From Ostreococcus lucimarinus (lineage: Eukaryota): a DNA stretch of 64,000 nucleotides. Shown in pieces: positions 1-64,000 of the stretch. Each line of letters opens with the position of its first letter. The first letter of the stretch is position 1. The notes under the pieces are model-generated. The model was not told the DNA's origin. It ran no database searches and was given only the letters and a program-made list of their open reading frames with translations. The stretch lies in the NCBI GenBank assembly GCA_000092065.1, contig CP000585.1; one strand, 5' to 3'. The position numbers were made by a program, and so were the translations under genes.

Positions 1-3000
1 AGCCCAAGCTCGACACTAAACCGACGAGGTATCGATCGCTTATGGTGGCGTATAAAACCCCGTAATCTGAAGGCGGTAGCGTCGAGTCAATTCCACAGAA
101 ATCCGGCGCAGCGGTTGGGAAAGAGGGCGACGTCGGAGTCACTTCCCACAAATTCGCCGTCGGCGTCGATCCTAGCGTCATGTTTAAGCCGATGTACGCC
201 GACGTGTTGAAATCCAAGATCTCGACCATGGTCTCAGGTGTGAGATGAAAGCCGCGCGGTATCACGTTTGCGAACTGGATACTCCCTTGACCGTTGGTGA
301 TGACGCCGGCGAGCGCGGCGCAATGCGCGTTGGTGAGCGTCGCCACCAAGTCTTGCGAAACCGTCTTCGCCTTCAGCGGGCCGAGTCTAGTGAACTCCGT
401 CGTGATAGTCATCTTGGCCGTGCACGTGGATGCTGCTGCTGCTGTGTTGAGCGACTGTGCGAGAGCTAGTTTCGAACTTTGCGGCAAAATCCAAGCGCTT
501 TGAGAATACTTTGGAAACCGCACGCAGTCGGAGTCAATGCTGCGAAAGGAAAGACCTCTGAGAAGTTCTGACTTCATTGCCTCTTGCGAGATCGAAGACA
601 TCCCGTAACCGGTCGCGAACCCAGAGTATATCCTGTGACGCTCCGTCTTTTCATCCGCGTAGAAGTCTAATTGCACCTGCATCGTCGCAGCTTCTATTCT
701 GTTGCTCGTCAACGCCGGATTGAATGTGCTAAAGATGAAAATCGGCCCGGTGAGCAACAGCATGATGATGGCGATGATGCCGCCGCCGAGTAGAATCTTA
801 AGGGGCCAAGGCACAGGTTTTGCTCCGCTGTAATACTGGCGTCTGTTCCGTCTCCACGAGATGAGCATGTCCGTTTTGTGCAACAGGTAGTAAAGCGTCT
901 CGTACCGGAACCACATGACGTAATCTATGCTCGTGTCGCACACGACCCAGTCCAAAAGAGTTCGTATTTCGAACAAGAATGGCAACGTGTTGATGAGGTT
1001 GTACACGAATCGTCCTACAGGGGTATTCCCGAAACGCATGAGGACGATTTTGAACTGATACCCCTCCCTAAAACCTTCTCGAAGTTGCAACGCGCTGACG
1101 ATGAATTGGAAGAGCATCAAAACCGTAAACGCCTTGAGATGCGAGTTATGTCGCGGAGACACGAATGAACGCGTGTCCAGTAACGGAAGGAAAATGAAAA
1201 CCAGTGAGACGTATAGCACGACTTGTGCAAAGTGCAAGTAGAACTTCAACTTGATGTTCTGCGAAAGATACACCAAGCGCATCACAATTATCCACATCAC
1301 AGACGACACGATGGAAATCGTCAGTCCCGTTCCAAAGGACTCCGTCGAACTCAGCGCCGTGCCAGACTCGAAGACTAAGTTACGGTAACCCGTGACAAAC
1401 CAACAAGTAATGATTAATTGTAAGAAAATCTCCAAGGAGTAAAGGTCGACGCCCGGTTTGCCGACATTCCTTTTCGGCATTTTGGCGGAATTGCTAAGAC
1501 AAATCTGCGTCACCAATTCTCTGAAACGAGTTTGTGCAACGTGTATACCCCTAGTGAAGAGGCCGAACGTCCTCATATACGCCCTTCTCCGTTCACGTCG
1601 TCTCAAAGCACGAGTGCGTTCCTTACTAGTGCGTCCTTCTAGATGGTGCGTCTCGACTTGCCGTGTTTTTCCTGTCGCGACATCCTCAAGCGGCGGCGAC
1701 GTCAACGCCGCCAAGTCGATGTCGTCCTTGAATTCACCAGCATGGTACGTCTGATAATCTTCTCGAGGAGCTAGCGGGATGGCATCGCGCCTCGTGCATT
1801 GACCCAAACTATGCATGTGTGACATGTGTAAGACGAGCGTGACAATGAGAAATATGTCTGTCCAGACTTCATCGCGAACCAAATTTCGAGCGCGTGGGAC
1901 GGTGAGAAGAGTCGCACTCAACGTGCTAAACTCACTGTCCGCGGCCGGGTCATACAACGTCATCGTCGGACAATACGGTTGCGCACTGATGTACCACTTG
2001 TTGCGGTTGTCAAACTTTGCGTTCGCATCAAGTTCCATGCAGAACGCCTTGCTTCGGAGCAAAATCCGTGCGTAAAAGCACGCGACGGAATACCAGAAGA
2101 TGAAACGCCACATCTCCGGCAGTGGCTGCGGATTCCACATCGCCGCGAACGCCAAAATGAAGATCACGAGACATGCACTCATCAAATCGACGTGATCGAT
2201 GAAGTTACACACCAAAGCGATGTACAACAAGCGCTCGCTTTGAGAATAGATGATCTTTCCGAAGCCGGTAATGATATTCGCGCCGCCCCAGTCTCCTTTT
2301 CGAGTCCACTCGCTTTCGCCGCCTTTGTCGTTGGGCAACGGATATAGCGCGGGATCGAGCAAGTAAGCGGCAGAATTTCTCGCAGCGTGGACAACCTTGG
2401 CAACGCCATTTATCAACTTGTCTTTGCCCGATAAAACCTCTTCACCTTCCTCGTCGTCTTGCGGCATTGGCATGGTGACGACGTCGGATGGCTCTGACGG
2501 AGGTCCGTAACCAATCGACCTTGAACACGATTGCACGGTGAAGGAGTAGCTCATACCCGGAGTTAGACCAGAGATCACATGTGATGACGGTGCCCGTGAC
2601 TCTGCATCAACGTCCACTTTCACTGGGTTCACGTGATGTGGAAATATCGTTGTCCGCGGCGAACGCTCGCGCTTTATAGTGAATTGTTCGATGTCGTCAG
2701 TCGAGCCGCGCATCTTCCACTTCACCTCGACGGTGGTTGAGTTTTGTGCCCGCACAGTGACATGTTCAGGAACATATTTTTCCGCCGCCGTCTCTTCGTC
2801 GATTGTGTGCCTGAACTTTTGGAAATGAGTCCATTCAGACGCTTGCAAGGCGCTCGCTCGAACTTTGTCGGTGATCATTTTGTACTCTTCATCAATCTCC
2901 TGTTGAATCTTTGCTCGCCATCCAAGAATGTATTTGCGATACAAGATGGAACGGCGAGCACGCTTGTCCATTGCGTTTTTTTCTAATCGCAAGACTTCAC

Positions 3001-6000
3001 GGACGTATCGTTCGTTGGAGAAAAGTTGCGCTTGAACCGAGCAAAGAATGAATAGCGCGACGTCGACGCCTATGGAACCAGAGCTGTAACCCAACACAGA
3101 CACACAGTCTGCAGCGAGCATGGTAGCGTCACACGCCGAGCCGAGTTTACGGACACCGAACAAGGAGTTAATTGTTTCGCACATGCGCGTACCCACAACA
3201 CATGACCCAAGTCGCGCAGTGCGACCATTGAGAAGTATCGGCTTGATATAGGGGATCTGATACACAAGTTTCGCCGCGAGGACGGTGAAGACGTACACGG
3301 GCAAGAGACGGAACAACTCGCCATTCCACCATTTGTGGGCGCGACTCGGGAATATTCGAGTGTTTATTCGCAACTCATTGAAGCGCATCGAAAACAAAAT
3401 CGTGATTCCCGCATAGCACAGTGATATGAAATCACTATCGTGCTGCGCCACGGCAGCCGTCGTAGTGAGAATAACGATGACCAAAAGTAGATACTTGTAG
3501 AAGAACTTCAAGAAGAATTGACCCATGATCTCTTCAATTCTCCGTCGCACAGTCGTTCGTCGCTCGTGAATCGCCATCGAAGCGATTTGGCTGAAAGTGT
3601 AGTGCTCTTGAATGACTTGCAATTCTTCCTTAATTGAAACTTGCCTCGATAGATTTCGATTCGTCCAATTGGCGCGCTTCATTTCTTCCCTTTGAAGGTC
3701 TGCGTCCACGCTCGGAACGTACTCTTGGAGTTGCACGTTTACCGCGTCCCATCGCTTTATTTTGTCATCGTAGGAAAGTTCTGATGTTTCATCGAGCTTG
3801 CGCCGTTCTGCGAGGCGAGTATTGACTTTGTTTGCGAGAGATGTAAACGCCTCTGACTGCACCCACTCGCTACCCATCTTTTGGCCTTTCGCTTTCACGT
3901 AGCCGCGCATCCATGCCGTGCGGACGTCGTCCCGAACCATGTTTTTGTGTCCTTTTCGCACGTAATGTCCCACGAGTAACATCACGAGGATGTCAGATAT
4001 TATTTCGTACTCATGTACAAAAACTGGCCTCGAGTTGCAATCCAAATACGCTGACGGCGCAGGCGCTGCGGCAGCGGAGGACGGACAGTCCCAAATATCG
4101 AGCCAAAACCGTTTTTCAGGGCACGTCTCACAGTAATTTGTATTGAGCCAACTCGGCGGCAGGCGCAAGGCGGCCATGATGTGTATCGCCAAGATGGCGC
4201 CGATGATGAGAAGTATTGCGTAACCTTGAGACTGAAATCTCACAACTCCTGCGCGATTGTTGAAGGCCAAAAAGTATCCAAGGATGATGATATATATAGA
4301 ACTCGTCACATCTGATTTTAAGAAGGCATTGATCAGTAACACGGCCATCGCGAGCAGATACTTCAAGCTCGCGAGCTGCTCAATCGCGGAATCTAGTGTC
4401 TCGAAGGTATTCTTGACATCCCACTTCACGAATCGATAAACCATCCTTATGACGATTGGGCGCCATCCGTACAGTGCGATTTTACTTTTGCTATGCTTCA
4501 AACTCCCGGCATTCACCTGTTTGACGAGATTGGCGAATATATCTTCTTCTGCGCGAATCGGCGTCTGCTGCACCATGGGGGACATGCCTTCATCCGTCGT
4601 GACGATTTTCTTCTTGCCCACTGGCGTTTCGATGTTTTTGTTTTTCATGCGCTCGGCGACGATGAGCAATTTCAACTTCTTTGCCACATCGCATCCCTGA
4701 ACTTCACCGCGAAGCTTTGCCCAATAACTCGCTCGCGGAACTGCGGTCGCCGTCGTCGATTTTGCTTTCCGTTGCACCTTGACATTGTGTCGTCTCTGCA
4801 AGAATCCGTGTAAAACGGCGAAAATGATCACCGCATAATGCGCTCCAAAAATGTACCAGTTTGTCGTAAAAGTCAAGCACGCTTGCGTCGGGAACTGGTT
4901 TGATGATGACGCCGCAACACTAGCATCCTGACAAAATGTCTTGGTGGAATCGAGAACGTAAGGCCACGCACAACAACTCGTGGTGGTTTGCAAGTCATCG
5001 CCGAGACGTGGATCGTAAAGTGAAATCAAGCCAAGCCAACTCCCCCAATTTTCGTTTACTAACGTGTTCAGCGATCCCGATTGGAAGATCGTCAAGAGCG
5101 TGAGCTGTTTGAACACGATGGAAATCGTCGCCAGTAGAGCCAAATAAAATCCGTAGTCATTCACCTCAGTGTGAATTGATACTGGCGCGGCATGATGATA
5201 GTCTGATTCCCTCAGGTGACGCCTGAACCACCCAGACGATCCAGATGGACTGCGCCTTGTCTGAATCGGCGGCGGCGTTATGTCGGCGGCCGTGATAACA
5301 TTGCTTCGTATCCGACGCATTCGGTTCAAGAATCGCCATGAATCCGTCAAAATTCTCATCGACGTTCCAATGACGCTAAAAGTTCCATACCGAAGCGGTA
5401 CGGGAGCCTTGCCGCGGATTGTTGGCACAGCGAGTTCTATGCATGCAAACATTATAACCACGACGTAGAGCATACTCACGACTTCGACTCGAAACGCCAC
5501 ACAGATTGTTGCCACGAGTAAAAGCAGCTCCATGGATACGCCGTGTAACGCGGATTCGAATTCATCACCTACCGAGTCTTTCACGTGCTTTAATACCGTA
5601 GCGGTAGCGTGATACAGAAAGATAGACGGACGCATGGTGTTGATGTCCTCGACCTTCGTCGACTCGGATTCCTTACTCATATCGAGACGACGAATCGGTG
5701 TTCCCTCAGGCAGCCCATCTTCGTACCAGTCACTGTCGTAATCTTCACTATCGCGCTGCAAACGCTCGTTAAGCCAGTAATACAACATCACGCACATGAC
5801 CAGTGTAAGGTAACGCGGCCACATGTACTTCCAAGAAAGGAGCGCCGGCGTCTGCAGTAAACCAAAGTCGAGCGGGGTGAGCTGTCGACTCAAACTACTC
5901 GGCCACGCGTCCATGAGACTACCGGCGACCTCTGGTATGTTATAGACGTACAAAAGCGAGATGTACACGTACTGAAATGCGATATAATACCAAAGCGTAT

Positions 6001-7081
6001 TTCGCAAACGCACCAGCCACTTATCTTGGAACTTCTTGGCGTCAACATCGGCGCCTCTCGTACCACTGAGGTTTCTCGCTGACGCCAGCATTCGCAAAAT
6101 GGTCACCAAAACTGTGACTATGTCCACAACTTGAATCATACTCATGGGCAATCCTCCAACGGTTGCTAAACCAGTGAACGTGATTGCGGCGGCTAAGATT
6201 GGAGCGTAGAGCAAAGGTCGATACCCTCCCACGCGGACTCTGAATCCCATCAGCTCTTGAAACTTGAATGAACTATCTATATCGCCGTGTGACACAGCCA
6301 AGGCGAAGCATGCGTTGGCCAACAGAGCGAAAATGAACCCAACAGTTTGCGCCGGTTTCATGCAACAAAGCCGTCCATTCCTACCCAAGGTCCAAAAGCC
6401 AAAGATGTTTGCGACTTTGGACGTTTCTAATTCCTGCGACGTCGCCCCGAGCGAAGTAAACACATACGACCCGAATATGATCAATCCCGTCAGGAATTGC
6501 ATTTTACCCGTGGTTGAAATTGCGTGCTCAAGTCGCGTCAAACGTGACGTGCGTGGATCACCGCGCCCGCCGACGAAACGCGTGTGCACCGCGACGAAGA
6601 GGAGAAACTGCAACACTCCGTTTGCCGAGTATCCCACGACGCCGCAACAAATGAAACCGAGCAGACGCCACCATTTCTGTATCGTATTCCGCAAATCTTC
6701 CTCTGTCAGCCCGACGACGAACATCAAACCTCGTCGCAAGTACTTCGCAATCGCTGTGGTTCTTCTCGACCCGCCAGCCTCCAAATGAGCCAACTCTCGT
6801 CTCAATTCGCCTCGCGCCCACAGCGACGTCAAAGCCACGAACGCATCCGGAATGAGCGAACGCGTGCCGACCGTCGCTTCATCGAACTTTTGCAACCCGA
6901 ACACTTCCAGCCATTTCGTTGGGACTCGTTCCGCCCCGATCGCGGCGTACGACGTTTGAAAAACGACCTGCACGAACAAAAATCCTCCGGCGACGAACGT
7001 CGTAAACGTCACCGCCTTTGTCGACCGTAACACCGCCCTCGCCACCGGTCGCGTCGACGCGCACAGCGCGAGGTAACACAT
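1..7081 (-). CDS. Piezo-type mechanosensitive ion channel homolog. The C-terminus is truncated by the left window edge. The gene appears intronless and is about 2360 codons long in the window.
   Basis: The minus-strand frame (codon high coordinate = 1 mod 3) is continuously open. It starts at ATG 7081-7079, just after an in-frame TAG at 7102-7100, and runs down to position 2 with no stop. It was hand-translated in full over 2-601 and spot-checked near 982, 2578, 3002-3061, 5821-6000 and 7021-7129. It encodes many hydrophobic helices. The Piezo anchor hallmark PFLFEIRTLLDW = PF(X2)E(X6)W lies at 947-982. It is followed by WVVCDTSIDY...KPVPWPLKILLGGGIIAIIMLLLTGPIFIF (outer-helix-like) and then a cap-like domain that runs off the window. 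The track lists no competing ORF of 60 aa or more here in either the minus phase or the plus phase antisense to it over most of 500-7100. The gene itself is absent from the supplied track. Confidence 0.8.
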   Translation of the reverse strand, partial: MCYLALCASTRPVARAVLRSTKAVTFTTFVAGGFLFVQVVFQTSYAAIGAERVPTKWLEVFGLQKFDEATVGTRSLIPDAFVALTSLWARGELRRELAHLEAGGSRRTTAIAKYLRRGLMFVVGLTEEDLRNTIQKWWRLLGFICCGVVGYSANGVLQFLLFVAVHTRFVGGRGDPRTSRLTRLEHAISTTGKMQFLTGLIIFGSYVFTSLGATSQELETSKVANIFGFWTLGRNGRLCCMKPAQTVGFIFALLANACFALAVSHGDIDSSFKFQELMGFRVRVGGYRPLLYAPILAAAITFTGLATVGGLPMSMIQVVDIVTVLVTILRMLASARNLSGTRGADVDAKKFQDKWLVRLRNTLWYYIAFQYVYISLLYVYNIPEVAGSLMDAWPSSLSRQLTPLDFGLLQTPALLSWKYMWPRYLTLVMCVMLYYWLNERLQRDSEDYDSDWYEDGLPEGTPIRRLDMSKESESTKVEDINTMRPSIFLYHATATVLKHVKDSVGDEFESALHGVSMELLLLVATICVAFRVEVVSMLYVVVIMFACIELAVPTIRGKAPVPLRYGTFSVIGTSMRILTDSWRFLNRMRRIRSNVITAADITPPPIQTRRSPSGSSGWFRRHLRESDYHHAAPVSIHTEVNDYGFYLALLATISIVFKQLTLLTIFQSGSLNTLVNENWGSWLGLISLYDPRLGDDLQTTTSCCAWPYVLDSTKTFCQDASVAASSSNQFPTQACLTFTTNWYIFGAHYAVIIFAVLHGFLQRRHNVKVQRKAKSTTATAVPRASYWAKLRGEVQGCDVAKKLKLLIVAERMKNKNIETPVGKKKIVTTDEGMSPMVQQTPIRAEEDIFANLVKQVNAGSLKHSKSKIALYGWRPIVIRMVYRFVKWDVKNTFETLDSAIEQLASLKYLLAMAVLLINAFLKSDVTSSIYIIILGYFLAFNNRAGVVRFQSQGYAILLIIGAILAIHIMAALRLPPSWLNTNYCETCPEKRFWLDIWDCPSSAAAAPAPSAYLDCNSRPVFVHEYEIISDILVMLLVGHYVRKGHKNMVRDDVRTAWMRGYVKAKGQKMGSEWVQSEAFTSLANKVNTRLAERRKLDETSELSYDDKIKRWDAVNVQLQEYVPSVDADLQREEMKRANWTNRNLSRQVSIKEELQVIQEHYTFSQIASMAIHERRTTVRRRIEEIMGQFFLKFFYKYLLLVIVILTTTAAVAQHDSDFISLCYAGITILFSMRFNELRINTRIFPSRAHKWWNGELFRLLPVYVFTVLAAKLVYQIPYIKPILLNGRTARLGSCVVGTRMCETINSLFGVRKLGSACDATMLAADCVSVLGYSSGSIGVDVALFILCSVQAQLFSNERYVREVLRLEKNAMDKRARRSILYRKYILGWRAKIQQEIDEEYKMITDKVRASALQASEWTHFQKFRHTIDEETAAEKYVPEHVTVRAQNSTTVEVKWKMRGSTDDIEQFTIKRERSPRTTIFPHHVNPVKVDVDAESRAPSSHVISGLTPGMSYSFTVQSCSRSIGYGPPSEPSDVVTMPMPQDDEEGEEVLSGKDKLINGVAKVVHAARNSAAYLLDPALYPLPNDKGGESEWTRKGDWGGANIITGFGKIIYSQSERLLYIALVCNFIDHVDLMSACLVIFILAFAAMWNPQPLPEMWRFIFWYSVACFYARILLRSKAFCMELDANAKFDNRNKWYISAQPYCPTMTLYDPAADSEFSTLSATLLTVPRARNLVRDEVWTDIFLIVTLVLHMSHMHSLGQCTRRDAIPLAPREDYQTYHAGEFKDDIDLAALTSPPLEDVATGKTRQVETHHLEGRTSKERTRALRRRERRRAYMRTFGLFTRGIHVAQTRFRELVTQICLSNSAKMPKRNVGKPGVDLYSLEIFLQLIITCWFVTGYRNLVFESGTALSSTESFGTGLTISIVSSVMWIIVMRLVYLSQNIKLKFYLHFAQVVLYVSLVFIFLPLLDTRSFVSPRHNSHLKAFTVLMLFQFIVSALQLREGFREGYQFKIVLMRFGNTPVGRFVYNLINTLPFLFEIRTLLDWVVCDTSIDYVMWFRYETLYYLLHKTDMLISWRRNRRQYYSGAKPVPWPLKILLGGGIIAIIMLLLTGPIFIFSTFNPALTSNRIEAATMQVQLDFYADEKTERHRIYSGFATGYGMSSISQEAMKSELLRGLSFRSIDSDCVRFPKYSQSAWILPQSSKLALAQSLNTAAAASTCTAKMTITTEFTRLGPLKAKTVSQDLVATLTNAHCAALAGVITNGQGSIQFANVIPRGFHLTPETMVEILDFNTSAYIGLNMTLGSTPTANLWEVTPTSPSFPTAAPDFCGIDSTLPPSDYGVLYATISDRYLVGLVSSLG
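2520..2810 (-). other. Fibronectin type III-like module embedded in the Piezo homolog
   Basis: The translation is ...PEHVTVRAQNSTTVEVKWKMRGSTDDIEQFTIKRERSPRTTIFPHHVNPVKVDVDAESRAPSSHVISGLTPGMSYSFTVQSCSRSIGYGPPSEPSDVV. This is the classic FN3 pattern of W, Y-x-V, LxPGxxYxFxV and a GxGxxS tail. The segment VISGLTPGMSYSFTVQSCS was verified at 2521-2580. Confidence 0.5.
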
Positions 7082-7147
7082 AATGTAACAACACGACACC
7101 TACATCGCGGCATCGCCATTCATCAGTCTTTCACTCTTCGCTCGCGA

Positions 7148-7204
7148 ATTGTTCGCGTTCGCGTTCGCGTTCGCGTTCGCGTTCGCGTTCGCGTTCGCGT
7201 TCAT
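7148..7204. repeat. (GTTCGC)n hexanucleotide microsatellite, about 9 copies
   Basis: Read directly as gttcgcgttcgcgttcgc.... It lies in the putative Piezo 5' flank. Its translation gives the FAFAFAFA artefact ORF 7149..7622. Confidence 0.9.
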
Positions 7205-7578
7205 ACCAAATCACACCGCGCCGTCGACGCCGCGATCAGCGCCGCGCCGTGCACCGCCCTCGACATCGCCATCAGCGCGTCCGCGTCGGACAGCGACACC
7301 GATGCGTCGTCATCGGCTCCATCGTCGTCGGCTCCATCGTCGAAACTCAAACTTTTATTCGTCGTCGTCGCTCGATCCGCGCGCGACGACGACGCGCGCA
7401 TCGACGACGCGACGCGCGCCAACATGGTACTTTCGCGCTCGCCCCGCGCGCCGCGCTCGCGCGCGCGCGTGTGCGGCGCTTTCGAAAGATGACGAGTTAG
7501 TTGGTTGGGTGAAAAAGGAATTTCAAACTCTGGAGCGACAAAACGCGAATACAGTTACAACAACAAAGATGATAAATA

Positions 7579-8748
7579 TTAGCGACTGGACGACGCGCGC
7601 GCGGCGGCGAGCGCGGAGGTGAACCATGAATGGGTGTCGATGCGCACGATGCCGGCGTCGGCGACGTTGGAGGCGTCGAGGGTGACGAAACTGCCCTCGG
7701 CGGCGGCGGCGACTTTGCGAGCGACTTCGTCGGCGGAACCGTGGACGAGACGCGCGCGAGCGGTCGGTGGCGCTGATTTTACGCCCTCGACGCCGTCAGC
7801 GGAGGGAAGTTGGACGATATCGTCGACGATCGCGTCGCGGTAGACGCCGATGACGTGTGGTTGGGGAGAGAAGCCGCTCGGAAAGGAGGCGTCGATGCCT
7901 CCGCCTCGAGAATTGACGTGCGCGATGTGCACGCGCTCGGCGAATTTGACAGACACGTCGCCGCCGCCTGAATCGATACCGATCATTTCTTCACCCGCAC
8001 CCTCTAAACTTCCGATGGAAACGGCGCCACCACTCGTGCGCACGAGACCGAATTCACCCACGCGTAGACTCTTCGCCGTCGCGTCGCCGCCGCCGGTGTT
8101 GACGTTCACTTTATCCCCAAAAACCGCCTCAGCGTGAAACTTCCCTTCTGGTTCGGTGTCTACGTACACCACCGACCCAACAAACTTACCGCGCATCGTC
8201 ACGTCCCCCCCCGCGGTGCGCACTCTGGAATCCGCGCTCACCGATCCTCGCGCGCGCACCGCGCCTCCGCTCGTATCCAGGTCCATCGTCGACCCTTTGA
8301 TCGTCCCCAATTCCACGTCCCCGCCGTTCGTGCGCACTTTCACCCCCGCCTCGACGACCGATTCCACCGAAATCGTCGAATTCTCCCCCCTCAACCGCGC
8401 GTCGACGCCGCAAAATCTCGGCGGTATCCTCGCCCGCACCGCCGCGCGCGTCCCGTCCCTCGCCCCCGTCCTCGCGTCCCGCACCAGCACCACCTCCCCT
8501 CGCCCGCCGTCGCCTCGCGCGCGCGTGATCTCGAACTCGGCGTCGTGCGCGTCGTCCGCGATCTCGATCTCGATGCGCTCCGTCGCCGACGCGTGCGGCG
8601 CGACGACGACGTCCACGCGCGCGCGTTCGCTGTCGAACGCCACCGTCGCGCCCGGCGCGACGCCGTCGAACGTCGTCGTCGCGTGCGTCGCCGCGCGCGC
8701 GAACGGCGCCGACCGCAGCGTCGCGCGCGCGCGCGCGAGTCGACGCAT
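7579..8748 (-). CDS. Hypothetical protein with reiterated G-G-D/GGxV beta-strand repeats (DUF4097 / putative-adhesin-like beta-helix). The N-terminus is Arg/Ala-rich and presequence-like.
   Basis: 389-aa ORF. It has periodic motifs TNGGDVELG, TSGGAVRARG, TAGGDVTMRG, NTGGGDATAK, TSGGAVSIG, DSGGGDVSVK and NSRGGGIDASF. Three long overlapping ORFs (8134..8925 +, 8156..8977 +, 8186..9193 -) are low-complexity R/A/S-rich and are judged GC artefacts. Confidence 0.45.
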   Translation of the reverse strand: MRRLARARATLRSAPFARAATHATTTFDGVAPGATVAFDSERARVDVVVAPHASATERIEIEIADDAHDAEFEITRARGDGGRGEVVLVRDARTGARDGTRAAVRARIPPRFCGVDARLRGENSTISVESVVEAGVKVRTNGGDVELGTIKGSTMDLDTSGGAVRARGSVSADSRVRTAGGDVTMRGKFVGSVVYVDTEPEGKFHAEAVFGDKVNVNTGGGDATAKSLRVGEFGLVRTSGGAVSIGSLEGAGEEMIGIDSGGGDVSVKFAERVHIAHVNSRGGGIDASFPSGFSPQPHVIGVYRDAIVDDIVQLPSADGVEGVKSAPPTARARLVHGSADEVARKVAAAAEGSFVTLDASNVADAGIVRIDTHSWFTSALAAARASSSR

Positions 8749-8834
8749 CGCGCGCGACGTCGCGCGCGCGGAGTGGCGACGCGCGACAGAGGGCGACGCG
8801 CGCGAAACGAATTCGCGACGCGTTCGATCGCGCG

Positions 8835-9956
8835 ATGGACGCGAACGCGAACGCGACGCGCGAGAGGGACGCGCCGGACGCCGTCGCGGACGCGGCGTGC
8901 GACGTCGAGCGACGCGCGCACGTGATCAGTGGACGCGTGGCGCAGTTGGATTCAAACATGAAGTCGCTGAAACTTGAACTCTCGGCGCTGAACGATGCGC
9001 TGATGGACATGGAGGGGAAAGCGAAGGAGGGGGACGGGGCGTACGATACGATGGAGACGCGCGCGGCGCTGTACGGCGCGAGACGGGTGATACAAGGCGC
9101 GGGACCGGGTGGAGACTTGTACGGGTACATGAAGCCGAAGACGACGCACTCGCGGTTTCTGCGACTGTTCGTCGGGGGAGCGGTGGAGATCAATTCCGTG
9201 AGACAAGAGGCGAGATTGCGGTTGAAGGAGGAGTATTATCACTTTCGCGATCAAAATACGGTGGTTTACGTGTTGGCGCCGTTGGCGTTGTTGCTCGGAT
9301 ACAGCGAACGCGTGCACCCGAAGGCGCTGGACGCGACGCAGATTGGATACTTGAGGGCGTTTTATCCGATCGCACTGCAGCTGTATTGGGTGTGGCTTTT
9401 GTACTTTTACACCGCACTCGCGCTGCGGGAGAACATTTTGCGCGTGAACGGGTCGACGATTCGTCCGTGGTGGATTAAGCACCACTACTATTCGGCGGCG
9501 ATGGCGCTGTGCGTGTTGACGATGGATTTAGATTCGCCCGCGTGCGAGGCGTTCACTTTGAGATTCTTACTCTTCACCACGCTTCAGGGAGTGGTGATGT
9601 TAGTCCAAAATAGATACCAGCGTTTCCGCTTGTACACGCGCGTGGCGATGGGGAAAGCGTCGCCCATGGACGTGGCGTCGATTGAACTCTCGGGCGGACA
9701 GCTCAAGCTTTTGTACCCACTCCTGTTCGGTTTGCAGGCGATGCAACTGTACGTCGGCGCGAGCGTGCTGTTCGTGGTCATGACGACGTATCGCATAGAA
9801 AGCCACATCATGCGAGAGTGGCAAGCGTCCGTGGCGGGCGTCTTATTCGTTCTCATGGCGGTTGGCAACTTCACCGCCACGCTCAACACGCTGCGATCCA
9901 AGCGCTCATTCGCGCACAAGAAGCGGACTCGCAGCCAAAGTTTTCATCAGGATTAA
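8835..9956 (+). CDS. TMEM120 / TMPIT (TACAN) family membrane protein
   Basis: 373 aa. The N-terminus is coiled-coil-like (LKLELSALNDALMDMEGKAKE) and is followed by multi-pass hydrophobic segments. It carries the conserved WWIKHHYYS motif and FLLFTTLQGVVMLVQNRYQR, as in TMEM120 proteins. Confidence 0.7.
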   Translation: MDANANATRERDAPDAVADAACDVERRAHVISGRVAQLDSNMKSLKLELSALNDALMDMEGKAKEGDGAYDTMETRAALYGARRVIQGAGPGGDLYGYMKPKTTHSRFLRLFVGGAVEINSVRQEARLRLKEEYYHFRDQNTVVYVLAPLALLLGYSERVHPKALDATQIGYLRAFYPIALQLYWVWLLYFYTALALRENILRVNGSTIRPWWIKHHYYSAAMALCVLTMDLDSPACEAFTLRFLLFTTLQGVVMLVQNRYQRFRLYTRVAMGKASPMDVASIELSGGQLKLLYPLLFGLQAMQLYVGASVLFVVMTTYRIESHIMREWQASVAGVLFVLMAVGNFTATLNTLRSKRSFAHKKRTRSQSFHQD

Positions 9957-10021
9957 AACAACTTTAGCGCACTGTCAGTTTATTCACTGCACTACTACCA
10001 TTATAATTACTCCTTACATAA

Positions 10022-11989
10022 CTACAGCTCGTCGCGGCTCGCGATCTCCGGATCCAGGTTTGGCTTGATGTTCGCCAGCCCCTCCGGAAGCGGCAAGAAA
10101 AACTTGTGATCGCCGCACGTTTGCATGATTTGATACACGGATGACCATATATAACTGTTCGCCTCTTGAAACTGCCTGAGCATCCACGTGCGAACGATAG
10201 CGACGTGGTACGGGTTGATGTTGTGCACACCATCTTGAGGATCGAACGGCAGTAATACGCCTTCTCTTCGCGTCTGAGCCACGGCGATGACGTAATAATC
10301 TCCTGAACTTGTCGCTTGAATCAACATCCGCTGAATCGTATCGTAATCAACTTCGACGCCCGGATGGTGGTACAGCGTCCAAGGAGTGTCCCACGTCGCG
10401 AGTCTCGGATATTCATCGGTGGTCACGGTGAAGAGCGGTCTAGTTTTGTACGTGTCGACTTGGCTCCACGGTGTACGCTTTGCGTGCGCAATCTTGGCTT
10501 CGCCGAGGAGAGATTCGAACTTTGTAAAGACCGCGCTCAAGGAAAGCTCTTCATCGATCCACTTGTACACGTCTTCGACCAGAGGAAGACTTGCCGCGCC
10601 CGTGGCAATAGCCGTCAAAGCCGCGGCGCCGCCCGGTACGCTCGGCGCTGCGAAATACGCACCTTGTATCGATTCACGTGCCCCAATTTCGACCGCTAAC
10701 CCATATTTGGTGTAATCGCGCATCGCGGTGTAGTTCGTCGTCACTACGGGCGTACCCAGCGCTTGGCACTCGAGGACGACCATGCCGAAACCTTCCGATT
10801 TCGACGTGTGCAAACACACGTCGGCGTGTCTTTTCAGTGCCGACGTGAAAACCTTGTCGTGCAAATTCTCATCCAGCGTGTACATGTTCGATGGAATTTG
10901 TGCGCGTTGAAGCGCGGCACGTAGGGATATACCCGTTCGCAAAACCGCGACGGGCGGCTTGCTCTTGTGGTTCAGATCGTTTTGCGTCATAGCGCTGTCC
11001 ACCGTATGAATCCAGAGGTGCGTCTTTAATTTCGGGTTCGCTCGTTGAAATTCAGCGAACGCGTTGATTGACGCCACCCATCCTTTCCTGTCAGAGTTTT
11101 CGTAGTTGCCACCTTGCATGAGCACCAAGAAGGTGTCGTCGTCGACTTCGTCGATGCTCCTCGAGAACATTCTGTCGTACTTTTTAGAATCAAACACCGC
11201 GCGGCGAATGACTTTGCGTCTATTTTTGACATCGTCGGCGATTTTCAGTTTCGTCTCGAAAGAGTCCGCGAGCGCGTTGAGCGACGCGCGATCGATAAAA
11301 TGAGGAATCGTGCGCGTGAGCGGCTGCTCCGTCGCGATCGCGCGACCCGTGGTGTCGGACAACGCCGCCACGCCCGAGTACGTCCGGACCACCGCCACCG
11401 ACGCGTCCGCTTCTTCGTGGTGATACGGCATCCACAAAACCACGGGCACGGCGAAATCGTACCCATCGAAATACATTTGTCCGATATCCATGAGCAACAC
11501 GAAGGCGTCCAGTCGGTGCGTCGACGACGCCTCGTTCACCTGCTTCATCGTCATCGACAGCTCGTTTATCCGCGCGTACGGCGCGTGCACGTCCGGCACG
11601 CCCAAAAACGTCAGGTGCTCCATCGCCTTTTGCTCCGCTTTCGTCGGCGCGCGCACGTCGCCCGCGAAGCGTTCGCGAGCGCGGCGCCAATCCGCGTACT
11701 CGCCCGGAGGCAACCGCACCCCCGGCACGCGCGGCATCCAAAACGTCTCGTACCCATTATCCGCGAACGCTTTAGAGAGTCCCAGCGCCTGCGCCTGGTA
11801 CGCGCCGAACGTCCACGGAACCGTCGCCGCGACGAAGCACACGCGCCGATCGTCCGCCGCGCCCGCGCTCGCCGCGTTCGCCCCCCCCCCGCGACGTCCC
11901 CACAGCGCGTCCGCGCGCGTGACCCCGCTCGCGATCGCCCACGCGACGCACGCGACGACGACGATCGCCCGCGCGCGTCGCGTCGCCAT
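10022..11989 (-). CDS. GT1-family glycosyltransferase with an N-terminal signal peptide and a C-terminal RDEL ER-retention motif
   Basis: The ORF 10022..12118 carries an Arg-rich upstream extension. The likely true start is MATRRARAIVVVACVAWAIASG at 11989. It has the GT1 C-terminal catalytic motif HTSKSEGFGMVVLECQALGTPVVTT (E-x7-E). The protein ends ...IASRDEL. Confidence 0.7.
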   Translation of the reverse strand: MATRRARAIVVVACVAWAIASGVTRADALWGRRGGGANAASAGAADDRRVCFVAATVPWTFGAYQAQALGLSKAFADNGYETFWMPRVPGVRLPPGEYADWRRARERFAGDVRAPTKAEQKAMEHLTFLGVPDVHAPYARINELSMTMKQVNEASSTHRLDAFVLLMDIGQMYFDGYDFAVPVVLWMPYHHEEADASVAVVRTYSGVAALSDTTGRAIATEQPLTRTIPHFIDRASLNALADSFETKLKIADDVKNRRKVIRRAVFDSKKYDRMFSRSIDEVDDDTFLVLMQGGNYENSDRKGWVASINAFAEFQRANPKLKTHLWIHTVDSAMTQNDLNHKSKPPVAVLRTGISLRAALQRAQIPSNMYTLDENLHDKVFTSALKRHADVCLHTSKSEGFGMVVLECQALGTPVVTTNYTAMRDYTKYGLAVEIGARESIQGAYFAAPSVPGGAAALTAIATGAASLPLVEDVYKWIDEELSLSAVFTKFESLLGEAKIAHAKRTPWSQVDTYKTRPLFTVTTDEYPRLATWDTPWTLYHHPGVEVDYDTIQRMLIQATSSGDYYVIAVAQTRREGVLLPFDPQDGVHNINPYHVAIVRTWMLRQFQEANSYIWSSVYQIMQTCGDHKFFLPLPEGLANIKPNLDPEIASRDEL

Positions 11990-12568
11990 CTCGAGTCGAG
12001 ACGAGCGTCGCGTTCTGCGGCGTCGCCCTCGCGTCCCGCCCGCGTCCCGCCCGCGTCTCCGTCTCCGCCGCGTCTCCGTCTCCGCGCGCGCCTCAAAATC
12101 CGTTATCGCACTCCCCAAAGTAATCGTGCGTCGCCCACGTCGCCCTGTCGCCGTCGTCGCTCGTCGCGATCGCCCTCGCCGCGTCCGCGATGGCTTCGGC
12201 GCACGCGCTCAAGCTCTCGCCCTCGTCCGGCTCCACGTCGACGCACCACGCCTCGCCGTCGCCCACGGGCGCGCACCGCGCGACGTTTCGTCGCCCGATG
12301 GCGCGCTCGACGACGCTCACCGCGTCCGCGCCGCGCGCGCCGCGCGCGATGCGCGCCGACACCCGACACCGCGCGGCGTCGGCGTCGACGCGAACGCGCA
12401 GCGACCGCGCGCGCGCGTCGACGTCGTCGAGCGTCAGCGGACGCGCGTCGCGCTCGACGCGCGCGTCTCCGCGCGCGCGCGCGTCGCGCTCGACGACGAC
12501 GACGAATCGAGGCGTCATGGGCCGGGCGCGACGCGACGTGACGGCACACGCGCGCGCGAGCGACGGCG

Positions 12569-15424
12569 ATGGCGACGACGGCGACCGGGACGACGACGAC
12601 GACGCGGGCGGGCGTCGCGCGCGCGCGGCGCGCGCGCGCGACGGCGACGCGTCGAACGGCGACGCGCGTCGGGAGGGGCGTCGAAGACGCGCGACGCGAT
12701 GACGAAGCCTCGGCGCGACGACGAGGGCGCGCGGTCGCGCGCGCGAGCGCGGGCGCGGGCGGGAGCGGAGGGAAGAAGATAAGCCAGAATGAGTTCACGG
12801 CGCGCGCGTGGGACGCGATCGTGCGGGCGCCGGAGGTGGCGAAACAGAGCAAACAACAAATCGTGGAGACGGAGCACGTGTGCGAGGCGCTGTGCTCGCA
12901 AAAGGACGCGTTCGCGATGCGGATATTCGCCCAAGCGGGAGTGAAGGATTTGAAATTAGTGATATCGAGAACGCGTGATTTCATCGCGGGGCAGCCGCAG
13001 GTGAGCGGGGCGGCGCAACAGGTGCTGGGGAGGTTTTTGGAGTCGCTCGTGGACGACGCGCGGACGATTTCGAGCGGCATGTCGGACGAGTTCGTGGCGG
13101 TGGAACATTTGGTGCTCGCGCTGGCGCGAGACGAGAGATTTGGGAAAGGATTGATGGCGGATTTGGGGATCACGTACGCGAATCTCGAGGCCGCGGTGAT
13201 CACGCTGCGTCGGGGAGAGAACGTGACGGATCAAGACGCCGAGGATAAGTACGAGGCGCTGAAAAAGTACTCGCGGGATTTGACGGAGGAGGCTCGGGCG
13301 GGGAAGTTGGATCCCGTCATCGGCCGAGACGATGAAATTCGTCGCACGATTCAAATCTTAAGTCGTCGCTCGAAGAATAATCCGGTGTTGATCGGAGAAC
13401 CCGGGGTAGGGAAGACGGCGGTGGCGGAGGGACTGGCGCAACGCGTCGTTCGAGGCGACGTCCCGACGTCTCTCCAAGACGTGAAAATCATGTCATTGGA
13501 CATGGGTTTGCTCATCGCCGGCGCAAAGTTTCGAGGGGAGTTTGAAGATAGGCTAAAGGCGGTGATGAAGGAAGTTTCCGACTCCATGGGGAAAATTATC
13601 CTTTTCATCGACGAGATTCACACCGTCGTCGGCGCCGGAGGCGGAGGCGGCGGGGGCAACGGCATGGACGCGGGTAACTTGCTCAAACCCATGCTCGGGC
13701 GAGGTGAGCTGCGATGCATCGGAGCAACGACGTTGGATGAGTATCGCACGTACATCGAGAAAGATCCCGCGCTCGAACGTCGATTCCAACAAGTTATAAT
13801 CGCGCAGCCGACGGTGGAGGACACGATCAGTATCTTGCGAGGTTTACGCGAACGCTACGAGCTTCATCACGGGGTCTCGATCTCTGATTCTGCCTTGGTC
13901 GAAGCGGCGACGCTCAGCGACCGATACATCGCCGATCGCTTCTTGCCGGACAAGGCGATCGATCTCGTAGATGAGTCCGCAGCCAAGCTCAAGATGGAAA
14001 TCACGTCGAAACCGACGGTTTTGGATGAAATCGATCGCGAGATTTTGAAACTTCAAATGGAGAAGATATCGTTGTCGCGACCAGGCGCTTCGCGAGACGC
14101 GCGCTCGATCCAATCCAAAGTTGAGAAGCTCGACAGCGATCTGAAGGCGCTCACCGAAAAGCAGTCGGTGCTCAACGATCAATGGCAAGGTGAACAAAAC
14201 AAGTTGAAGGCGATTCAGACTTTGAAGGAAGAAATTGATTCGGTTACGAACAGCATTCAGCGCGCCGAGCGTGAGTATGACTTGAATAAAGCGGCTGAGT
14301 TGAAGTACGGTACGCTCATGACGTTGCAGCGAAGACTAAACGAGGCAGAGGAAGTGCTCGAGCTCGCTACTTCGGAGGGACCGACTCTTTTGCGCGACGA
14401 AGTCACCGAGGCCGACATCGCGGACGTCATCTCCAAGTGGACCGGTATTCCCGTCGCCAAGCTCCAGCAAGGCGAGCGGGAAAAACTTCTTGATTTACCC
14501 GCCGAACTTCACAAGCGAGTCGTCGGCCAAGATGAAGCCGTGCAGTCTGTGTGCGAGGCTATTCAGCGCTCTCGCGCGGGTCTCTCTGACCCGAACCGCC
14601 CGATTGCGAGTTTCATGTTCCTCGGCCCCACGGGCGTGGGTAAAACGGAGCTGTGCAAAACATTGGCAAACTTTTTGTTCAACACCGAGGAAGCGATGAT
14701 TCGCATCGATATGAGCGAGTATATGGAAAAACACTCTGTGAGTCGCTTGATTGGCGCTCCGCCCGGGTACGTCGGTTTCGAGGAAGGCGGTCAACTCACC
14801 GAGGCGGTACGACACCGTCCGTATTCTGTCGTACTTTTCGACGAGATGGAAAAAGCACACGGTGATGTTTTCAACGTATTGCTTCAGATTTTGGACGATG
14901 GTCGCGTCACCGATTCGCAAGGGCGTTTGATCAACTTCAAAAACACTATTCTCATCATGACGTCAAACATCGGTAGTCAATATGTGCTCGACACCAACGA
15001 AGCTTCGAAAGAAACTAGACGCGAGCGTGTGATGGATGCTGTGCGTGGACACTTCCGACCGGAGTTCATCAACCGTGTGGACGAGTGGATCGTCTTTGAT
15101 CCGCTTGCGAAGGATCAAGTCACCGCCATCGTTCGACAACAAGTCGAACGCGTCACCTCCCGTCTCGCTGATCGTAAGATTGGACTCCGAGTCTCCGACG
15201 AAGCCGTTGCGTTACTCTCCGACACCGGCTACGACCCCGCATTCGGCGCTCGTCCCGTGAAGCGCGCGGTGCAGAGCTTATTAGAAACCGCCGTAGCCCA
15301 AGCCATCCTTCGAGGCGACGTCAACGAGGATCAAACCGCCGTCGTCGACGTCGACCCGTCGTCCACGGGGAAGCTTGTCGTCACCGCAAAAGATTCTCCC
15401 AAGTCTGCAAACGTCATCGCATGA
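12569..15424 (+). CDS. CLPB: ClpB/Hsp104-type AAA+ disaggregase chaperone. An organellar form is suggested by the N-terminal presequence.
   Basis: 951 aa. The Clp N-domain reads [18 protein letters not shown]. It has two AAA modules (GEPGVGKTA, Walker [10 protein letters not shown]; second [20 protein letters not shown]) separated by a long coiled-coil middle domain. The C-terminal domain reads [10 protein letters not shown]. Confidence 0.92.
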
Positions 15425-15458
15425 CCGAGCACTGATTCTTCTCTCGCACTCGCATTGG

Positions 15459-15463
15459 TGTAA
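15459..15463 (+). terminator. TGTAA poly(A) signal candidate 35 nt after the ClpB stop
   Basis: UGUAA is the usual green-algal poly(A) signal. The motif lies at the expected distance downstream of TGA 15422-15424. Confidence 0.4.
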
Positions 15464-15481
15464 TACGCAAAGCCTTCATTT

Positions 15482-17047
15482 TTGACTCCTCGCGCCTTCG
15501 AACCGCACTTCGCGCCGCGAACGCACCGCGCACAATGGGCGAAGACGACGATGAATGGCGCTCGCGCGTCAATCGCGACGAGAACCGCGAGGAACTGTGC
15601 GTTTCGAAGCGTGGTGCTCCCGAGCGACGACGAACCGCGCGCGCAAAGTCAATCATCAATCATCTGGAATTGTCGACGAAAACGCGCCGACGGGCGAAGA
15701 CTGACCGCGCACGCATCGTCCGCGCTCGACAGCATGACCGCGATGCTCTCCGCGAAAGATCCGCCCTACGCGGACGCGGTCGTCACGAACGCTAGGGTGG
15801 CGGCGACGAAGCTGGAGAAGATGCTGTTCGAAAAGTGCAAGAGCGAAGAGTCGTACAAGCGCAAAGTTTTAAACAAAATAGAGTCGATCTCGGAGAAGAT
15901 CATACGCGACAGGGCGCAAAAGAATATGGAAGCGCAAGGCTTAAAAATGGCGGAAGCGCCGGCGAAGCGGGCGAAGACGGAGGGTGTGGGAGGTGGCGAA
16001 GCGGCTTCGACTTCGACGGCGCGTTCGCCGTACGAAGAGGGGCGAGCGTATTTTGAAGCGTTGTCGCCGGTGGATCAGAAAACCATGCGAAGGGACATCT
16101 TGAAGCGATGGTTGGAAGAGAATAAAGGGAAGACGGCGATCGCAAACGAGTTTCAATCGACCGAAGACGCGCAGGTGAGGAGGCAGATTTACGTTAACAA
16201 GCTCAAAGATCACCTCGATTTGCACATGTTCAAGTCGTTGACGAATCAGTTACGGGCGCAGCGTCCGACGATAATCAATCCCGAGCTTCAAGGATTTGTC
16301 GCCGATCTCGTGGCGACGGATGCGATGGCGATGCAAGCGGAAACTAAGCGTCAAGCCATCGCCGCCGCCACCAAGTCGTCGACGGTTCAACCTACGTCAG
16401 AGTATTGGCTCAAGGTGCACGAGTTGCACGAAAAATATCACGCCACGCTTAGCCGGGCGCTGAAGAATATTCAAAGCTTGACGAAGAGCGGAGAAAAGCT
16501 ATCAGCGATTCGACAAAAGTTTGTCGACTTGCTGTCCAAGGTAATCTTGCCCGCTATCGAGCAAACTCCGAACAATCGCAACTTGAACGTCGAGGCGACG
16601 GTGACGCATCTCGAGGAAATCGAGCGATCGATCAAGAAAGCGTTGTCATCGTACGACGTGCACGCACAGCGCATGCAAGACCAGAAACGTTTGTTGACGA
16701 TGGCACCGACGCAACGCGCCATCGTATCTCTCACCGAAGGCGTGGAGAACAAGAACAGAACCGACGCTCGTGCCGCCATCGCCGAGACGTGCTCGAAATT
16801 AAACATCGATTTCGACGACTTCACCGCCGATCTGTTCGACTCGGACGAGGAAGAAGACGAAGCGATCGACGTGAACGTACTCTTAAAGGACGTCTTCGCG
16901 AGCGCGGGTGATCAGGCACTCGAAATCGTCCCCGCGGGCGCGCCCGAAACCTGGACGCTCGAGCTCGGCAAGGACGTCGTCGCCGTCGGGTTTCGCGGCG
17001 ACGCCATGTCTGAAACCGAGCGCATCGCCACCGTCGCCGAGTATTAA
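15482..17047 (+). CDS. Nuclear protein with a KIX-like N-terminal region, possibly Mediator Med15-like. The start is probably internal, for example MTAMLSAK.
   Basis: 521-aa ORF. The segment ARVAATKLEKMLFEKCKSEESYKRKVLNKIESISEKI resembles a KIX helix bundle. There is an acidic C-terminal stretch DSDEEEDEAID. No strong enzymatic motif was seen. Confidence 0.35.
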   Translation: MTPRAFEPHFAPRTHRAQWAKTTMNGARASIATRTARNCAFRSVVLPSDDEPRAQSQSSIIWNCRRKRADGRRLTAHASSALDSMTAMLSAKDPPYADAVVTNARVAATKLEKMLFEKCKSEESYKRKVLNKIESISEKIIRDRAQKNMEAQGLKMAEAPAKRAKTEGVGGGEAASTSTARSPYEEGRAYFEALSPVDQKTMRRDILKRWLEENKGKTAIANEFQSTEDAQVRRQIYVNKLKDHLDLHMFKSLTNQLRAQRPTIINPELQGFVADLVATDAMAMQAETKRQAIAAATKSSTVQPTSEYWLKVHELHEKYHATLSRALKNIQSLTKSGEKLSAIRQKFVDLLSKVILPAIEQTPNNRNLNVEATVTHLEEIERSIKKALSSYDVHAQRMQDQKRLLTMAPTQRAIVSLTEGVENKNRTDARAAIAETCSKLNIDFDDFTADLFDSDEEEDEAIDVNVLLKDVFASAGDQALEIVPAGAPETWTLELGKDVVAVGFRGDAMSETERIATVAEY

Positions 17048-17079
17048 TCGCTTCATTAGTTCGTGAATATACAAATGTA

Positions 17080-17511
17080 CTACTTTCTCCCACTACTTCC
17101 TTCCCCATCGTCCGGGTCGTGACACGCGTGCAACCACGCGCGATCCGCCACCTGCGTCGGCTTTGCTCGCTCGCACTCGTCCACCAACCGTCCGTTTCTG
17201 TAAAACGCCACCGTCGGCGTCCATCGCACCGCGCGCGCCGTGAACGGCAGCGCGTCCACGTCCGCGTCCACGAACGCGACCTCGCCGCCCCAGCGCTCGC
17301 GCAGCGCGTCGATCGCGGGCGTCAACTTTGCGCAGTGTTTGCACCACTCGGCGCCGTAGTTGACGACCAACAGCCTCGATTTATGCGTCCTGAGCGCGTC
17401 CGCGAACGCCGCCTCGCTCTTGATCACCGCGCGCGCGGTCGCGCCGTCGCTCGTCGACGCCTCGGCCGCGCTCGCGCGACGCATCGCGCGCGCGACGCGA
17501 GATGGCGCCAC
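17080..17511 (-). CDS. Thioredoxin with a WCKHC active site, probably organelle-targeted
   Basis: 143 aa. The motif is LVVNYGAEWCKHCAKLTPAIDAL followed by FVDADVD...TPTVAFYRNG, the thioredoxin fold order. The N-terminus is Arg/Ala-rich and presequence-like. It converges on the upstream gene with a 33-bp gap. Confidence 0.8.
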   Translation of the reverse strand: MAPSRVARAMRRASAAEASTSDGATARAVIKSEAAFADALRTHKSRLLVVNYGAEWCKHCAKLTPAIDALRERWGGEVAFVDADVDALPFTARAVRWTPTVAFYRNGRLVDECERAKPTQVADRAWLHACHDPDDGEGSSGRK

Positions 17512-17549
17512 ACTTCGGGACGCACCGCCTCGGGACGGCGACGCCTTTG

Positions 17550-18404
17550 ATGGATCACGAACGAGAATTACGCGTCGCCGAGCGCGCGGCGCGCGTCGCG
17601 GGAGCGGAGATCGCGCGCGCGTGGACGCGCGATCGCTCGAACGAGACGAGCGTGGAGTACAAAGGCGCGGTGGATCTCGTGACGGCGACTGATAAACTGT
17701 GTGAAGATTTAGTCTTGAGCGCGCTGCGGGAAGCGTTTCCAGAGGATGATGTCGTCGGAGAAGAGACGCACGCGGCGAGCGGGGCGAAAGAATTGTCGAA
17801 AACGACGTCGGTGAGGTGCTGGTACGTCGATCCGCTGGATGGGACGACGAATTTTGTGCACGGGTATCCGTTTAGTTGCGTGTCGGTGGGGTTGTGCGAG
17901 GGCGGCGAACCGACGGTGGGCGTCGTTTTTAATCCGATATCGGACGAAATGTTCACCGCGGTGCGAGGACGCGGGGCGTTTTTGAATGGGAAGAAAATTT
18001 CGTGCAGTGCGGTGCGAACGCTGGGGAAGGCGCTGATCGGAACGGAGATTGGCGTGCACAGGGACGGGAAGACGGTGGACGCGATTATGGGTCGCGTGCG
18101 AGCGTTGGTGGAAAAGTCACGCAGCGTGCGGTGCTCAGGGTCGTGTGCGATGAATATGTGCGGCGTGGCGATGGGTAGACTGGATGGGTTCTTCGAGATC
18201 GGGTTCGGCGGACCATGGGATTGCGTGGCGGGAACGATTATTGTGCGCGAAGCTGGCGGCGTCGTGTTCGATCCTTCGGGAGACGCGTTCGACATTTACG
18301 CGCGACGAGTGCTGTGCGCGAATGGAAATATCGGTGATGAATTCGTGAAAGCGCTAAGCGAGGTCCCAGATGGGCCGGGGGAACCTCAGCGACCGGAGAT
18401 CTAG
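17550..18404 (+). CDS. Inositol monophosphatase family (IMPase / L-galactose-1-phosphate phosphatase, VTC4-like)
   Basis: ORF 17502..18404. The likely start is MDHERELRVAE at 17550. Motifs are WYVDPLDGTTNFVHGYPFSCVSVGL and GGPWDCVAGTIIVREAGG (WD-x-AG). The two start codons of this head-to-head pair are under 70 bp apart. Confidence 0.85.
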   Translation: MDHERELRVAERAARVAGAEIARAWTRDRSNETSVEYKGAVDLVTATDKLCEDLVLSALREAFPEDDVVGEETHAASGAKELSKTTSVRCWYVDPLDGTTNFVHGYPFSCVSVGLCEGGEPTVGVVFNPISDEMFTAVRGRGAFLNGKKISCSAVRTLGKALIGTEIGVHRDGKTVDAIMGRVRALVEKSRSVRCSGSCAMNMCGVAMGRLDGFFEIGFGGPWDCVAGTIIVREAGGVVFDPSGDAFDIYARRVLCANGNIGDEFVKALSEVPDGPGEPQRPEI

Positions 18405-18556
18405 TGTGTTTTCCCGAGGCGGCGCTTGACGGCGCGCGAGCTGGCGTGCAGCGCGTGCTCGACGAAAACCGAGCACGTGTACAAGCCGCCCAAAATCGCA
18501 CTGCACCCGAGCACCCATTCGAGGAGTGGTTTGCGCGTCTCCCGTGTAATGACCTA

Positions 18557-20161
18557 TTAGCGAACGTGGTTAGTGTTTTGTAATTTTCGAGTTGAGTTTT
18601 TTACCTGCATTGGCGACAAGTCGTACGAAAACTTCACCACGGGACCGCGAGGGCGGCGAAATTCATCATCCATCGCATGCTCTTCCACGCGATCGTAATA
18701 TATCATCTCGCGTTCTTCAGCGCTTCCGTGCACGTCGAAATGGTTGCTCGAAAATGTGTACTCGTAAATCTGAATCGGTGCCCCGTCAATCGGCGCAAAC
18801 GTGCGTGGAATCACCTTCATGTAGTGTTCAAAAGCCGTTCTTCGATTTTCACGCGCGTCAAACTGGGCGCCGCCGCCGCCGTTGTCTTTCTTTGCGAATC
18901 TCCCTCCCATGTCCACTGGAATGAGGCTCCAAGCTTTGCGCAAATGTCGTGGAATGAAACTGGGTTTACCTGGAACGTGCTCGCCGAATGATAAGTGTCG
19001 AACGACGTGCGTCATGTCCACGTCCGCGAGCGAGTGCGATCGCGATCGAGGCACAAAATAAAACGCTCCCGGCACTCGATTGACGTTGAATTGACCATTC
19101 ACGGAGCAACCAGGCGTTCTCACGACGGAATCGTGCCGACCGTCACCATCGGCATCGTGTCCAAAAACCGTGCCTCGTTTCTTTGGCGATGCCTCGTCGT
19201 TGCCGTCCTCTGTCGCGGCTTCGATTTCTTTCAGCAGAGAATCTGCGAAAGCCGCGATCGCTTCAGCGCTGCGCTTGCCGTGATACACCTCGAATTGAAT
19301 GTTCTCAGCCTCGCGGTGTAACTCTGCAATCGACGTTTGATTTTCTTTCGAAGGATGCAAAGACCCGGCGCGATAGACGCGCACGGATGGGTACGCTTGC
19401 ACGTGCAATTTCGAGCACAACTCGTCGTTCTTTTCCGTCGAGCAGTCCACGGAGGCCATGCCGAGCGAAAGTCGGGAGCGTCCGGTGCGACGCAACTCGA
19501 GACGCACCATCTCAGCCGCGTGCTCCCAGATCGGCGCGAAATTCCGACAGTGCAAACACCACGGCGCGTGAAAGTTCACGAGGAGTAATCCATGATGAAC
19601 GCGAACCATGTGCTCGAACATGTCTAACCCCGCGATGTCGAATGCGATTCTTTTGTTGCCGTAGTGGTCGTAGTCGGTCGTAGTGCCGTACTCGAACGCG
19701 TCGTCCAGCGTCTCGGCGTTCACCGGCGCCGCGTGTTGAATGTTCATGTACTTCATAGGCCCGCTCAACGGATGTTTGTAGACGTTTTCACCGCTTATGT
19801 TCGTCTTTCGCGAGCCGATGGCGTCGACCACGTCCAGATGAAGGAACTCGCATTCGACGAATGGGAAATCCACGCGAACGTTCACTCGTAGCTTGGCGTC
19901 CGCGGTGTGATCGACGACGATGTCCGTGACGTACGTCGCCGCGAACAGCGCACTGACTTGCATCGTAAACAGCGCGATGAAGATCAACGAGACGACGATT
20001 GTGAATAAACCACCTCCAACCGTGCGCTCGGTGAAGCCTGAGATTTCAGGCGGCGCGTGGGCGTACATGTCAAGGCGTCGAAGGGCGTTGGCGCAGCGAC
20101 CATCGTCGGGATAGTCGCCGGGAAGCGATGTCGCGCCAGTGCTCGTTCGACGAACCACCAT
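18557..20161 (-). CDS. PDI-C type protein disulfide isomerase-like (ERGIC-N domain + thioredoxin WCLHC + COPII-coated ERV domain)
   Basis: 534 aa. The N-terminus FTERTVGGGLFTIVVSLIFIALF...VDFPFVECEFLHLDVVD is ERV41/46-like. The thioredoxin core is LVNFHAPWCLHCRNF. The C-terminal part ...FYFVPRS...KFSYDLSPMQV is COPII-ERV-like. Confidence 0.65.
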   Translation of the reverse strand: MVVRRTSTGATSLPGDYPDDGRCANALRRLDMYAHAPPEISGFTERTVGGGLFTIVVSLIFIALFTMQVSALFAATYVTDIVVDHTADAKLRVNVRVDFPFVECEFLHLDVVDAIGSRKTNISGENVYKHPLSGPMKYMNIQHAAPVNAETLDDAFEYGTTTDYDHYGNKRIAFDIAGLDMFEHMVRVHHGLLLVNFHAPWCLHCRNFAPIWEHAAEMVRLELRRTGRSRLSLGMASVDCSTEKNDELCSKLHVQAYPSVRVYRAGSLHPSKENQTSIAELHREAENIQFEVYHGKRSAEAIAAFADSLLKEIEAATEDGNDEASPKKRGTVFGHDADGDGRHDSVVRTPGCSVNGQFNVNRVPGAFYFVPRSRSHSLADVDMTHVVRHLSFGEHVPGKPSFIPRHLRKAWSLIPVDMGGRFAKKDNGGGGAQFDARENRRTAFEHYMKVIPRTFAPIDGAPIQIYEYTFSSNHFDVHGSAEEREMIYYDRVEEHAMDDEFRRPRGPVVKFSYDLSPMQVKNSTRKLQNTNHVR

Positions 20162-20343
20162 GAATATCGCGCGCTGATGTGACGCCTCGTGAGCACGAGC
20201 AGTCGCGTCAGCAAAGGCGTTTGATTGTCCGAGGAAGCAACGTCGGCGCGACGAGACGGTTCGTCTTCAAGACGGCGGAGTTTCAAGAGATATTGAGAGT
20301 TTACAACAGAAAGATAAACTAACTAAAAAAATAGAACAAGACC

Positions 20344-21918
20344 CTACGTCGTCATCATGCTCAAGTTGTTGCGCACGTCAAAGTCGTTGTCATCGCACAG
20401 AGTGCGTCGGATGCACTTGTCCCAAATCAACAACGCCTCGTCGTTCGATTCGGGAAGCACACGGCGAAGGCGAACGGGCTCGCCCGTGGTCGTGCCGTCC
20501 GCCTCGGCGAATTCGGCGACGTTGAACTTGAAGAAGAATTTATTAGCCACCGCAGAGGTGACTTTATGAGGGTTGGTAACGATGGCGCGAACTTCGAGGT
20601 AGACGCTCGGCTTGCCGCATCGCGCTTCCTCCGCATTCACCGTGTGCAATACTTTGCATTTGAAACGAACGAGATCACCGATGTTCACGGGAAGCGTGAA
20701 ATCGATATCGCTCATCTCAACGAACATCGGGTGCCCACCGGAGAAGAGCTGACAGTTCGCGAACGCGAGCTCGTACGCTCGGCGAAGTAGGAACCCGCCA
20801 AAGACTCTGCCAGAGAGGTTTCTTTGCTGCGGCTGCGCGACAAACATATTTTCCGCCATTGTCTGCGTCGTCATGACTTCATTATAACCGGCAGTCAACG
20901 CTGGCATCTCTTGGTTCAAGCATGCGCGTTCACGAATCGAGCGCACCCACTCCGTTCGATGTTTTATGAGCGTCTCGTTCAACACGGCGTCGCCCTTTTT
21001 CGATCTCAAACGCTTGCGCAAAATCGACGCTTGAATCTCTTGCGCTCGTTCTTTGTGTCGCCTCGACACGCAAACCAACGGGTTTACCGGCCATGATTTG
21101 TTTGTCTCCGGATCTCTCGCCACGAAGGTAAAATCTGCCGCCAATGCCGGTTCCGTGCGGTCGTCGTCCACCGTCGCATCCTCGACGGCGCCGTCGTCGT
21201 CCGCCTCCATACGAATCACCATACTCGACGTCCCCACGAACGCCACCTCCCCCCGCAATACCACATCCTTATCTAGCGACAAAGGTCGATTCAGTCGCAC
21301 TCTATCGACGCTCGCCGTCACCAACTGCGGCGTCTTTGTCGTATCGTCGTCGTCGTCTGCGTGAAAAAACGCGATGTTTCCCGCGAGCGAGTCCAAATCT
21401 TCCAATATCCTCCCCATCCGCACCGCCCCACTGCCGTGCGATTTATACATTTCCCGCATTTCTTCATCGCTCTGCCACACGTACACGGCGCTGTGCGTCC
21501 TCGGTTCGCGCGGCAGAAGCTTTTCGCTCAGCTTCGTCGCCGCCTTGCCGCTCTCCGCCTTGCGCAGTCTCTCCCTCCACAGGTGTTTCGTGACGTGCGT
21601 GCGCGTGTGCGCGATGTGCACGTCCTCGGGCGTGCGCGAGGACGTCGAATACCACCGCGGAACGTCCGCTCGCGTCGCGCGATCGCTCGACGCGCGCGCG
21701 CGCGGCGACGAAACTTCCTCCGTCGACCTCGACGCGTCCGACCGCGGGACGCTTTCGAGCGATCCCGTCGCCGCGACGTCGCGCGCGCGCCAGGACGACG
21801 CCGCGCGCGACGCCGCGTGGCGTTTACGAGCGATCGCGCGCGCGAGCATGGGCGATGCGCGCGCGCGCGGGGCGTCGGAGTGTGTCGAGCGCGCGCTATC
21901 CAAATCTCGCGGAGGCAT
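20344..21918 (-). CDS. Acyl-CoA thioesterase with a double hotdog fold, ACOT9-like and probably mitochondrial
   Basis: 524 aa. The N-terminus is Arg/Ser-rich and presequence-like. The hotdog motif is GRVFGGFLLRRAYELAFANCQLF. There are two thioesterase-like halves. Confidence 0.6.
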   Translation of the reverse strand: MPPRDLDSARSTHSDAPRARASPMLARAIARKRHAASRAASSWRARDVAATGSLESVPRSDASRSTEEVSSPRARASSDRATRADVPRWYSTSSRTPEDVHIAHTRTHVTKHLWRERLRKAESGKAATKLSEKLLPREPRTHSAVYVWQSDEEMREMYKSHGSGAVRMGRILEDLDSLAGNIAFFHADDDDDTTKTPQLVTASVDRVRLNRPLSLDKDVVLRGEVAFVGTSSMVIRMEADDDGAVEDATVDDDRTEPALAADFTFVARDPETNKSWPVNPLVCVSRRHKERAQEIQASILRKRLRSKKGDAVLNETLIKHRTEWVRSIRERACLNQEMPALTAGYNEVMTTQTMAENMFVAQPQQRNLSGRVFGGFLLRRAYELAFANCQLFSGGHPMFVEMSDIDFTLPVNIGDLVRFKCKVLHTVNAEEARCGKPSVYLEVRAIVTNPHKVTSAVANKFFFKFNVAEFAEADGTTTGEPVRLRRVLPESNDEALLIWDKCIRRTLCDDNDFDVRNNLSMMTT

Positions 21919-21986
21919 TCCGAGGCGCGCGGGCGGCGACGGAGCGGTCTGCGCGACGCCAGCGCGCGATCGAAGAGGCGCCCGCG

Positions 21987-23117
21987 ATGGGGCTTCCGAC
22001 GCATCGCGACAGCGACGCGCGCAGGCGTCGTAAGGGCGCGTCCGCGTCTTTGTTTTACGGTTCGACGTCCATCGCGACGGTGTTTCTCAACAAGTCCATC
22101 TTCGCGACGTGGAAGTTTAAGTTCCCGGCGACGCTCGTCACGGCGCAGACGATATTCACGGTGTTTGCCATCGTCGCGCTGGAGCACGTGGGCGCGATCT
22201 CGCCGCGGGGGGGGAAAGGGTTTCGCGGGAACTTTAACGCGAAGGCGTTCAAGCGCGTCGGCGTGGTGAGCGCGGTGTTTCAAATGAAACTCGTGCTCGA
22301 CATGAAGGCGCTGTCGATGATAAACATCCCGATGTACGGGGTGTTGAAGTCGGCGACGACGCCGTTCGTGATGGCGATCGATTGGGTGATGATGGGGAAA
22401 GTGGCGCCGGCGCGCGTGCAGGCGGCGGTGTGGTTGACCACGCTCGGGGGAGTGTGCGCCGGTACGGGAGATTTGGAGTTTAATTTCCTAGGGTACCTAG
22501 TTGCGCTGTGCAGTGCGCTGTGCACGGCGATGTATGTTGTGTTGGTTGGTAAGATTGGGGACGAATTGCAGTTGGATTCGTTCACATTGTTGTTGTACAA
22601 CTCGTTGTGGAGCGCGCCGTTGAGCTTGGCGATTTGTTTCGTGTTCGGCGAGCACCGCGGGTTATTGGATTATCCCTACCTCGGCCACTTTGGGTTTTTG
22701 ATTGCTTTTTTGTGCTCGTGCTCGAGCGCGTTCATATTGAACTACGCGACGTACCTGTGCACGCAGCTGAACGAGGCGCTGACGACGTCGGTGGTGGGAC
22801 GGACGAAAGGCATAGTTCAAGGCGTCTTCGGTTTGTTTGCGTTTCACGTGCGGGCGAGCGCGACAAACGTGGCTGGTATAATTTTGAACTCAGCGGGCGT
22901 GGCTTGGTATGCGTACGAAAAGTACACCGGGGCGAAGCGCTCGAGTCCGCGTGCTATCGCGCCGGCGACGCTCAACGCCTGCGTAATTCACCGCGAAGAT
23001 AGCCAGCTCACGCTCGAGTCATCGGCACGGTCGGAGGGTGCGGTCGCGAACGAAAGACCGGTGGTTCCGACGAACGGGCGCATGGCGCTGAAAAACTCGC
23101 ACCAGCACGCGCATTGA
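21987..23117 (+). CDS. Nucleotide-sugar / triose-phosphate transporter family (TPT/NST, SLC35-like) membrane protein
   Basis: The ORF 21855..23117 overlaps the divergent thioesterase gene. The likely start is MGLPTHRD at 21987. There are about 10 TM segments. It has the KSATTPFV motif and GIVQGVFGLFAF, typical of the DMT/NST superfamily. Confidence 0.7.
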   Translation: MGLPTHRDSDARRRRKGASASLFYGSTSIATVFLNKSIFATWKFKFPATLVTAQTIFTVFAIVALEHVGAISPRGGKGFRGNFNAKAFKRVGVVSAVFQMKLVLDMKALSMINIPMYGVLKSATTPFVMAIDWVMMGKVAPARVQAAVWLTTLGGVCAGTGDLEFNFLGYLVALCSALCTAMYVVLVGKIGDELQLDSFTLLLYNSLWSAPLSLAICFVFGEHRGLLDYPYLGHFGFLIAFLCSCSSAFILNYATYLCTQLNEALTTSVVGRTKGIVQGVFGLFAFHVRASATNVAGIILNSAGVAWYAYEKYTGAKRSSPRAIAPATLNACVIHREDSQLTLESSARSEGAVANERPVVPTNGRMALKNSHQHAH

Positions 23118-23209
23118 CGGGTTTCTAGAATAAGCGATTTAATACATTCGTTGGCACATTGTTTTACTGTTACATGCTCGGTGTTTGAAAGAATCGTTTC
23201 GTAAGTTCA

Positions 23210-24613
23210 TCAATCTTGGTGCTCGCGCACGGCCGCTCGCGCGTCGCGTGCCTCGTGCAACCGAGGGGGCAACCACGATGGGAAGATGGACGCAAACAAG
23301 CTATACACGAAAATTTTGATCTCGCCTATGTACGATGTCGGCATCGTCGTGTGCCCCGCCGCGTGCGTCGCCCTGAAAGGGGCGACGATCGGTTGATCTT
23401 CGTTCGCTGCACCGTCGGCGTTTCTTCCCTCGCCGCCGTTTCGTCTCGCATTTTGTCGCTCTAATCCGTTTCTACCGATGTTATCGTTGCCGGTGATCCA
23501 CCGCGCGACCGGCGCCAGGGCGCCGGTTTGCTGCAGGTACACTAAGATCGCGACGCCAACGTACATGGCCGTCTTTGCCGCGCTCGCATCCTGCGACATA
23601 AAGAAAACCATCATGGCGAGCTTTAGGATGAGTTTCAAGTCGATGCGAATGTGAATCACTCGCACGCGCGCGCCCGGGGGAATGTTTAGCTCTGGCGGCA
23701 GCCCGTTCTCCATGCGTTGTCGCTGCTGCGCGTCGTCTACTCCGGTGCGCTCGTTCGCAGCATGTTCGCCGCTCGAAGCCGCATCGACGCGTAAAAAGTT
23801 GCCCACTCCCACGAGCGGTGGTGGACCCGGCGGCGTGGACGACGGCGATAAAGCCGCGAACGCGGCGTAGTACGCGGCTTGATACGTCGCGTTCATCAAA
23901 GGCGACGTCGCGTGCTCCAGGGCACTCGGCGACGCGCGCGGTGCGTCTTCGCGAAACATCGACACCGGTGATGCGAACGCGTTCGCCGAAACGTCTCCCC
24001 GAAACATCGCGGGCGTTCCCGGATCGGACGCGCCCGCGTCTCGCGCGTCGCCCCGCGTCGCCGTCGTCTCCCGCGCCTCGCTCGCCGGCACCGCAGTCTC
24101 GTGACCGCCCTCTTCGCGCGCGTCGCCCTCGCCGCCGCGCGCGTTCACCGCGCCCTCCGCCGTCGTCGTCGTCGTCGCCCGCGAATCCTCCGCCGACGTC
24201 TCCCGCGCGCTTCGCACCACGATGTGCACCACGTACTCCTCCGCCGCGCGCGCCTCTCCCTCCGTCCCCGACTCGTCTACCGTCGCCATTTCCGTTCGCC
24301 CGTCCCCCTCCCCCGCCGTCTCTCCGTACGCCGCGACGCTCTCTCGTCCCCGCGCGAACGCGTCTCGCAGCGTCTCGTCGTCTCGCAAAACCTTCCCCCC
24401 GTAAATCAGCACCACCGACTCCGCGTTCGGCGCGTCCCACACCGCGTTCACCACGAATCGTCGCTTCAGCGTCCCCACGTCCACGTCCAGGCTCCGCACG
24501 CGCACCGTGACGTCCGCGTTTTCGCCTCGCGCGTCCGGCGTCGCGCGTTTCAGCGTGATTTTGATCTCGCGTTCGCGTCGTCCCGGTGACGCGTCGCCGC
24601 TTCGCGTCGCCAT
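23210..24613 (-). CDS. Herp-like protein: N-terminal ubiquitin-like domain, long low-complexity acidic middle, C-terminal hydrophobic region
   Basis: ORF 23210..24877. The likely start is MATRSGDASPG at 24613. The UBL-like segment reads IKITLKRATPDARGENADVTVRVRSLDVDVGTLKRRFV...VLIYGGKVLRDDETLRD. A C-terminal hydrophobic hairpin reads LAMMVFFMSQ...YVGVAILVYL. The 499-aa ORF 23481..24980 on the same strand is an R-rich artefact. Confidence 0.5.
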   Translation of the reverse strand: MATRSGDASPGRREREIKITLKRATPDARGENADVTVRVRSLDVDVGTLKRRFVVNAVWDAPNAESVVLIYGGKVLRDDETLRDAFARGRESVAAYGETAGEGDGRTEMATVDESGTEGEARAAEEYVVHIVVRSARETSAEDSRATTTTTAEGAVNARGGEGDAREEGGHETAVPASEARETTATRGDARDAGASDPGTPAMFRGDVSANAFASPVSMFREDAPRASPSALEHATSPLMNATYQAAYYAAFAALSPSSTPPGPPPLVGVGNFLRVDAASSGEHAANERTGVDDAQQRQRMENGLPPELNIPPGARVRVIHIRIDLKLILKLAMMVFFMSQDASAAKTAMYVGVAILVYLQQTGALAPVARWITGNDNIGRNGLERQNARRNGGEGRNADGAANEDQPIVAPFRATHAAGHTTMPTSYIGEIKIFVYSLFASIFPSWLPPRLHEARDARAAVREHQD

Positions 24614-24724
24614 CGCGCCGTCGGAAACGCGTCGGAAACGGGCCCGCGCGCGCGCGCGTCGCGCGCTCGCGCGCGCGTCGACGCGCGTCGCGTCGCGTCG
24701 CGTCGCGTCGCCGTCTGCGTCTCT

Positions 24725-24850
24725 TTTCTGACACACGGACGCAAAGAGGCGACGCCACGCATGAGATATCACACGGACCCAAAGAGGCGACGCGACGCGT
24801 GCGTCCGAGACGCGACGCATGCGTCTGACACACGGACCACACGCGCGCGC
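24725..24850. repeat. Imperfect ~38-bp tandem repeats (acacggac-S-caaagaggcgacgc-S-acgc-R-tg, 2.5 copies) plus (GCGTC)n in the divergent promoter between the Herp-like and SLC35B-like genes
   Basis: Read directly at 24732-24766, 24770-24804 and 24826-24843. Nearby are a G12 homopolymer at 25186-25197 and (GA)6-7 runs at 25213-25255. Confidence 0.7.
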
Positions 24851-25368
24851 CGACGCGCCGCCTCCGCCGCGACGCAATCCGCGACGCGCGAACCGACGCG
24901 ACGAACGACGCAGAATGATCTCGCGCGCGACGACGGTGGCGATCGCGCCGAACGCACGCGCGCAAACCCACGCGCGCCAACGACGCGCGCCGAGCGTGCG
25001 GGCGTCGACGTCGGCGCCGACGCTGGGCGGACGACGATCGGCGATCGTCGGCGGCGGCGCGGTGGCGCTCGAACAGCGCGCGATGGCGACGCGCGCGGAG
25101 CGACGACGGGTGGTGACGTGCGTGAAAACGAAGCGATGCGCGCGAGAGGGGTCGGACGCGACGAAAACGGCGACGGGCGAACGCGGGGGGGGGGGGATGA
25201 GTGAACGCGCGCGAGAGAGAGAGAGGGTTTGCCGTCGACGCGAGAGAGAGAGAGGGCGCGAGGGCGAGACGCGGTGCGGGAGAGACGCGGTGCCGGAGGG
25301 TGCGAAGGAAAGGGGATGAAGACTGACGAGGAGGCGCGTTTTCGGAACGTCGCAGTCGCGCCGGTGGT

Positions 25369-26355
25369 GTGGCGAAAGCCGCGCCGGGCGAACCGAAGAA
25401 GGTGTTCGGGTTGACCTTGCCGGAGGGCGAAGGGATCTCTTTCGCGATTCTCGCCGCCGGTTCCCTCGGTTCCGCGCTCGGTTTCGCCGCGCTTCAAGAG
25501 GGCGTGTTCCGCATTCCGGGCTTCAAGTTCTCGGCGTGGATGACGGTTTTGACGACGTTTACGTACTTTTTGTGCGGCGCGCTCGAGATGAAGCTCACCA
25601 AAGACTCCCGTAAGGGTTCTTGGAAGAACTACGGTATTCTTTCCGTGTACACCTACGGTGGTATGGCTTTGACCAACTACGCGTTGTCCTACTTGAACTA
25701 CGCCACCCGCATCGTGTTCAAGTCCGCGAAGATCATCCCCGTCATGGCCTTCTCCGTCTTGATCGTCGGCAAGAAGTACAACTGGAAGGAGTGGTTGTCG
25801 GCGGCGATTCTCGTCGCGGGCATCGTCCTCTTCACCCTCGGTGACGTCGCGTCCTCCCCGGCGTTCGCGCCGATCGGTGTTGCGCTCATCGCCGCCGCCT
25901 TGTGCGTCGATGCGATCTGCGCTAACTTCGAGGAGAAGAACTTCTTCCGTTGCGAAACCCCGTCGACGACGCAGGAAGTGCTCTGCTACGCGTCCTTGAT
26001 CGGTACCGCGTACGGTCTCGTCCCGCTCATCGCGTCCGGTGGCCTCGCTCCGGCGCTCGCTTTCTCTCAAGCGAACCCGCAAGTGGTGCCGATGATCATG
26101 GCCTTCTCCGTCATGGGCTACTCTTCCGTGTCTTTCATCCTCTCCCTCATCAAGTACTTCGGTGCCACCGAGGCTGAAATCGTGAAGTCGCTCCGCAAGG
26201 TGCTCTCCATCGTGATCTCCTTCGCCCTCTTCCCGAAGGAACTCAACTGGAAGTACATCGCTGGTTTCGCCGCCGTCGTCGTCTCCACGGTCTACACCTT
26301 CTACCTCAAGCAACAAAAGAACGCCGCCAAGGCTGCCGCCAAGGCTGCGGAATAA
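25369..26355 (+). CDS. UAA/SLC35B-family nucleotide-sugar or PAPS transporter (UDP-galactose transporter-related)
   Basis: 328 aa. GC3 is high but codon usage is that of a highly expressed gene. There are about 10 TM segments. Motifs FKSAKIIPVM and VLIVGKKYNWKEW are typical of SLC35B/UAA. The antisense ORF 24769..26316 is open only because of GC3 bias. Confidence 0.75.
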   Translation: MAKAAPGEPKKVFGLTLPEGEGISFAILAAGSLGSALGFAALQEGVFRIPGFKFSAWMTVLTTFTYFLCGALEMKLTKDSRKGSWKNYGILSVYTYGGMALTNYALSYLNYATRIVFKSAKIIPVMAFSVLIVGKKYNWKEWLSAAILVAGIVLFTLGDVASSPAFAPIGVALIAAALCVDAICANFEEKNFFRCETPSTTQEVLCYASLIGTAYGLVPLIASGGLAPALAFSQANPQVVPMIMAFSVMGYSSVSFILSLIKYFGATEAEIVKSLRKVLSIVISFALFPKELNWKYIAGFAAVVVSTVYTFYLKQQKNAAKAAAKAAE

Positions 26356-26767
26356 TTCCGCCCGTCTTTCTCGCCGAGAAGGAGTGCGTTTTTTTTTCGA
26401 AGGGACAATTGAAATTTATCGACCACTTCGTTTAGCACGAAGTTTATTAGGGCAAACGATGGATTGGGTCGTCCGCTTTCTCGTCCGATCGAGCAAGCGC
26501 TTTCGAGTCATCGTTCGTCAATCGATTTAATTATGATGCATCACAAACACAGTTTTCGGTTCGTTCGCGTTCGCTTTTTCGTCGAGGTTTCTTGAAGTAA
26601 ATATTGATTGCAGAATTCTATGTGTGCAATTAATCAACGCAACGCGGCGCATCATTACGATGCCCGCGCCGTCACTTCTCGCTAGGGAAGTGCGAGCCAC
26701 AAACGCTCGGCGGAAGATCGAACGTCCTCGACGCGTATGTTTAGGCCAAAACTTGCGCCGGCTTGAC

Positions 26768-28357
26768 TTAGGCGACGGCGTCGAAGTCAACCGGGTCGGA
26801 CTTCCAGATGAGGAAGACGAACACGGAAACCAATTGAAGGGCAGCGATCGGGAAGAACAAGGAGTACGCCCAGTTGCCGCCGGTCATGGAAAGGAAAAGA
26901 CCGGTGAAGAAGGTGGAAAGAGTCGACGCGATGGCCGCCGCCGTGTTGGTGACGCCCAACATGATGGACGCGTACTTCGGCGAAAGGTCTTGGTGACCGC
27001 AGAACAAACCAGTGCGGATGAACGCGGCGAAGCCGAAGGTGACGGACAGGAGACCGACAACCATGCCGATGGTTTGGTTCGTCACCGCGGCCACCGGGGT
27101 GGCGTTCACGATCAAGCCAATCATCGTGAGCGTCACGGCGCCGACGCCAAAGCAGAGCGTCTGCGAGCCCTTGCGAATTTGCGTTCGCGTGAGCTTCTTC
27201 TTCGCCTCGAGTTCACCGGCGAGTGGGGCGATGAGCGCGGTCACGATGACGGTGGACAAGTAAGGAAGAATGGAGAGGAAAGACGACTTGGACAAAGTCA
27301 CGCCCATGGCGCTCGCCAAGAAGGACGGCAACCACGCGAGCAAGCCGTAGGAAAAGTAGTTCCACGTAAAGTGCGCGACGGTGAGCGCCCAAAACTGCGG
27401 GTTGCGCACAAAGGCGGCCCACGGGATGGAGAGACCCTTCTTAGCGCCGGTGGTTTCGACTTCCTTCATGTCCGTGGAGGAATCGCGCATGTAGGAGATG
27501 AACCACCACGCGCCCCAGAAGAAGCCGAGGGCGCCGAACAAGTAAAAGACGGCGGCCCAGCCGCCGAGGTGGAAGATGATCGGCGGCGCGATGAGCAAAC
27601 CCAACAACGAGCCGACGTCGAGACCGCCGAAGGCGGAGGTCACGGCCTTCGATCGCTGGCTCGGCGGAACGCCCTTCGCCAACACGCCGGTCGCCGCGGA
27701 CGGCGCGACGCCTTCGCCGAGACCGACCAAGAATCTCGACGCGAGCAGCGCCGGCATGCCGAGCGCCGCGCACCACGGCGCGATGAGCGTACCGAACGAC
27801 CAGAGCATGACGCCCCAGAACAAGACGGCTTTACCGCCGTACTTACTCGCCAACCACCCACCCGGGATCTGCGTGAACGAATAACCCCAGAAGAACGCGG
27901 ACGCGACCAAGCCCTTTTGCGTCGCCGTCCACCCGAACGACTCCGCCATCGGCACGATGGCCACCGACATGTTCACCTTGTCCAAGTTACACAGCACGAA
28001 CGCGATGAACAGCGCGAACACCATCCCCCATCGCTTCTTTTGCCCTCCCTCGGTCATATCGAACACCTCTTCCTCCGGCGGATCGTTCGGGTTGATCTCG
28101 ATCGCCCCGCCCCCCGCGCGTCTCGCCGCGCGCGCCGCGCGCTTTTGCCCTAAGCCGATCGCCGATCGCGTCTCTCGCGCGCTTTTCGCGCCCACCGTCG
28201 ACGCGCGCGAGGCGCGCGCCCCCTCACATCGCGCGATCGTCACCGTCTCCGCCCGCATCGCCCGCGCGCGCGTCCCTCGTCGTCGCCTCGTCGTCGTCGT
28301 CGTCGCCCGCGCCGTCGCGTTCGCCATCGCCGTCGCGTTCGCCATCGCCGACATCAT
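26768..28357 (-). CDS. MFS anion:cation symporter, PHT4/SLC17-like Na/phosphate transporter, plastid-targeted
   Basis: 529 aa. The N-terminus carries an MANATA tandem repeat and an Arg-rich presequence. It has 12 TM segments. MFS motifs include GGWLASKYGGK and SRFLVGLGEGVAPSA. Confidence 0.8.
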   Translation of the reverse strand: MMSAMANATAMANATARATTTTTRRRRGTRARAMRAETVTIARCEGARASRASTVGAKSARETRSAIGLGQKRAARAARRAGGGAIEINPNDPPEEEVFDMTEGGQKKRWGMVFALFIAFVLCNLDKVNMSVAIVPMAESFGWTATQKGLVASAFFWGYSFTQIPGGWLASKYGGKAVLFWGVMLWSFGTLIAPWCAALGMPALLASRFLVGLGEGVAPSAATGVLAKGVPPSQRSKAVTSAFGGLDVGSLLGLLIAPPIIFHLGGWAAVFYLFGALGFFWGAWWFISYMRDSSTDMKEVETTGAKKGLSIPWAAFVRNPQFWALTVAHFTWNYFSYGLLAWLPSFLASAMGVTLSKSSFLSILPYLSTVIVTALIAPLAGELEAKKKLTRTQIRKGSQTLCFGVGAVTLTMIGLIVNATPVAAVTNQTIGMVVGLLSVTFGFAAFIRTGLFCGHQDLSPKYASIMLGVTNTAAAIASTLSTFFTGLFLSMTGGNWAYSLFFPIAALQLVSVFVFLIWKSDPVDFDAVA

Positions 28358-28730
28358 CGTCGCGCGCGTCGCGCGTTTTGACGCCCGCGGTCCGGTGCGC
28401 CGTCGCGCGTTCGAACGCCGTTCGATCGACGGTCTCGCGAGTCGGGTCGATCGCGATTCGCACGTCGCGCGCCGTCGTCTCGCGTCGCGTCGCGTCGATC
28501 GCGCGATCGCGCGATCCGCCGCCGGCGCGCCGAGCCGTTCGAACGCGCGTTTCAGTACACCTAAACCCTATACTTTTTTATGTATTTCGCGCGCGCGTCG
28601 TGATCTTTGATGCGGTCGAACAGGCGTCGAAGGCGACGATGCGAGACGACGCGAGACGACGCGGCGTCGCGGTCGGTCGCGCGCGGCGATCGGCGTTCGC
28701 GACGTCACTCGACGGGCGACGACGACGACG

Positions 28731-29201
28731 ATGATGATGGCGATGACGACGACGACGACGACGTCGATGAACGCGGGACGACGACGAGACGCGAGGACGT
28801 CGTTCGGACGCGCGACGACGACGCGGGCGACGCGGGCGACGCGCGCGACGACGACGACGACGACGGCGTTCCTGAACTTTGGCGGGAACAGGGCCGCCGC
28901 GGGGGGGGCGGTGGACGCGACGCCGTACGTGTGCGTCGACTGCGGGTACGTGTACAGGGGGGGGGACTTTAAGAAGTTGCCGAACTCGTACCGGTGCCCG
29001 ACGTGCAACGTCGGGAAGAATCGATTCAAGGCGCAGGGAGGGTCGTCGATGCTGGCGCAAAAGAAGGCGAACAAGGCGGCGTTTCGGGCGAGACGCGAGG
29101 CGGCGAGCAAGGGAGGGAAGGCGACGAGCGGACGCGAGGCGTTGAAGCAAAAGATGATGGACGCGCAGGCGGAGAAGGATAAAAAGCGCGGGTGGTTTTA
29201 A
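28731..29201 (+). CDS. Rubredoxin-like domain protein with an organellar presequence and a Lys-rich C-terminal tail
   Basis: YVCVDCGYVY...LPNSYRCPTCNVGKNRF matches the CxxCG...CPxCG rubredoxin knuckles. The N-terminus is Thr/Arg-rich. Confidence 0.55.
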   Translation: MMMAMTTTTTTSMNAGRRRDARTSFGRATTTRATRATRATTTTTTAFLNFGGNRAAAGGAVDATPYVCVDCGYVYRGGDFKKLPNSYRCPTCNVGKNRFKAQGGSSMLAQKKANKAAFRARREAASKGGKATSGREALKQKMMDAQAEKDKKRGWF

Positions 29202-29299
29202 ACGTCGATCGAACGGACGCCGAGGCGCGAAAATCGAAGCGCTTCTCGCTTTTAATTAAAGACCTCTTCTACTCGAGCGCGCGACGATCGTCGTCTCGT

Positions 29300-30233
29300 C
29301 TAGTCCAAAACCTTGGCGACGACGCCCGCGCCGACGGTGCGACCGCCCTCGCGAAGGGCGAAGCGCAAACCGGGCTCCATCGCCACCGGATGGATGAGCT
29401 CGAAGACGGCGGTGACGTTGTCGCCCGGCATGACCATCTCCGTGCCCTCGGGCAAGGTGATGTTGCCGGTGATGTCAGCCGTGCGCATGAAAAATTGCGG
29501 GCGATAGTTGGAGAAAAACGGCGTGTGTCGACCGCCCTCTTCCTTCTTCAGCACGTAAATCTCAGCCTCGAACTTGCTGTGCGGCTTGATCGACCCGGGC
29601 TTGCACAAGACTTGCCCGCGCAAAATTTCGTCGCGCTTCAACCCGCGAAGCAACAACCCGCAGTTGTCGCCGGCTTGACCTTCGTTGAGCGTCTTCTTGA
29701 ACATCTCCACCCCGGTCACCGTGGTCTTCTTCGTGGGCGTGATGCCGACGACGTCGACGTCGTCACCGGTGCGAATGATGCCTTGCTCGACGCGACCGGT
29801 GGCGACGGTGCCGCGGCCTTGAATGCTAAACACGTCTTCGACGGGCATCGAGAACGGCTTGTCCAAAGCGCGCGCGGGTTCGGGGATGTATTCATCGATC
29901 GCCTTCATCAATTCAACGATCTTGTCTTTCCCGATCGCGGGCTCCGTGCCCTTCAACGCGTGCAAAGCCGAGCCTTTAATGATCGGAATGTCGTCGCCGG
30001 GAAACTTGTAAAAGCTCAACAATTCGCGAAGCTCCATCTCGACCAACTCCACGAGCTCTTCGTCGTCCACCATGTCCACCTTATTCATGAACACCACGAG
30101 CGATGGCACGCCAACTTGTCGGGCGAGCAAAATGTGTTCCCGCGTCTGCGGCATCGGCCCATCCGCCGCGCTCACGACGAGAATCCCGCCGTCCATCTGC
30201 GCCGCCCCGGTGATCATATTCTTCACGTAATCC

Positions 30234-30267
<34 letters not shown>

Positions 30268-30667
30268 TCGTCGCCGTCTCGTACTCCACGTGCGAGGTCG
30301 AGATCGTGATCCCTCTCGCCTTCTCCTCGGGCGCCTTATCGATCTGATCGAACGCGATCTCCTTCGCGCCTCCGATCTCCGCCATCACCTTCGTGATCGC
30401 CGCCGTGAGCGTCGTCTTCCCGTGATCGACGTGTCCGATCGTCCCCACGTTCAGGTGCGGCTTCGATCGCGTGTTGATGTCGTACGCCGCGTACGTTCGC
30501 CGCATCTCGCCTCGTCCCAGCGCGCGTCGCGCCGTCGCCGTCGCCGTCGCCGTCCCCGTCCCCGTCGTCCCCATCATCGCCGCCGCCGAGGTTTCCATCG
30601 TCGCGTGCGGCGCGCGTCGCGTCGCCGTCACCTTCGCGAGGCGCGTCATCGCGCGTCGCATCGCCAT
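29300..30667 (-). CDS. Elongation factor Tu, mitochondrial type (nuclear-encoded with presequence)
   Basis: The 788-aa ORF 29300..31666 is EF-Tu over its last ~400 aa: [24 protein letters not shown], and the full domain 2/3 sequence ending [15 protein letters not shown]. The presequence starts [18 protein letters not shown] at 30667, verified on the sequence. The region 30668-31666 is a stop-free GC extension. Confidence 0.88.
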
Positions 30668-30943
30668 CGTCGAGACGCGCGAGCCGTCGCGGTGTGACGC
30701 GCGTCGGTCGCGCCGCGCATCCGATTCCCATCGTTCGCGCGATTCGCGTCGACGCTTTCGTCGGCGCGTCGCGGACGCGTCTCGTGCGCGTCTCGGGACG
30801 GGATTTGGTGCGACGTGTCCGAATGTCCGAACGTGCGCATCCAACCGATCGTGTGGGTAAACAGTCCGCGGTGTGGATCGCGCGCGACGGTCCGCGGCGC
30901 GGATTCGAATCCGCGGCATCGCGCGTCGCGACGGACGACGACG

Positions 30944-31954
30944 ATGGCGAACGCGACGCGACGACGAAAAAGCCGCGACGACGAAAGAGACGACGCCGAG
31001 AGCGACGAAAAAGACGCGCGGACGACGACGACGCGGACGCGGACGGCGACGACGCGGAAAGGCGGAGACGAGGCGGACGCGCGGACGCGCGATGGGAAAA
31101 AAGATGCGGACGACGACGGCGCGGAAGACGACGGACGGGACGAGACGCTGGAGCGAGGGAACAGCGAGTACGTGGGGGTGCGAGACGAGGACGCGGCGGC
31201 GCTGTCGCGACGGTACGCGGAAAACGCGGAGGCGCGGTTGACGCGAGCGGGGAAGGACGCGGAGACGATGAGCGCGGAGGAACGGGAACGGTTGACGAGC
31301 GAGGTGATGCGGTACGTGCTGTTCGCGTCGCATCAAAATCGAGGCGCGCCGGTGCTGCGAAGCAAGATCGGGGAGGCGATGAGCGCGATCGGGGGGGCGG
31401 GAACGAAGAAGGGGGCGGGATCGTACATCGTGGCGCTGGCGCAAAAGAAATTTTTGGATATTTTTGGGTTTGAAATGATAGAGCTCTCGCGGGCGCAAAG
31501 TCGGAATAAGAGACCGGCCAAGACGGTGAACGAATCGCAAGCGGCTTCGGCGAAGTGCTACGCGTTGCGAAGCGTTCTTCCGGCGCAGATGCGAAGGAAA
31601 TTCGTGGACGATCCGTCGGCGACGGCGGCGCGCGGATTCGCCATCGTCGTCGCCGCGCTCGTGCAAATCTCAAACGGTTGCATTCGCGAGGAAACGCTGT
31701 TCGAGCAACTCGCCCAGCTCGGCGTGGTGTCGGGTGAGCATCTCAGCGAAAATCACGCCGAACTTGGCGATGTGCGTGCATTAATGGCGCTGCTCGTAAA
31801 GCGACGCATCTTCATGCGCGAGCACTCGAGTTACGACGATCCGACGATGGGGTACTCCTACGAGCTCGCCGAAGGTGCGGAAGCCATCATCGGCTACGAA
31901 AACATCGATAAATTCATCAACGAGTCCATGCGCTCGCAAATTGCGACGGTTTAG
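30944..31954 (+). CDS. MAGE-homology-domain protein, NSE3-like (non-SMC element of the SMC5/6 complex)
   Basis: ORF 30815..31954. The likely start is MANATRRRK at 30944. The acidic/basic N-terminus is followed by [26 protein letters not shown]...[21 protein letters not shown]...[16 protein letters not shown], the double winged-helix MAGE pattern. Confidence 0.6.
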
Positions 31955-32048
31955 CTGTAATTGTTCGTTTTTAACGCGAACCGAAACTCCTCTTCCATTT
32001 CGACGTGCTCGCCCCTCGAGTCTTCAAACGTCCGCGCGTCGACGAATC

Positions 32049-32879
32049 ATGGCCTTCTTCGCCCGCGCGGCGAAAGAAATCCCTCCGGGGATCACGAGTG
32101 ACGACGTGCGATACATCTCGATCACCATCGTCGCCCTGACGTGCGTTTTCGTGACGTTGAATCGGTTCCTCTGTCCCAAGTTTGCCCCGAGGTTCATGCG
32201 TAAAGAGCCGTTCTTGCTCGCGTTTGAGCTCACGTGCTTCGCGCCGTTGGCGTATTGCGCGTACGTCGGCACCCGTGGATGGTTGTACGACCTCAACGTC
32301 GGCTACGAGACGCCGCATCAGCGGCTGCACAAACCCCTTCCGTTGAGCTCGCGGAAGATGATTTTGTGCAACTGCGCGTTTCAAATCTGGGACTTCATTA
32401 TTTCGCTGCGACACGCGCAGTTGAACTCGATCGAGATGTTGATGCATCACGCCCTAGCCGCGGCGTTGTGCTTGGCGGGTTTGCACATTGGATTTGGGCA
32501 GTATTACGGCTTGTTCTTTATGGGCGTCACGGAGACGTCTTCGCTCCCGCTCGTGTGGGTGGATCTCGGAAAGTATTATCCAGAGCTCGCGAAGCGATGT
32601 TCCGGCATGGATTTACTCGCGAAGGTGATATTCGGTCTGATGTTTATAGCCGTTCGTGACGTTTTGTTCATGAAACATTCCATCACGCTTTGGAAGGATT
32701 CGTTCGCGGTGCTCGCCGCGGGCACGGCTAAATTCCCAGGCGTCACGAAGGCGTTCTTGGTGACCAATCTCTTCTTCAACGTCTTGCAAATCGCTTGGAC
32801 GAAGAAGCTGCTCGATGGACTATTTGAACTGATCAACGGGGGCGGCAAGGACGAGGCGGACAAGGACAAGGAAGAGTAG
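32049..32879 (+). CDS. TLC (TRAM/LAG1/CLN8) domain membrane protein
   Basis: ORF 31875..32879. The likely start is MAFFARAAKEI at 32049. It has six hydrophobic segments and a conserved HH pair (MLMHHALAAALCLAG). Confidence 0.55.
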   Translation: MAFFARAAKEIPPGITSDDVRYISITIVALTCVFVTLNRFLCPKFAPRFMRKEPFLLAFELTCFAPLAYCAYVGTRGWLYDLNVGYETPHQRLHKPLPLSSRKMILCNCAFQIWDFIISLRHAQLNSIEMLMHHALAAALCLAGLHIGFGQYYGLFFMGVTETSSLPLVWVDLGKYYPELAKRCSGMDLLAKVIFGLMFIAVRDVLFMKHSITLWKDSFAVLAAGTAKFPGVTKAFLVTNLFFNVLQIAWTKKLLDGLFELINGGGKDEADKDKEE

Positions 32880-32915
32880 ACTAAACGACTTGTAAATATT
32901 GAAAGTGTGAGCGCG

Positions 32916-34475
32916 TTATTGCACTCGACATCCGTGCGTACCCGGTGAGTCTAATCTATCAATCACTCTGCTCGCGTCGAGGTGCTTACCCGGTGACCGC
33001 GTCGAGCGATCGAATAACGCGCGACGCGTGCCATCCGGAGTGGCATCCGGTTCCGGATGCGACGCGTATGACCGTGGCGTCCTCGGCGAATCGCGCGCGA
33101 GGTGTACTCTCGACGCTTGAGAATCCTTAAACGTCACTCGTCGCGGAGACGAGGAGACTTGCCCGAGTCTCGAGGGCGTCGTCGGCATCGAAACAGTTCT
33201 CACTCGCGATGGCGTCGATGGTGCGCTGGCACCAGTTTGATGGGTGGAGTCTCGACTCGTGTTCAATACGGTTTCGTACCCTTCTCTGCGCATCCTCGCG
33301 AGCTCGCTCAGCAAGCGATCTCGACTGAGCAAAAGCTCTTGCTCTGTCGCGCTCGCGACGGCCACGGCGTGAGATGAGCGACGACGAACGTCCGCTAATT
33401 CGCCCTCGTGCTTTAACTCCAGCTCTTCTATTCGATTTTTAGCCTCATTCAACTGCGACTCTAGCTGTCGCTGGCGTTGGAACTCTTCCGCCTCGCGTTG
33501 GCGCAGGTAGTCTCCCTCGCTCATCAGGGCCTCTTCCATGCGTTCGCGCGTTGATCTAGCGTCCGCCAGCTCTCTATCTAGACGCTCGATTTCCATCGTC
33601 GCCGCCGCCGCTGTATCTTCCATCTCAGTCGCGTGCACGAGCGCCTCGTCGAGCTGCTCCCTGAGCTCGGACGAGTACGCTTTTTCGACTTGTAAATTCT
33701 CTCGTACCAACTTCAACTCCTTCTCCCTGTTCTCTAATCTCTCCTTCAGCGAACTCACGCGTTTCTGCAACTCCGCGCTGAGCTTGGTCTCCGACCGCAG
33801 CGCGCTCTCGAGCGATTCCCGCCCCGCGGCCTCGGCCGCCAGAAGTTCATCCTTTGCTTGCAGAGCGATTTCCATAGCGCCAAAGGTATCGATGATTCTC
33901 CCTCGCGTGTCCATCGTCGACCCCGAGTGCTGCGGAGAGTCGATATAGGCACCAGAATTAACCTCGCCCGGCGATGCCGCCGTCGGTATCAGCGCTCGCA
34001 CGCGCGCGTCTCGAGGCTTTTCCGCCCGCGCGTTCGCCCGCTTCGTCCCGTTCGCTCGCGCGTCCCGAAACGCTTCCACGAACGCCGTCGCCTCCCCGGG
34101 CGTCTCCGCGCACAAAAACACACCATCATTCACATTCTTCACCTCGATGTACACCCCACATCCCGCCTTCCCTCGTTCGCCGTGTATGTTCAACGACGAC
34201 GCGACGCACCCGCGCACGTCGTCGAGCGCCACCGACGAGCTCGCCTTATCGCTCGTCGCGTCCTTCCGAAACTCCAATCGATCGCCCACGACGCGCGCGA
34301 AGCGACGATTCCAGCACTTCGTCACGTCGTTGCGCTTCGAGATCCACATCCCTCGCCGCAGGCATCCGTCGTCGTCGCCGTCGTCCGCGGCGTCGTTCGC
34401 GACGTCATCGCCTCTCGCGCGCGCGCCGTCGACGCTCGACGCGCGCGCGTTCGCCGTCGACGCCGCGTTGGGCAT
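32916..34475 (-). CDS. PH-domain plus long coiled-coil protein
   Basis: 519 aa. The PH-like segment reads GMWISKRNDVTKCWNRRFARVVGDRLEFRKD...GVFLCAETPGEATAFVEAF. A roughly 200-aa heptad-rich E/L/R coiled coil follows. The gene converges on the TLC gene with a 36-bp gap. Confidence 0.55.
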   Translation of the reverse strand: MPNAASTANARASSVDGARARGDDVANDAADDGDDDGCLRRGMWISKRNDVTKCWNRRFARVVGDRLEFRKDATSDKASSSVALDDVRGCVASSLNIHGERGKAGCGVYIEVKNVNDGVFLCAETPGEATAFVEAFRDARANGTKRANARAEKPRDARVRALIPTAASPGEVNSGAYIDSPQHSGSTMDTRGRIIDTFGAMEIALQAKDELLAAEAAGRESLESALRSETKLSAELQKRVSSLKERLENREKELKLVRENLQVEKAYSSELREQLDEALVHATEMEDTAAAATMEIERLDRELADARSTRERMEEALMSEGDYLRQREAEEFQRQRQLESQLNEAKNRIEELELKHEGELADVRRRSSHAVAVASATEQELLLSRDRLLSELARMRREGYETVLNTSRDSTHQTGASAPSTPSRVRTVSMPTTPSRLGQVSSSPRRVTFKDSQASRVHLARDSPRTPRSYASHPEPDATPDGTRRALFDRSTRSPGKHLDASRVIDRLDSPGTHGCRVQ

Positions 34476-34589
34476 CGTCGGTGACGCCGCGCGCGCGCGC
34501 GACGCCGTCGCCGTCGCGCGCGCGCGACCGGAGTCGCCGTCTGACGCCGCGACGCAACGGTCGGTCCCGCGTCAGACGGCGACGCGCGA

Positions 34590-35483
34590 ATGGACGACGA
34601 CGGCGACGGCGACGACGCGCTCGCGGCGCGACGATGCGAATCGAACGCGAGCATGCGCTCGATCGATTACCTCGTGCGCGGCGAGCGGGTGAAGACGAAC
34701 GCGCGGCTGCGCGCGTTCGCCGAGACGGAGGTGTGTCGAAAAATGCTGCGCGACGAAAACTACGCGAGCTGGGCGCGGCGCAAGGGGCGCGCGCTGCGAA
34801 AAGAGATCGCGGAGGCCATGGTGACGTGCGCGTTCATTCGTGAGGAGCTGGTGGCGATGGATGGGAGCGCGCGCGGGGAGAAATCTATCGTGGTGTTTGA
34901 CTTGTGCAGCGGTAAAGGTTTGACGTCGAGCGTGTGCGCGGAAACGTTGGGGAAGAATTGTGAGGTAATCATGGTTGACAGCGATCGTAAAATGAAGTTG
35001 ACGCATTTGGATAGCGAGAGACAGGTGGTCCACTTCGCGCTGGACGTGTACGACGAGGCGTTGGACGAGATGATGGCGCGAGCGCGAGCGAGCGGCGCTC
35101 GGGTCGTCGTGTGCGGCGTACACCTGTGCGGCGATTTGTCGCGAAGAAGCATCGAGTTGTGGTCGAAATACGGGGATATTTTAGTATTGTCGCCGTGCTG
35201 CTTAGTGCGCGAGGTTCGTTCGCAGAAGCGCCCGCACGGGACGTTTGGGTACGGCTTGCCCGAGGTGGCGACGCGCGTCGGCGGAGATTCGTACGATTTG
35301 TGGAACAAATTGCTCTTCGCGCACGTCCCCACGCACGTCGGGCCGTTTTTCGCGCGCGTCATTAAACGTCAAGCCGTGGTCGAGGATATGTTGACCGAAA
35401 AGAATCGATTCATCATCTGTCGACGATGCGAAGACGTCTCGGTGGAGCGTTGCGAAGTCGCCGTGGCGCGCGCGAGCGTCTGA
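34590..35483 (+). CDS. Putative class-I SAM methyltransferase-like protein. Family assignment is uncertain; TRM13/Methyltransf_32-like is possible.
   Basis: The motif-I-like segment IVVFDLCSGKGLTS and an acidic loop VIMVDSD were seen. The acidic N-terminus suggests the true start may be MRSIDYL. Confidence 0.35.
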   Translation: MDDDGDGDDALAARRCESNASMRSIDYLVRGERVKTNARLRAFAETEVCRKMLRDENYASWARRKGRALRKEIAEAMVTCAFIREELVAMDGSARGEKSIVVFDLCSGKGLTSSVCAETLGKNCEVIMVDSDRKMKLTHLDSERQVVHFALDVYDEALDEMMARARASGARVVVCGVHLCGDLSRRSIELWSKYGDILVLSPCCLVREVRSQKRPHGTFGYGLPEVATRVGGDSYDLWNKLLFAHVPTHVGPFFARVIKRQAVVEDMLTEKNRFIICRRCEDVSVERCEVAVARASV

Positions 35484-35634
35484 AAATGTCTGAGAAATTA
35501 CAACACATCATCGTCATGGTAGATTTAGAGTAAGTAGTCGTATAAGATGTTGTTAGCAGCTTAGCATCCACGCGACTTTGAGCGTCGGCGTGGAGCACGT
35601 CGCGTCACTTCGCTCGCGGCGGCTGAATCATCGT

Positions 35635-36234
35635 TTAAAATCGACGTTCGCTCTCGAAAATGTGATCCATGTTCATGGACACCCCCGACACAAGCTGGGA
35701 CAAATCCTCACCGGGTTGGTCCGCCAACTTCCAAACGCGCTTATCCGCAGCCGTGAGCGGGAATTCCTTGAAGTACGCCTCGGAGCCGCCTTGAATAATC
35801 TTGCACTGGGTGTACCCAGCCTTCGTGATCCCTCGCCACGCGATCTCGCTTCGCTCCGTGCCGTCATCGCACACCAACAAAATTCGGCTCAGCGTGTTCG
35901 GGAACTCGTCTCTGATCTGGCCCATGAAGTACGGGTTCATCTCGACTTCGCCCGTCTCTTCGTCGAACACCGCCAGGCAAATCTTCTTCCACGTCGACTT
36001 GCTCCCCTCTTGCCACTCCTCGGGCGAGCGAATGTCGACGATGACGAAACCGCGTCCGATGGTGTCTTTGACGTCCGCGATCGGGCACTGCGCCTTGGCG
36101 AGCGCTTCGTCCACGTCCGCGGACGCGCGCGCGATGTGTCTCGCGGGGCGGCGCGCGTTCGCGCGCGACTTGGACGTCTTGAAGGCGGTCGTGCGCGCGA
36201 TGGCGCGCGCGCTGAGCGTGGCGATGGAAGACAT
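35635..36234 (-). CDS. Rhodanese-domain protein, plastid/organelle-targeted
   Basis: 199 aa. Motifs are FVIVDIRSPEEWQ ... LVCDDGTERSEIAWRGITKAGYTQCKIIQGG, with the active-site Cys in a CDDGxR loop. It has an N-terminal presequence. Confidence 0.75.
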   Translation of the reverse strand: MSSIATLSARAIARTTAFKTSKSRANARRPARHIARASADVDEALAKAQCPIADVKDTIGRGFVIVDIRSPEEWQEGSKSTWKKICLAVFDEETGEVEMNPYFMGQIRDEFPNTLSRILLVCDDGTERSEIAWRGITKAGYTQCKIIQGGSEAYFKEFPLTAADKRVWKLADQPGEDLSQLVSGVSMNMDHIFESERRF

Positions 36235-36445
36235 GGTGCTTCGTACGGTTTAGGGAATTGGTCCGGTGCGGAGAGTGGCGCGGGCGACGTCGACGCGTCG
36301 CGTAAGGGCCGGCGCGATGTCGACGTCTCGACTTGGGATGCGCGTACATTTAGATGGCGTTTAAAATTCTAGAATATTGCATCCAGGGACATTTATGACC
36401 ATTATCCAAAACGAGGCCCCCCTGAGTCGCGAGCGCGCGCGAGCC

Positions 36446-38341
36446 TCACGACGCGCTCGAGCGCTCCTTCGACGCGGCGTCGACGCGGTCGTCGCGCAAG
36501 ATGGACTTGAACGCGATGCCGTTGATGCGGCAAAATAATATAAAGCTCGCCAAACCGTAGTACGCGAATGTGATCCACCAGATGTAGGAATACTTGGCGA
36601 GGCCGAAGACGTGCGTGTTGAGATACGACATCGCCGCGCCGAAACCGAGCAACCCGATGGCGGTGAGACCGGCGAGGAAATTCAGCGCTCGAGCGGCGAC
36701 CATGACGCCGTAGAGCGATTTGGAGATGATGTTTGCGGAAACCGCGGCGGACATGGGGAGAACGACGGAATGGAGCTGCGCGATGACGGCGGCGTCGGTG
36801 GTGAAGACGCCGGCGCAGAGGTAACAGCACGCGGCGAAACCGGAGGAACAGGTGGCGGCGGTGAACAGACCGAACTGGAACAGGATCATCGCCATCTTAC
36901 GTGCGTTCGCCTTCGAGGGCGTGATTATGTGCTCGGGCATGAACGCTTGCCCGGCTTGCACCAAAGGATCGCCGCAGAGGACGGTGAAGGAGAAGAGCGT
37001 CGCCGCGATTCTGTGCGCCGCGGAGACAGTGACACCGAGCGAGTTTGCCTGGAGGATCTGCGTGGTATAAATAGCCAACAACGCTGCGACCAAAAACGTG
37101 ATCGGGCCGAAGAACGCCATAGTCGGCGCCATTTGCGCCTTGGTGGGAATCATCGCTCGAAGAAACGAACGCGAACCGTCGCCAAAATTTTGCCTCGGTG
37201 GAAACTTTAAGAGTCCGCGTCGATGAAGCAAGACCGTGATGGCGATCAAACCGGTGTATAATGACGCCGTCGTCGCCCACGCGGCGCCCGCGGCGCCGGT
37301 TTTAAACACCGCCACCATGAGATAATCACCCACGAAATTCACCACCGCCGCGAGCGCGACGCAGAGCAGCGGCCCCACGGTGTCTTTTCTCGCCACCAAA
37401 GTCGCGTACGCCGACGCCGTCAAGAACGCCGCGGGCATCGCCAAGCCACGAATGCGCGTGTATCCCGCCGCGATCGTTTTCACCTCTCCCGTGACGCTCA
37501 GTAAATCTAACAGCGCGTCCGTGCGAGCGAGCAACAGCGCGCCCACGGCGAGCGAGCTCGCGCCGGCGATGAACAGCGCGCCGTACACCTTCCCGTTCAG
37601 CTCATCTTCGTCCTCGCCGCTCGCCACGCCTCGACTCACGATGGACGTCAAACCAGCGGTGATGAACGCGAACAACGACACCGAATAATCCGTCAACGGC
37701 GTCGACACCCCCAACGCCGCCAGCGCCACCGCGCTCGCCTCCCCCGCGCACCGTCCCACGAACGCCGTGTCCGTCATCGTCAGCAGCGGCGATATCAAAT
37801 TCGACGCCAACAGAGGCGCGCAAAATCCCATCAGCGCTCGCAGCTCTCGTCTCGCGTTCAGCGTCCGTCCGTCCGTCCCCTCGTTCGCGCTCGCCGCTCG
37901 CGTCCGCTCGCGCGCGCGTCGCCCCGCCTCCTCGCGCGCGCGCGCGCGCGTCGCCCGTCCCGCGCCCGATCTCGTTCCCGTTTTCACCGTCGCCGCGATC
38001 GCGTCTCGCGTCGACGCGCGCGCGACGCGTCCGCGCCGTCGCGTCGTCGTCTCTCTCGTCGTCGTCGCCGTCCCCGTCGTCGTCGTCGTCCCCGTCGTCG
38101 CGCGCCGTCGTCCCCGCGCCGCGCGCGCGACGCCCGCGGTCGCCGCGGTCGCCGGCGTCGTCGTCGCCGCCGTCGTCGCCATCGCGTCGACCGACGCGCG
38201 TCCGACGACGACCGCGACCGGCCGCGCGCGGGTCGTTATGAAACCCGAGGGTTCGCGCGCGCCGCGTCGTCGGGAATGCAAAGCGTCATTTCGAGGCTGA
38301 GCGATTGAAGGCGGGCGAACGGAGGACGACGAGCGATTCAA
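36446..38341 (-). CDS. MATE family efflux transporter with a long N-terminal transit-peptide-like region
   Basis: 631 aa. Twelve TM segments begin after about residue 170. It has the MATE-like duplicated 6-TM architecture. The presequence is Thr/Ala/Arg-rich. The start could instead be MATTAATTTP at about 38182. Confidence 0.75.
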   Translation of the reverse strand: MNRSSSSVRPPSIAQPRNDALHSRRRGAREPSGFITTRARPVAVVVGRASVDAMATTAATTTPATAATAGVARAARGRRRATTGTTTTTGTATTTRETTTRRRGRVARASTRDAIAATVKTGTRSGAGRATRARAREEAGRRARERTRAASANEGTDGRTLNARRELRALMGFCAPLLASNLISPLLTMTDTAFVGRCAGEASAVALAALGVSTPLTDYSVSLFAFITAGLTSIVSRGVASGEDEDELNGKVYGALFIAGASSLAVGALLLARTDALLDLLSVTGEVKTIAAGYTRIRGLAMPAAFLTASAYATLVARKDTVGPLLCVALAAVVNFVGDYLMVAVFKTGAAGAAWATTASLYTGLIAITVLLHRRGLLKFPPRQNFGDGSRSFLRAMIPTKAQMAPTMAFFGPITFLVAALLAIYTTQILQANSLGVTVSAAHRIAATLFSFTVLCGDPLVQAGQAFMPEHIITPSKANARKMAMILFQFGLFTAATCSSGFAACCYLCAGVFTTDAAVIAQLHSVVLPMSAAVSANIISKSLYGVMVAARALNFLAGLTAIGLLGFGAAMSYLNTHVFGLAKYSYIWWITFAYYGLASFILFCRINGIAFKSILRDDRVDAASKERSSAS

Positions 38342-39081
38342 CGAGAGACGCGGGCGAGTCCGGAGCGATGCGCGACGCGGTGGAGGACGCGATGGCGCGC
38401 GCGACGCGAACGCGGGCGCGAAGGCGCGCGACGCGGGACGCGCGAAAGGGGGAACGACGGACGTTCGGGACGGCGGCGAACGCGCGGGACGACGCGGGGC
38501 GCGAGCGCGGGTACCTGAAGAAGAACGAAGGCGCGTGGGCGGCGATCGGGGCGGCGATCGCGCGCGAGGAAGACGCGGTGAGGCGGGAGGCGCGAGTGAG
38601 ACGCAAGGCGGCGACGCCGGGACGGGGAGAGACGTGGACGGCGCGAAGAGACGGCGAGGCGAGGAATTGGGTGCGGGAAAACGCGCTCGAGGCGATTCGC
38701 GGCGAGGCGTCGACGGCGCGCGGCGCGCGAAAGGGATCGAGCGAAGGCGCGTTCGCGAAGGAAGACTACGGTCGAGTGCCGGCGTATTTGGTGGAGTTTA
38801 ATCGCGAGAGAGAGCGCTCGGAACGTCTCGAACGCGAGACGCGCGATAAAAATAGTCGCGAGCGCGAAGCCGCCGGGAGAATGCGAGACGACGAACGTCG
38901 AGCGCTGATCGAGGGTCTGCGCGCCGAGCACGCGAAAATCAGTTCTTCGTATCAGAAACTTCCCTTCGTCGTGGACACGCCGAACAGGCGCGCGCGAAAG
39001 GAGGCGCACGAGCTCAAGCTCGCGCGCATCGAATCCGACATCAACCTTCTCGGCGCGCGAACGGTGTTCATCGAAGGCTGA
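38305..39081 (+). CDS. Enkurin-domain protein (flagellar/ciliary). The start is probably internal, for example MRDAVEDAM at about 38368.
   Basis: The C-terminal 100 aa match the enkurin domain: EDYGRVPAYLVEFNRERERSERLERE ... ERRALIEGLRAEHAKISSSYQKLPFVVDTPNRRARKEAHELKLARIESDINLL. Confidence 0.55.
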   Translation: MKAGERRTTSDSTRDAGESGAMRDAVEDAMARATRTRARRRATRDARKGERRTFGTAANARDDAGRERGYLKKNEGAWAAIGAAIAREEDAVRREARVRRKAATPGRGETWTARRDGEARNWVRENALEAIRGEASTARGARKGSSEGAFAKEDYGRVPAYLVEFNRERERSERLERETRDKNSREREAAGRMRDDERRALIEGLRAEHAKISSSYQKLPFVVDTPNRRARKEAHELKLARIESDINLLGARTVFIEG

Positions 39082-39253
39082 GCGCGCGCGCGAGGCCAAG
39101 ACCGCGACGCGCCCTCGCGCTGGATTTGAAATCATCATCGCCATCGTCGTTCTCTTCTCTTCTCTTCTCGATCACGCGCACCCGATCGGCGGCGCCGCCC
39201 AACCGCCGCGCGGCGCCCGGCGCGGCGCCACACGCCGACGCGCCGGTCGCGCC

Positions 39254-41578
39254 ATGTCCGCCCTGTTCGACCACGTCGAGCGCGCGTCGAAACCGACCGA
39301 TGTCGCGTCGAGCAGACCCGTGAACGCTCGCTTCGCGTGCGCGTGCGAGGACGAGCGCGGTTCGTTTTACGTTTTAAATCACCGAGGCGAAATTCGATCG
39401 ACGCTCAGTCGCGACGTCGTGCGCTACGCCGTCGATCTCGACGCGAACGACGGCGCGCGCGCGCGCGTGGTCAAGCACGTCCCCGCGTACGGTAAGCCGT
39501 TCGACGCCGAGCGCGTGAGCGTGAGTCCGAGCGGGAGACACGCGTGCGCGAGCGGGGAGCGAGACGAGGGTTCGGGAGCGCGCGTCGTCGCGGCGTGTTA
39601 CGTCGCCTGTCTCAGCGCTGGCGTCTCCACGGGGTTTACGGGTGATGACGACTCGATTCGTCAAGCGAAAGAGCTCGATGATGGCGTGGAGACGCGCGCG
39701 TGCGCGGCGATAGGGGTGTGCGAGGAGGAATTCGAGGCGGTACCAAACGTGCGCGTCGTGCGGTGCGCGTGGCACCCGAGCGCGGACGCCACGCTGGCTA
39801 TGTTGACCACGGATGGCGTCTTTCGCTTGATTAATTGCGATAACGTCGCCGCTGGGGGTAAACCCGTGGTGGAACGGTGCTGGAAGTTGGATTTGAACGG
39901 GTCGTTTCCCGAGGCTTCGCCGTTGCGGCCAGACGTCGTGGACTTCGCGTTCGCGCCTGCGAACGGTTGGGGAGCTTTCACGGTGTATTTTCTCGCCAAG
40001 ACCGGCGATTTGCACGCCATGTGCCCCGTGGTCCCGCGTGGCGCGAAGTATCCGCGAGTCACGCTCAAGCATTTGGCGGCGGAGAACGCCGCCGCCGCGG
40101 CGTGGCTCGATGAAACGTTTCCCGAACTCGACGACACGCGTGTGCCCATGCTCGCCGCGCACGTGAGCAAGGACGAGGGAAGACCTGTGGCTTTGCAAGG
40201 ACCGTTACCGAGATCTGTTTCTTCCACGCAAGGTGCGTCCGAGGGTGAGGATGCCCTCGCGCTCGCGGTGTCGCCTGCGTTTTTCGATCTCGGCGTCGGT
40301 GGCACGGTGGCGACGCTCCACGCAAACGCCGCGCACGTGCACATTCTACCGAGCGAGGTGAAGCCGTCCTGGTGTGATGGCCCACATAGAAACGTCCGCG
40401 GATATACCTTCGTGATGAGTGATGCGTCGCCGTCGGCTCCCGATCTCCCCAAACTACTCACGGTGGACACCGTTCGTCTGAGCGCAACGCCGGGCGAACA
40501 AAGTTTGGCAAAGGTAAAATTTGCCAGTGTCACGTGGGATCCGGCTTTGCGAGAAAGAGTCTTCGTGTGTGTCAACGGTATCGTGCACTCCATAGTTTTA
40601 ACATGGCTTCCCGTCCTCGAAACTGCGGCCGAGGACGCGGTGGATGAAAATCACGCCGACTATGGCGCGTTGCCGATGCCTCAAGTTGCGGCGTTGTGCG
40701 ACTTTGACGCCCCGCTCGTCGGTCTGCAACCGCTCGGTGATCCCCTGGCCGAGGGAGTCGTTGTGACTATTAGGAGCGATGGTACACACAGAATGCTCAT
40801 CCCGCCCCCAGCGAGCGCTATGGCGGAGTCCGGAGGCGATCTGGCAACGTCCGCCGTCGCCGTGCAGCCGCAAACGCTCGAGGCGGGCTCTAGGAGCGAG
40901 CTGCGGGCGCTGTCCGAAGGTATTCGTAAAGATAAGATGAAGGGGGTAGACGAAATCATGAAAGAGTGCGGCGTGACGCCCGAGATGAAAACTGGAGATC
41001 CCGGCTCGAATGAGGCGCTCGCAAAGTGCGCGAGAGCGTTGAAGGAAATTTACGTCGACTACGCGAGAGACGTGCACGACGAAGTTCGCACGACAGCGCT
41101 TAGATTGACGGCGGAGATCAAAAGGCAAAAAGAAGAGGTTACCTCTCTTTTGAAAAGCGCCAATGATGCCATCGAACGCCACAACGCGCTCGTCGAGCGC
41201 ATAGAAGACTCGGCTGCGACGCACGAAAGTATTCGAGAGCGCCTACGGGATTTAGCCGAGCAGGAAAAGACCATTCCTCATCCACTCTCCAAGGCGGAAA
41301 AGTTGCTCAGATCACAAATGGAAGCGTACGAAGCGGATCTGCCGCTCTTGAAACAGCGCATCGACGAACTAAACGAGCGAGCGTCGGTGGCGACGGAACG
41401 AGACGACGACGACATCGGATACGTCGGCTCGCGGCGCGTCGTCGGTCAGTCCACCCCCACCGACGAGTGCGGCGAAGACGAGCGCAAAGTTCGAAAGGCA
41501 CTCACAGCGCAGGGTGATTCGATCAAAGAAAACGTCGCGAAAGCCAAATTAATTCGCGAATTGTTGCTAGATGACTAG
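39254..41578 (+). CDS. Beta-propeller plus C-terminal coiled-coil protein. A Nup88/Nup82-like nucleoporin is a tentative assignment.
   Basis: 774 aa. The first ~500 aa have WD/propeller-like periodicity. The last ~250 aa are an E/K/R-rich coiled coil. The architecture, not a motif, suggests Nup88. Confidence 0.3.
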   Translation: MSALFDHVERASKPTDVASSRPVNARFACACEDERGSFYVLNHRGEIRSTLSRDVVRYAVDLDANDGARARVVKHVPAYGKPFDAERVSVSPSGRHACASGERDEGSGARVVAACYVACLSAGVSTGFTGDDDSIRQAKELDDGVETRACAAIGVCEEEFEAVPNVRVVRCAWHPSADATLAMLTTDGVFRLINCDNVAAGGKPVVERCWKLDLNGSFPEASPLRPDVVDFAFAPANGWGAFTVYFLAKTGDLHAMCPVVPRGAKYPRVTLKHLAAENAAAAAWLDETFPELDDTRVPMLAAHVSKDEGRPVALQGPLPRSVSSTQGASEGEDALALAVSPAFFDLGVGGTVATLHANAAHVHILPSEVKPSWCDGPHRNVRGYTFVMSDASPSAPDLPKLLTVDTVRLSATPGEQSLAKVKFASVTWDPALRERVFVCVNGIVHSIVLTWLPVLETAAEDAVDENHADYGALPMPQVAALCDFDAPLVGLQPLGDPLAEGVVVTIRSDGTHRMLIPPPASAMAESGGDLATSAVAVQPQTLEAGSRSELRALSEGIRKDKMKGVDEIMKECGVTPEMKTGDPGSNEALAKCARALKEIYVDYARDVHDEVRTTALRLTAEIKRQKEEVTSLLKSANDAIERHNALVERIEDSAATHESIRERLRDLAEQEKTIPHPLSKAEKLLRSQMEAYEADLPLLKQRIDELNERASVATERDDDDIGYVGSRRVVGQSTPTDECGEDERKVRKALTAQGDSIKENVAKAKLIRELLLDD

Positions 41579-41654
41579 GGCAAAAGACTGTAAGAAGAGA
41601 CTGCGAGCTCGACGATTCCTCACACCTCCCTCACTCGGACGCGCGCGCGCGGTG

Positions 41655-41855
41655 ATGCCACCGACGGGGCCCTCGACGTCTGGGAAACTCGTCGTAGGTG
41701 TTCTAGTGACGGTTGCGACGTGCGCGGCGCTTGCGTCGAGCATTTATCCAGTGCTCATCGCCCCAGAGAAGCAGAGTGACAAAGCGCGCGCGCAGACGAC
41801 TGGGCTCAAACGCGCCGGGATGTGGGACACCGTCGATCGCAAAGCCAAATCGTGA
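41655..41855 (+). CDS. Hypothetical small single-pass membrane protein (66 aa)
   Basis: MPPTGPSTSGKLVVGVLVTVATCAALASSIYPVLIAPEKQSDKARAQTTGLKRAGMWDTVDRKAKS. ATG 41655 was verified. GC is lower than in the surroundings. Confidence 0.3.
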   Translation: MPPTGPSTSGKLVVGVLVTVATCAALASSIYPVLIAPEKQSDKARAQTTGLKRAGMWDTVDRKAKS

Positions 41856-41933
41856 CGTGTCGTTTGCGTTCGATGCGAGCGATGCAGTGTAGATAATGTA
41901 GAATAACAACGCACGCGTAGCTCAACGCGTCAA

Positions 41934-42350
41934 TCAAATGCCCAAACGCTTACGCATCTCTAACATGCGCTTCTGGTTCGTGTCAAACTCTCCTTCGTAC
42001 GCGTCGAACGGCACCGATAAGTCCGAAATATCGATACCCTTTTCACTGCATCGCTTGGAGAGATCGTGCATCTTATTTCGCAACTGCACGTTCCCCAACA
42101 TTCGCGACGGCAAGAAACGAGCGTCGCCCTTCTTCGGCGGTTTCCAATCCTTCGGCACCCAATCCATCCCTTCGGCGTCTCCGAATGGGTACGCATCACC
42201 CGGGAGGTCGAAATCGTAATACAAATCGTCCAGTTCGATCCCATTCGCCTTGGCTAAGGCGATCTCTCGCTCCAAATTTTTCTCGATGGCTTTCTGGCTG
42301 AGCACCGTCGCCCCGACTGCGACGCCGGTGAGGGCGAAGAACGCCGTCAT
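41934..42350 (-). CDS. Hypothetical N-terminally anchored small protein (138 aa)
   Basis: The N-terminus has a TM segment, MTAFFALTGVAVGATVLS, followed by a soluble acidic domain. GC is moderate and codon usage is coding-like. No family was recognised. Confidence 0.45.
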   Translation of the reverse strand: MTAFFALTGVAVGATVLSQKAIEKNLEREIALAKANGIELDDLYYDFDLPGDAYPFGDAEGMDWVPKDWKPPKKGDARFLPSRMLGNVQLRNKMHDLSKRCSEKGIDISDLSVPFDAYEGEFDTNQKRMLEMRKRLGI

Positions 42351-42913
42351 TCCACCCGCACGCGTGGTGACCGTCGACGCTCTCCTTGCAGAGCTCGAAG
42401 TCGGCGCGACGTTCGGCGTCGTGCGCTACGTGAGCGTCAAGCCAAAATTTTCGTCGTCAGTCGGTGGTTGGATACGATCGTCGTCGTGCGCGCGTTCGGC
42501 GTGTATATCACGCCTGGGGGTCTCGAGAGCACCGCGCGCGCGAATACAATCGACTTTACGTACCTTGACCGCGAGGGCTCGAGGCGCGGCGGCGATGCGC
42601 GCGTTCGCGGTGACGGTGAAGGACATCGTACGCACGAGGCAAGATATGCGGCGCGCGCGCGGAGAACGCGCGTTCGAATCTTAGTTTCTTCCCGCCGGTG
42701 ACGAAGACGCAGACGTAGATACACGCGCACGTCACGTGCTCATGACACTGGTGACGGCGCAAAGTTCGCGCGCGTTTTGAAATGATGAACAGATCTCCTC
42801 CGTTACAAGTTACGACACAAACGCGGCTATGAACACGTTTGTCGCCTGACACAACCCCCGACCCTCTAAGAACTTTAATTCAAACTCGTACGCATCCTAA
42901 GCGTTCGAAATTT

Positions 42914-44048
42914 TTACAATTTCGCAAGCTTGGCGGCTTCCTCCGCGTCCTTTTCGGCTTTGATAGCCTTGAGAATGCGCGGGCCGACTTGGCGCACGTT
43001 CATGCGCTCGACGCGAAGCTTTCTGTAAGCGCCGAAGTTCTTCATCTCATCGGTAACCGCGACCATCTCAACCGCCTTCTCAACCTTCTCAATCGGCATG
43101 ATGACAGAGCCCTTGTGTTGCGTCGCCGTGGCGAGGTCAGCCGCCGGGCTATCGCCGTGCTTCGGCTTGGAGTTCTTGCGCGGGAACAAGATCAACTTGG
43201 CCTTGTATTCCTCGAGGCGCTTCTTGTTGAGCTGCGTAATCGTAAAACGTAATATCATCAGTCTCGCGTTCGTCGTCGTTTCTCATCCCTCGCGCGTCGT
43301 CTCGCGCTCATCGCATCCTTCATCGGCGCTCAGTTAGGGTCTGCGCGCGCGGACCCTAACTGAGCGCCCCCGTCTCGCGTGAGCTCCCGCGCCGTCGCGC
43401 TCGAATGTACGCACCGCCAAAGACTCCTCACTGCGGTTACGACGACGGTGGTCGACGCAGATCCCGATCGTCGGGGCCATCTTCTTGGAGATACCAGCCG
43501 CCTGTCGCGCGTACACGATCGGTCCGTCAGTCTCGGTTCGCGATCGAGGGTCGCATCGCACGCGCGTTCGTGCGGCGCCTGTCGTCGTCCGTGACGCCCG
43601 TCGAGCATCGACGCGCGAAAGCTCAATACGTACCTTCAATTCCTCGAGCGTGAACCCACGACCGAGACGGGTCTTGAAGTTGTACCGCTGCGTCGGCGGG
43701 TGCACGAGCGGGCGGAGCGAGCCCGCGACGGGGCGCGGGAACGTCTTCTTCGCCTTCAACTCACGCGCGTTACGGCGAGACTTCTTGCGACCGGCTGCGT
43801 GCGAGGTAAAACGTAATTCGTTCGTCAGTGTGCGTTCGTCGAGATCGCGTCGTCGTCGCGCACGGCGTCGCATCGAGCGTCATGAGACGTCGTGACCGAT
43901 GAAAGACCTAATCACGCAGCCGCGTCTCGGATCGCGCGCGCGACGCACCTTGGTTGAGCCACGTGCGCACGCGGCATTGGCCGTTGATGGTGTTACCCTG
44001 CCAATCCTTCTTGAAGTGCGCGTTGGGTAATTGGTTGTTGCCCTTCAT
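42914..44048 (-). CDS. RPL13: 60S ribosomal protein L13 (eL13), 4 exons: complement(join(42914..43231,43415..43501,43634..43794,43949..44048))
   Basis: Exon 1 encodes [17 protein letters not shown]...RVRTWLNQ. Exon 2 encodes [54 protein letters not shown]. Exon 3 encodes [29 protein letters not shown]. Exon 4 encodes [19 protein letters not shown]...AKLAKL. All align to eL13. The donors are GTGCGT, GTACGT and GTGCGT. Two acceptors are ...ACGCAG. Splice phases were checked by hand and total 221 aa. Confidence 0.85.
43328..43365. repeat. Inverted repeat in RPL13 intron 3: 14-bp perfect stem with a 10-nt GC spacer, containing the telomere-like TTAGGG/CCCTAA
   Basis: gctcagttagggtc-tgcgcgcgcg-gaccctaactgagc was read directly. 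Confidence 0.8.
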
Positions 44049-44226
44049 CTTGACGCGTCGGTAAAAGGCGGAGGCTGCACGCGCTCGATCGGGCATGGGC
44101 GAAAATTCCCAAACCCTCGCGCGCGCGCTCGCGATCGAAGGCAAGGGCGAAGAGTGCGTTTCAAATCTATCATAACAACAACGCGTGCGTGCGAAATGCG
44201 AGCAAATAATGGTTTTGTGTGCGTGA

Positions 44227-46935
44227 CTACGCGGATGCACCGCCGAAAACGTCGCGAATGGCTCGAGCGGCGACGCGCGAACTGAGCCGGCGGGCGAGCT
44301 CGGGGACGATTTCGGTGGCCACGGCGGGCAAGAGTGGTGAGATTTCGTTGAATGCACGCGCGTTGACGCGGGAGGATGCATCGGCAAAGTTGAAATCTCG
44401 AACATCGAATTGGACTTCGTCACTTCGCTTGCCGCGAAGAAGGAAATTCAAGAGCTTGGTCGTGCTCGCGAGCGTCTCCTTGTCCGCGTTCGTCATCTTC
44501 GGTGACAGCGGCACGAAGCTCGGGAAACCAGGTAAGAACACGGGGATGCTGGTGTTTTGGAGCCCAAACGCGGTTAAGAGCCGGATGACGTTATCTCGAC
44601 TCAACGCATCGATCCCCTTGACGGCTTCATCGAGTAAGAACTCCCGGAAGAAGGAGCCGTCGGCGGAGAGGACGAATTGCAGCGCGTCGCGCGTCGCCTT
44701 TTCCTCAGCCGTCGCTGGCGCTGGAGCGTTCAGCGCCAAACGCGGGCTCGCCGCTTGTTTCGTCGGGTCACCTTGCGACATCACGCTCGCCGCGCGGAAC
44801 GTTTCCAACGCTTCGAGGAGATCAATCATTCTGTCGGCGTCGAAGACTTCTTTTTTGCCGTACACCATGTAACGAAGCGCCTCGCGAAGACGCGGAGAGT
44901 CGTCCGTTAACAATCGCTTAGCGATGTACGGATACGCTTCGTCGACGAGCGCAAACTCAGGGTTGCCCACGAGCGCGATACCCTCCAACACGCCGATGGC
45001 TCGAATGATGAGCGCAAAGTACGGCGGGATGCGGAACGGGTAATCGAACGTGATTTGCGCCAAGTCCGCCGCCAACTCTTGGAAGTTGATGTTTTTCGCC
45101 CCACCACCCTCGAGCGCTTGGTCGAACACGCGACCGAGGACGGGTAGGATCGGTCGTAAATCCGTGCCTTCGGGAATGAAATCGAGGGTGACGAAATCCT
45201 TCACAATGGCTTCGTAGTCACGATGGATGAGATGCGAAATCGCCTCAATCATCCCGTACTTGATGTTGTCGTCGATGTCCGTCATCAGACCAAAATCGAG
45301 AATCGCGAGTCGTCCATCGGGGGTGCGAATCAGGTTTCCAGGATGTGGATCTGCGTGGAAAAACCCGGTGTCTAGCAGTTGCTTCAAGTAGCAAATGACG
45401 CCGATGTTCACCAAGTCGCCCACGTCGTCCGCCGTGCTCTGCGAAAGTTTTTCACCCTCGAGCCATTCGGAGGTGATGACTTTACGGCGCGTATACTTGG
45501 CGAAAGTCTTAGGAACGACGACTTGCGGCAAATCCTTGGCGATGCTCGCCGCGAATTTGGTTTGATTTTCGCCTTCGAGGTTGTAATCGAGCTCTTCGAA
45601 GAAACGCGCAGCCCACTCGTCGAGCAAGCCGACGACATCCGTCGTGATGGCGGGAAACCGCTTCAGGAACATTCCAATTTTTCTCAAAACGTACAAATCA
45701 ACCGAGACCGTCTCCAACACTGCCGGTCGCTGCACCTTGACGGCGACGATGTCGCCAGTCTCCTTGAGCACGCCTTTGTACACTTGTCCGAGCGACGCCG
45801 CGGCGACGGGTTCGGGGCCGAGCTCGGTGTAGACGTCTTGCCACTTGCATCCGAGTTCATCCTCGAGCGTGGCGAACGCCAATCCGTTATCGAAACTCGG
45901 AACCTTATCGCAAAGCTTTTGCAACTCATTCATCGCCGCCGGGGTCAAAATGTCTGGACGAATGGACAACGCCTGACCCAACTTGATGTACGCCGGTCCG
46001 AGCGACGTGACGATTTCTCTCAACTGAATCGCCCGCTTCACCGCGTTCTCCTCCACGCTCTTCGTCACGAAATCACTGATGATGCCCGTGATGAAAGAGC
46101 CACCGATCGTGGATAACTGTGCCACGCGCTGCGCCACCGCCGCGGGACGTCTCGACCAATAATTCGCGATGAGCTCTGGGTCGTAATACAACGGCAGCTC
46201 GTCCCCGAGCTCGTCGTTCTTCAATTTGTCCACGTCCACCACCTTCATCCGCACCCCATCCGCGGCGAAATCGCTCGCATCGATGTTCGTTCCTCGCAAT
46301 CCAGCCATGAGCACGCTCAAATCCTCATCCTCTTCCATCTGTCTCCGCACGTCGCTCATCTGTTTCTTCATATCCGCCACGGACGACGACGACGACGACG
46401 ACGATTGCGTCGCCCCGCGTCGCCCGCCCTCCGCGCCTTCCCGCGCCGTCTCCACCTCCGGTTCCCGTATCGCTCGCGTTCGCGCGTCTCGCGTCGTCGT
46501 CCGTCTTCCTCGCGCGCCGTCCGCGCCGTCGCGCGTCGCCCCGTCGCCCCGTCCCGCGCGCGTCGACGTCGACGCGCGCGCGCGCGTCTCTCTCGCGCCC
46601 GCCGCGCGCGCGCGTCGCCCGATCGCGCGCGTCGTCGTCGGCGTCGTCGCCATCGTCGTCGACGTCGCCATCGTCGCCATCGTCGTCGTCACCGCGTCGT
46701 CGTCGCCCTCGTCGTCGTCGTCGTCGTCGCGCGGTGTGCCGTCGCCGCGGGACCGCGCGACCGCGCGACCGCGGGACCGACGGACGGCGAAGACGCGCGC
46801 GCGAGGCCGGCGCGATGCCGGCGCGGCCTGCGCGTTTACCGTCCGACTGTTTGCGCGTGCGATCGAACGTGGACGAAAATACCGTATTGAAGCGCCCAAA
46901 AGCGCGATGTCGCGCGTCGATCGGCGATCGCGCAA
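44227..46935 (-). CDS. ABC1/ADCK atypical kinase (ABC1K, plastoglobule-type), plastid-targeted
   Basis: 902-aa ORF. The ABC1 domain includes YDPELIANYWSRRP, LGQALSIRPDILTPAAMNELQKLCDKVP, AASLGQVYKG, and HADPHPGNL...DFG. The long T/R/A-rich N-terminus means the true start may be about 46680 (MATMATSTT). Confidence 0.8.
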   Translation of the reverse strand: MRDRRSTRDIALLGASIRYFRPRSIARANSRTVNAQAAPASRRPRARVFAVRRSRGRAVARSRGDGTPRDDDDDDEGDDDAVTTTMATMATSTTMATTPTTTRAIGRRARAAGARETRARASTSTRAGRGDGATRDGADGARGRRTTTRDARTRAIREPEVETAREGAEGGRRGATQSSSSSSSSVADMKKQMSDVRRQMEEDEDLSVLMAGLRGTNIDASDFAADGVRMKVVDVDKLKNDELGDELPLYYDPELIANYWSRRPAAVAQRVAQLSTIGGSFITGIISDFVTKSVEENAVKRAIQLREIVTSLGPAYIKLGQALSIRPDILTPAAMNELQKLCDKVPSFDNGLAFATLEDELGCKWQDVYTELGPEPVAAASLGQVYKGVLKETGDIVAVKVQRPAVLETVSVDLYVLRKIGMFLKRFPAITTDVVGLLDEWAARFFEELDYNLEGENQTKFAASIAKDLPQVVVPKTFAKYTRRKVITSEWLEGEKLSQSTADDVGDLVNIGVICYLKQLLDTGFFHADPHPGNLIRTPDGRLAILDFGLMTDIDDNIKYGMIEAISHLIHRDYEAIVKDFVTLDFIPEGTDLRPILPVLGRVFDQALEGGGAKNINFQELAADLAQITFDYPFRIPPYFALIIRAIGVLEGIALVGNPEFALVDEAYPYIAKRLLTDDSPRLREALRYMVYGKKEVFDADRMIDLLEALETFRAASVMSQGDPTKQAASPRLALNAPAPATAEEKATRDALQFVLSADGSFFREFLLDEAVKGIDALSRDNVIRLLTAFGLQNTSIPVFLPGFPSFVPLSPKMTNADKETLASTTKLLNFLLRGKRSDEVQFDVRDFNFADASSRVNARAFNEISPLLPAVATEIVPELARRLSSRVAARAIRDVFGGASA

Positions 46936-46949
46936 TCGCGTCGGTCGAC

Positions 46950-47230
46950 CGCGCGTCCGCCCGACGCGACGCCGGCCGCGTCGGGCGCGTCGGACGCGCG
47001 CGCGCGATTCGACGCGACCGCGACGCGCGCGATTCGACGCCGGGGGGGGGCGTCGAGGCGACGACGCGACCGCGACCGCGACCGCGACGACGACCGCGAC
47101 CGCGACCGCGACCGCGACGCGACGCGACGACGCGCGACCGACGCGCGCGCGATTCGCGTCGCGCGACGCGATTGCGCGAATCGCATCGACCGCTCGAGAC
47201 GAAACGAAACGAAACGACGACGACGCGGTC
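46950..47230. repeat. GC-rich low-complexity promoter region with a (CGCGAC)n microsatellite and (GAAAC)3
   Basis: cgcgaccgcgaccgcgaccgcgacgacgaccgcgaccgcgaccgcgaccgcgacgc was read at about 47075-47130. The overlapping 500-aa ORFs on both strands are artefacts. Confidence 0.7.
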
Positions 47231-47306
47231 GCGCGGTCGAAGACGGACGACGGACGACGCCGAACGGTGCGACGAGATCGACGGTCGCGCGTGACGGGGG
47301 CTCGAG

Positions 47307-49736
47307 ATGCGGGCGACGTCGTGCGCCGCGGCGGGCACGAGCGGGACGTCGAGCGAGAGACGCGCGACGGGGACGCGGCGAACGCGAGGAGCGAGTCGAA
47401 GGTGCGGATGCGGGACGACGACGACGAAGACGACGATGCGCCCGCGCACGCCCACGCGCACGCGCGCGGTGGCGCCGAAACCGAACGACGATCCCGAAAC
47501 CGCCACGGGTTGGGAACACATCACGCCAGAGTTTTTGTGGAACACCGAGCTCGCGAGACGGGTTCGGTACTTGGACGAATTCGAGCGCGCGGAGGTGCGA
47601 GACGCGCTGGAAGTGGCGTTCAACGCGCACGATGGACAAGCTCGAAAGAGCGGGGAGCCGTACATCACGCATCCGGTTGCCGTGGCGGCCATCTTGGCGG
47701 AGATGGAACTCGACCACGAGAGTCTCGTCGCGGGTTTGTTGCACGACACGGTGGAGGACACGGACGCGGTGACGTTTGAATCGCTCGAGAAGCGCTACGG
47801 CACCGCAGTGCGAAGGATCGTCGAGGGTGAGACCAAGGTGAGTAAGGTGAGTTCGTCGCTGAGCAAAGAGTCGCAGCAGATCAACGGAACTTCTGCGGAG
47901 GACGTCAAGTCGGAGGATTTGGCGCAAATGTTTCTCGCCATGACGGAGGAAGTTCGCATCATCATCGTCAAGCTCGCCGATCGCTTGCATAACATGCGCA
48001 CGCTGGAAGGTTTGAAGCCGGAGAAGCGAGTGAAGATCGCAAACGAGACGTTACTCGTTTTCGCGCCCCTGGCCAAGCTTCTCGGGATGTACAAGGTTAA
48101 GAATGAATTGGAGGATTTGTCCTTTCGGTACGCCAACCCGGACGCGTACGCGGAGATGTCGCGACGTTGCGACGAGCTGAGCAAACAGCAAGAGAGTGTG
48201 ATCCAAAGGGCAGCGGTCACATTGCAAGAAACAATGCAAGGCGACGATTTCTTGCGCGGGAACACGGTGGGTGTGACGATTCAAGCCAAGGCTAAAGAGT
48301 TGTATGGTTTGCACCGCAAATTAAGCGCCGGCGGGAGACGAAGCGGAAGCGCCTTGAACGGGGACTCAAAGAACATCGATGACATTTTCGAAGTAGCTCA
48401 GCTTCGTGTCATTTTGCACGACACCGGAGCCATGGCCGGTATGACCGGCGAAGCGCGCAGATTACAAGCGAGTAGAGTGTGTTATCACGTCCTCGGCATT
48501 GTGCATGCGATGTGGCCGCCTGTTCCGGGCAACATGAAGGACTACATTGCGACGCCGAAATTGAACGGCTACAAGGCTCTGCACACGGTGATTTTACCCA
48601 TCAGTCCAGATGATGCAAATCCTACCGGTGGTATCGAAGAAACTCCCGTGTTCCCGATGGAGATTATGATTCGCACCGAGGCGATGCACATCTTGGCTGA
48701 AAACGGCATCGCCGCCGACGCGGAGATTCGGCAGCAGTGGCGCGCGGGCGCGCGCAGGACGAGCCGTGCGCTCCGCGCGCGCAGGCGCGCGGAATTACGT
48801 TACGCCGCGAGTCAAGAAGGTCGAGACGTGGACTTGAAGGCGTTGGAAAGGGAGGAGGCGCTCGACATGGCGGCGGCGGCGGCGGACAAAGGCACCGAGG
48901 AAAACGTCGACGCGTCGTTGCGGCAAGTGGCTTGGTTGAAAAACATACAGTCTTGGCAAAAAGAATTCATTGACGTTTTGAGCGCGCGTGAATTCGTAGA
49001 CACGATCACGTCCGATCTACTCGGCCGTCGTGTGTTCGTTTTCACTCCGAAAGGGCAAGTCACCAACTTGCCTCACGGCGCCACGGTGGTCGACTACGCG
49101 TTTTACACGGGAGAAACGGGAATGCTCATGGAGTACGCCAAGGTGAATGGAGTGCAGGTGGAATTTGATCACGTGCTCACAAACGCCGAGGTTGTTGAGA
49201 TTTTCAACGAAGGAAAAGAGTTACCCGCGCACGTAATGCTGCGGCGGTTGCGAAAATTAAGACTCAACGCGTCGACTCGCTCGGCGCGGGCAAAAATCCA
49301 GAAGCAGCTCGCCCGCCTGGGAAGTGGCGATATCAAAGAGTTGCGCGAGTCTTTGCAAGTCGAAGCCCTCACCCTGTGTGGGGAGTCGATTCCAGACAAT
49401 CTCGGCCCAGGCCCTCGCACGGTGACGTATTGCGCATACATGTTTGAGCTCGTCGCCGCCGATCGTACGGGATTGCTCGCGACGGTGAGCGCCGCCATCA
49501 CGAAGAGTGGTGCCAACATCGATTCATACACCGGGGTGAAGGTTGCCGATGACTGCTTCAAAATGAGCTTTGCCATTCACTTCGACGACAACGAGCTTCG
49601 CAACGGCGCGAGTTTGAAGAGCTTGGATGAAAATTTGAGTCGTCTGTTCACCGAAGTCACGTCGTTCAAGGGCGTCGCGAGCGGGTCTTTGTATTGCGAC
49701 GTCGACGCCGCGGTGCGCGCCGCAGGGCAGGAATAA
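47307..49736 (+). CDS. RelA/SpoT homolog (RSH), (p)ppGpp synthetase/hydrolase, plastid-type
   Basis: 809 aa. The HD hydrolase motif is ITHPVAVAAILAEMELDHESLVAGLLHDTVEDT. The synthetase region reads ...RVCYHVLGIVHAMWPPVPGNMKDYIATPKLNGYKALHTVI. It also has TGS-like and C-terminal ACT-like segments and an N-terminal presequence. Confidence 0.85.
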   Translation: MRATSCAAAGTSGTSSERRATGTRRTRGASRRCGCGTTTTKTTMRPRTPTRTRAVAPKPNDDPETATGWEHITPEFLWNTELARRVRYLDEFERAEVRDALEVAFNAHDGQARKSGEPYITHPVAVAAILAEMELDHESLVAGLLHDTVEDTDAVTFESLEKRYGTAVRRIVEGETKVSKVSSSLSKESQQINGTSAEDVKSEDLAQMFLAMTEEVRIIIVKLADRLHNMRTLEGLKPEKRVKIANETLLVFAPLAKLLGMYKVKNELEDLSFRYANPDAYAEMSRRCDELSKQQESVIQRAAVTLQETMQGDDFLRGNTVGVTIQAKAKELYGLHRKLSAGGRRSGSALNGDSKNIDDIFEVAQLRVILHDTGAMAGMTGEARRLQASRVCYHVLGIVHAMWPPVPGNMKDYIATPKLNGYKALHTVILPISPDDANPTGGIEETPVFPMEIMIRTEAMHILAENGIAADAEIRQQWRAGARRTSRALRARRRAELRYAASQEGRDVDLKALEREEALDMAAAAADKGTEENVDASLRQVAWLKNIQSWQKEFIDVLSAREFVDTITSDLLGRRVFVFTPKGQVTNLPHGATVVDYAFYTGETGMLMEYAKVNGVQVEFDHVLTNAEVVEIFNEGKELPAHVMLRRLRKLRLNASTRSARAKIQKQLARLGSGDIKELRESLQVEALTLCGESIPDNLGPGPRTVTYCAYMFELVAADRTGLLATVSAAITKSGANIDSYTGVKVADDCFKMSFAIHFDDNELRNGASLKSLDENLSRLFTEVTSFKGVASGSLYCDVDAAVRAAGQE

Positions 49737-49782
49737 AATCGCGCAGATTCAGCATCATCGCAAAAATTAGCCATTGACGACT

Positions 49783-49787
49783 TTGTA
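49783..49787 (+). terminator. TGTAA poly(A) signal candidate about 47 nt after the RSH stop
   Basis: The motif lies in gactttgtaacgcgg downstream of TAA 49734-49736. Confidence 0.35.
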
Positions 49788-49954
49788 ACGCGGCGAACAA
49801 AGCATAACTTAAGCGCGCCGCAGGAGCGAGCGCCGAAGGAACGACGACAACCCCACCGCCCATCACTTTGCGACGCTCGACGCCCGTGCGAACGCCTTTG
49901 CGACGCTCGATCGCGGAGGAGACGAACATAAACGTTCGCGCGCGCGCAATCATC

Positions 49955-50791
49955 ATGGCGAAACCGCCCGCGCGCTCGAGCGCGTCAAAGAAATCGACGA
50001 AATCCACAACCAAAAACGCTTCGGCGGCGGCGGCGGCGACGGCTGGCGCGAACGATGCCTCGCGCGTGGACGTCGATCAAGTGCGCAAGGCGATCGAAGC
50101 ACTGGCGACGCACATAGAGAAGGTTGCGAGCGAAAAACCCCAGAGCGCTCTGTTCGAAGACGAGGCCGAGACGTTCAGCGCGCTCATCTCGCTGCGAAGG
50201 ACACCCAAGGAGGCGACGAGCGCGCGACTGGTGCCGGTGCCGATTCCGCACCCGTTGCTCGATCTCGCCAGCGCGGAGTTGTGCTTGATCGTGAAGGATC
50301 ATCAGGGCGAAGGACATAAGGAGGCGAAGAAGCGCGTGGCGGAGATGGCCAAGTGCGGGGTTGCAAAAGTGTTGGGGATATCCAAGTTGAAGGCAAACTA
50401 CAAGGCGCACGAGCAAAAGCGCAAGCTGTGCGACTCGTACGACATGTTCTTAGCCGATGATCGCGTGTTGCCTCTGTTGCCCAAGTTACTGGGTAAGAAT
50501 TTCTTCAAAAAGAAGAAGCAGCCGGTGGCGGTCGATTTAACTAAAAAGGATTGGGTGGCTCAGATTCAGCGCGCTGTCGGCGCGACGTACTTGCACGTCT
50601 CCGGAGGCACGTGCGTCAACGTCAAAGTCGGCAAGAGCACGATGGAAGTGGACGAAATCGTAGAAAACACCATGGCGGCGATCGAAGGAGCGGTAAGCAA
50701 GATTCCGCGAAGGTGGGGGAACATCCAGAGCATCTACATCAAGACGCCAGATTCCGTGGCGTTACCCGTGTACGTCGCGCCGCCGGAGTGA
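49955..50791 (+). CDS. Ribosomal L1 domain-containing protein (Cic1/Nsa3/RSL1D1-like ribosome biogenesis factor)
   Basis: ORF 49868..50791. ATG 49955 (MAKPPARSS) was verified. The Lys-rich N-terminus is followed by an L1p-like fold: LPLLPKLLGKNFFKKKKQPVAVDL...TYLHVSGGTCVNVKVGKSTM. Confidence 0.55.
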   Translation: MAKPPARSSASKKSTKSTTKNASAAAAATAGANDASRVDVDQVRKAIEALATHIEKVASEKPQSALFEDEAETFSALISLRRTPKEATSARLVPVPIPHPLLDLASAELCLIVKDHQGEGHKEAKKRVAEMAKCGVAKVLGISKLKANYKAHEQKRKLCDSYDMFLADDRVLPLLPKLLGKNFFKKKKQPVAVDLTKKDWVAQIQRAVGATYLHVSGGTCVNVKVGKSTMEVDEIVENTMAAIEGAVSKIPRRWGNIQSIYIKTPDSVALPVYVAPPE

Positions 50792-50945
50792 GTTTCGTGA
50801 ACGTTTTAGCAGACTGTAACTTCTATATTACACGTGAAGAAATCTACCACGCGTATTGTATCGCATCGTATCGTGTCGCCGCGCGCGTTTGTTTCATCCC
50901 TGCGCATATCTCTGTGAACGCGCGCGTCGTCAGTCGTTTCGTCTT

Positions 50946-51557
<612 letters not shown>

Positions 51558-51813
51558 CTACGGTGTCGTCTATCGATCGTCGTGCACACGGTCGAGGCGT
51601 TCGGGTGCGTGCGATCGGTCTACGGGTTTCTCGATCGACGCCTCACGCGTCGCCGTCTCGCCTCGTCTCGTCCTCGTCGTCGTCGCGTGGCGCGTCGTCG
51701 TCTGACGCGTCGGTCTCGAAAGTTCAAACGAACGAACGTCCGCGCGAATTTCGCCGCGCGCGAGGGTTTACGAGTGCTTTACGGGTGCTTGTTGAATAAA
51801 CGTGGTTTTCTAT

Positions 51814-51867
51814 ATCGTGCGCAAATTTCTCCTAAATCGTATCGTGCGCAAATTTCTCCTAAATCGA
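51814..51867. repeat. 27-bp tandem duplication (2 copies, 26/27 identical) spanning the ChlD stop codon and last three codons
   Basis: atcgtgcgcaaatttctcctaaatcgt occurs at 51814-51840 and again at 51841-51867. The ChlD stop cta (minus TAG) is at 51859-51861 inside copy 2. Copy 1 lies in the 3' UTR. Confidence 0.85.
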
Positions 51868-54129
51868 CTTGGCTTCCGCCATTGCCGAAGCCGTCGCCGC
51901 CGCAATCTCTCTCTCGGTACCGTTCGGCAAGTAGTAGTACTTGCCTTGGGCGTTTTGGGCGAGCTTCTCGGCGGTGCCAGACGAAAGGAACTTGTTTTCG
52001 GTGTCAATGACGAGCACCGACATACCGGCGGCGCCGATTCTCGCCGCCGTGTCAGCCACTTCCTGTTCGAGCTCTTCGTTCGTGGGCTTCTTGGCGTCGG
52101 GGCCGAGATACTCCGGATCTCGTTGCGACTTGTTGATGGACACGTTGGCGCGACCGTCGGTGAGGCACACAATCATGACGCGTCCGACGTCTCCCGTGGA
52201 CATGGCGTTGAGTCCGACGCGCGCCGCGACGGACAACCCGTGCGCTAAGGGGGAACCACCACCGCACGCCATGGTGTCGAGACGGTTTCTCGCCATCGCG
52301 ATCGATCGCGACGGCGGCAAGAGCACTTCAGCTTCGTCACCTCGGAAAGGGACGATGGACACCATGTCGCGGCTTTGGTACGAGCTTTCCAAGATTGAAA
52401 GTGCGGCGCCCTTCGCGCCTTGCATTCTGTTCAACGCCATCGAACCGGAGGCATCGACGAGGAAAATGACCAATGCACCGGATTTACGCGCGAGCTTCTT
52501 CGCTCGCATGTCACCCTTTTCGACATAAACCTTCTTCTTCTCCGCGTTGGGATCGCGCTCGCGTCGAGCGCTTTGGTACGGAGCAGCGGCGCGCAACGTC
52601 GCGTCAACCGCCAAACGAATCGTCTTACCCTTGGGTAAAATGGGCTTAATATAGCGACCACGATCGGTGGAGAAAATGACGCTCTTCGAACGACCGGAGC
52701 GGCCGCCTTGTCTGTTGGTTTGTTGCGCGAACTGAGTCACATCCTTGTCGAGGATGACGCCCTCGGCGTCAAAGATGAACTCCTCCGGAACGTCCGGAAT
52801 ATCGTCCTCTTCTTCCTCGTCTTCCTCGTTCTCTTCCTCGTTCTCTTCATCTTGGTCTTCGTCTTCCGCGTTATCTTGCGGCGGCGGCGGTGGCGGCGGC
52901 GGTTCCTGCATGTCGTCTTCATCCGGCGGCGGCGCGTCTTGCAAAATATCAGAGCGCGGTACGATAACCAATCGCACGGCTTCCTTCAAGTCGTCAGCGT
53001 TCACCTTGGATCGACCGTCGAGTGCGGCGAGTGCCTTGGCCGCCTTGACGGCGAAAAGTTCGGCGCGATGACCTTGAATCTGACCGCGAATGGACTCGCG
53101 CACCAAGTACTCGACTTGATCTTGCGAAATCGTGCAATCCTTCAACCACTCGCGCGCCAAGATGATGTTCGTCTTGATACCTTCCGTCGCCTCTTCCACG
53201 CTCTTCACCGAGTTTTCGGCCGCGTTTTGGAAGTTCATCGCTTGGCTAACCGCCTCGACGCGGTCCTCAAATGTCAACATCTGATCCGCCGAGAGCGTCA
53301 CCGCGATGCGGTCCAACAGGTGCTCGCGAAGGTTACCCTCCTCCGGGTTAAACGTCGCGATCAAAAGCGGCTTACACGGGTGCTTGAGCGTGATGCCTTC
53401 GCGCTCGACGACGTTTTCACCCTCGGCAAGCACGGAAAGCAACAAGTTGGCGACCCCGTCGTCGAGGAGGTTGATTTCGTCGACATAAAGGATGCCCCTG
53501 TGCGCCTGCGCCAACAGCCCGGGTTGGAAAATCGTCTTCCCTTGCTTCATGGACTCTTCGATGTCGACCGTACCGATCAAACGATCTTCCGTCACTCCGA
53601 GCGGGAGCTGCACGAACGGCGCGTCGCGGATGATCGTCTCCACGTTCCCGTCGGCGTTCCTCGTTACCTTTTCGCTCAACCCCTCCTCCCACTCATCCGG
53701 CTTGGACGGGTCGGCGTTGCAATACGAATCCTTCACGCACTCGATCGGCGGTAACAGCGCGTGCAAACCGCGAGCCATGATGGATTTCGCCGTTCCTCGT
53801 CGTCCCGAGATCGCGATCCCTCCCAACGTCGGGTCGATCCCTCCCAAAAGCAGCGCCGACTTGATCTTTTCCTGCCCGATCACCGCCGCGAGCGGGAACG
53901 TCTGGCGCATGGTGCTCTCCTCCTTTTCGACCTTCATGTCTTGTTCCATCTGCATCACCTCCTTCATGCGCTGTTCGAGTTCGGACTCCGACGCTTCATC
54001 CGCCACCGCCGCGCGCACGACGCGTCGAGGCGTCGCGCGCGCGCGCGCCGCGCGCGCGCCCGCGCGCGAGGTCTTCGTCTGGCACACGCGAGACGCGGGA
54101 CGCGCGGTGGCGGGCGTTCGCGCGAGCAT
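51859..54129 (-). CDS. CHLD: Magnesium chelatase subunit D (ChlD), plastid
   Basis: 756 aa. The AAA+ N-terminal half reads [40 protein letters not shown] poly-Pro/acidic linker reads [34 protein letters not shown]. The C-terminal VWA domain has the MIDAS motif DASGSM. It has an N-terminal transit peptide. Confidence 0.9.
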
Positions 54130-54284
54130 GGCGCTTCGCTTCGATCAAGCGACGCACGTGTGCGTGTACGTCCGACAGCGCGCGCGGTCGCGAGCGTCGC
54201 GGTCTGCGACGCGCGACGACGACGACGACGACGACGCGCGACGATGGGTCGGGCGTTTGGATAAAATCGACGCGCTCGGGGAGG

Positions 54285-54350
54285 GAGAAATGTATCATCA
54301 CGTATTATAAGTACATTTATGTCTATGTAAAATAATCAATCGTGTGATAA
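54285..54350. promoter_or_regulatory. AT-rich island in the ChlD promoter / helicase 3' flank
   Basis: atgtatcatcacgtattataagtacatttatgtctatgtaaaataatcaatcgtgtgataacg sits in a sequence that is otherwise about 70% GC. It contains TATA-like elements and a plus-strand TGTAA motif. Confidence 0.4.
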
Positions 54351-54371
54351 CGTGGTCTATCCAAGATTCCA

Positions 54372-57300
54372 CTACGCCGCGAGCCAGGTGCCGAGCAAGC
54401 CGTCGAGGACAATCTTCGAGTCTCTCTTCGCGAAGCCGGCGTCGCGGCCTCTTCTGCCCGCTTGTACGCAGGATGGACATCCTGACGCACAACCACAGCT
54501 TTTCAAAGTCTCCAGCGCCCGTCGCCACAATTCTTCGCAATTCTCAAACACCTTTTCGGCGATGCCGATGCCGCCCGGCGTCGTGTCGTATAAGAAAATA
54601 CGCGCGGCGGCGGGTCCGGTTTCATTCGGGTTCGGGAGCTGCGTAGCACCGGCGACGTCTCTCGTATCACACATCGCGATACTCGCGACGAGTCCACCGC
54701 ACACGTTCGCGACCCCATTCGTCGCTTCCCGGAGCGCGTCTGCTGCGACGCGGCGATTGACGACTTCATCGGGTAGATTGAAAAACACCGCTCGAGTGCG
54801 GTACTGCGCCGCAATCACGGGCGTCTTCCAAATCTCTTCGTGGAGCAATTTTCCAGTTTTATGATCACTCCTGGCGTACCCGAGTACTTTTTCAGAGACG
54901 ACGATGTCGCCGAGATGGACACGCGTGGCGGCGCAATTCTTCGAAACCAATTCGCCGACGCCTTGCTCTGGGTCTGGCGCGAGAACTTCAACTTCCGTCC
55001 GTTCGCGCGTCTGCGTCGTTTCGAACTTTTCGTAAGGTGCCGCGTGCGCGATACGGTTTTCAATGTCAAGCCGCTGTACAATGAAAGCCTTCCGTCGAGC
55101 GATGAATACGCAACCCACGTACAGTCTCGCGAGAGCGCGATGGCCTTCAATTTCTTCAACCAACGACCCGCTAGGGGACTCGAGTAGTTTCCAAGCTTCG
55201 CCGCTCTGCACGCCGCGTAGCATGACAGATCTGTGCGGATATACGTTCGGCGCGCACTCGATCGTCTTTGTCGTTTTGTTGAAAACGCACGTGCGCGCCG
55301 ACGTCGACGAGCCCAACGCGCGCTTAATGGCGAGATGCAAAGGCGCCTTGAAGTTTGGCGCAATCGACGTCATTCCCGGCGCCGCATCATCGCGACTCGC
55401 CGTGAACATGACTGCGTCATCACCTCGCAAATCAAGCGCGACTTCTTTCGCCGCACACGGCAAATGTATCTCTAAAATTGCAGAATTGTGTGGGTCGACG
55501 AGCGCCTCTTCGCTCTGTCGCTCAAACAATTCACCAGGCCTGGTGACGTAGTGGTAGTCCAGAGGACGCTCGCACGCAATGACGATGGCGACAGATGCCC
55601 CTCGGCGACGTCCCGCACGACCAGCTTGCTGCCACATTGCCGATGCCGTTTCAGGAACTCCCACGTGCACGGTTGCGTCCAACGATCCGACGTCGATGCC
55701 CATCTCCAAAGCGCTCGTGCACACAAGCGCGCTGATTTCGCCGTTCTGCAAACGACGTTCTAGTTTTCTTCGTTCAATTTGATTGTATCCCGCTCGATAA
55801 GAGTCGACTTTTGAGGCCAATTCTGGGTTCTTTTTCGCTAAATTTGCTTTTGCGTCGCGCGAAACCGTCTCCGCCAACGTTCGCGCGCTGACGAAGACGA
55901 GACAGCGTATTTTGCTTCGCACTAAATCGGCAACGATATCTGCAGCTTCGGCATAGGGCGAACGACGCTGACGTTGCGTGCCCGAAGCATCCTCACCCGA
56001 AAGACTCGCAAGATTTGGTTGCTGAAACCACGTCGCCGCGCTCATCCCGCCCGCTTCCGACTCGGGCGGTTGCCACAAAATCATCGCCTTCTCACCACTC
56101 GGCGCGCCGGAGATATCCACGCACACTGGCGTGCGCGTCGTAAGGCGTCGGATGTGCTGAACTGGGTTAGAGATCGTCGCCGACGTACAGATGAACTCTG
56201 GTCTTGTCGTCGGGTCCCACGACGCGCACACGCGCGAAAGTCGCCGAAGAACGTTGGCGACGTGACTGCCACTCACGCCCGTGTGCGTGTGCGCCTCGTC
56301 CAAGACTATGTACCGCAACGACCCCCAAAACTTTTTACCCCACGTCCTGTGACCTGGAAGCATGGCGTGATGCAATGAATCGGGATTGGTCAAGATGATT
56401 TGCGTGCCTTGAATTTTTATCTGTTTCTTCGCCGCCTCGTCGGTGTCGCCGTCGCACACCGCCAACTTTGCGTCGGCGAGGCGCTCTAATCGTTTCATGT
56501 CGATGTCTGGAAAGTTCAACTTCATGAACTCTTTCTTCGCCTTCGCTGTCGCATCACCGTGCTTCTTCATCCGTTCATCGATTTCGTACTTGAACTCTTG
56601 CGCCGCTTGCACGACGCGGCGCATCTTGTGTAACTGGTCGTTCGCGAGAGCCTTCAACGGAAACATCAGCAGCGCCTTGGACTGCTTCGACCTTTCGTCC
56701 ATGATCGCTTCGAAAATCGGCACCACGTAGCATATCGATTTCCCCGAAGCCGTGGGCGTCGAAACGACAACCGAGCGCCCCGAGCGCGCGGCTTTAATCG
56801 CCGCGCTTTGATGCGAATAGAGGCGCGTCGTTCCGCAACGAGCCAGTACCGCGGCGAGGGTGCCATCGACCTCAAAGTCCGGCGGTGATGTGTTGTCCTC
56901 TTCGCGTCGATCGAGCCATTTCACGCCCACGCACTGCGGTTTCGCCGACATGTTTGACACGAACGCGCGCACGTCGCCGTCTTCGACGAGCACGCGGGCC
57001 TTGGACTTTTTACCGCCCGTCGACTTTGTCGTTCCGCCGTACGATGTTTCGGGCGTCGACTCGCACGCGTTTGCGCTCGGTCGGGGCGTCAACACGCCGT
57101 CCGGTACCGCCGACACCTTCCTTTTCTTCGCAGCCTCGAACGCGATGTGAAAAATCTCGTCGTCGTCGTCGTCGTCGTCGTCAAGACTTAACGGTCGTGT
57201 AGTCGTCGCGCCGTCGTCCACGCGAGCGCGAGAACGCGCATCGCCGTCGTCGTCGCCACCGCGCATCGTCGCCACCTCCCTAGCGGCGATCGACGCCGCC

Positions 57301-57545
57301 GGCGACGCGCGCGGTTGTGGCGCACCGTTGGCCCCGAGGATGTGGGTATAGCGCATCCGAGGCTCCGTGCCGGCGTCGGCGCCGGCGCTCGAACAACCGT
57401 AGACACGTTCGTAGCTGTCGCCGTAATAAAATATAGTCTTATGAGCGTGCTCGTCGCGGTCACGCGCTACCTCGCCGCGAAGTCGTTCCGTCGCCGCGCC
57501 CTGGGCGCGGCGCTTCGCCCACAAGGTGACGCGCTCGCCACTCAC
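54372..57545 (-). CDS. DEAD/DEAH-box superfamily-2 helicase with a C-terminal DUF1998/MrfA-type zinc-finger domain (HRQ1/RecQ4-like). The start is uncertain.
   Basis: 1057-aa ORF. Motif I is VVVSTPTASGKSICYVVPI. Motif II is YIVLDEAHTHTG. Motif III is TSATISNP. Motif VI is QQAGRAGRRG. The C-terminus has ...LKSCGCASGCPSCVQ. An acidic run DDDDDDDDE lies near the N-terminus. Confidence 0.65.
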   Translation of the reverse strand: MSGERVTLWAKRRAQGAATERLRGEVARDRDEHAHKTIFYYGDSYERVYGCSSAGADAGTEPRMRYTHILGANGAPQPRASPAASIAAREVATMRGGDDDGDARSRARVDDGATTTRPLSLDDDDDDDDEIFHIAFEAAKKRKVSAVPDGVLTPRPSANACESTPETSYGGTTKSTGGKKSKARVLVEDGDVRAFVSNMSAKPQCVGVKWLDRREEDNTSPPDFEVDGTLAAVLARCGTTRLYSHQSAAIKAARSGRSVVVSTPTASGKSICYVVPIFEAIMDERSKQSKALLMFPLKALANDQLHKMRRVVQAAQEFKYEIDERMKKHGDATAKAKKEFMKLNFPDIDMKRLERLADAKLAVCDGDTDEAAKKQIKIQGTQIILTNPDSLHHAMLPGHRTWGKKFWGSLRYIVLDEAHTHTGVSGSHVANVLRRLSRVCASWDPTTRPEFICTSATISNPVQHIRRLTTRTPVCVDISGAPSGEKAMILWQPPESEAGGMSAATWFQQPNLASLSGEDASGTQRQRRSPYAEAADIVADLVRSKIRCLVFVSARTLAETVSRDAKANLAKKNPELASKVDSYRAGYNQIERRKLERRLQNGEISALVCTSALEMGIDVGSLDATVHVGVPETASAMWQQAGRAGRRRGASVAIVIACERPLDYHYVTRPGELFERQSEEALVDPHNSAILEIHLPCAAKEVALDLRGDDAVMFTASRDDAAPGMTSIAPNFKAPLHLAIKRALGSSTSARTCVFNKTTKTIECAPNVYPHRSVMLRGVQSGEAWKLLESPSGSLVEEIEGHRALARLYVGCVFIARRKAFIVQRLDIENRIAHAAPYEKFETTQTRERTEVEVLAPDPEQGVGELVSKNCAATRVHLGDIVVSEKVLGYARSDHKTGKLLHEEIWKTPVIAAQYRTRAVFFNLPDEVVNRRVAADALREATNGVANVCGGLVASIAMCDTRDVAGATQLPNPNETGPAAARIFLYDTTPGGIGIAEKVFENCEELWRRALETLKSCGCASGCPSCVQAGRRGRDAGFAKRDSKIVLDGLLGTWLAA

Positions 57546-57563
57546 CGACGCCCGAAATTTTAC

Positions 57564-58637
57564 ATGAGCGATCGCGTCGAAGTTTTCGTGTGCGGAGGCA
57601 CCGGTCTGGTGGGATCGGCGTTGGTGACGCAGCTGCGCGCGAACGCGGCGTCGCGCGCGAACATCAAGCTCGTCGGCTTTTGTTCGTCAACCAAAATCAT
57701 CGCGTTCGAGGGCGAGCAGAAAGAAAGCGTCGTTCGCGAGAGCGCGGACAGACGAGTGCCGAGCGACGATGAAATCATGCAGTGCTGCTCCTCGCCAAAC
57801 GCCACCGTGTGTGTTGTGGACGCCACGTCGAGCGAAGACGTGTCGGCGTTGTACGCCCCGTGGCTCGAGCGTCGCTGGCATGTGGTGACGTGCAACAAAA
57901 AGGTAAATAGCGGCAATCTCGAGTATTACACTCGGTGCATGGACGCGACTAAAAATGGAGGAGGGAAGTGGTTTGTCGAAGCGACGATTGGCGCCGGTTT
58001 ACCCATCGTCAGTACGCTCCGAACGCTCGTCGCGACGGGAGACGAAATCGAATCCGTGCAAGGCATTTTTTCTGGAACGATGAGCTTCTTATTCAACACT
58101 TGGGACGGCGAAAGCGCATTTTCGGAGACCGTAGCGCTCGCAAAGGCGGCTGGGTACACCGAACCGGACCCACGCGAGGATCTCAACGGTTTAGACGTCG
58201 CGAGAAAAGTCGTCATCGCCGCGCGCGAGTGCGGCGTCGCGCTCAGCCTGGACGACGTCGTGGTGCAATCAATGGTACCCTCCGAGCTTGCGTCGTGCTC
58301 CGCGGATGAATTTCTCGAACGGTACGCTGAAAATGACGCGGCGATGGCTCAGGCCGCGGCGAACGCTTCGAAGAAAGGATGCGTTCTTCGCTTCGTCGGT
58401 CACGTCGACGTCAAGGCGCGCTCGGCATCAGTTCGTCTCGTGGAATTCGCCAAGGCGCATCCCTTCGCTACGCTTTCGGGCGCTGATAATATTTTCGAAA
58501 TCAAAACGGCGCGTTACGGTCCCACGGGAGGATCGACCCCGTTGATCGTTCGAGGTCCTGGCGCCGGCGCCGCGGTCACGGCTGCCGGGGTGTTCGGCGA
58601 CATCGTCGGATTGGCAAAGAATTTGTCGCTCGCGTAG
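57564..58637 (+). CDS. Homoserine dehydrogenase
   Basis: ORF 57315..58637. ATG 57564 (MSDRVEVFVCGGTGLVGSA) was verified. The NAD-binding motif is GxGxVG. The catalytic region reads EATIGAGLPIVSTLRTL...GIFSGTMSFLFN. The C-terminus reads PLIVRGPGAGAAVTAAGVFGDI. Confidence 0.8.
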   Translation: MSDRVEVFVCGGTGLVGSALVTQLRANAASRANIKLVGFCSSTKIIAFEGEQKESVVRESADRRVPSDDEIMQCCSSPNATVCVVDATSSEDVSALYAPWLERRWHVVTCNKKVNSGNLEYYTRCMDATKNGGGKWFVEATIGAGLPIVSTLRTLVATGDEIESVQGIFSGTMSFLFNTWDGESAFSETVALAKAAGYTEPDPREDLNGLDVARKVVIAARECGVALSLDDVVVQSMVPSELASCSADEFLERYAENDAAMAQAAANASKKGCVLRFVGHVDVKARSASVRLVEFAKAHPFATLSGADNIFEIKTARYGPTGGSTPLIVRGPGAGAAVTAAGVFGDIVGLAKNLSLA

Positions 58638-58729
58638 GGCTCGCGTAGGGCTCGCGTAGGCACTAGATACATCGTCGGATTGGCAAAGAATTTGTCGCTC
58701 GCGTAGGGCTCGCGTAGGGCTCGCGTAGG
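58601..58729. repeat. 60-bp unit tandemly duplicated with a 9-bp spacer (69-bp period) across the HSD stop codon. Each unit holds three ctcgcgtagg sub-repeats.
   Basis: catcgtcggattggcaaagaatttgtcgctcgcgtagggctcgcgtagggctcgcgtagg occurs at 58601-58660 and identically at 58670-58729. The HSD stop TAG is at 58635-58637 in copy 1. Confidence 0.9.
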
Positions 58730-58805
58730 AGATATAACTATGCATCACAAACACGAATATTTGCGCTAGCGGTCTCTCGATCGATTGTTTTCCATTCGTT
58801 GATAT

Positions 58806-59861
58806 TCAGTCGGCGACGCGCTTTTCGAATTCTCGCTCGAGGATACGAGTTAAGAATCCTTGGCTCAGCATATCCCTCACCGCCACCCCACACTCGCTCG
58901 ACGCTTTAAAAACATCCATGACCGCCGGCGGCGAGATGGGAAGGAACAGCTCGGCGAGCGCGCGCACTGAATTTGCCACGCGGGATATATTTTCGCGTTG
59001 AACCGGAGACACTTCATCGCCGTGAAGCTCGCGCAGCTCGTCCACGACATCACTCGGCTCGCGGCGAATCTCCGACTCGCGCGGTGCGGTGGCGCCGCTC
59101 GGCGCACCAACCCAAATGAAACCGTTGCACCCGAGTAAGATTTCCACGTCGTTCGCTTCAGCGGCGACGCCGTCGTGAAACTCGTCCATCTTAAGCCTGT
59201 GAAAATGCTGAGGCAATCGGCGCACTAAATTCGCAGTCACTCGCACGAGCTGACCATTCTTCAAGCAACCGTACTTCAAGCTTCGCGTGTGCAGCGCGGC
59301 GGCGCCATCGGCGTACACGCTCTGCACTTCGGCGCTCACGACGTCGTCTTCGGCGTACAGCATGCGCATGTTCAACTCATCCACATCGTTCCGTCGTCTC
59401 TGCACGTTCCCGGGCAAATGCACCGCACTGAGCTGCAATACCCCATTCTGTCGCGCGTTCACGTCTAAAATCCAACGCTTACCAGATATCTCTTTCACGC
59501 GCCCAAGCACGACGTCACCCGTTTCTGGCGCATAGCGCGCTTTCAACGCTCGCACTGAGACGAGTTTATTCACGCGTTCAACCACGCCCGCGGTCGTGGC
59601 CACTAACCCACGATCATCGTCGCCGTCACCGTCGGTTCCATTGTCCTCTGCGATCGGTCGCGTGCCGTGTCCTCGCAAGAAACCTTCAGACGAATCGATC
59701 CCTGGGATGCGTTCGCCCGGGCTCACGAACGCGCGCGCGGACGAGCTCGCCGTCGCGCATTGCTCCAGCGCGCGCTTCGCGCGCTTGAACGCGCGCGTCG
59801 TCGACGCGTCGGCGTCTCGAAAACTCACCACCATGCGTCCACGGACGCGCGCGACCGACAC
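58806..59861 (-). CDS. Exosome complex component RRP4 (S1 + KH domains)
   Basis: 351 aa. The S1 segment reads GDVVLGRVKEISGKRWILDVNARQNGVLQLSAVHLPG..RRR..DEL.MR. It continues ...AEVQSVYADGAAALHTRSLKYGCLKNGQLV and the KH-like LLGCNGFIWVG. Confidence 0.75.
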   Translation of the reverse strand: MSVARVRGRMVVSFRDADASTTRAFKRAKRALEQCATASSSARAFVSPGERIPGIDSSEGFLRGHGTRPIAEDNGTDGDGDDDRGLVATTAGVVERVNKLVSVRALKARYAPETGDVVLGRVKEISGKRWILDVNARQNGVLQLSAVHLPGNVQRRRNDVDELNMRMLYAEDDVVSAEVQSVYADGAAALHTRSLKYGCLKNGQLVRVTANLVRRLPQHFHRLKMDEFHDGVAAEANDVEILLGCNGFIWVGAPSGATAPRESEIRREPSDVVDELRELHGDEVSPVQRENISRVANSVRALAELFLPISPPAVMDVFKASSECGVAVRDMLSQGFLTRILEREFEKRVAD

Positions 59862-59924
59862 TGAAAGCTGTCGAGCGCGGCATTCCGTCCCGGCGGCGGC
59901 AGTGCGAGTCGCGTCTTCGCGTCT

Positions 59925-61226
59925 ATGACGCGCGCGAGCGCGGTGAACAAACCGGATTCGGACGACGAAAGCGATGACGATCGCGAAGACGGAGACGCGC
60001 CCGCGCCCGCGCGCGCGCCCGCGCCGCGCGACGTCGTCGAGGGCAAGGCTGCGCGAGCGGCTCGTAAGCGGGCGGCGAAGCGCGCGAGAGACGCGGCGTC
60101 GCGGGCGCTCGCGAATGCAGACGATGAGGACGTCGACGATGTGAACGTGAATGACGCAGACGCGTCGCGCGTGCGCGCGTGCAAGCTTTGCGCAAGGTCG
60201 TTACCCCTTCGAGCGTTTCCGCCTCGACAGCTTCGCAAGGCGAGGAGCGCGTGCGCCGAGTGCTGCGCGACGCAAGCAGAGAAGGATGCTCCCGCTCCGG
60301 AACGGAAGCGAAAGATGACGAAACGCGAGAAACTAGCCGAAGCGATTGAGGCGAGAAAAAAGAAGAGGAGCGAGAAGGTGGCAGAAGAGCCCACGGCTGA
60401 GGCGAAGAACGAAGAGCGAAGAGCGAAGAAAGTCGCTGCGGCAAAAGCTGACGACGAGAGCGAGAGCGAGAGCGAGAGCGAGTCTGCTTCTTCGAGCGGT
60501 GAAAGCTCATCTTCGTCGAGTTCATCATCATCTTCTAGCTTAGACGAAGAGGCGCCGAAGAAGCCAAACGACGACCGAGCCTTGACGGCCGAAGAACGCG
60601 AGCTGCGAGCCCGACAAGTCTTCGTAGGCGGTATTCCCTTCAACAAGACAGAAGAAGACATCGAAGAGGCATTCATGGATGATACGCTCACCGTCGAAAG
60701 CGTCGATTGCATGACTTTTCCGGATACCGGGCGTTTCCGCGGTATCGCAATAGTCACCTTCGCCTCGGCGAACATCGCGAACGAGGCTTTGCGATGGCAC
60801 GACACCGAATGGGACGGAATGGTACTCGTCGTGAAACCGTACGAGCCAAAAACACCTGAAGCGCCCAAACCTAAGCTTAATGTGGGTAAAGTTGAAGGTC
60901 AACACATCGCCTTTGTGGCAAACTTGGATTACAGCGTCACGGAGGACATTCTTAGAGAAACGTTTTCTCCAAGCGACGGCGCTATTACGGATGTTCGCAT
61001 GGGTGTGGACAAGGAAACCGGCGATTTCCGTGGCTACGCGCACATTGAATTCGCTAGTGATGGCGATTTAGAGCGTGCGTTGCTAAGAGACGGAGAAGAA
61101 CTCGTCGGTGGACGGGCAATGAAAGTGACGTACGCGACGGCGCGGAAGCAAACCACGACAAAACCGGAACGGAAATACGACAAAGGTAGACCGAGGTTCA
61201 AGGGAGCGGCGCGGCGGAAAAAGTGA
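59925..61226 (+). CDS. Nucleolin/NSR1-like RNA-binding protein: acidic/Ser-rich and K/E-rich N-terminus plus two RRMs
   Basis: 433 aa. RRM1 is QVFVGGIPFNKTEED...RFRGIAIVTFAS. RRM2 is HIAFVANLDYSVTEDILRETF...DFRGYAHIEFAS. There are poly-Ser and ESESESES tracts. Confidence 0.65.
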   Translation: MTRASAVNKPDSDDESDDDREDGDAPAPARAPAPRDVVEGKAARAARKRAAKRARDAASRALANADDEDVDDVNVNDADASRVRACKLCARSLPLRAFPPRQLRKARSACAECCATQAEKDAPAPERKRKMTKREKLAEAIEARKKKRSEKVAEEPTAEAKNEERRAKKVAAAKADDESESESESESASSSGESSSSSSSSSSSSLDEEAPKKPNDDRALTAEERELRARQVFVGGIPFNKTEEDIEEAFMDDTLTVESVDCMTFPDTGRFRGIAIVTFASANIANEALRWHDTEWDGMVLVVKPYEPKTPEAPKPKLNVGKVEGQHIAFVANLDYSVTEDILRETFSPSDGAITDVRMGVDKETGDFRGYAHIEFASDGDLERALLRDGEELVGGRAMKVTYATARKQTTTKPERKYDKGRPRFKGAARRKK

Positions 61227-61540
61227 CTAGGATTTTCTGAGCTGATCGCGAACTAGTCGCGGACTAATCGACTAGGTAGTAACTAAGTAGCAAGTACTGT
61301 AGCTTTTGCGAATACTAGAATACTATGGAGAGTTTCGGATGCTTGAGCGCGGCTTTCTGCGCGGCGGCGACGATGGCTGGATCCGACCACGTGCCAATCC
61401 TCTTGATGAGCTTTTTCGTGTAGCACGAGCGATAAATCGCCCACTGGATGATGCACAGCGCTACGCCGACGGCGATGGCGACGCCGGCGACCACGTCTTT
61501 CTGCAGAGGGCAGCAGTCGTAATATTTATCGGGAATATTA

Positions 61541-63373
61541 GTGCAGCACCATTTTCAAGCTTTTTTTCTGTCGTGCGTTTTTCCCGGTCGTTCTTTCGGC
61601 ACTGCGCGTCGCTCGTTGCCGTCCATGGTGACGAAGGCCGGGCCGCCCGACCCGTGCGACCAATCGTCGTCGTCCGCGTCGTCGTCGGCGTCGTCGTCCT
61701 GCTTTGAAATTCTCGGCCTCGACGGCGCGGCGGCGGACGTCACGCGCGAGGATGTCCGACGGGCGTTTCGAAAACGCCTCGTGCGTGCACATCCCGATCG
61801 CAACAGCGGGTGCTCGCGCGCGTACGACGCGTTGTGCGCGGCGCGAGACGCGGCGTACGACATGGTCGATCGTAAGGACTTGTTAGCGTGCGCGGCGAGG
61901 TACGATTGGCGGGCATCGATGCGGAAAGACGAACGGGCGAACAAACGCGCGGCGGGCGTGGCGAAGCGCGAGGAGCTGAAGACGACGCCGACGAGTCCGC
62001 GTCGACGTTCGGCGGTGAATACATCTTCGTCTTCGATAAACAAGACGAAATTCGGCCCGCACGAATCGCGCGTGACGGTGATGACGGCGCGAGACGATGG
62101 TGTGGTGGCGACGGGCGAGGCGAGCGGACGCGTCAGCGTCTGGCGAGCCGACGGCGCGCGCGTCGACTCGTGCGACGCGCCGTCGACGACGGACAAAACG
62201 AACGATGCGGTATCTATATTGCAATTTAATCGTCATCATGGACTGGTGGCGACGTACGTGACGAGTAAGCCGAGGTTTTGGACCGTCGGCTGCGACACGA
62301 TGTCCGCCGCCGCCGCGACGGAGGTGGACGCACACTCGCGAAGAATAACCGCCGCGAAGTGGTTTGAAGGCGTCGAAGGCGCCGAGATTTGTGACGTCTT
62401 GGTCACCGCAGCTTTAGATGGCACGGTATTCGTGCAAACGTTTTTCGACGGCGCGCTCGGTCCCTCGGCGCTCGCGTCACGCGATGGATTTCGCGCCGTC
62501 AAAGCCGTGGACGCGCTCGCGACGAGCGCCGACGGCGGCGCGTTCGTTGTCACGGACGTCGTCGGAAATTTCAAACTCTGGCGCGTTCGTCTAGAAAATT
62601 CGAAAACATCGCTTACTGTGGAGCCAATCACGAACATCGTGACTTGGAATGGGTTCGGCGGCGTGTGCTTTGCTCGCTTGGCGCGCTCGCCGATGGCGCC
62701 CGACTCGCTTCGATTACTTACAACGTTCACCGATGCAAGCGCTAGACAGTCGCGCGTGTTGGAGTGGTCGGTACCGCATCTCGAAAACGGTGCGGTCGCA
62801 GACGTGCGTGGGTACGTCGGCGCAATACCGAGCGCGAATGGAGTCATACGAGGCGTGGCGAGCGATTTTCTCACCATCGCTCGCTCGAAGGAAGACGACG
62901 ACGACGACGACGACGCCGACGACGACGACGACGAGATGTACCTCCTCGCCGCCAACGACTTGATTTTTGCCGTCGATGCGCGCGCTCGGTGCGTACTATA
63001 TACCATGGACTCCGCGCACTGTCGCGCGCTTCATCCATCGACGACAATTCCCGGCGCCTTTGTCTCGTGCCGCGTCGCCGCCGCTCGCGACGGGGTCGGT
63101 TTCGACGTCTGCGCGCTCGACGATGGTCGAATTATCGCAAAGCTCGATTTCACCGCGGACAAGTTCTTCGATGATGTTGATGACGTCACCGATGGTCGAA
63201 TTATCGCAAAGCTCGATTTCACCGCGGACAAGTTCTTCGATGATGTTGATGACGTCACCGACGCCACCGACGTCAACGCCCAGCGCGCGGCGTCTTCAAT
63301 CCTCGTCGCCTCTTCCTCGTCTCAAGTCCTGCTCCTCGCGCGACGCAGCACCGTCGTCGCGGTGCGTCTGTGA
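61541..63373 (+). CDS. DnaJ (J-domain) protein with a C-terminal beta-rich/WD-like region. The likely start is about 61625 (MVTKAGPPD).
   Basis: The J domain reads CFEILGLDGAAADVTREDVRRAFRKRLVRAHPDRN (HPD motif). A long beta-strand-rich region follows. The coding sequence contains the 2 x 69-bp duplication listed separately. Confidence 0.6.
   Translation: MQHHFQAFFLSCVFPGRSFGTARRSLPSMVTKAGPPDPCDQSSSSASSSASSSCFEILGLDGAAADVTREDVRRAFRKRLVRAHPDRNSGCSRAYDALCAARDAAYDMVDRKDLLACAARYDWRASMRKDERANKRAAGVAKREELKTTPTSPRRRSAVNTSSSSINKTKFGPHESRVTVMTARDDGVVATGEASGRVSVWRADGARVDSCDAPSTTDKTNDAVSILQFNRHHGLVATYVTSKPRFWTVGCDTMSAAAATEVDAHSRRITAAKWFEGVEGAEICDVLVTAALDGTVFVQTFFDGALGPSALASRDGFRAVKAVDALATSADGGAFVVTDVVGNFKLWRVRLENSKTSLTVEPITNIVTWNGFGGVCFARLARSPMAPDSLRLLTTFTDASARQSRVLEWSVPHLENGAVADVRGYVGAIPSANGVIRGVASDFLTIARSKEDDDDDDDADDDDDEMYLLAANDLIFAVDARARCVLYTMDSAHCRALHPSTTIPGAFVSCRVAAARDGVGFDVCALDDGRIIAKLDFTADKFFDDVDDVTDGRIIAKLDFTADKFFDDVDDVTDATDVNAQRAASSILVASSSSQVLLLARRSTVVAVRL
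63121..63258 (+). repeat. Perfect 69-bp in-frame tandem duplication inside the DnaJ gene, duplicating 23 aa (DGRIIAKLDFTADKFFDDVDDVT)
   Basis: cgatggtcgaattatcgcaaagctcgatttcaccgcggacaagttcttcgatgatgttgatgacgtcac occurs at 63121-63189 and again at 63190-63258. Confidence 0.9.
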
Positions 63374-63845
63374 ACGAATGGTGAAAGCGTCGAAACCTAG
63401 AAACCTAGAAAGAGGTGAAACTGAATTTGAAAGATATAGAATGCAAAGCGATTCACCCACGTCGCCGTCGTCGTCCCGCGTCGTCTCCCAGCGCGCGTCG
63501 CCGCACTCGCCTCCCTGAAACTAGGGCTAGAAACTAGGGTTAGCAGTTTCTCTGGAACATGACGCTTTTGCCGCCCTGGAAGTTGCGCGAGTAAAGGGGT
63601 CACCAAAACCACTACACTGGCGGTCGACGACGTTGGAATTTTGCGTACACGCAGGAAACACGCATTTGCATCTGTGTACGCGCGCGTTTCGCGAACCTCT
63701 GGGTGCCGGCGGCGACCCGGACCTTCACGTCGTCGCGGGCGTAGGCCGCGGTTTGGGTTTTTTTGGAAATGTGTGATGGTGGTTTTGGGTTGAGACTACG
63801 TTAGTGAGGGCGGGGTAAACTAGGGTTTGGAGGACTAGGGTTCGG
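63374..63845. repeat. Short subtelomeric region with degenerate telomere-like motifs (aacctag, ctagggctag, aaactagggttag, ggtttgg) and no recognisable gene
   Basis: Read directly. Motif density rises toward the perfect array. Confidence 0.6.
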
Positions 63846-64000
63846 GTTTAGGGTTTAGGGTTTAGGGTTTAGGGTTTAGGGTTTAGGGTTTAGGGTTTAG
63901 GGTTTAGGGTTTAGGGTTTAGGGTTTAGGGTTTAGGGTTTAGGGTTTAGGGTTTAGGGTTTAGGGTTTAGGGTTTAGGGTTTAGGGTTTAGGGTTTAGGG
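63846..64000 (+). repeat. Telomere: (TTTAGGG)n, about 22 perfect copies, running off the window
   Basis: The perfect tttaggg array has the G-rich strand 5'->3' toward the end, as expected for a right chromosome terminus. This is the Arabidopsis/green-algal-type telomere repeat. Confidence 0.95.

Follow-up and report, generated by a model that had tools for sequence, protein, structure and literature searches.

The window, a stretch of 64,000 nucleotides analysed here at its full length, forms the right-hand end of a chromosome of 847,696 bp in Ostreococcus lucimarinus CCE9901; it terminates in a (TTTAGGG)n telomere, with degenerate telomere-like repeats from about position 63518. The genome is compact, with approximately 75% coding sequence and about 100 nt between genes at their 3′ ends. 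Scanning the window for Rfam families and tRNAs returned no matches. Three genes in its terminal part carry a short duplication (sites 1, 2 and 3), all at a distance of 12.2 kb or less from the telomere, and the features of this part are as follows.

51813–51839: site 1 copy a, a 27-bp unit in the ChlD 3′ UTR, the distal copy in the direction of the gene
51840–51866: site 1 copy b, the final 8 nt of the ChlD CDS with its stop codon, plus 19 nt of 3′ UTR
51859–54129, minus strand: CDS of Mg-chelatase subunit D (ChlD), 756 aa, Pfam Mg_chelatase/VWA, clustering with XP_001418124.1
54358–57351: block B, an Hrq1-like DEAD/MZB helicase
57351–61326: block C, containing HSD, RRP4, an RRM protein and site 2
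57441–58637, plus strand: CDS of homoserine dehydrogenase (HSD), a 398-aa model with the C-terminus ..LAKNLSLA* conserved in Ostreococcus
58600–58660: site 2 copy 1, 61 nt, comprising 23 nt of 3′ UTR after the last 12 HSD codons and their stop codon
58661–58668: site 2 filler, 8 nt, CACTAGAT, between the two copies
58669–58729: site 2 copy 2, 61 nt, wholly within the 3′ UTR of HSD, which is convergent with RRP4 (stop at 58806)
61625–63373, plus strand: CDS of a J-domain/β-propeller-like protein, 582 aa, identical to XP_001417886.1
63121–63189, plus strand: site 3 copy 1, 69 nt or 23 codons
63190–63258, plus strand: site 3 copy 2, 69 nt, with CGA after it, the same 3 nt with which the unit begins
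63836–64000, plus strand: telomere, (TTTAGGG)n, up to the last nucleotide of the window

The three perfect duplications reported in an earlier note on this DNA all exist as described there, with coordinates one base off at two of the sites. In a census of the 64 kb for perfect repeats of at least 20 nt, lying within 150 nt of each other and with a period above 12, sites 1–3 were the sole perfect repeats of unique sequence; the other matches were the telomere or micro- and minisatellite units taken several at a time. Under the same criteria, 30 Markov shuffles yielded zero such repeats, and TRF at a score of at least 90 found no further large-period perfect array in the window. The duplicated units are 27, 61 (+8) and 69 nt long, and each occurs as exactly two head-to-tail copies of unique sequence.

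At site 1 the unit TATCGTGCGCAAATTTCTCCTAAATCG is found at 51813–51839 and again at 51840–51866, which retains the 27-bp duplication previously noted and shifts it by one base from 51814–51867. The ChlD stop codon (51859–51861, minus strand) lies, as noted before, in copy 2 as counted on the plus strand, and the junction between the copies has 0 bp of microhomology. At site 2 the period is 69 as previously given, made up of 61 + 8 nt and not of 60 + 9, and the HSD stop codon TAG (58635–58637) is indeed located in copy 1. Each copy also contains the three TAG-bearing units that had been noticed, measured here as three 11-nt units of GCTCGCGTAGG (spanning 58628–58660 in copy 1) that place TAG in all three frames. 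The junction has 1 bp of microhomology plus the filler. A search for a template of the filler, covering 400 bp on either side, gave nothing of 6 nt or longer; the one match was the 5-nt AGATA, formed by the last 4 nt of the filler and the next base and identical to the 5 nt directly after copy 2. Site 3 is the 2 × 69 nt in-frame duplication described within the J-domain CDS (63121–63258); it repeats the 23 residues DGRIIAKLDFTADKFFDDVDDVT, has 3 bp of microhomology (CGA) at the junction and ends 113 nt before the stop codon. The period of 69 bp common to sites 2 and 3 is therefore present as noted, but it is composed of 61 nt plus an 8-nt filler in one case and of 69 + 0 in the other, and is most simply a coincidence.

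The window was compared with independent metagenome assemblies of O. lucimarinus, approximately 99.8% identical to it, whose contigs derive from many independent samples and from the MEGAHIT, SPAdes and JGI pipelines. Single-copy alleles are known for all three sites and differ from the window by precisely one unit, that is, by 27 nt at site 1, by 69 nt including the filler at site 2 and by 69 nt at site 3; CACTAGAT is missing from every single-copy allele of site 2. The copy number is always 1 or 2 (17–20 contigs per site), with no third copy in any contig. Site 1 is duplicated in 15 contigs and single-copy in two (L007 and L039), site 2 is duplicated in 10 and single-copy in 10, and site 3 is duplicated in none and single-copy in 11; since the contigs are consensus paths, these counts do not stand for true haplotype frequencies. 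The different allele frequencies at the three sites imply separate events. In Ostreococcus tauri, used as the outgroup, the HSD stop codon carries one CTCGCGTAGG unit and the terminal 15.7 kb contains no comparable duplications, which indicates that the single-copy state is ancestral.

The possibility that the repeats are errors of assembly or finishing in the reference genome, also raised in the earlier note, was examined against these alleles. It fails at sites 1 and 2, where identical junctions recur base for base in many independent MEGAHIT, SPAdes and JGI assemblies beside single-copy contigs. At site 3 the duplication is seen in no other source: all 18 environmental variants of the J-domain protein are single-copy, exact look-ups of the duplicated protein in other assemblies found none, and a scan of JGI metagenome contigs for the site-3 junction gave 0 matches. 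The last is a weak zero given the thin JGI coverage of this end, gauged by the five contigs that match a 31-nt exact probe for site 2, approximately 4.5 kb from site 3. The 138-bp repeat fits within one Sanger read, and an artefact at this site is unlikely; as an explanation of the repeats in general, artefact is very improbable. The duplications at sites 1 and 2 are real and polymorphic in nature, that at site 3 is very probably real, and all three have the junction anatomy described above.

The earlier note had also considered very recent events, and this may hold for site 3, which was not found outside the reference strain. Both copies of site 3 in the reference carry a synonymous A where 11 of 11 environmental contigs have C, so that the duplication arose later than this lineage-specific SNP. 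Known from the reference assembly alone, it is private to the sequenced strain among the sources compared. Sites 1 and 2, on the other hand, are not very recent, since their alleles are widespread in many samples and the site-2 copies have already diverged by 1–2 bases in three contigs (L001, L013 and L014); they are common polymorphic duplications, an outcome that the note itself had named as counting against its reading. A comparison of site-2 haplotypes for a single origin had only three informative SNPs, on consensus-path contigs. Polymorphic copy number, together with the short sequence separating the site-2 copies in the manner of a footprint, might suggest minisatellite (VNTR) loci or scars of transposon excision. 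The units are unique, however, and occur only once or twice, arrays of three or more units being absent; the sites have no terminal inverted repeats and three different unit lengths, and no transposon family is known to make target-site duplications of 27–69 nt. An origin of this kind is extremely improbable.

The three repeats are probably independent scars of error-prone repair of DNA breaks, of different ages within the O. lucimarinus lineage. Schimmel et al. 2021 (PMC8355091) describe small tandem duplications arising at breaks with complementary overhangs, which are filled in and then joined by NHEJ; polymerase-theta end joining, which relies on microhomology, serves as the backup. By the most likely route here, one known from plants and animals, a resected break or a pair of closely spaced nicks, one in each strand, would leave complementary overhangs of some tens of nucleotides; both overhangs would be filled in and the now redundant ends joined, doubling the stretch between the nicks and leaving a junction that is blunt or has minimal microhomology or a short filler. 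The observed junctions are all of this type (0 bp, the 8-nt CACTAGAT, and 3 bp of CGA), an anatomy that fits fill-in and end joining and fits replication slippage less well. Each duplication would have persisted by being harmless. In ChlD and HSD, where the duplication starts within the CDS, the first copy would keep the native stop codon, leaving the protein unaltered and the 3′ UTR 27 or 69 nt longer, and in the J-domain protein exactly 23 codons would be added to a weakly conserved C-terminal tail. One copy should be easily lost when the repeats recombine or when replication slips from one to the other, which would keep the sites polymorphic. The repair pathway, the neutrality of the duplications and any link to the telomere are inferred.

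Replication slippage, or microhomology-mediated duplication, in which the nascent strand stalls, pairs again with a short direct repeat further upstream and so copies the interval twice, is rather unlikely for the set as a whole. It would suit the 3-bp CGA repeat flanking site 3, and the array of three 11-nt units already at the HSD stop codon could promote misalignment; microhomology-mediated duplications in Schizosaccharomyces pombe are also similar in size, at 55–92 bp (PMC8639346). Site 1, however, is devoid of microhomology, the 8-nt insertion at the site-2 junction is not a product of simple slippage, and the microhomologies of 0, 1 and 3 bp fall short of a criterion of about 5 bp, those in S. 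pombe being 5–8 bp (PMC8639346). Stable hairpins were likewise not found at the sites. Hairpins or cruciforms were rejected as candidates: the DNA folds no better than shuffled sequence (z-scores of −2.5, +1.1, −0.2 and +1.1), the −2.5 at site 1 reflecting trivial pairing between the copies. Site 3, with its 3 bp of microhomology, would be equally well compatible with slippage or with polymerase-theta joining.

A further option in the earlier note was duplication at the ends of transcripts. Breaks arising from termination, or from collisions between convergent transcription units, would then preferentially duplicate stop regions, and several observations point this way. A stop codon lies within two of the three duplications and shortly downstream of the third; the HSD stop codon has been struck repeatedly, by the threefold 11-nt array and then by the 61 + 8 nt duplication; a 5-nt duplication (TTCCA) is located right at the helicase stop codon in L005; and structural breakpoints cluster at 54358–54384, at and just past this same stop codon. 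The excess at stop codons is weak, however, with three of 44 short perfect tandem repeats touching one where approximately one is expected (four with site 2, which falls outside this 44-repeat census because it is not a perfect tandem). It can be accounted for by survivorship, as in sequence that is about 75% coding a duplication running from the CDS to past the stop leaves the protein unchanged. O. tauri has the same genes and nothing comparable, and no common motif holds up: a motif shared by the units (GCAAA..ATTT, ATCG..) was recognized post hoc, lacks its exact form at site 1 and has about 10 unrelated occurrences in the window against 4 expected. A directed process at transcript ends finds no support here and is highly doubtful.

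The duplications lie in a region that is structurally variable on a larger scale. Twelve independent metagenome contigs carry block C in inverted orientation, the junctions having microhomology of 3 bp or less, and block B is inverted, deleted or duplicated depending on the contig, its breakpoints clustering at 54358–54384 and 57429–57456. The terminal 10 kb includes nested inversions, a 3-kb deletion and a 3.7-kb gene presence/absence difference, on an almost SNP-free background of three non-singleton SNPs in 3.8 kb across 20 sequences (19 contigs and the window). Inverted repeats were considered as the source of the 4-kb inversion, and the sole candidate was the 8-nt pair GCATCCGA/TCGGATGC; at one of the junctions both copies come to lie on the same side, and a crossover within the pair is thereby excluded. 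The duplications, inversions, deletion and presence/absence difference all appear to segregate in many ocean samples at appreciable frequencies, although some of the rearranged contigs, such as L009, L006 or L001, may be assembler chimeras. The occurrence of all three duplications so close to the telomere corresponds to (12.2/64)^3 = 0.007, a figure calculated post hoc, and, three events being so few, a local cause could lie behind their clustering close to the telomere and at the 3′ ends of genes. We tentatively suggest, as a possibility that may well not hold, that the last 10–12 kb are a hotspot of structural mutation of the end-joining type, in which the duplications could mark telomere-associated fill-in by CST-Pol α-primase acting on breaks.

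The effect of the duplications is small, amounting to two longer 3′ UTRs and one protein tail with 23 additional residues, and they may be regarded as routine mutational scars. They can serve as markers, in that small structural alleles of a wild eukaryotic alga are scorable from metagenome assemblies. At this end the gene order of the published reference strain is the minority one, and the strain carries a coding duplication that appears private to it. The duplications also point to a chromosome end of single-copy housekeeping genes whose structure varies far more than its diversity in point mutations would lead one to expect, which would bear on how very compact eukaryotic genomes are rearranged. 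If the hotspot were true, gene-dense chromosome ends of a picoalga abundant worldwide would change in structure much faster than by point mutation.

Structural plasticity of subtelomeres has reportedly been described in a study of Chlamydomonas, as in yeasts and parasites. The O. lucimarinus chromosome end resembles these subtelomeres in that rearrangements and raised divergence are concentrated there. It differs from them in that the junctions are of the end-joining type and do not fall at repeats, and in that single-copy housekeeping genes (ChlD, HSD and RRP4) take the place of multi-copy subtelomeric repeat families. The fission yeast duplications are alike in size, in being reversible and segregating, and in that those that are in-frame or non-disruptive persist; they revert approximately 100 times faster than they form, and they need 5–8 bp of microhomology at both ends, whereas the junctions here have 0 bp, 1 bp plus filler, and 3 bp (PMC8639346). 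According to Schimmel et al. (PMC8355091), the fill-in and NHEJ model had already been indicated by bioinformatic studies of insertions that occur naturally in humans and plants. With the duplications of that class those of O. lucimarinus share two head-to-tail copies of unique sequence, a length of tens of bp, similar junctions and their occurrence as natural insertion polymorphisms. They depart from it in that the pathway is inferred for this alga, and in lying within 12 kb of a telomere beside inversions and deletions. The duplications appear to be ordinary members of an already known class of mutation.

Reading of the sites confirmed, with minor corrections of coordinates, the three perfect duplications described in an earlier note, at the 3′ ends of ChlD (site 1) and of the homoserine dehydrogenase gene HSD (site 2) and within the coding sequence of a J-domain protein (site 3). 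The interpretation offered there proved only partly right. The features concerned are as follows.

51813–51839 and 51840–51866: site 1, two copies of TATCGTGCGCAAATTTCTCCTAAATCG
51859–54129, minus strand: ChlD
58600–58660 and 58669–58729: site 2, two copies of a 61-nt unit separated by the 8-nt spacer CACTAGAT, period 69
58635–58637: HSD stop codon TAG, within copy 1 of site 2
61625–63373: J-domain protein gene (weak DnaJ match, beta-propeller-like body)
63121–63189 and 63190–63258: site 3, two in-frame copies of a 69-nt unit
63836–64000: telomere, with degenerate copies from ~63518

The site 1 unit consists of the final 8 nt of the ChlD coding sequence and 19 nt of 3′ UTR, with the ChlD stop codon lying within the second copy on the plus strand, and the site 2 unit runs from the final 12 HSD codons through the stop into 23 nt of UTR. 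Site 3 repeats 23 residues in frame near the C-terminus of the J-domain protein, and the three bases right after copy 2 (CGA) extend the repeat. Leaving aside the telomere and multiples of micro- and minisatellite units, a k-mer scan of the window for perfect repeats ≥20 nt long and lying within 150 nt yielded these three sites and no others, and no such repeat was found by the same criteria in 30 first-order Markov shuffles.

The window terminates in 23.7 copies of TAGGGTT, i.e. a (TTTAGGG)n telomere, a feature absent from the earlier note. The J-domain protein, duplication included, is 100% identical over 582 aa to XP_001417886.1 of O. lucimarinus CCE9901, encoded on an 847,696-bp record, and ChlD groups with the CCE9901 protein upon clustering. 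The telomere and the protein matches therefore place the window at the right-hand terminus of a chromosome in the published reference genome, and all three sites fall within its last 12.2 kb. The nominal probability that all three would lie in the final 19% of the window is 0.007, a post hoc value for n = 3 events, and the nearby telomere may have a causal role. As a separate observation, window 1–7150, with a G+C content near 0.50 (0.56–0.68 elsewhere), lacks ORFs longer than 175 aa, an unusual feature in such a gene-dense genome, and is bounded by a perfect (GTTCGC)8.7 array at 7151–7202.

The exact ChlD and HSD proteins are present on hundreds of metagenome contigs. Contigs over the chromosome end, drawn from differing samples and assemblers and sharing ~99.8% identity with the window, were retrieved in sets of 9, 5 and 9, two of the last nine being repeats, so that 21 were distinct.

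Copy number at the three sites in environmental contigs
Site 1 (ChlD, 27 bp): two copies in 15 contigs, one copy in 2 (L007, L039)
Site 2 (HSD, 61 + 8): two copies in 10, one copy in 10
Site 3 (J-domain, 69 bp): two copies in 0, one copy in 11

No three-copy allele occurs at any of the sites in the contigs compared. Single-copy alleles of site 2 are shorter by exactly 69 nt, filler included, and the two copies have diverged at 1–2 positions in L001, L013 and L014. Since two-copy alleles of sites 1 and 2 recur in contigs from differing assemblers, these sites are not assembly artefacts, nor are they very recent. Site 3 is single-copy in each of the 18 environmental protein variants extending to the C-terminus, and both reference copies carry a synonymous A where 11 of 11 environmental contigs have C. 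Its junction had no match in JGI metagenome contigs, where this chromosome end is thinly covered, an exact probe from the site 2 unit 4.5 kb away matching only five. The site 3 duplication thus appears to be private to the sequenced strain, or at least rare outside it.

In O. tauri the HSD stop carries a single CTCGCGTAGG and the terminal 15.7 kb contain no comparable duplications, and one copy is therefore ancestral. Taken with the allele counts and copy divergence, this indicates that the three duplications are events separate in time. Around the O. lucimarinus HSD stop the 11-nt unit GCTCGCGTAGG is present three times (58628–58660, again at 58697–58729), placing TAG in all three frames with Leu-Ala codons before each; this array arose there by an earlier expansion. 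A frameshifted environmental variant (P0064) still ends in ..GLA* because of these stops. L034 5725–5740 was compared alongside these window positions.

The chromosome end harbouring the duplications may itself be structurally unstable, which lies outside the earlier finding and is of more interest than the duplications. From 54 kb outward several gene orders exist within the same species, involving a block B (54358–57351, an Hrq1-like DEAD/MZB helicase) and a block C (57351–61326; HSD, RRP4 and an RRM protein); a prime denotes inversion relative to the window.

Segment orders at the chromosome end
A B C D: window and 8 contigs
A B C′ D: junction of 61326 with 57351, 12 independent contigs
A C B′ D: L035, L006
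A D′ C B′: L011, L012
Helicase block deleted: L008
Apparent helicase duplication: L009

Block C has the reference orientation in nine contigs (L001, L002, L037, L039–L043 and L009); L009 contains both junction types and could for this reason be a chimera made by the assembler. In O. tauri, too, the helicase(−)/HSD(+) pair has a subtelomeric position, so the B/C junction of A B C D looks ancestral. The 4-kb inversion (57351–61326; L003–L007, L009–L013, L035) has clean junctions with microhomology of at most 3 bp (TAT/ATA). The helicase gene (54358–57456; L008, L009, L006/L036) is moved and inverted in L006 and L035, and its breakpoints cluster at the stop codon (54358–54384) and at 57429–57456. 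Some contigs (L014 1682–5419; L005 1–370) carry an extra 3.7 kb that separates block C from the J-domain gene (at window 61326–61540). It encodes a ~1000-aa reprolysin/disintegrin-like membrane protease and the N-terminal portion of a Cys-rich membrane protein of 277 aa; the reference lacks the protease and, of the Cys-rich protein gene, has just a truncated 3′ remnant. The protease segment is a gene presence/absence polymorphism. Control contigs over window 8.5–51.8 kb showed no unique-sequence duplication of at least 20 bp, only micro- or minisatellite length changes.

Point divergence from the environmental contigs is ordinary, at 0–3 differences per kb, up to about 61 kb; it climbs only within the last ~1.5–2 kb (62000–63836), from about 1–3 to 11 per kb, and reaches 40–65 per kb beyond 63.5 kb; in block C only 3 non-singleton SNPs occur among 20 sequences (19 contigs and the window). 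This gene-dense end may rearrange by end-joining-type events much faster than substitutions accumulate.

Several further features were observed. An 8-nt tandem duplication, GAATACTA × 2 (61310–61325), adjoins the right breakpoint of the 4-kb inversion in both orientations. Among near-chromosome-length JGI contigs (L031, L032, L006; 837–841 kb), L031 would end at ~54.37 kb and L032 at ~57.47 kb, near block boundaries, if collinearity is assumed in extrapolating the coordinates, and the L006 alignment starts at the boundary at 54358; this suggests that assemblies break at structurally heterogeneous places. L001 (1–3648) matches the window to 60482 and continues into unrelated genes (WD40 protein, enoyl-CoA hydratase); the break (60482–60483), at an AGCGAG microsatellite variable in L012 and L013, reflects a genuine translocation or alternative end, or else chimeric assembly. 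Telomere-like units are polymorphically duplicated (12 nt at 63520 in L003, 8 nt at 63392 in L037). At 26450–29290 one environmental strain (L016/L026, JGI 3300046170) is only 86–93% identical over ~3 kb and above 99% on both flanks, marking a locally divergent segment.

A duplication process acting at transcript ends had also been proposed. On a crude, ORF-based gene map, with ~75% of the window coding, the window has 44 short perfect tandem repeats; a stop codon is touched by 3 of these, the expected number being about 1, and adding site 2, which lies outside the perfect-tandem census, raises the count to 4; the excess is weak. A duplication running from coding sequence across the stop would leave the protein intact, and one inside the coding sequence would have to keep frame and be tolerated. 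Spacing is tight, the convergent HSD and RRP4 stops being only ~100 nt apart in the single-copy allele. Survivorship, i.e. retention where harmless, therefore accounts for the positions, and there is no need for a directed process. The 69-bp period common to sites 2 and 3 is built as 61 + 8 in one and 69 + 0 in the other, and is most simply a coincidence.

The site 1 junction has zero microhomology and that of site 3 has 3 bp. At site 2 the 3′ part of the 8-nt filler, AGATA, equals the 5 nt directly after copy 2, and the surrounding sequence offers no template longer than that. Replication slippage fits less well, as in fission yeast it needs 5–8 bp of microhomology (PMC8639346). Reversion of duplications there is ~100 times faster than formation (PMC8639346), and similarly fast reversion would help sites 1 and 2 stay polymorphic. 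Hairpin folding at the sites and a motif common to the three units were examined and rejected. We consider it probable that each duplication arose independently through the repair of a break. Small tandem duplications have been explained by breaks whose complementary overhangs undergo fill-in on either side before NHEJ joins them, with microhomology-using polymerase-theta joining as a backup, and according to Schimmel et al. 2021 (PMC8355091) bioinformatic work on natural human and plant insertions points to this fill-in/NHEJ model. Here, likewise, fill-in of both sides of such a break, followed by either kind of joining, would yield the duplications; the exact pathway is one that we infer. 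The junction anatomy of all three sites agrees with that of the known small tandem duplications (PMC8355091), and those described here are ordinary members of this mutation class, kept where harmless.
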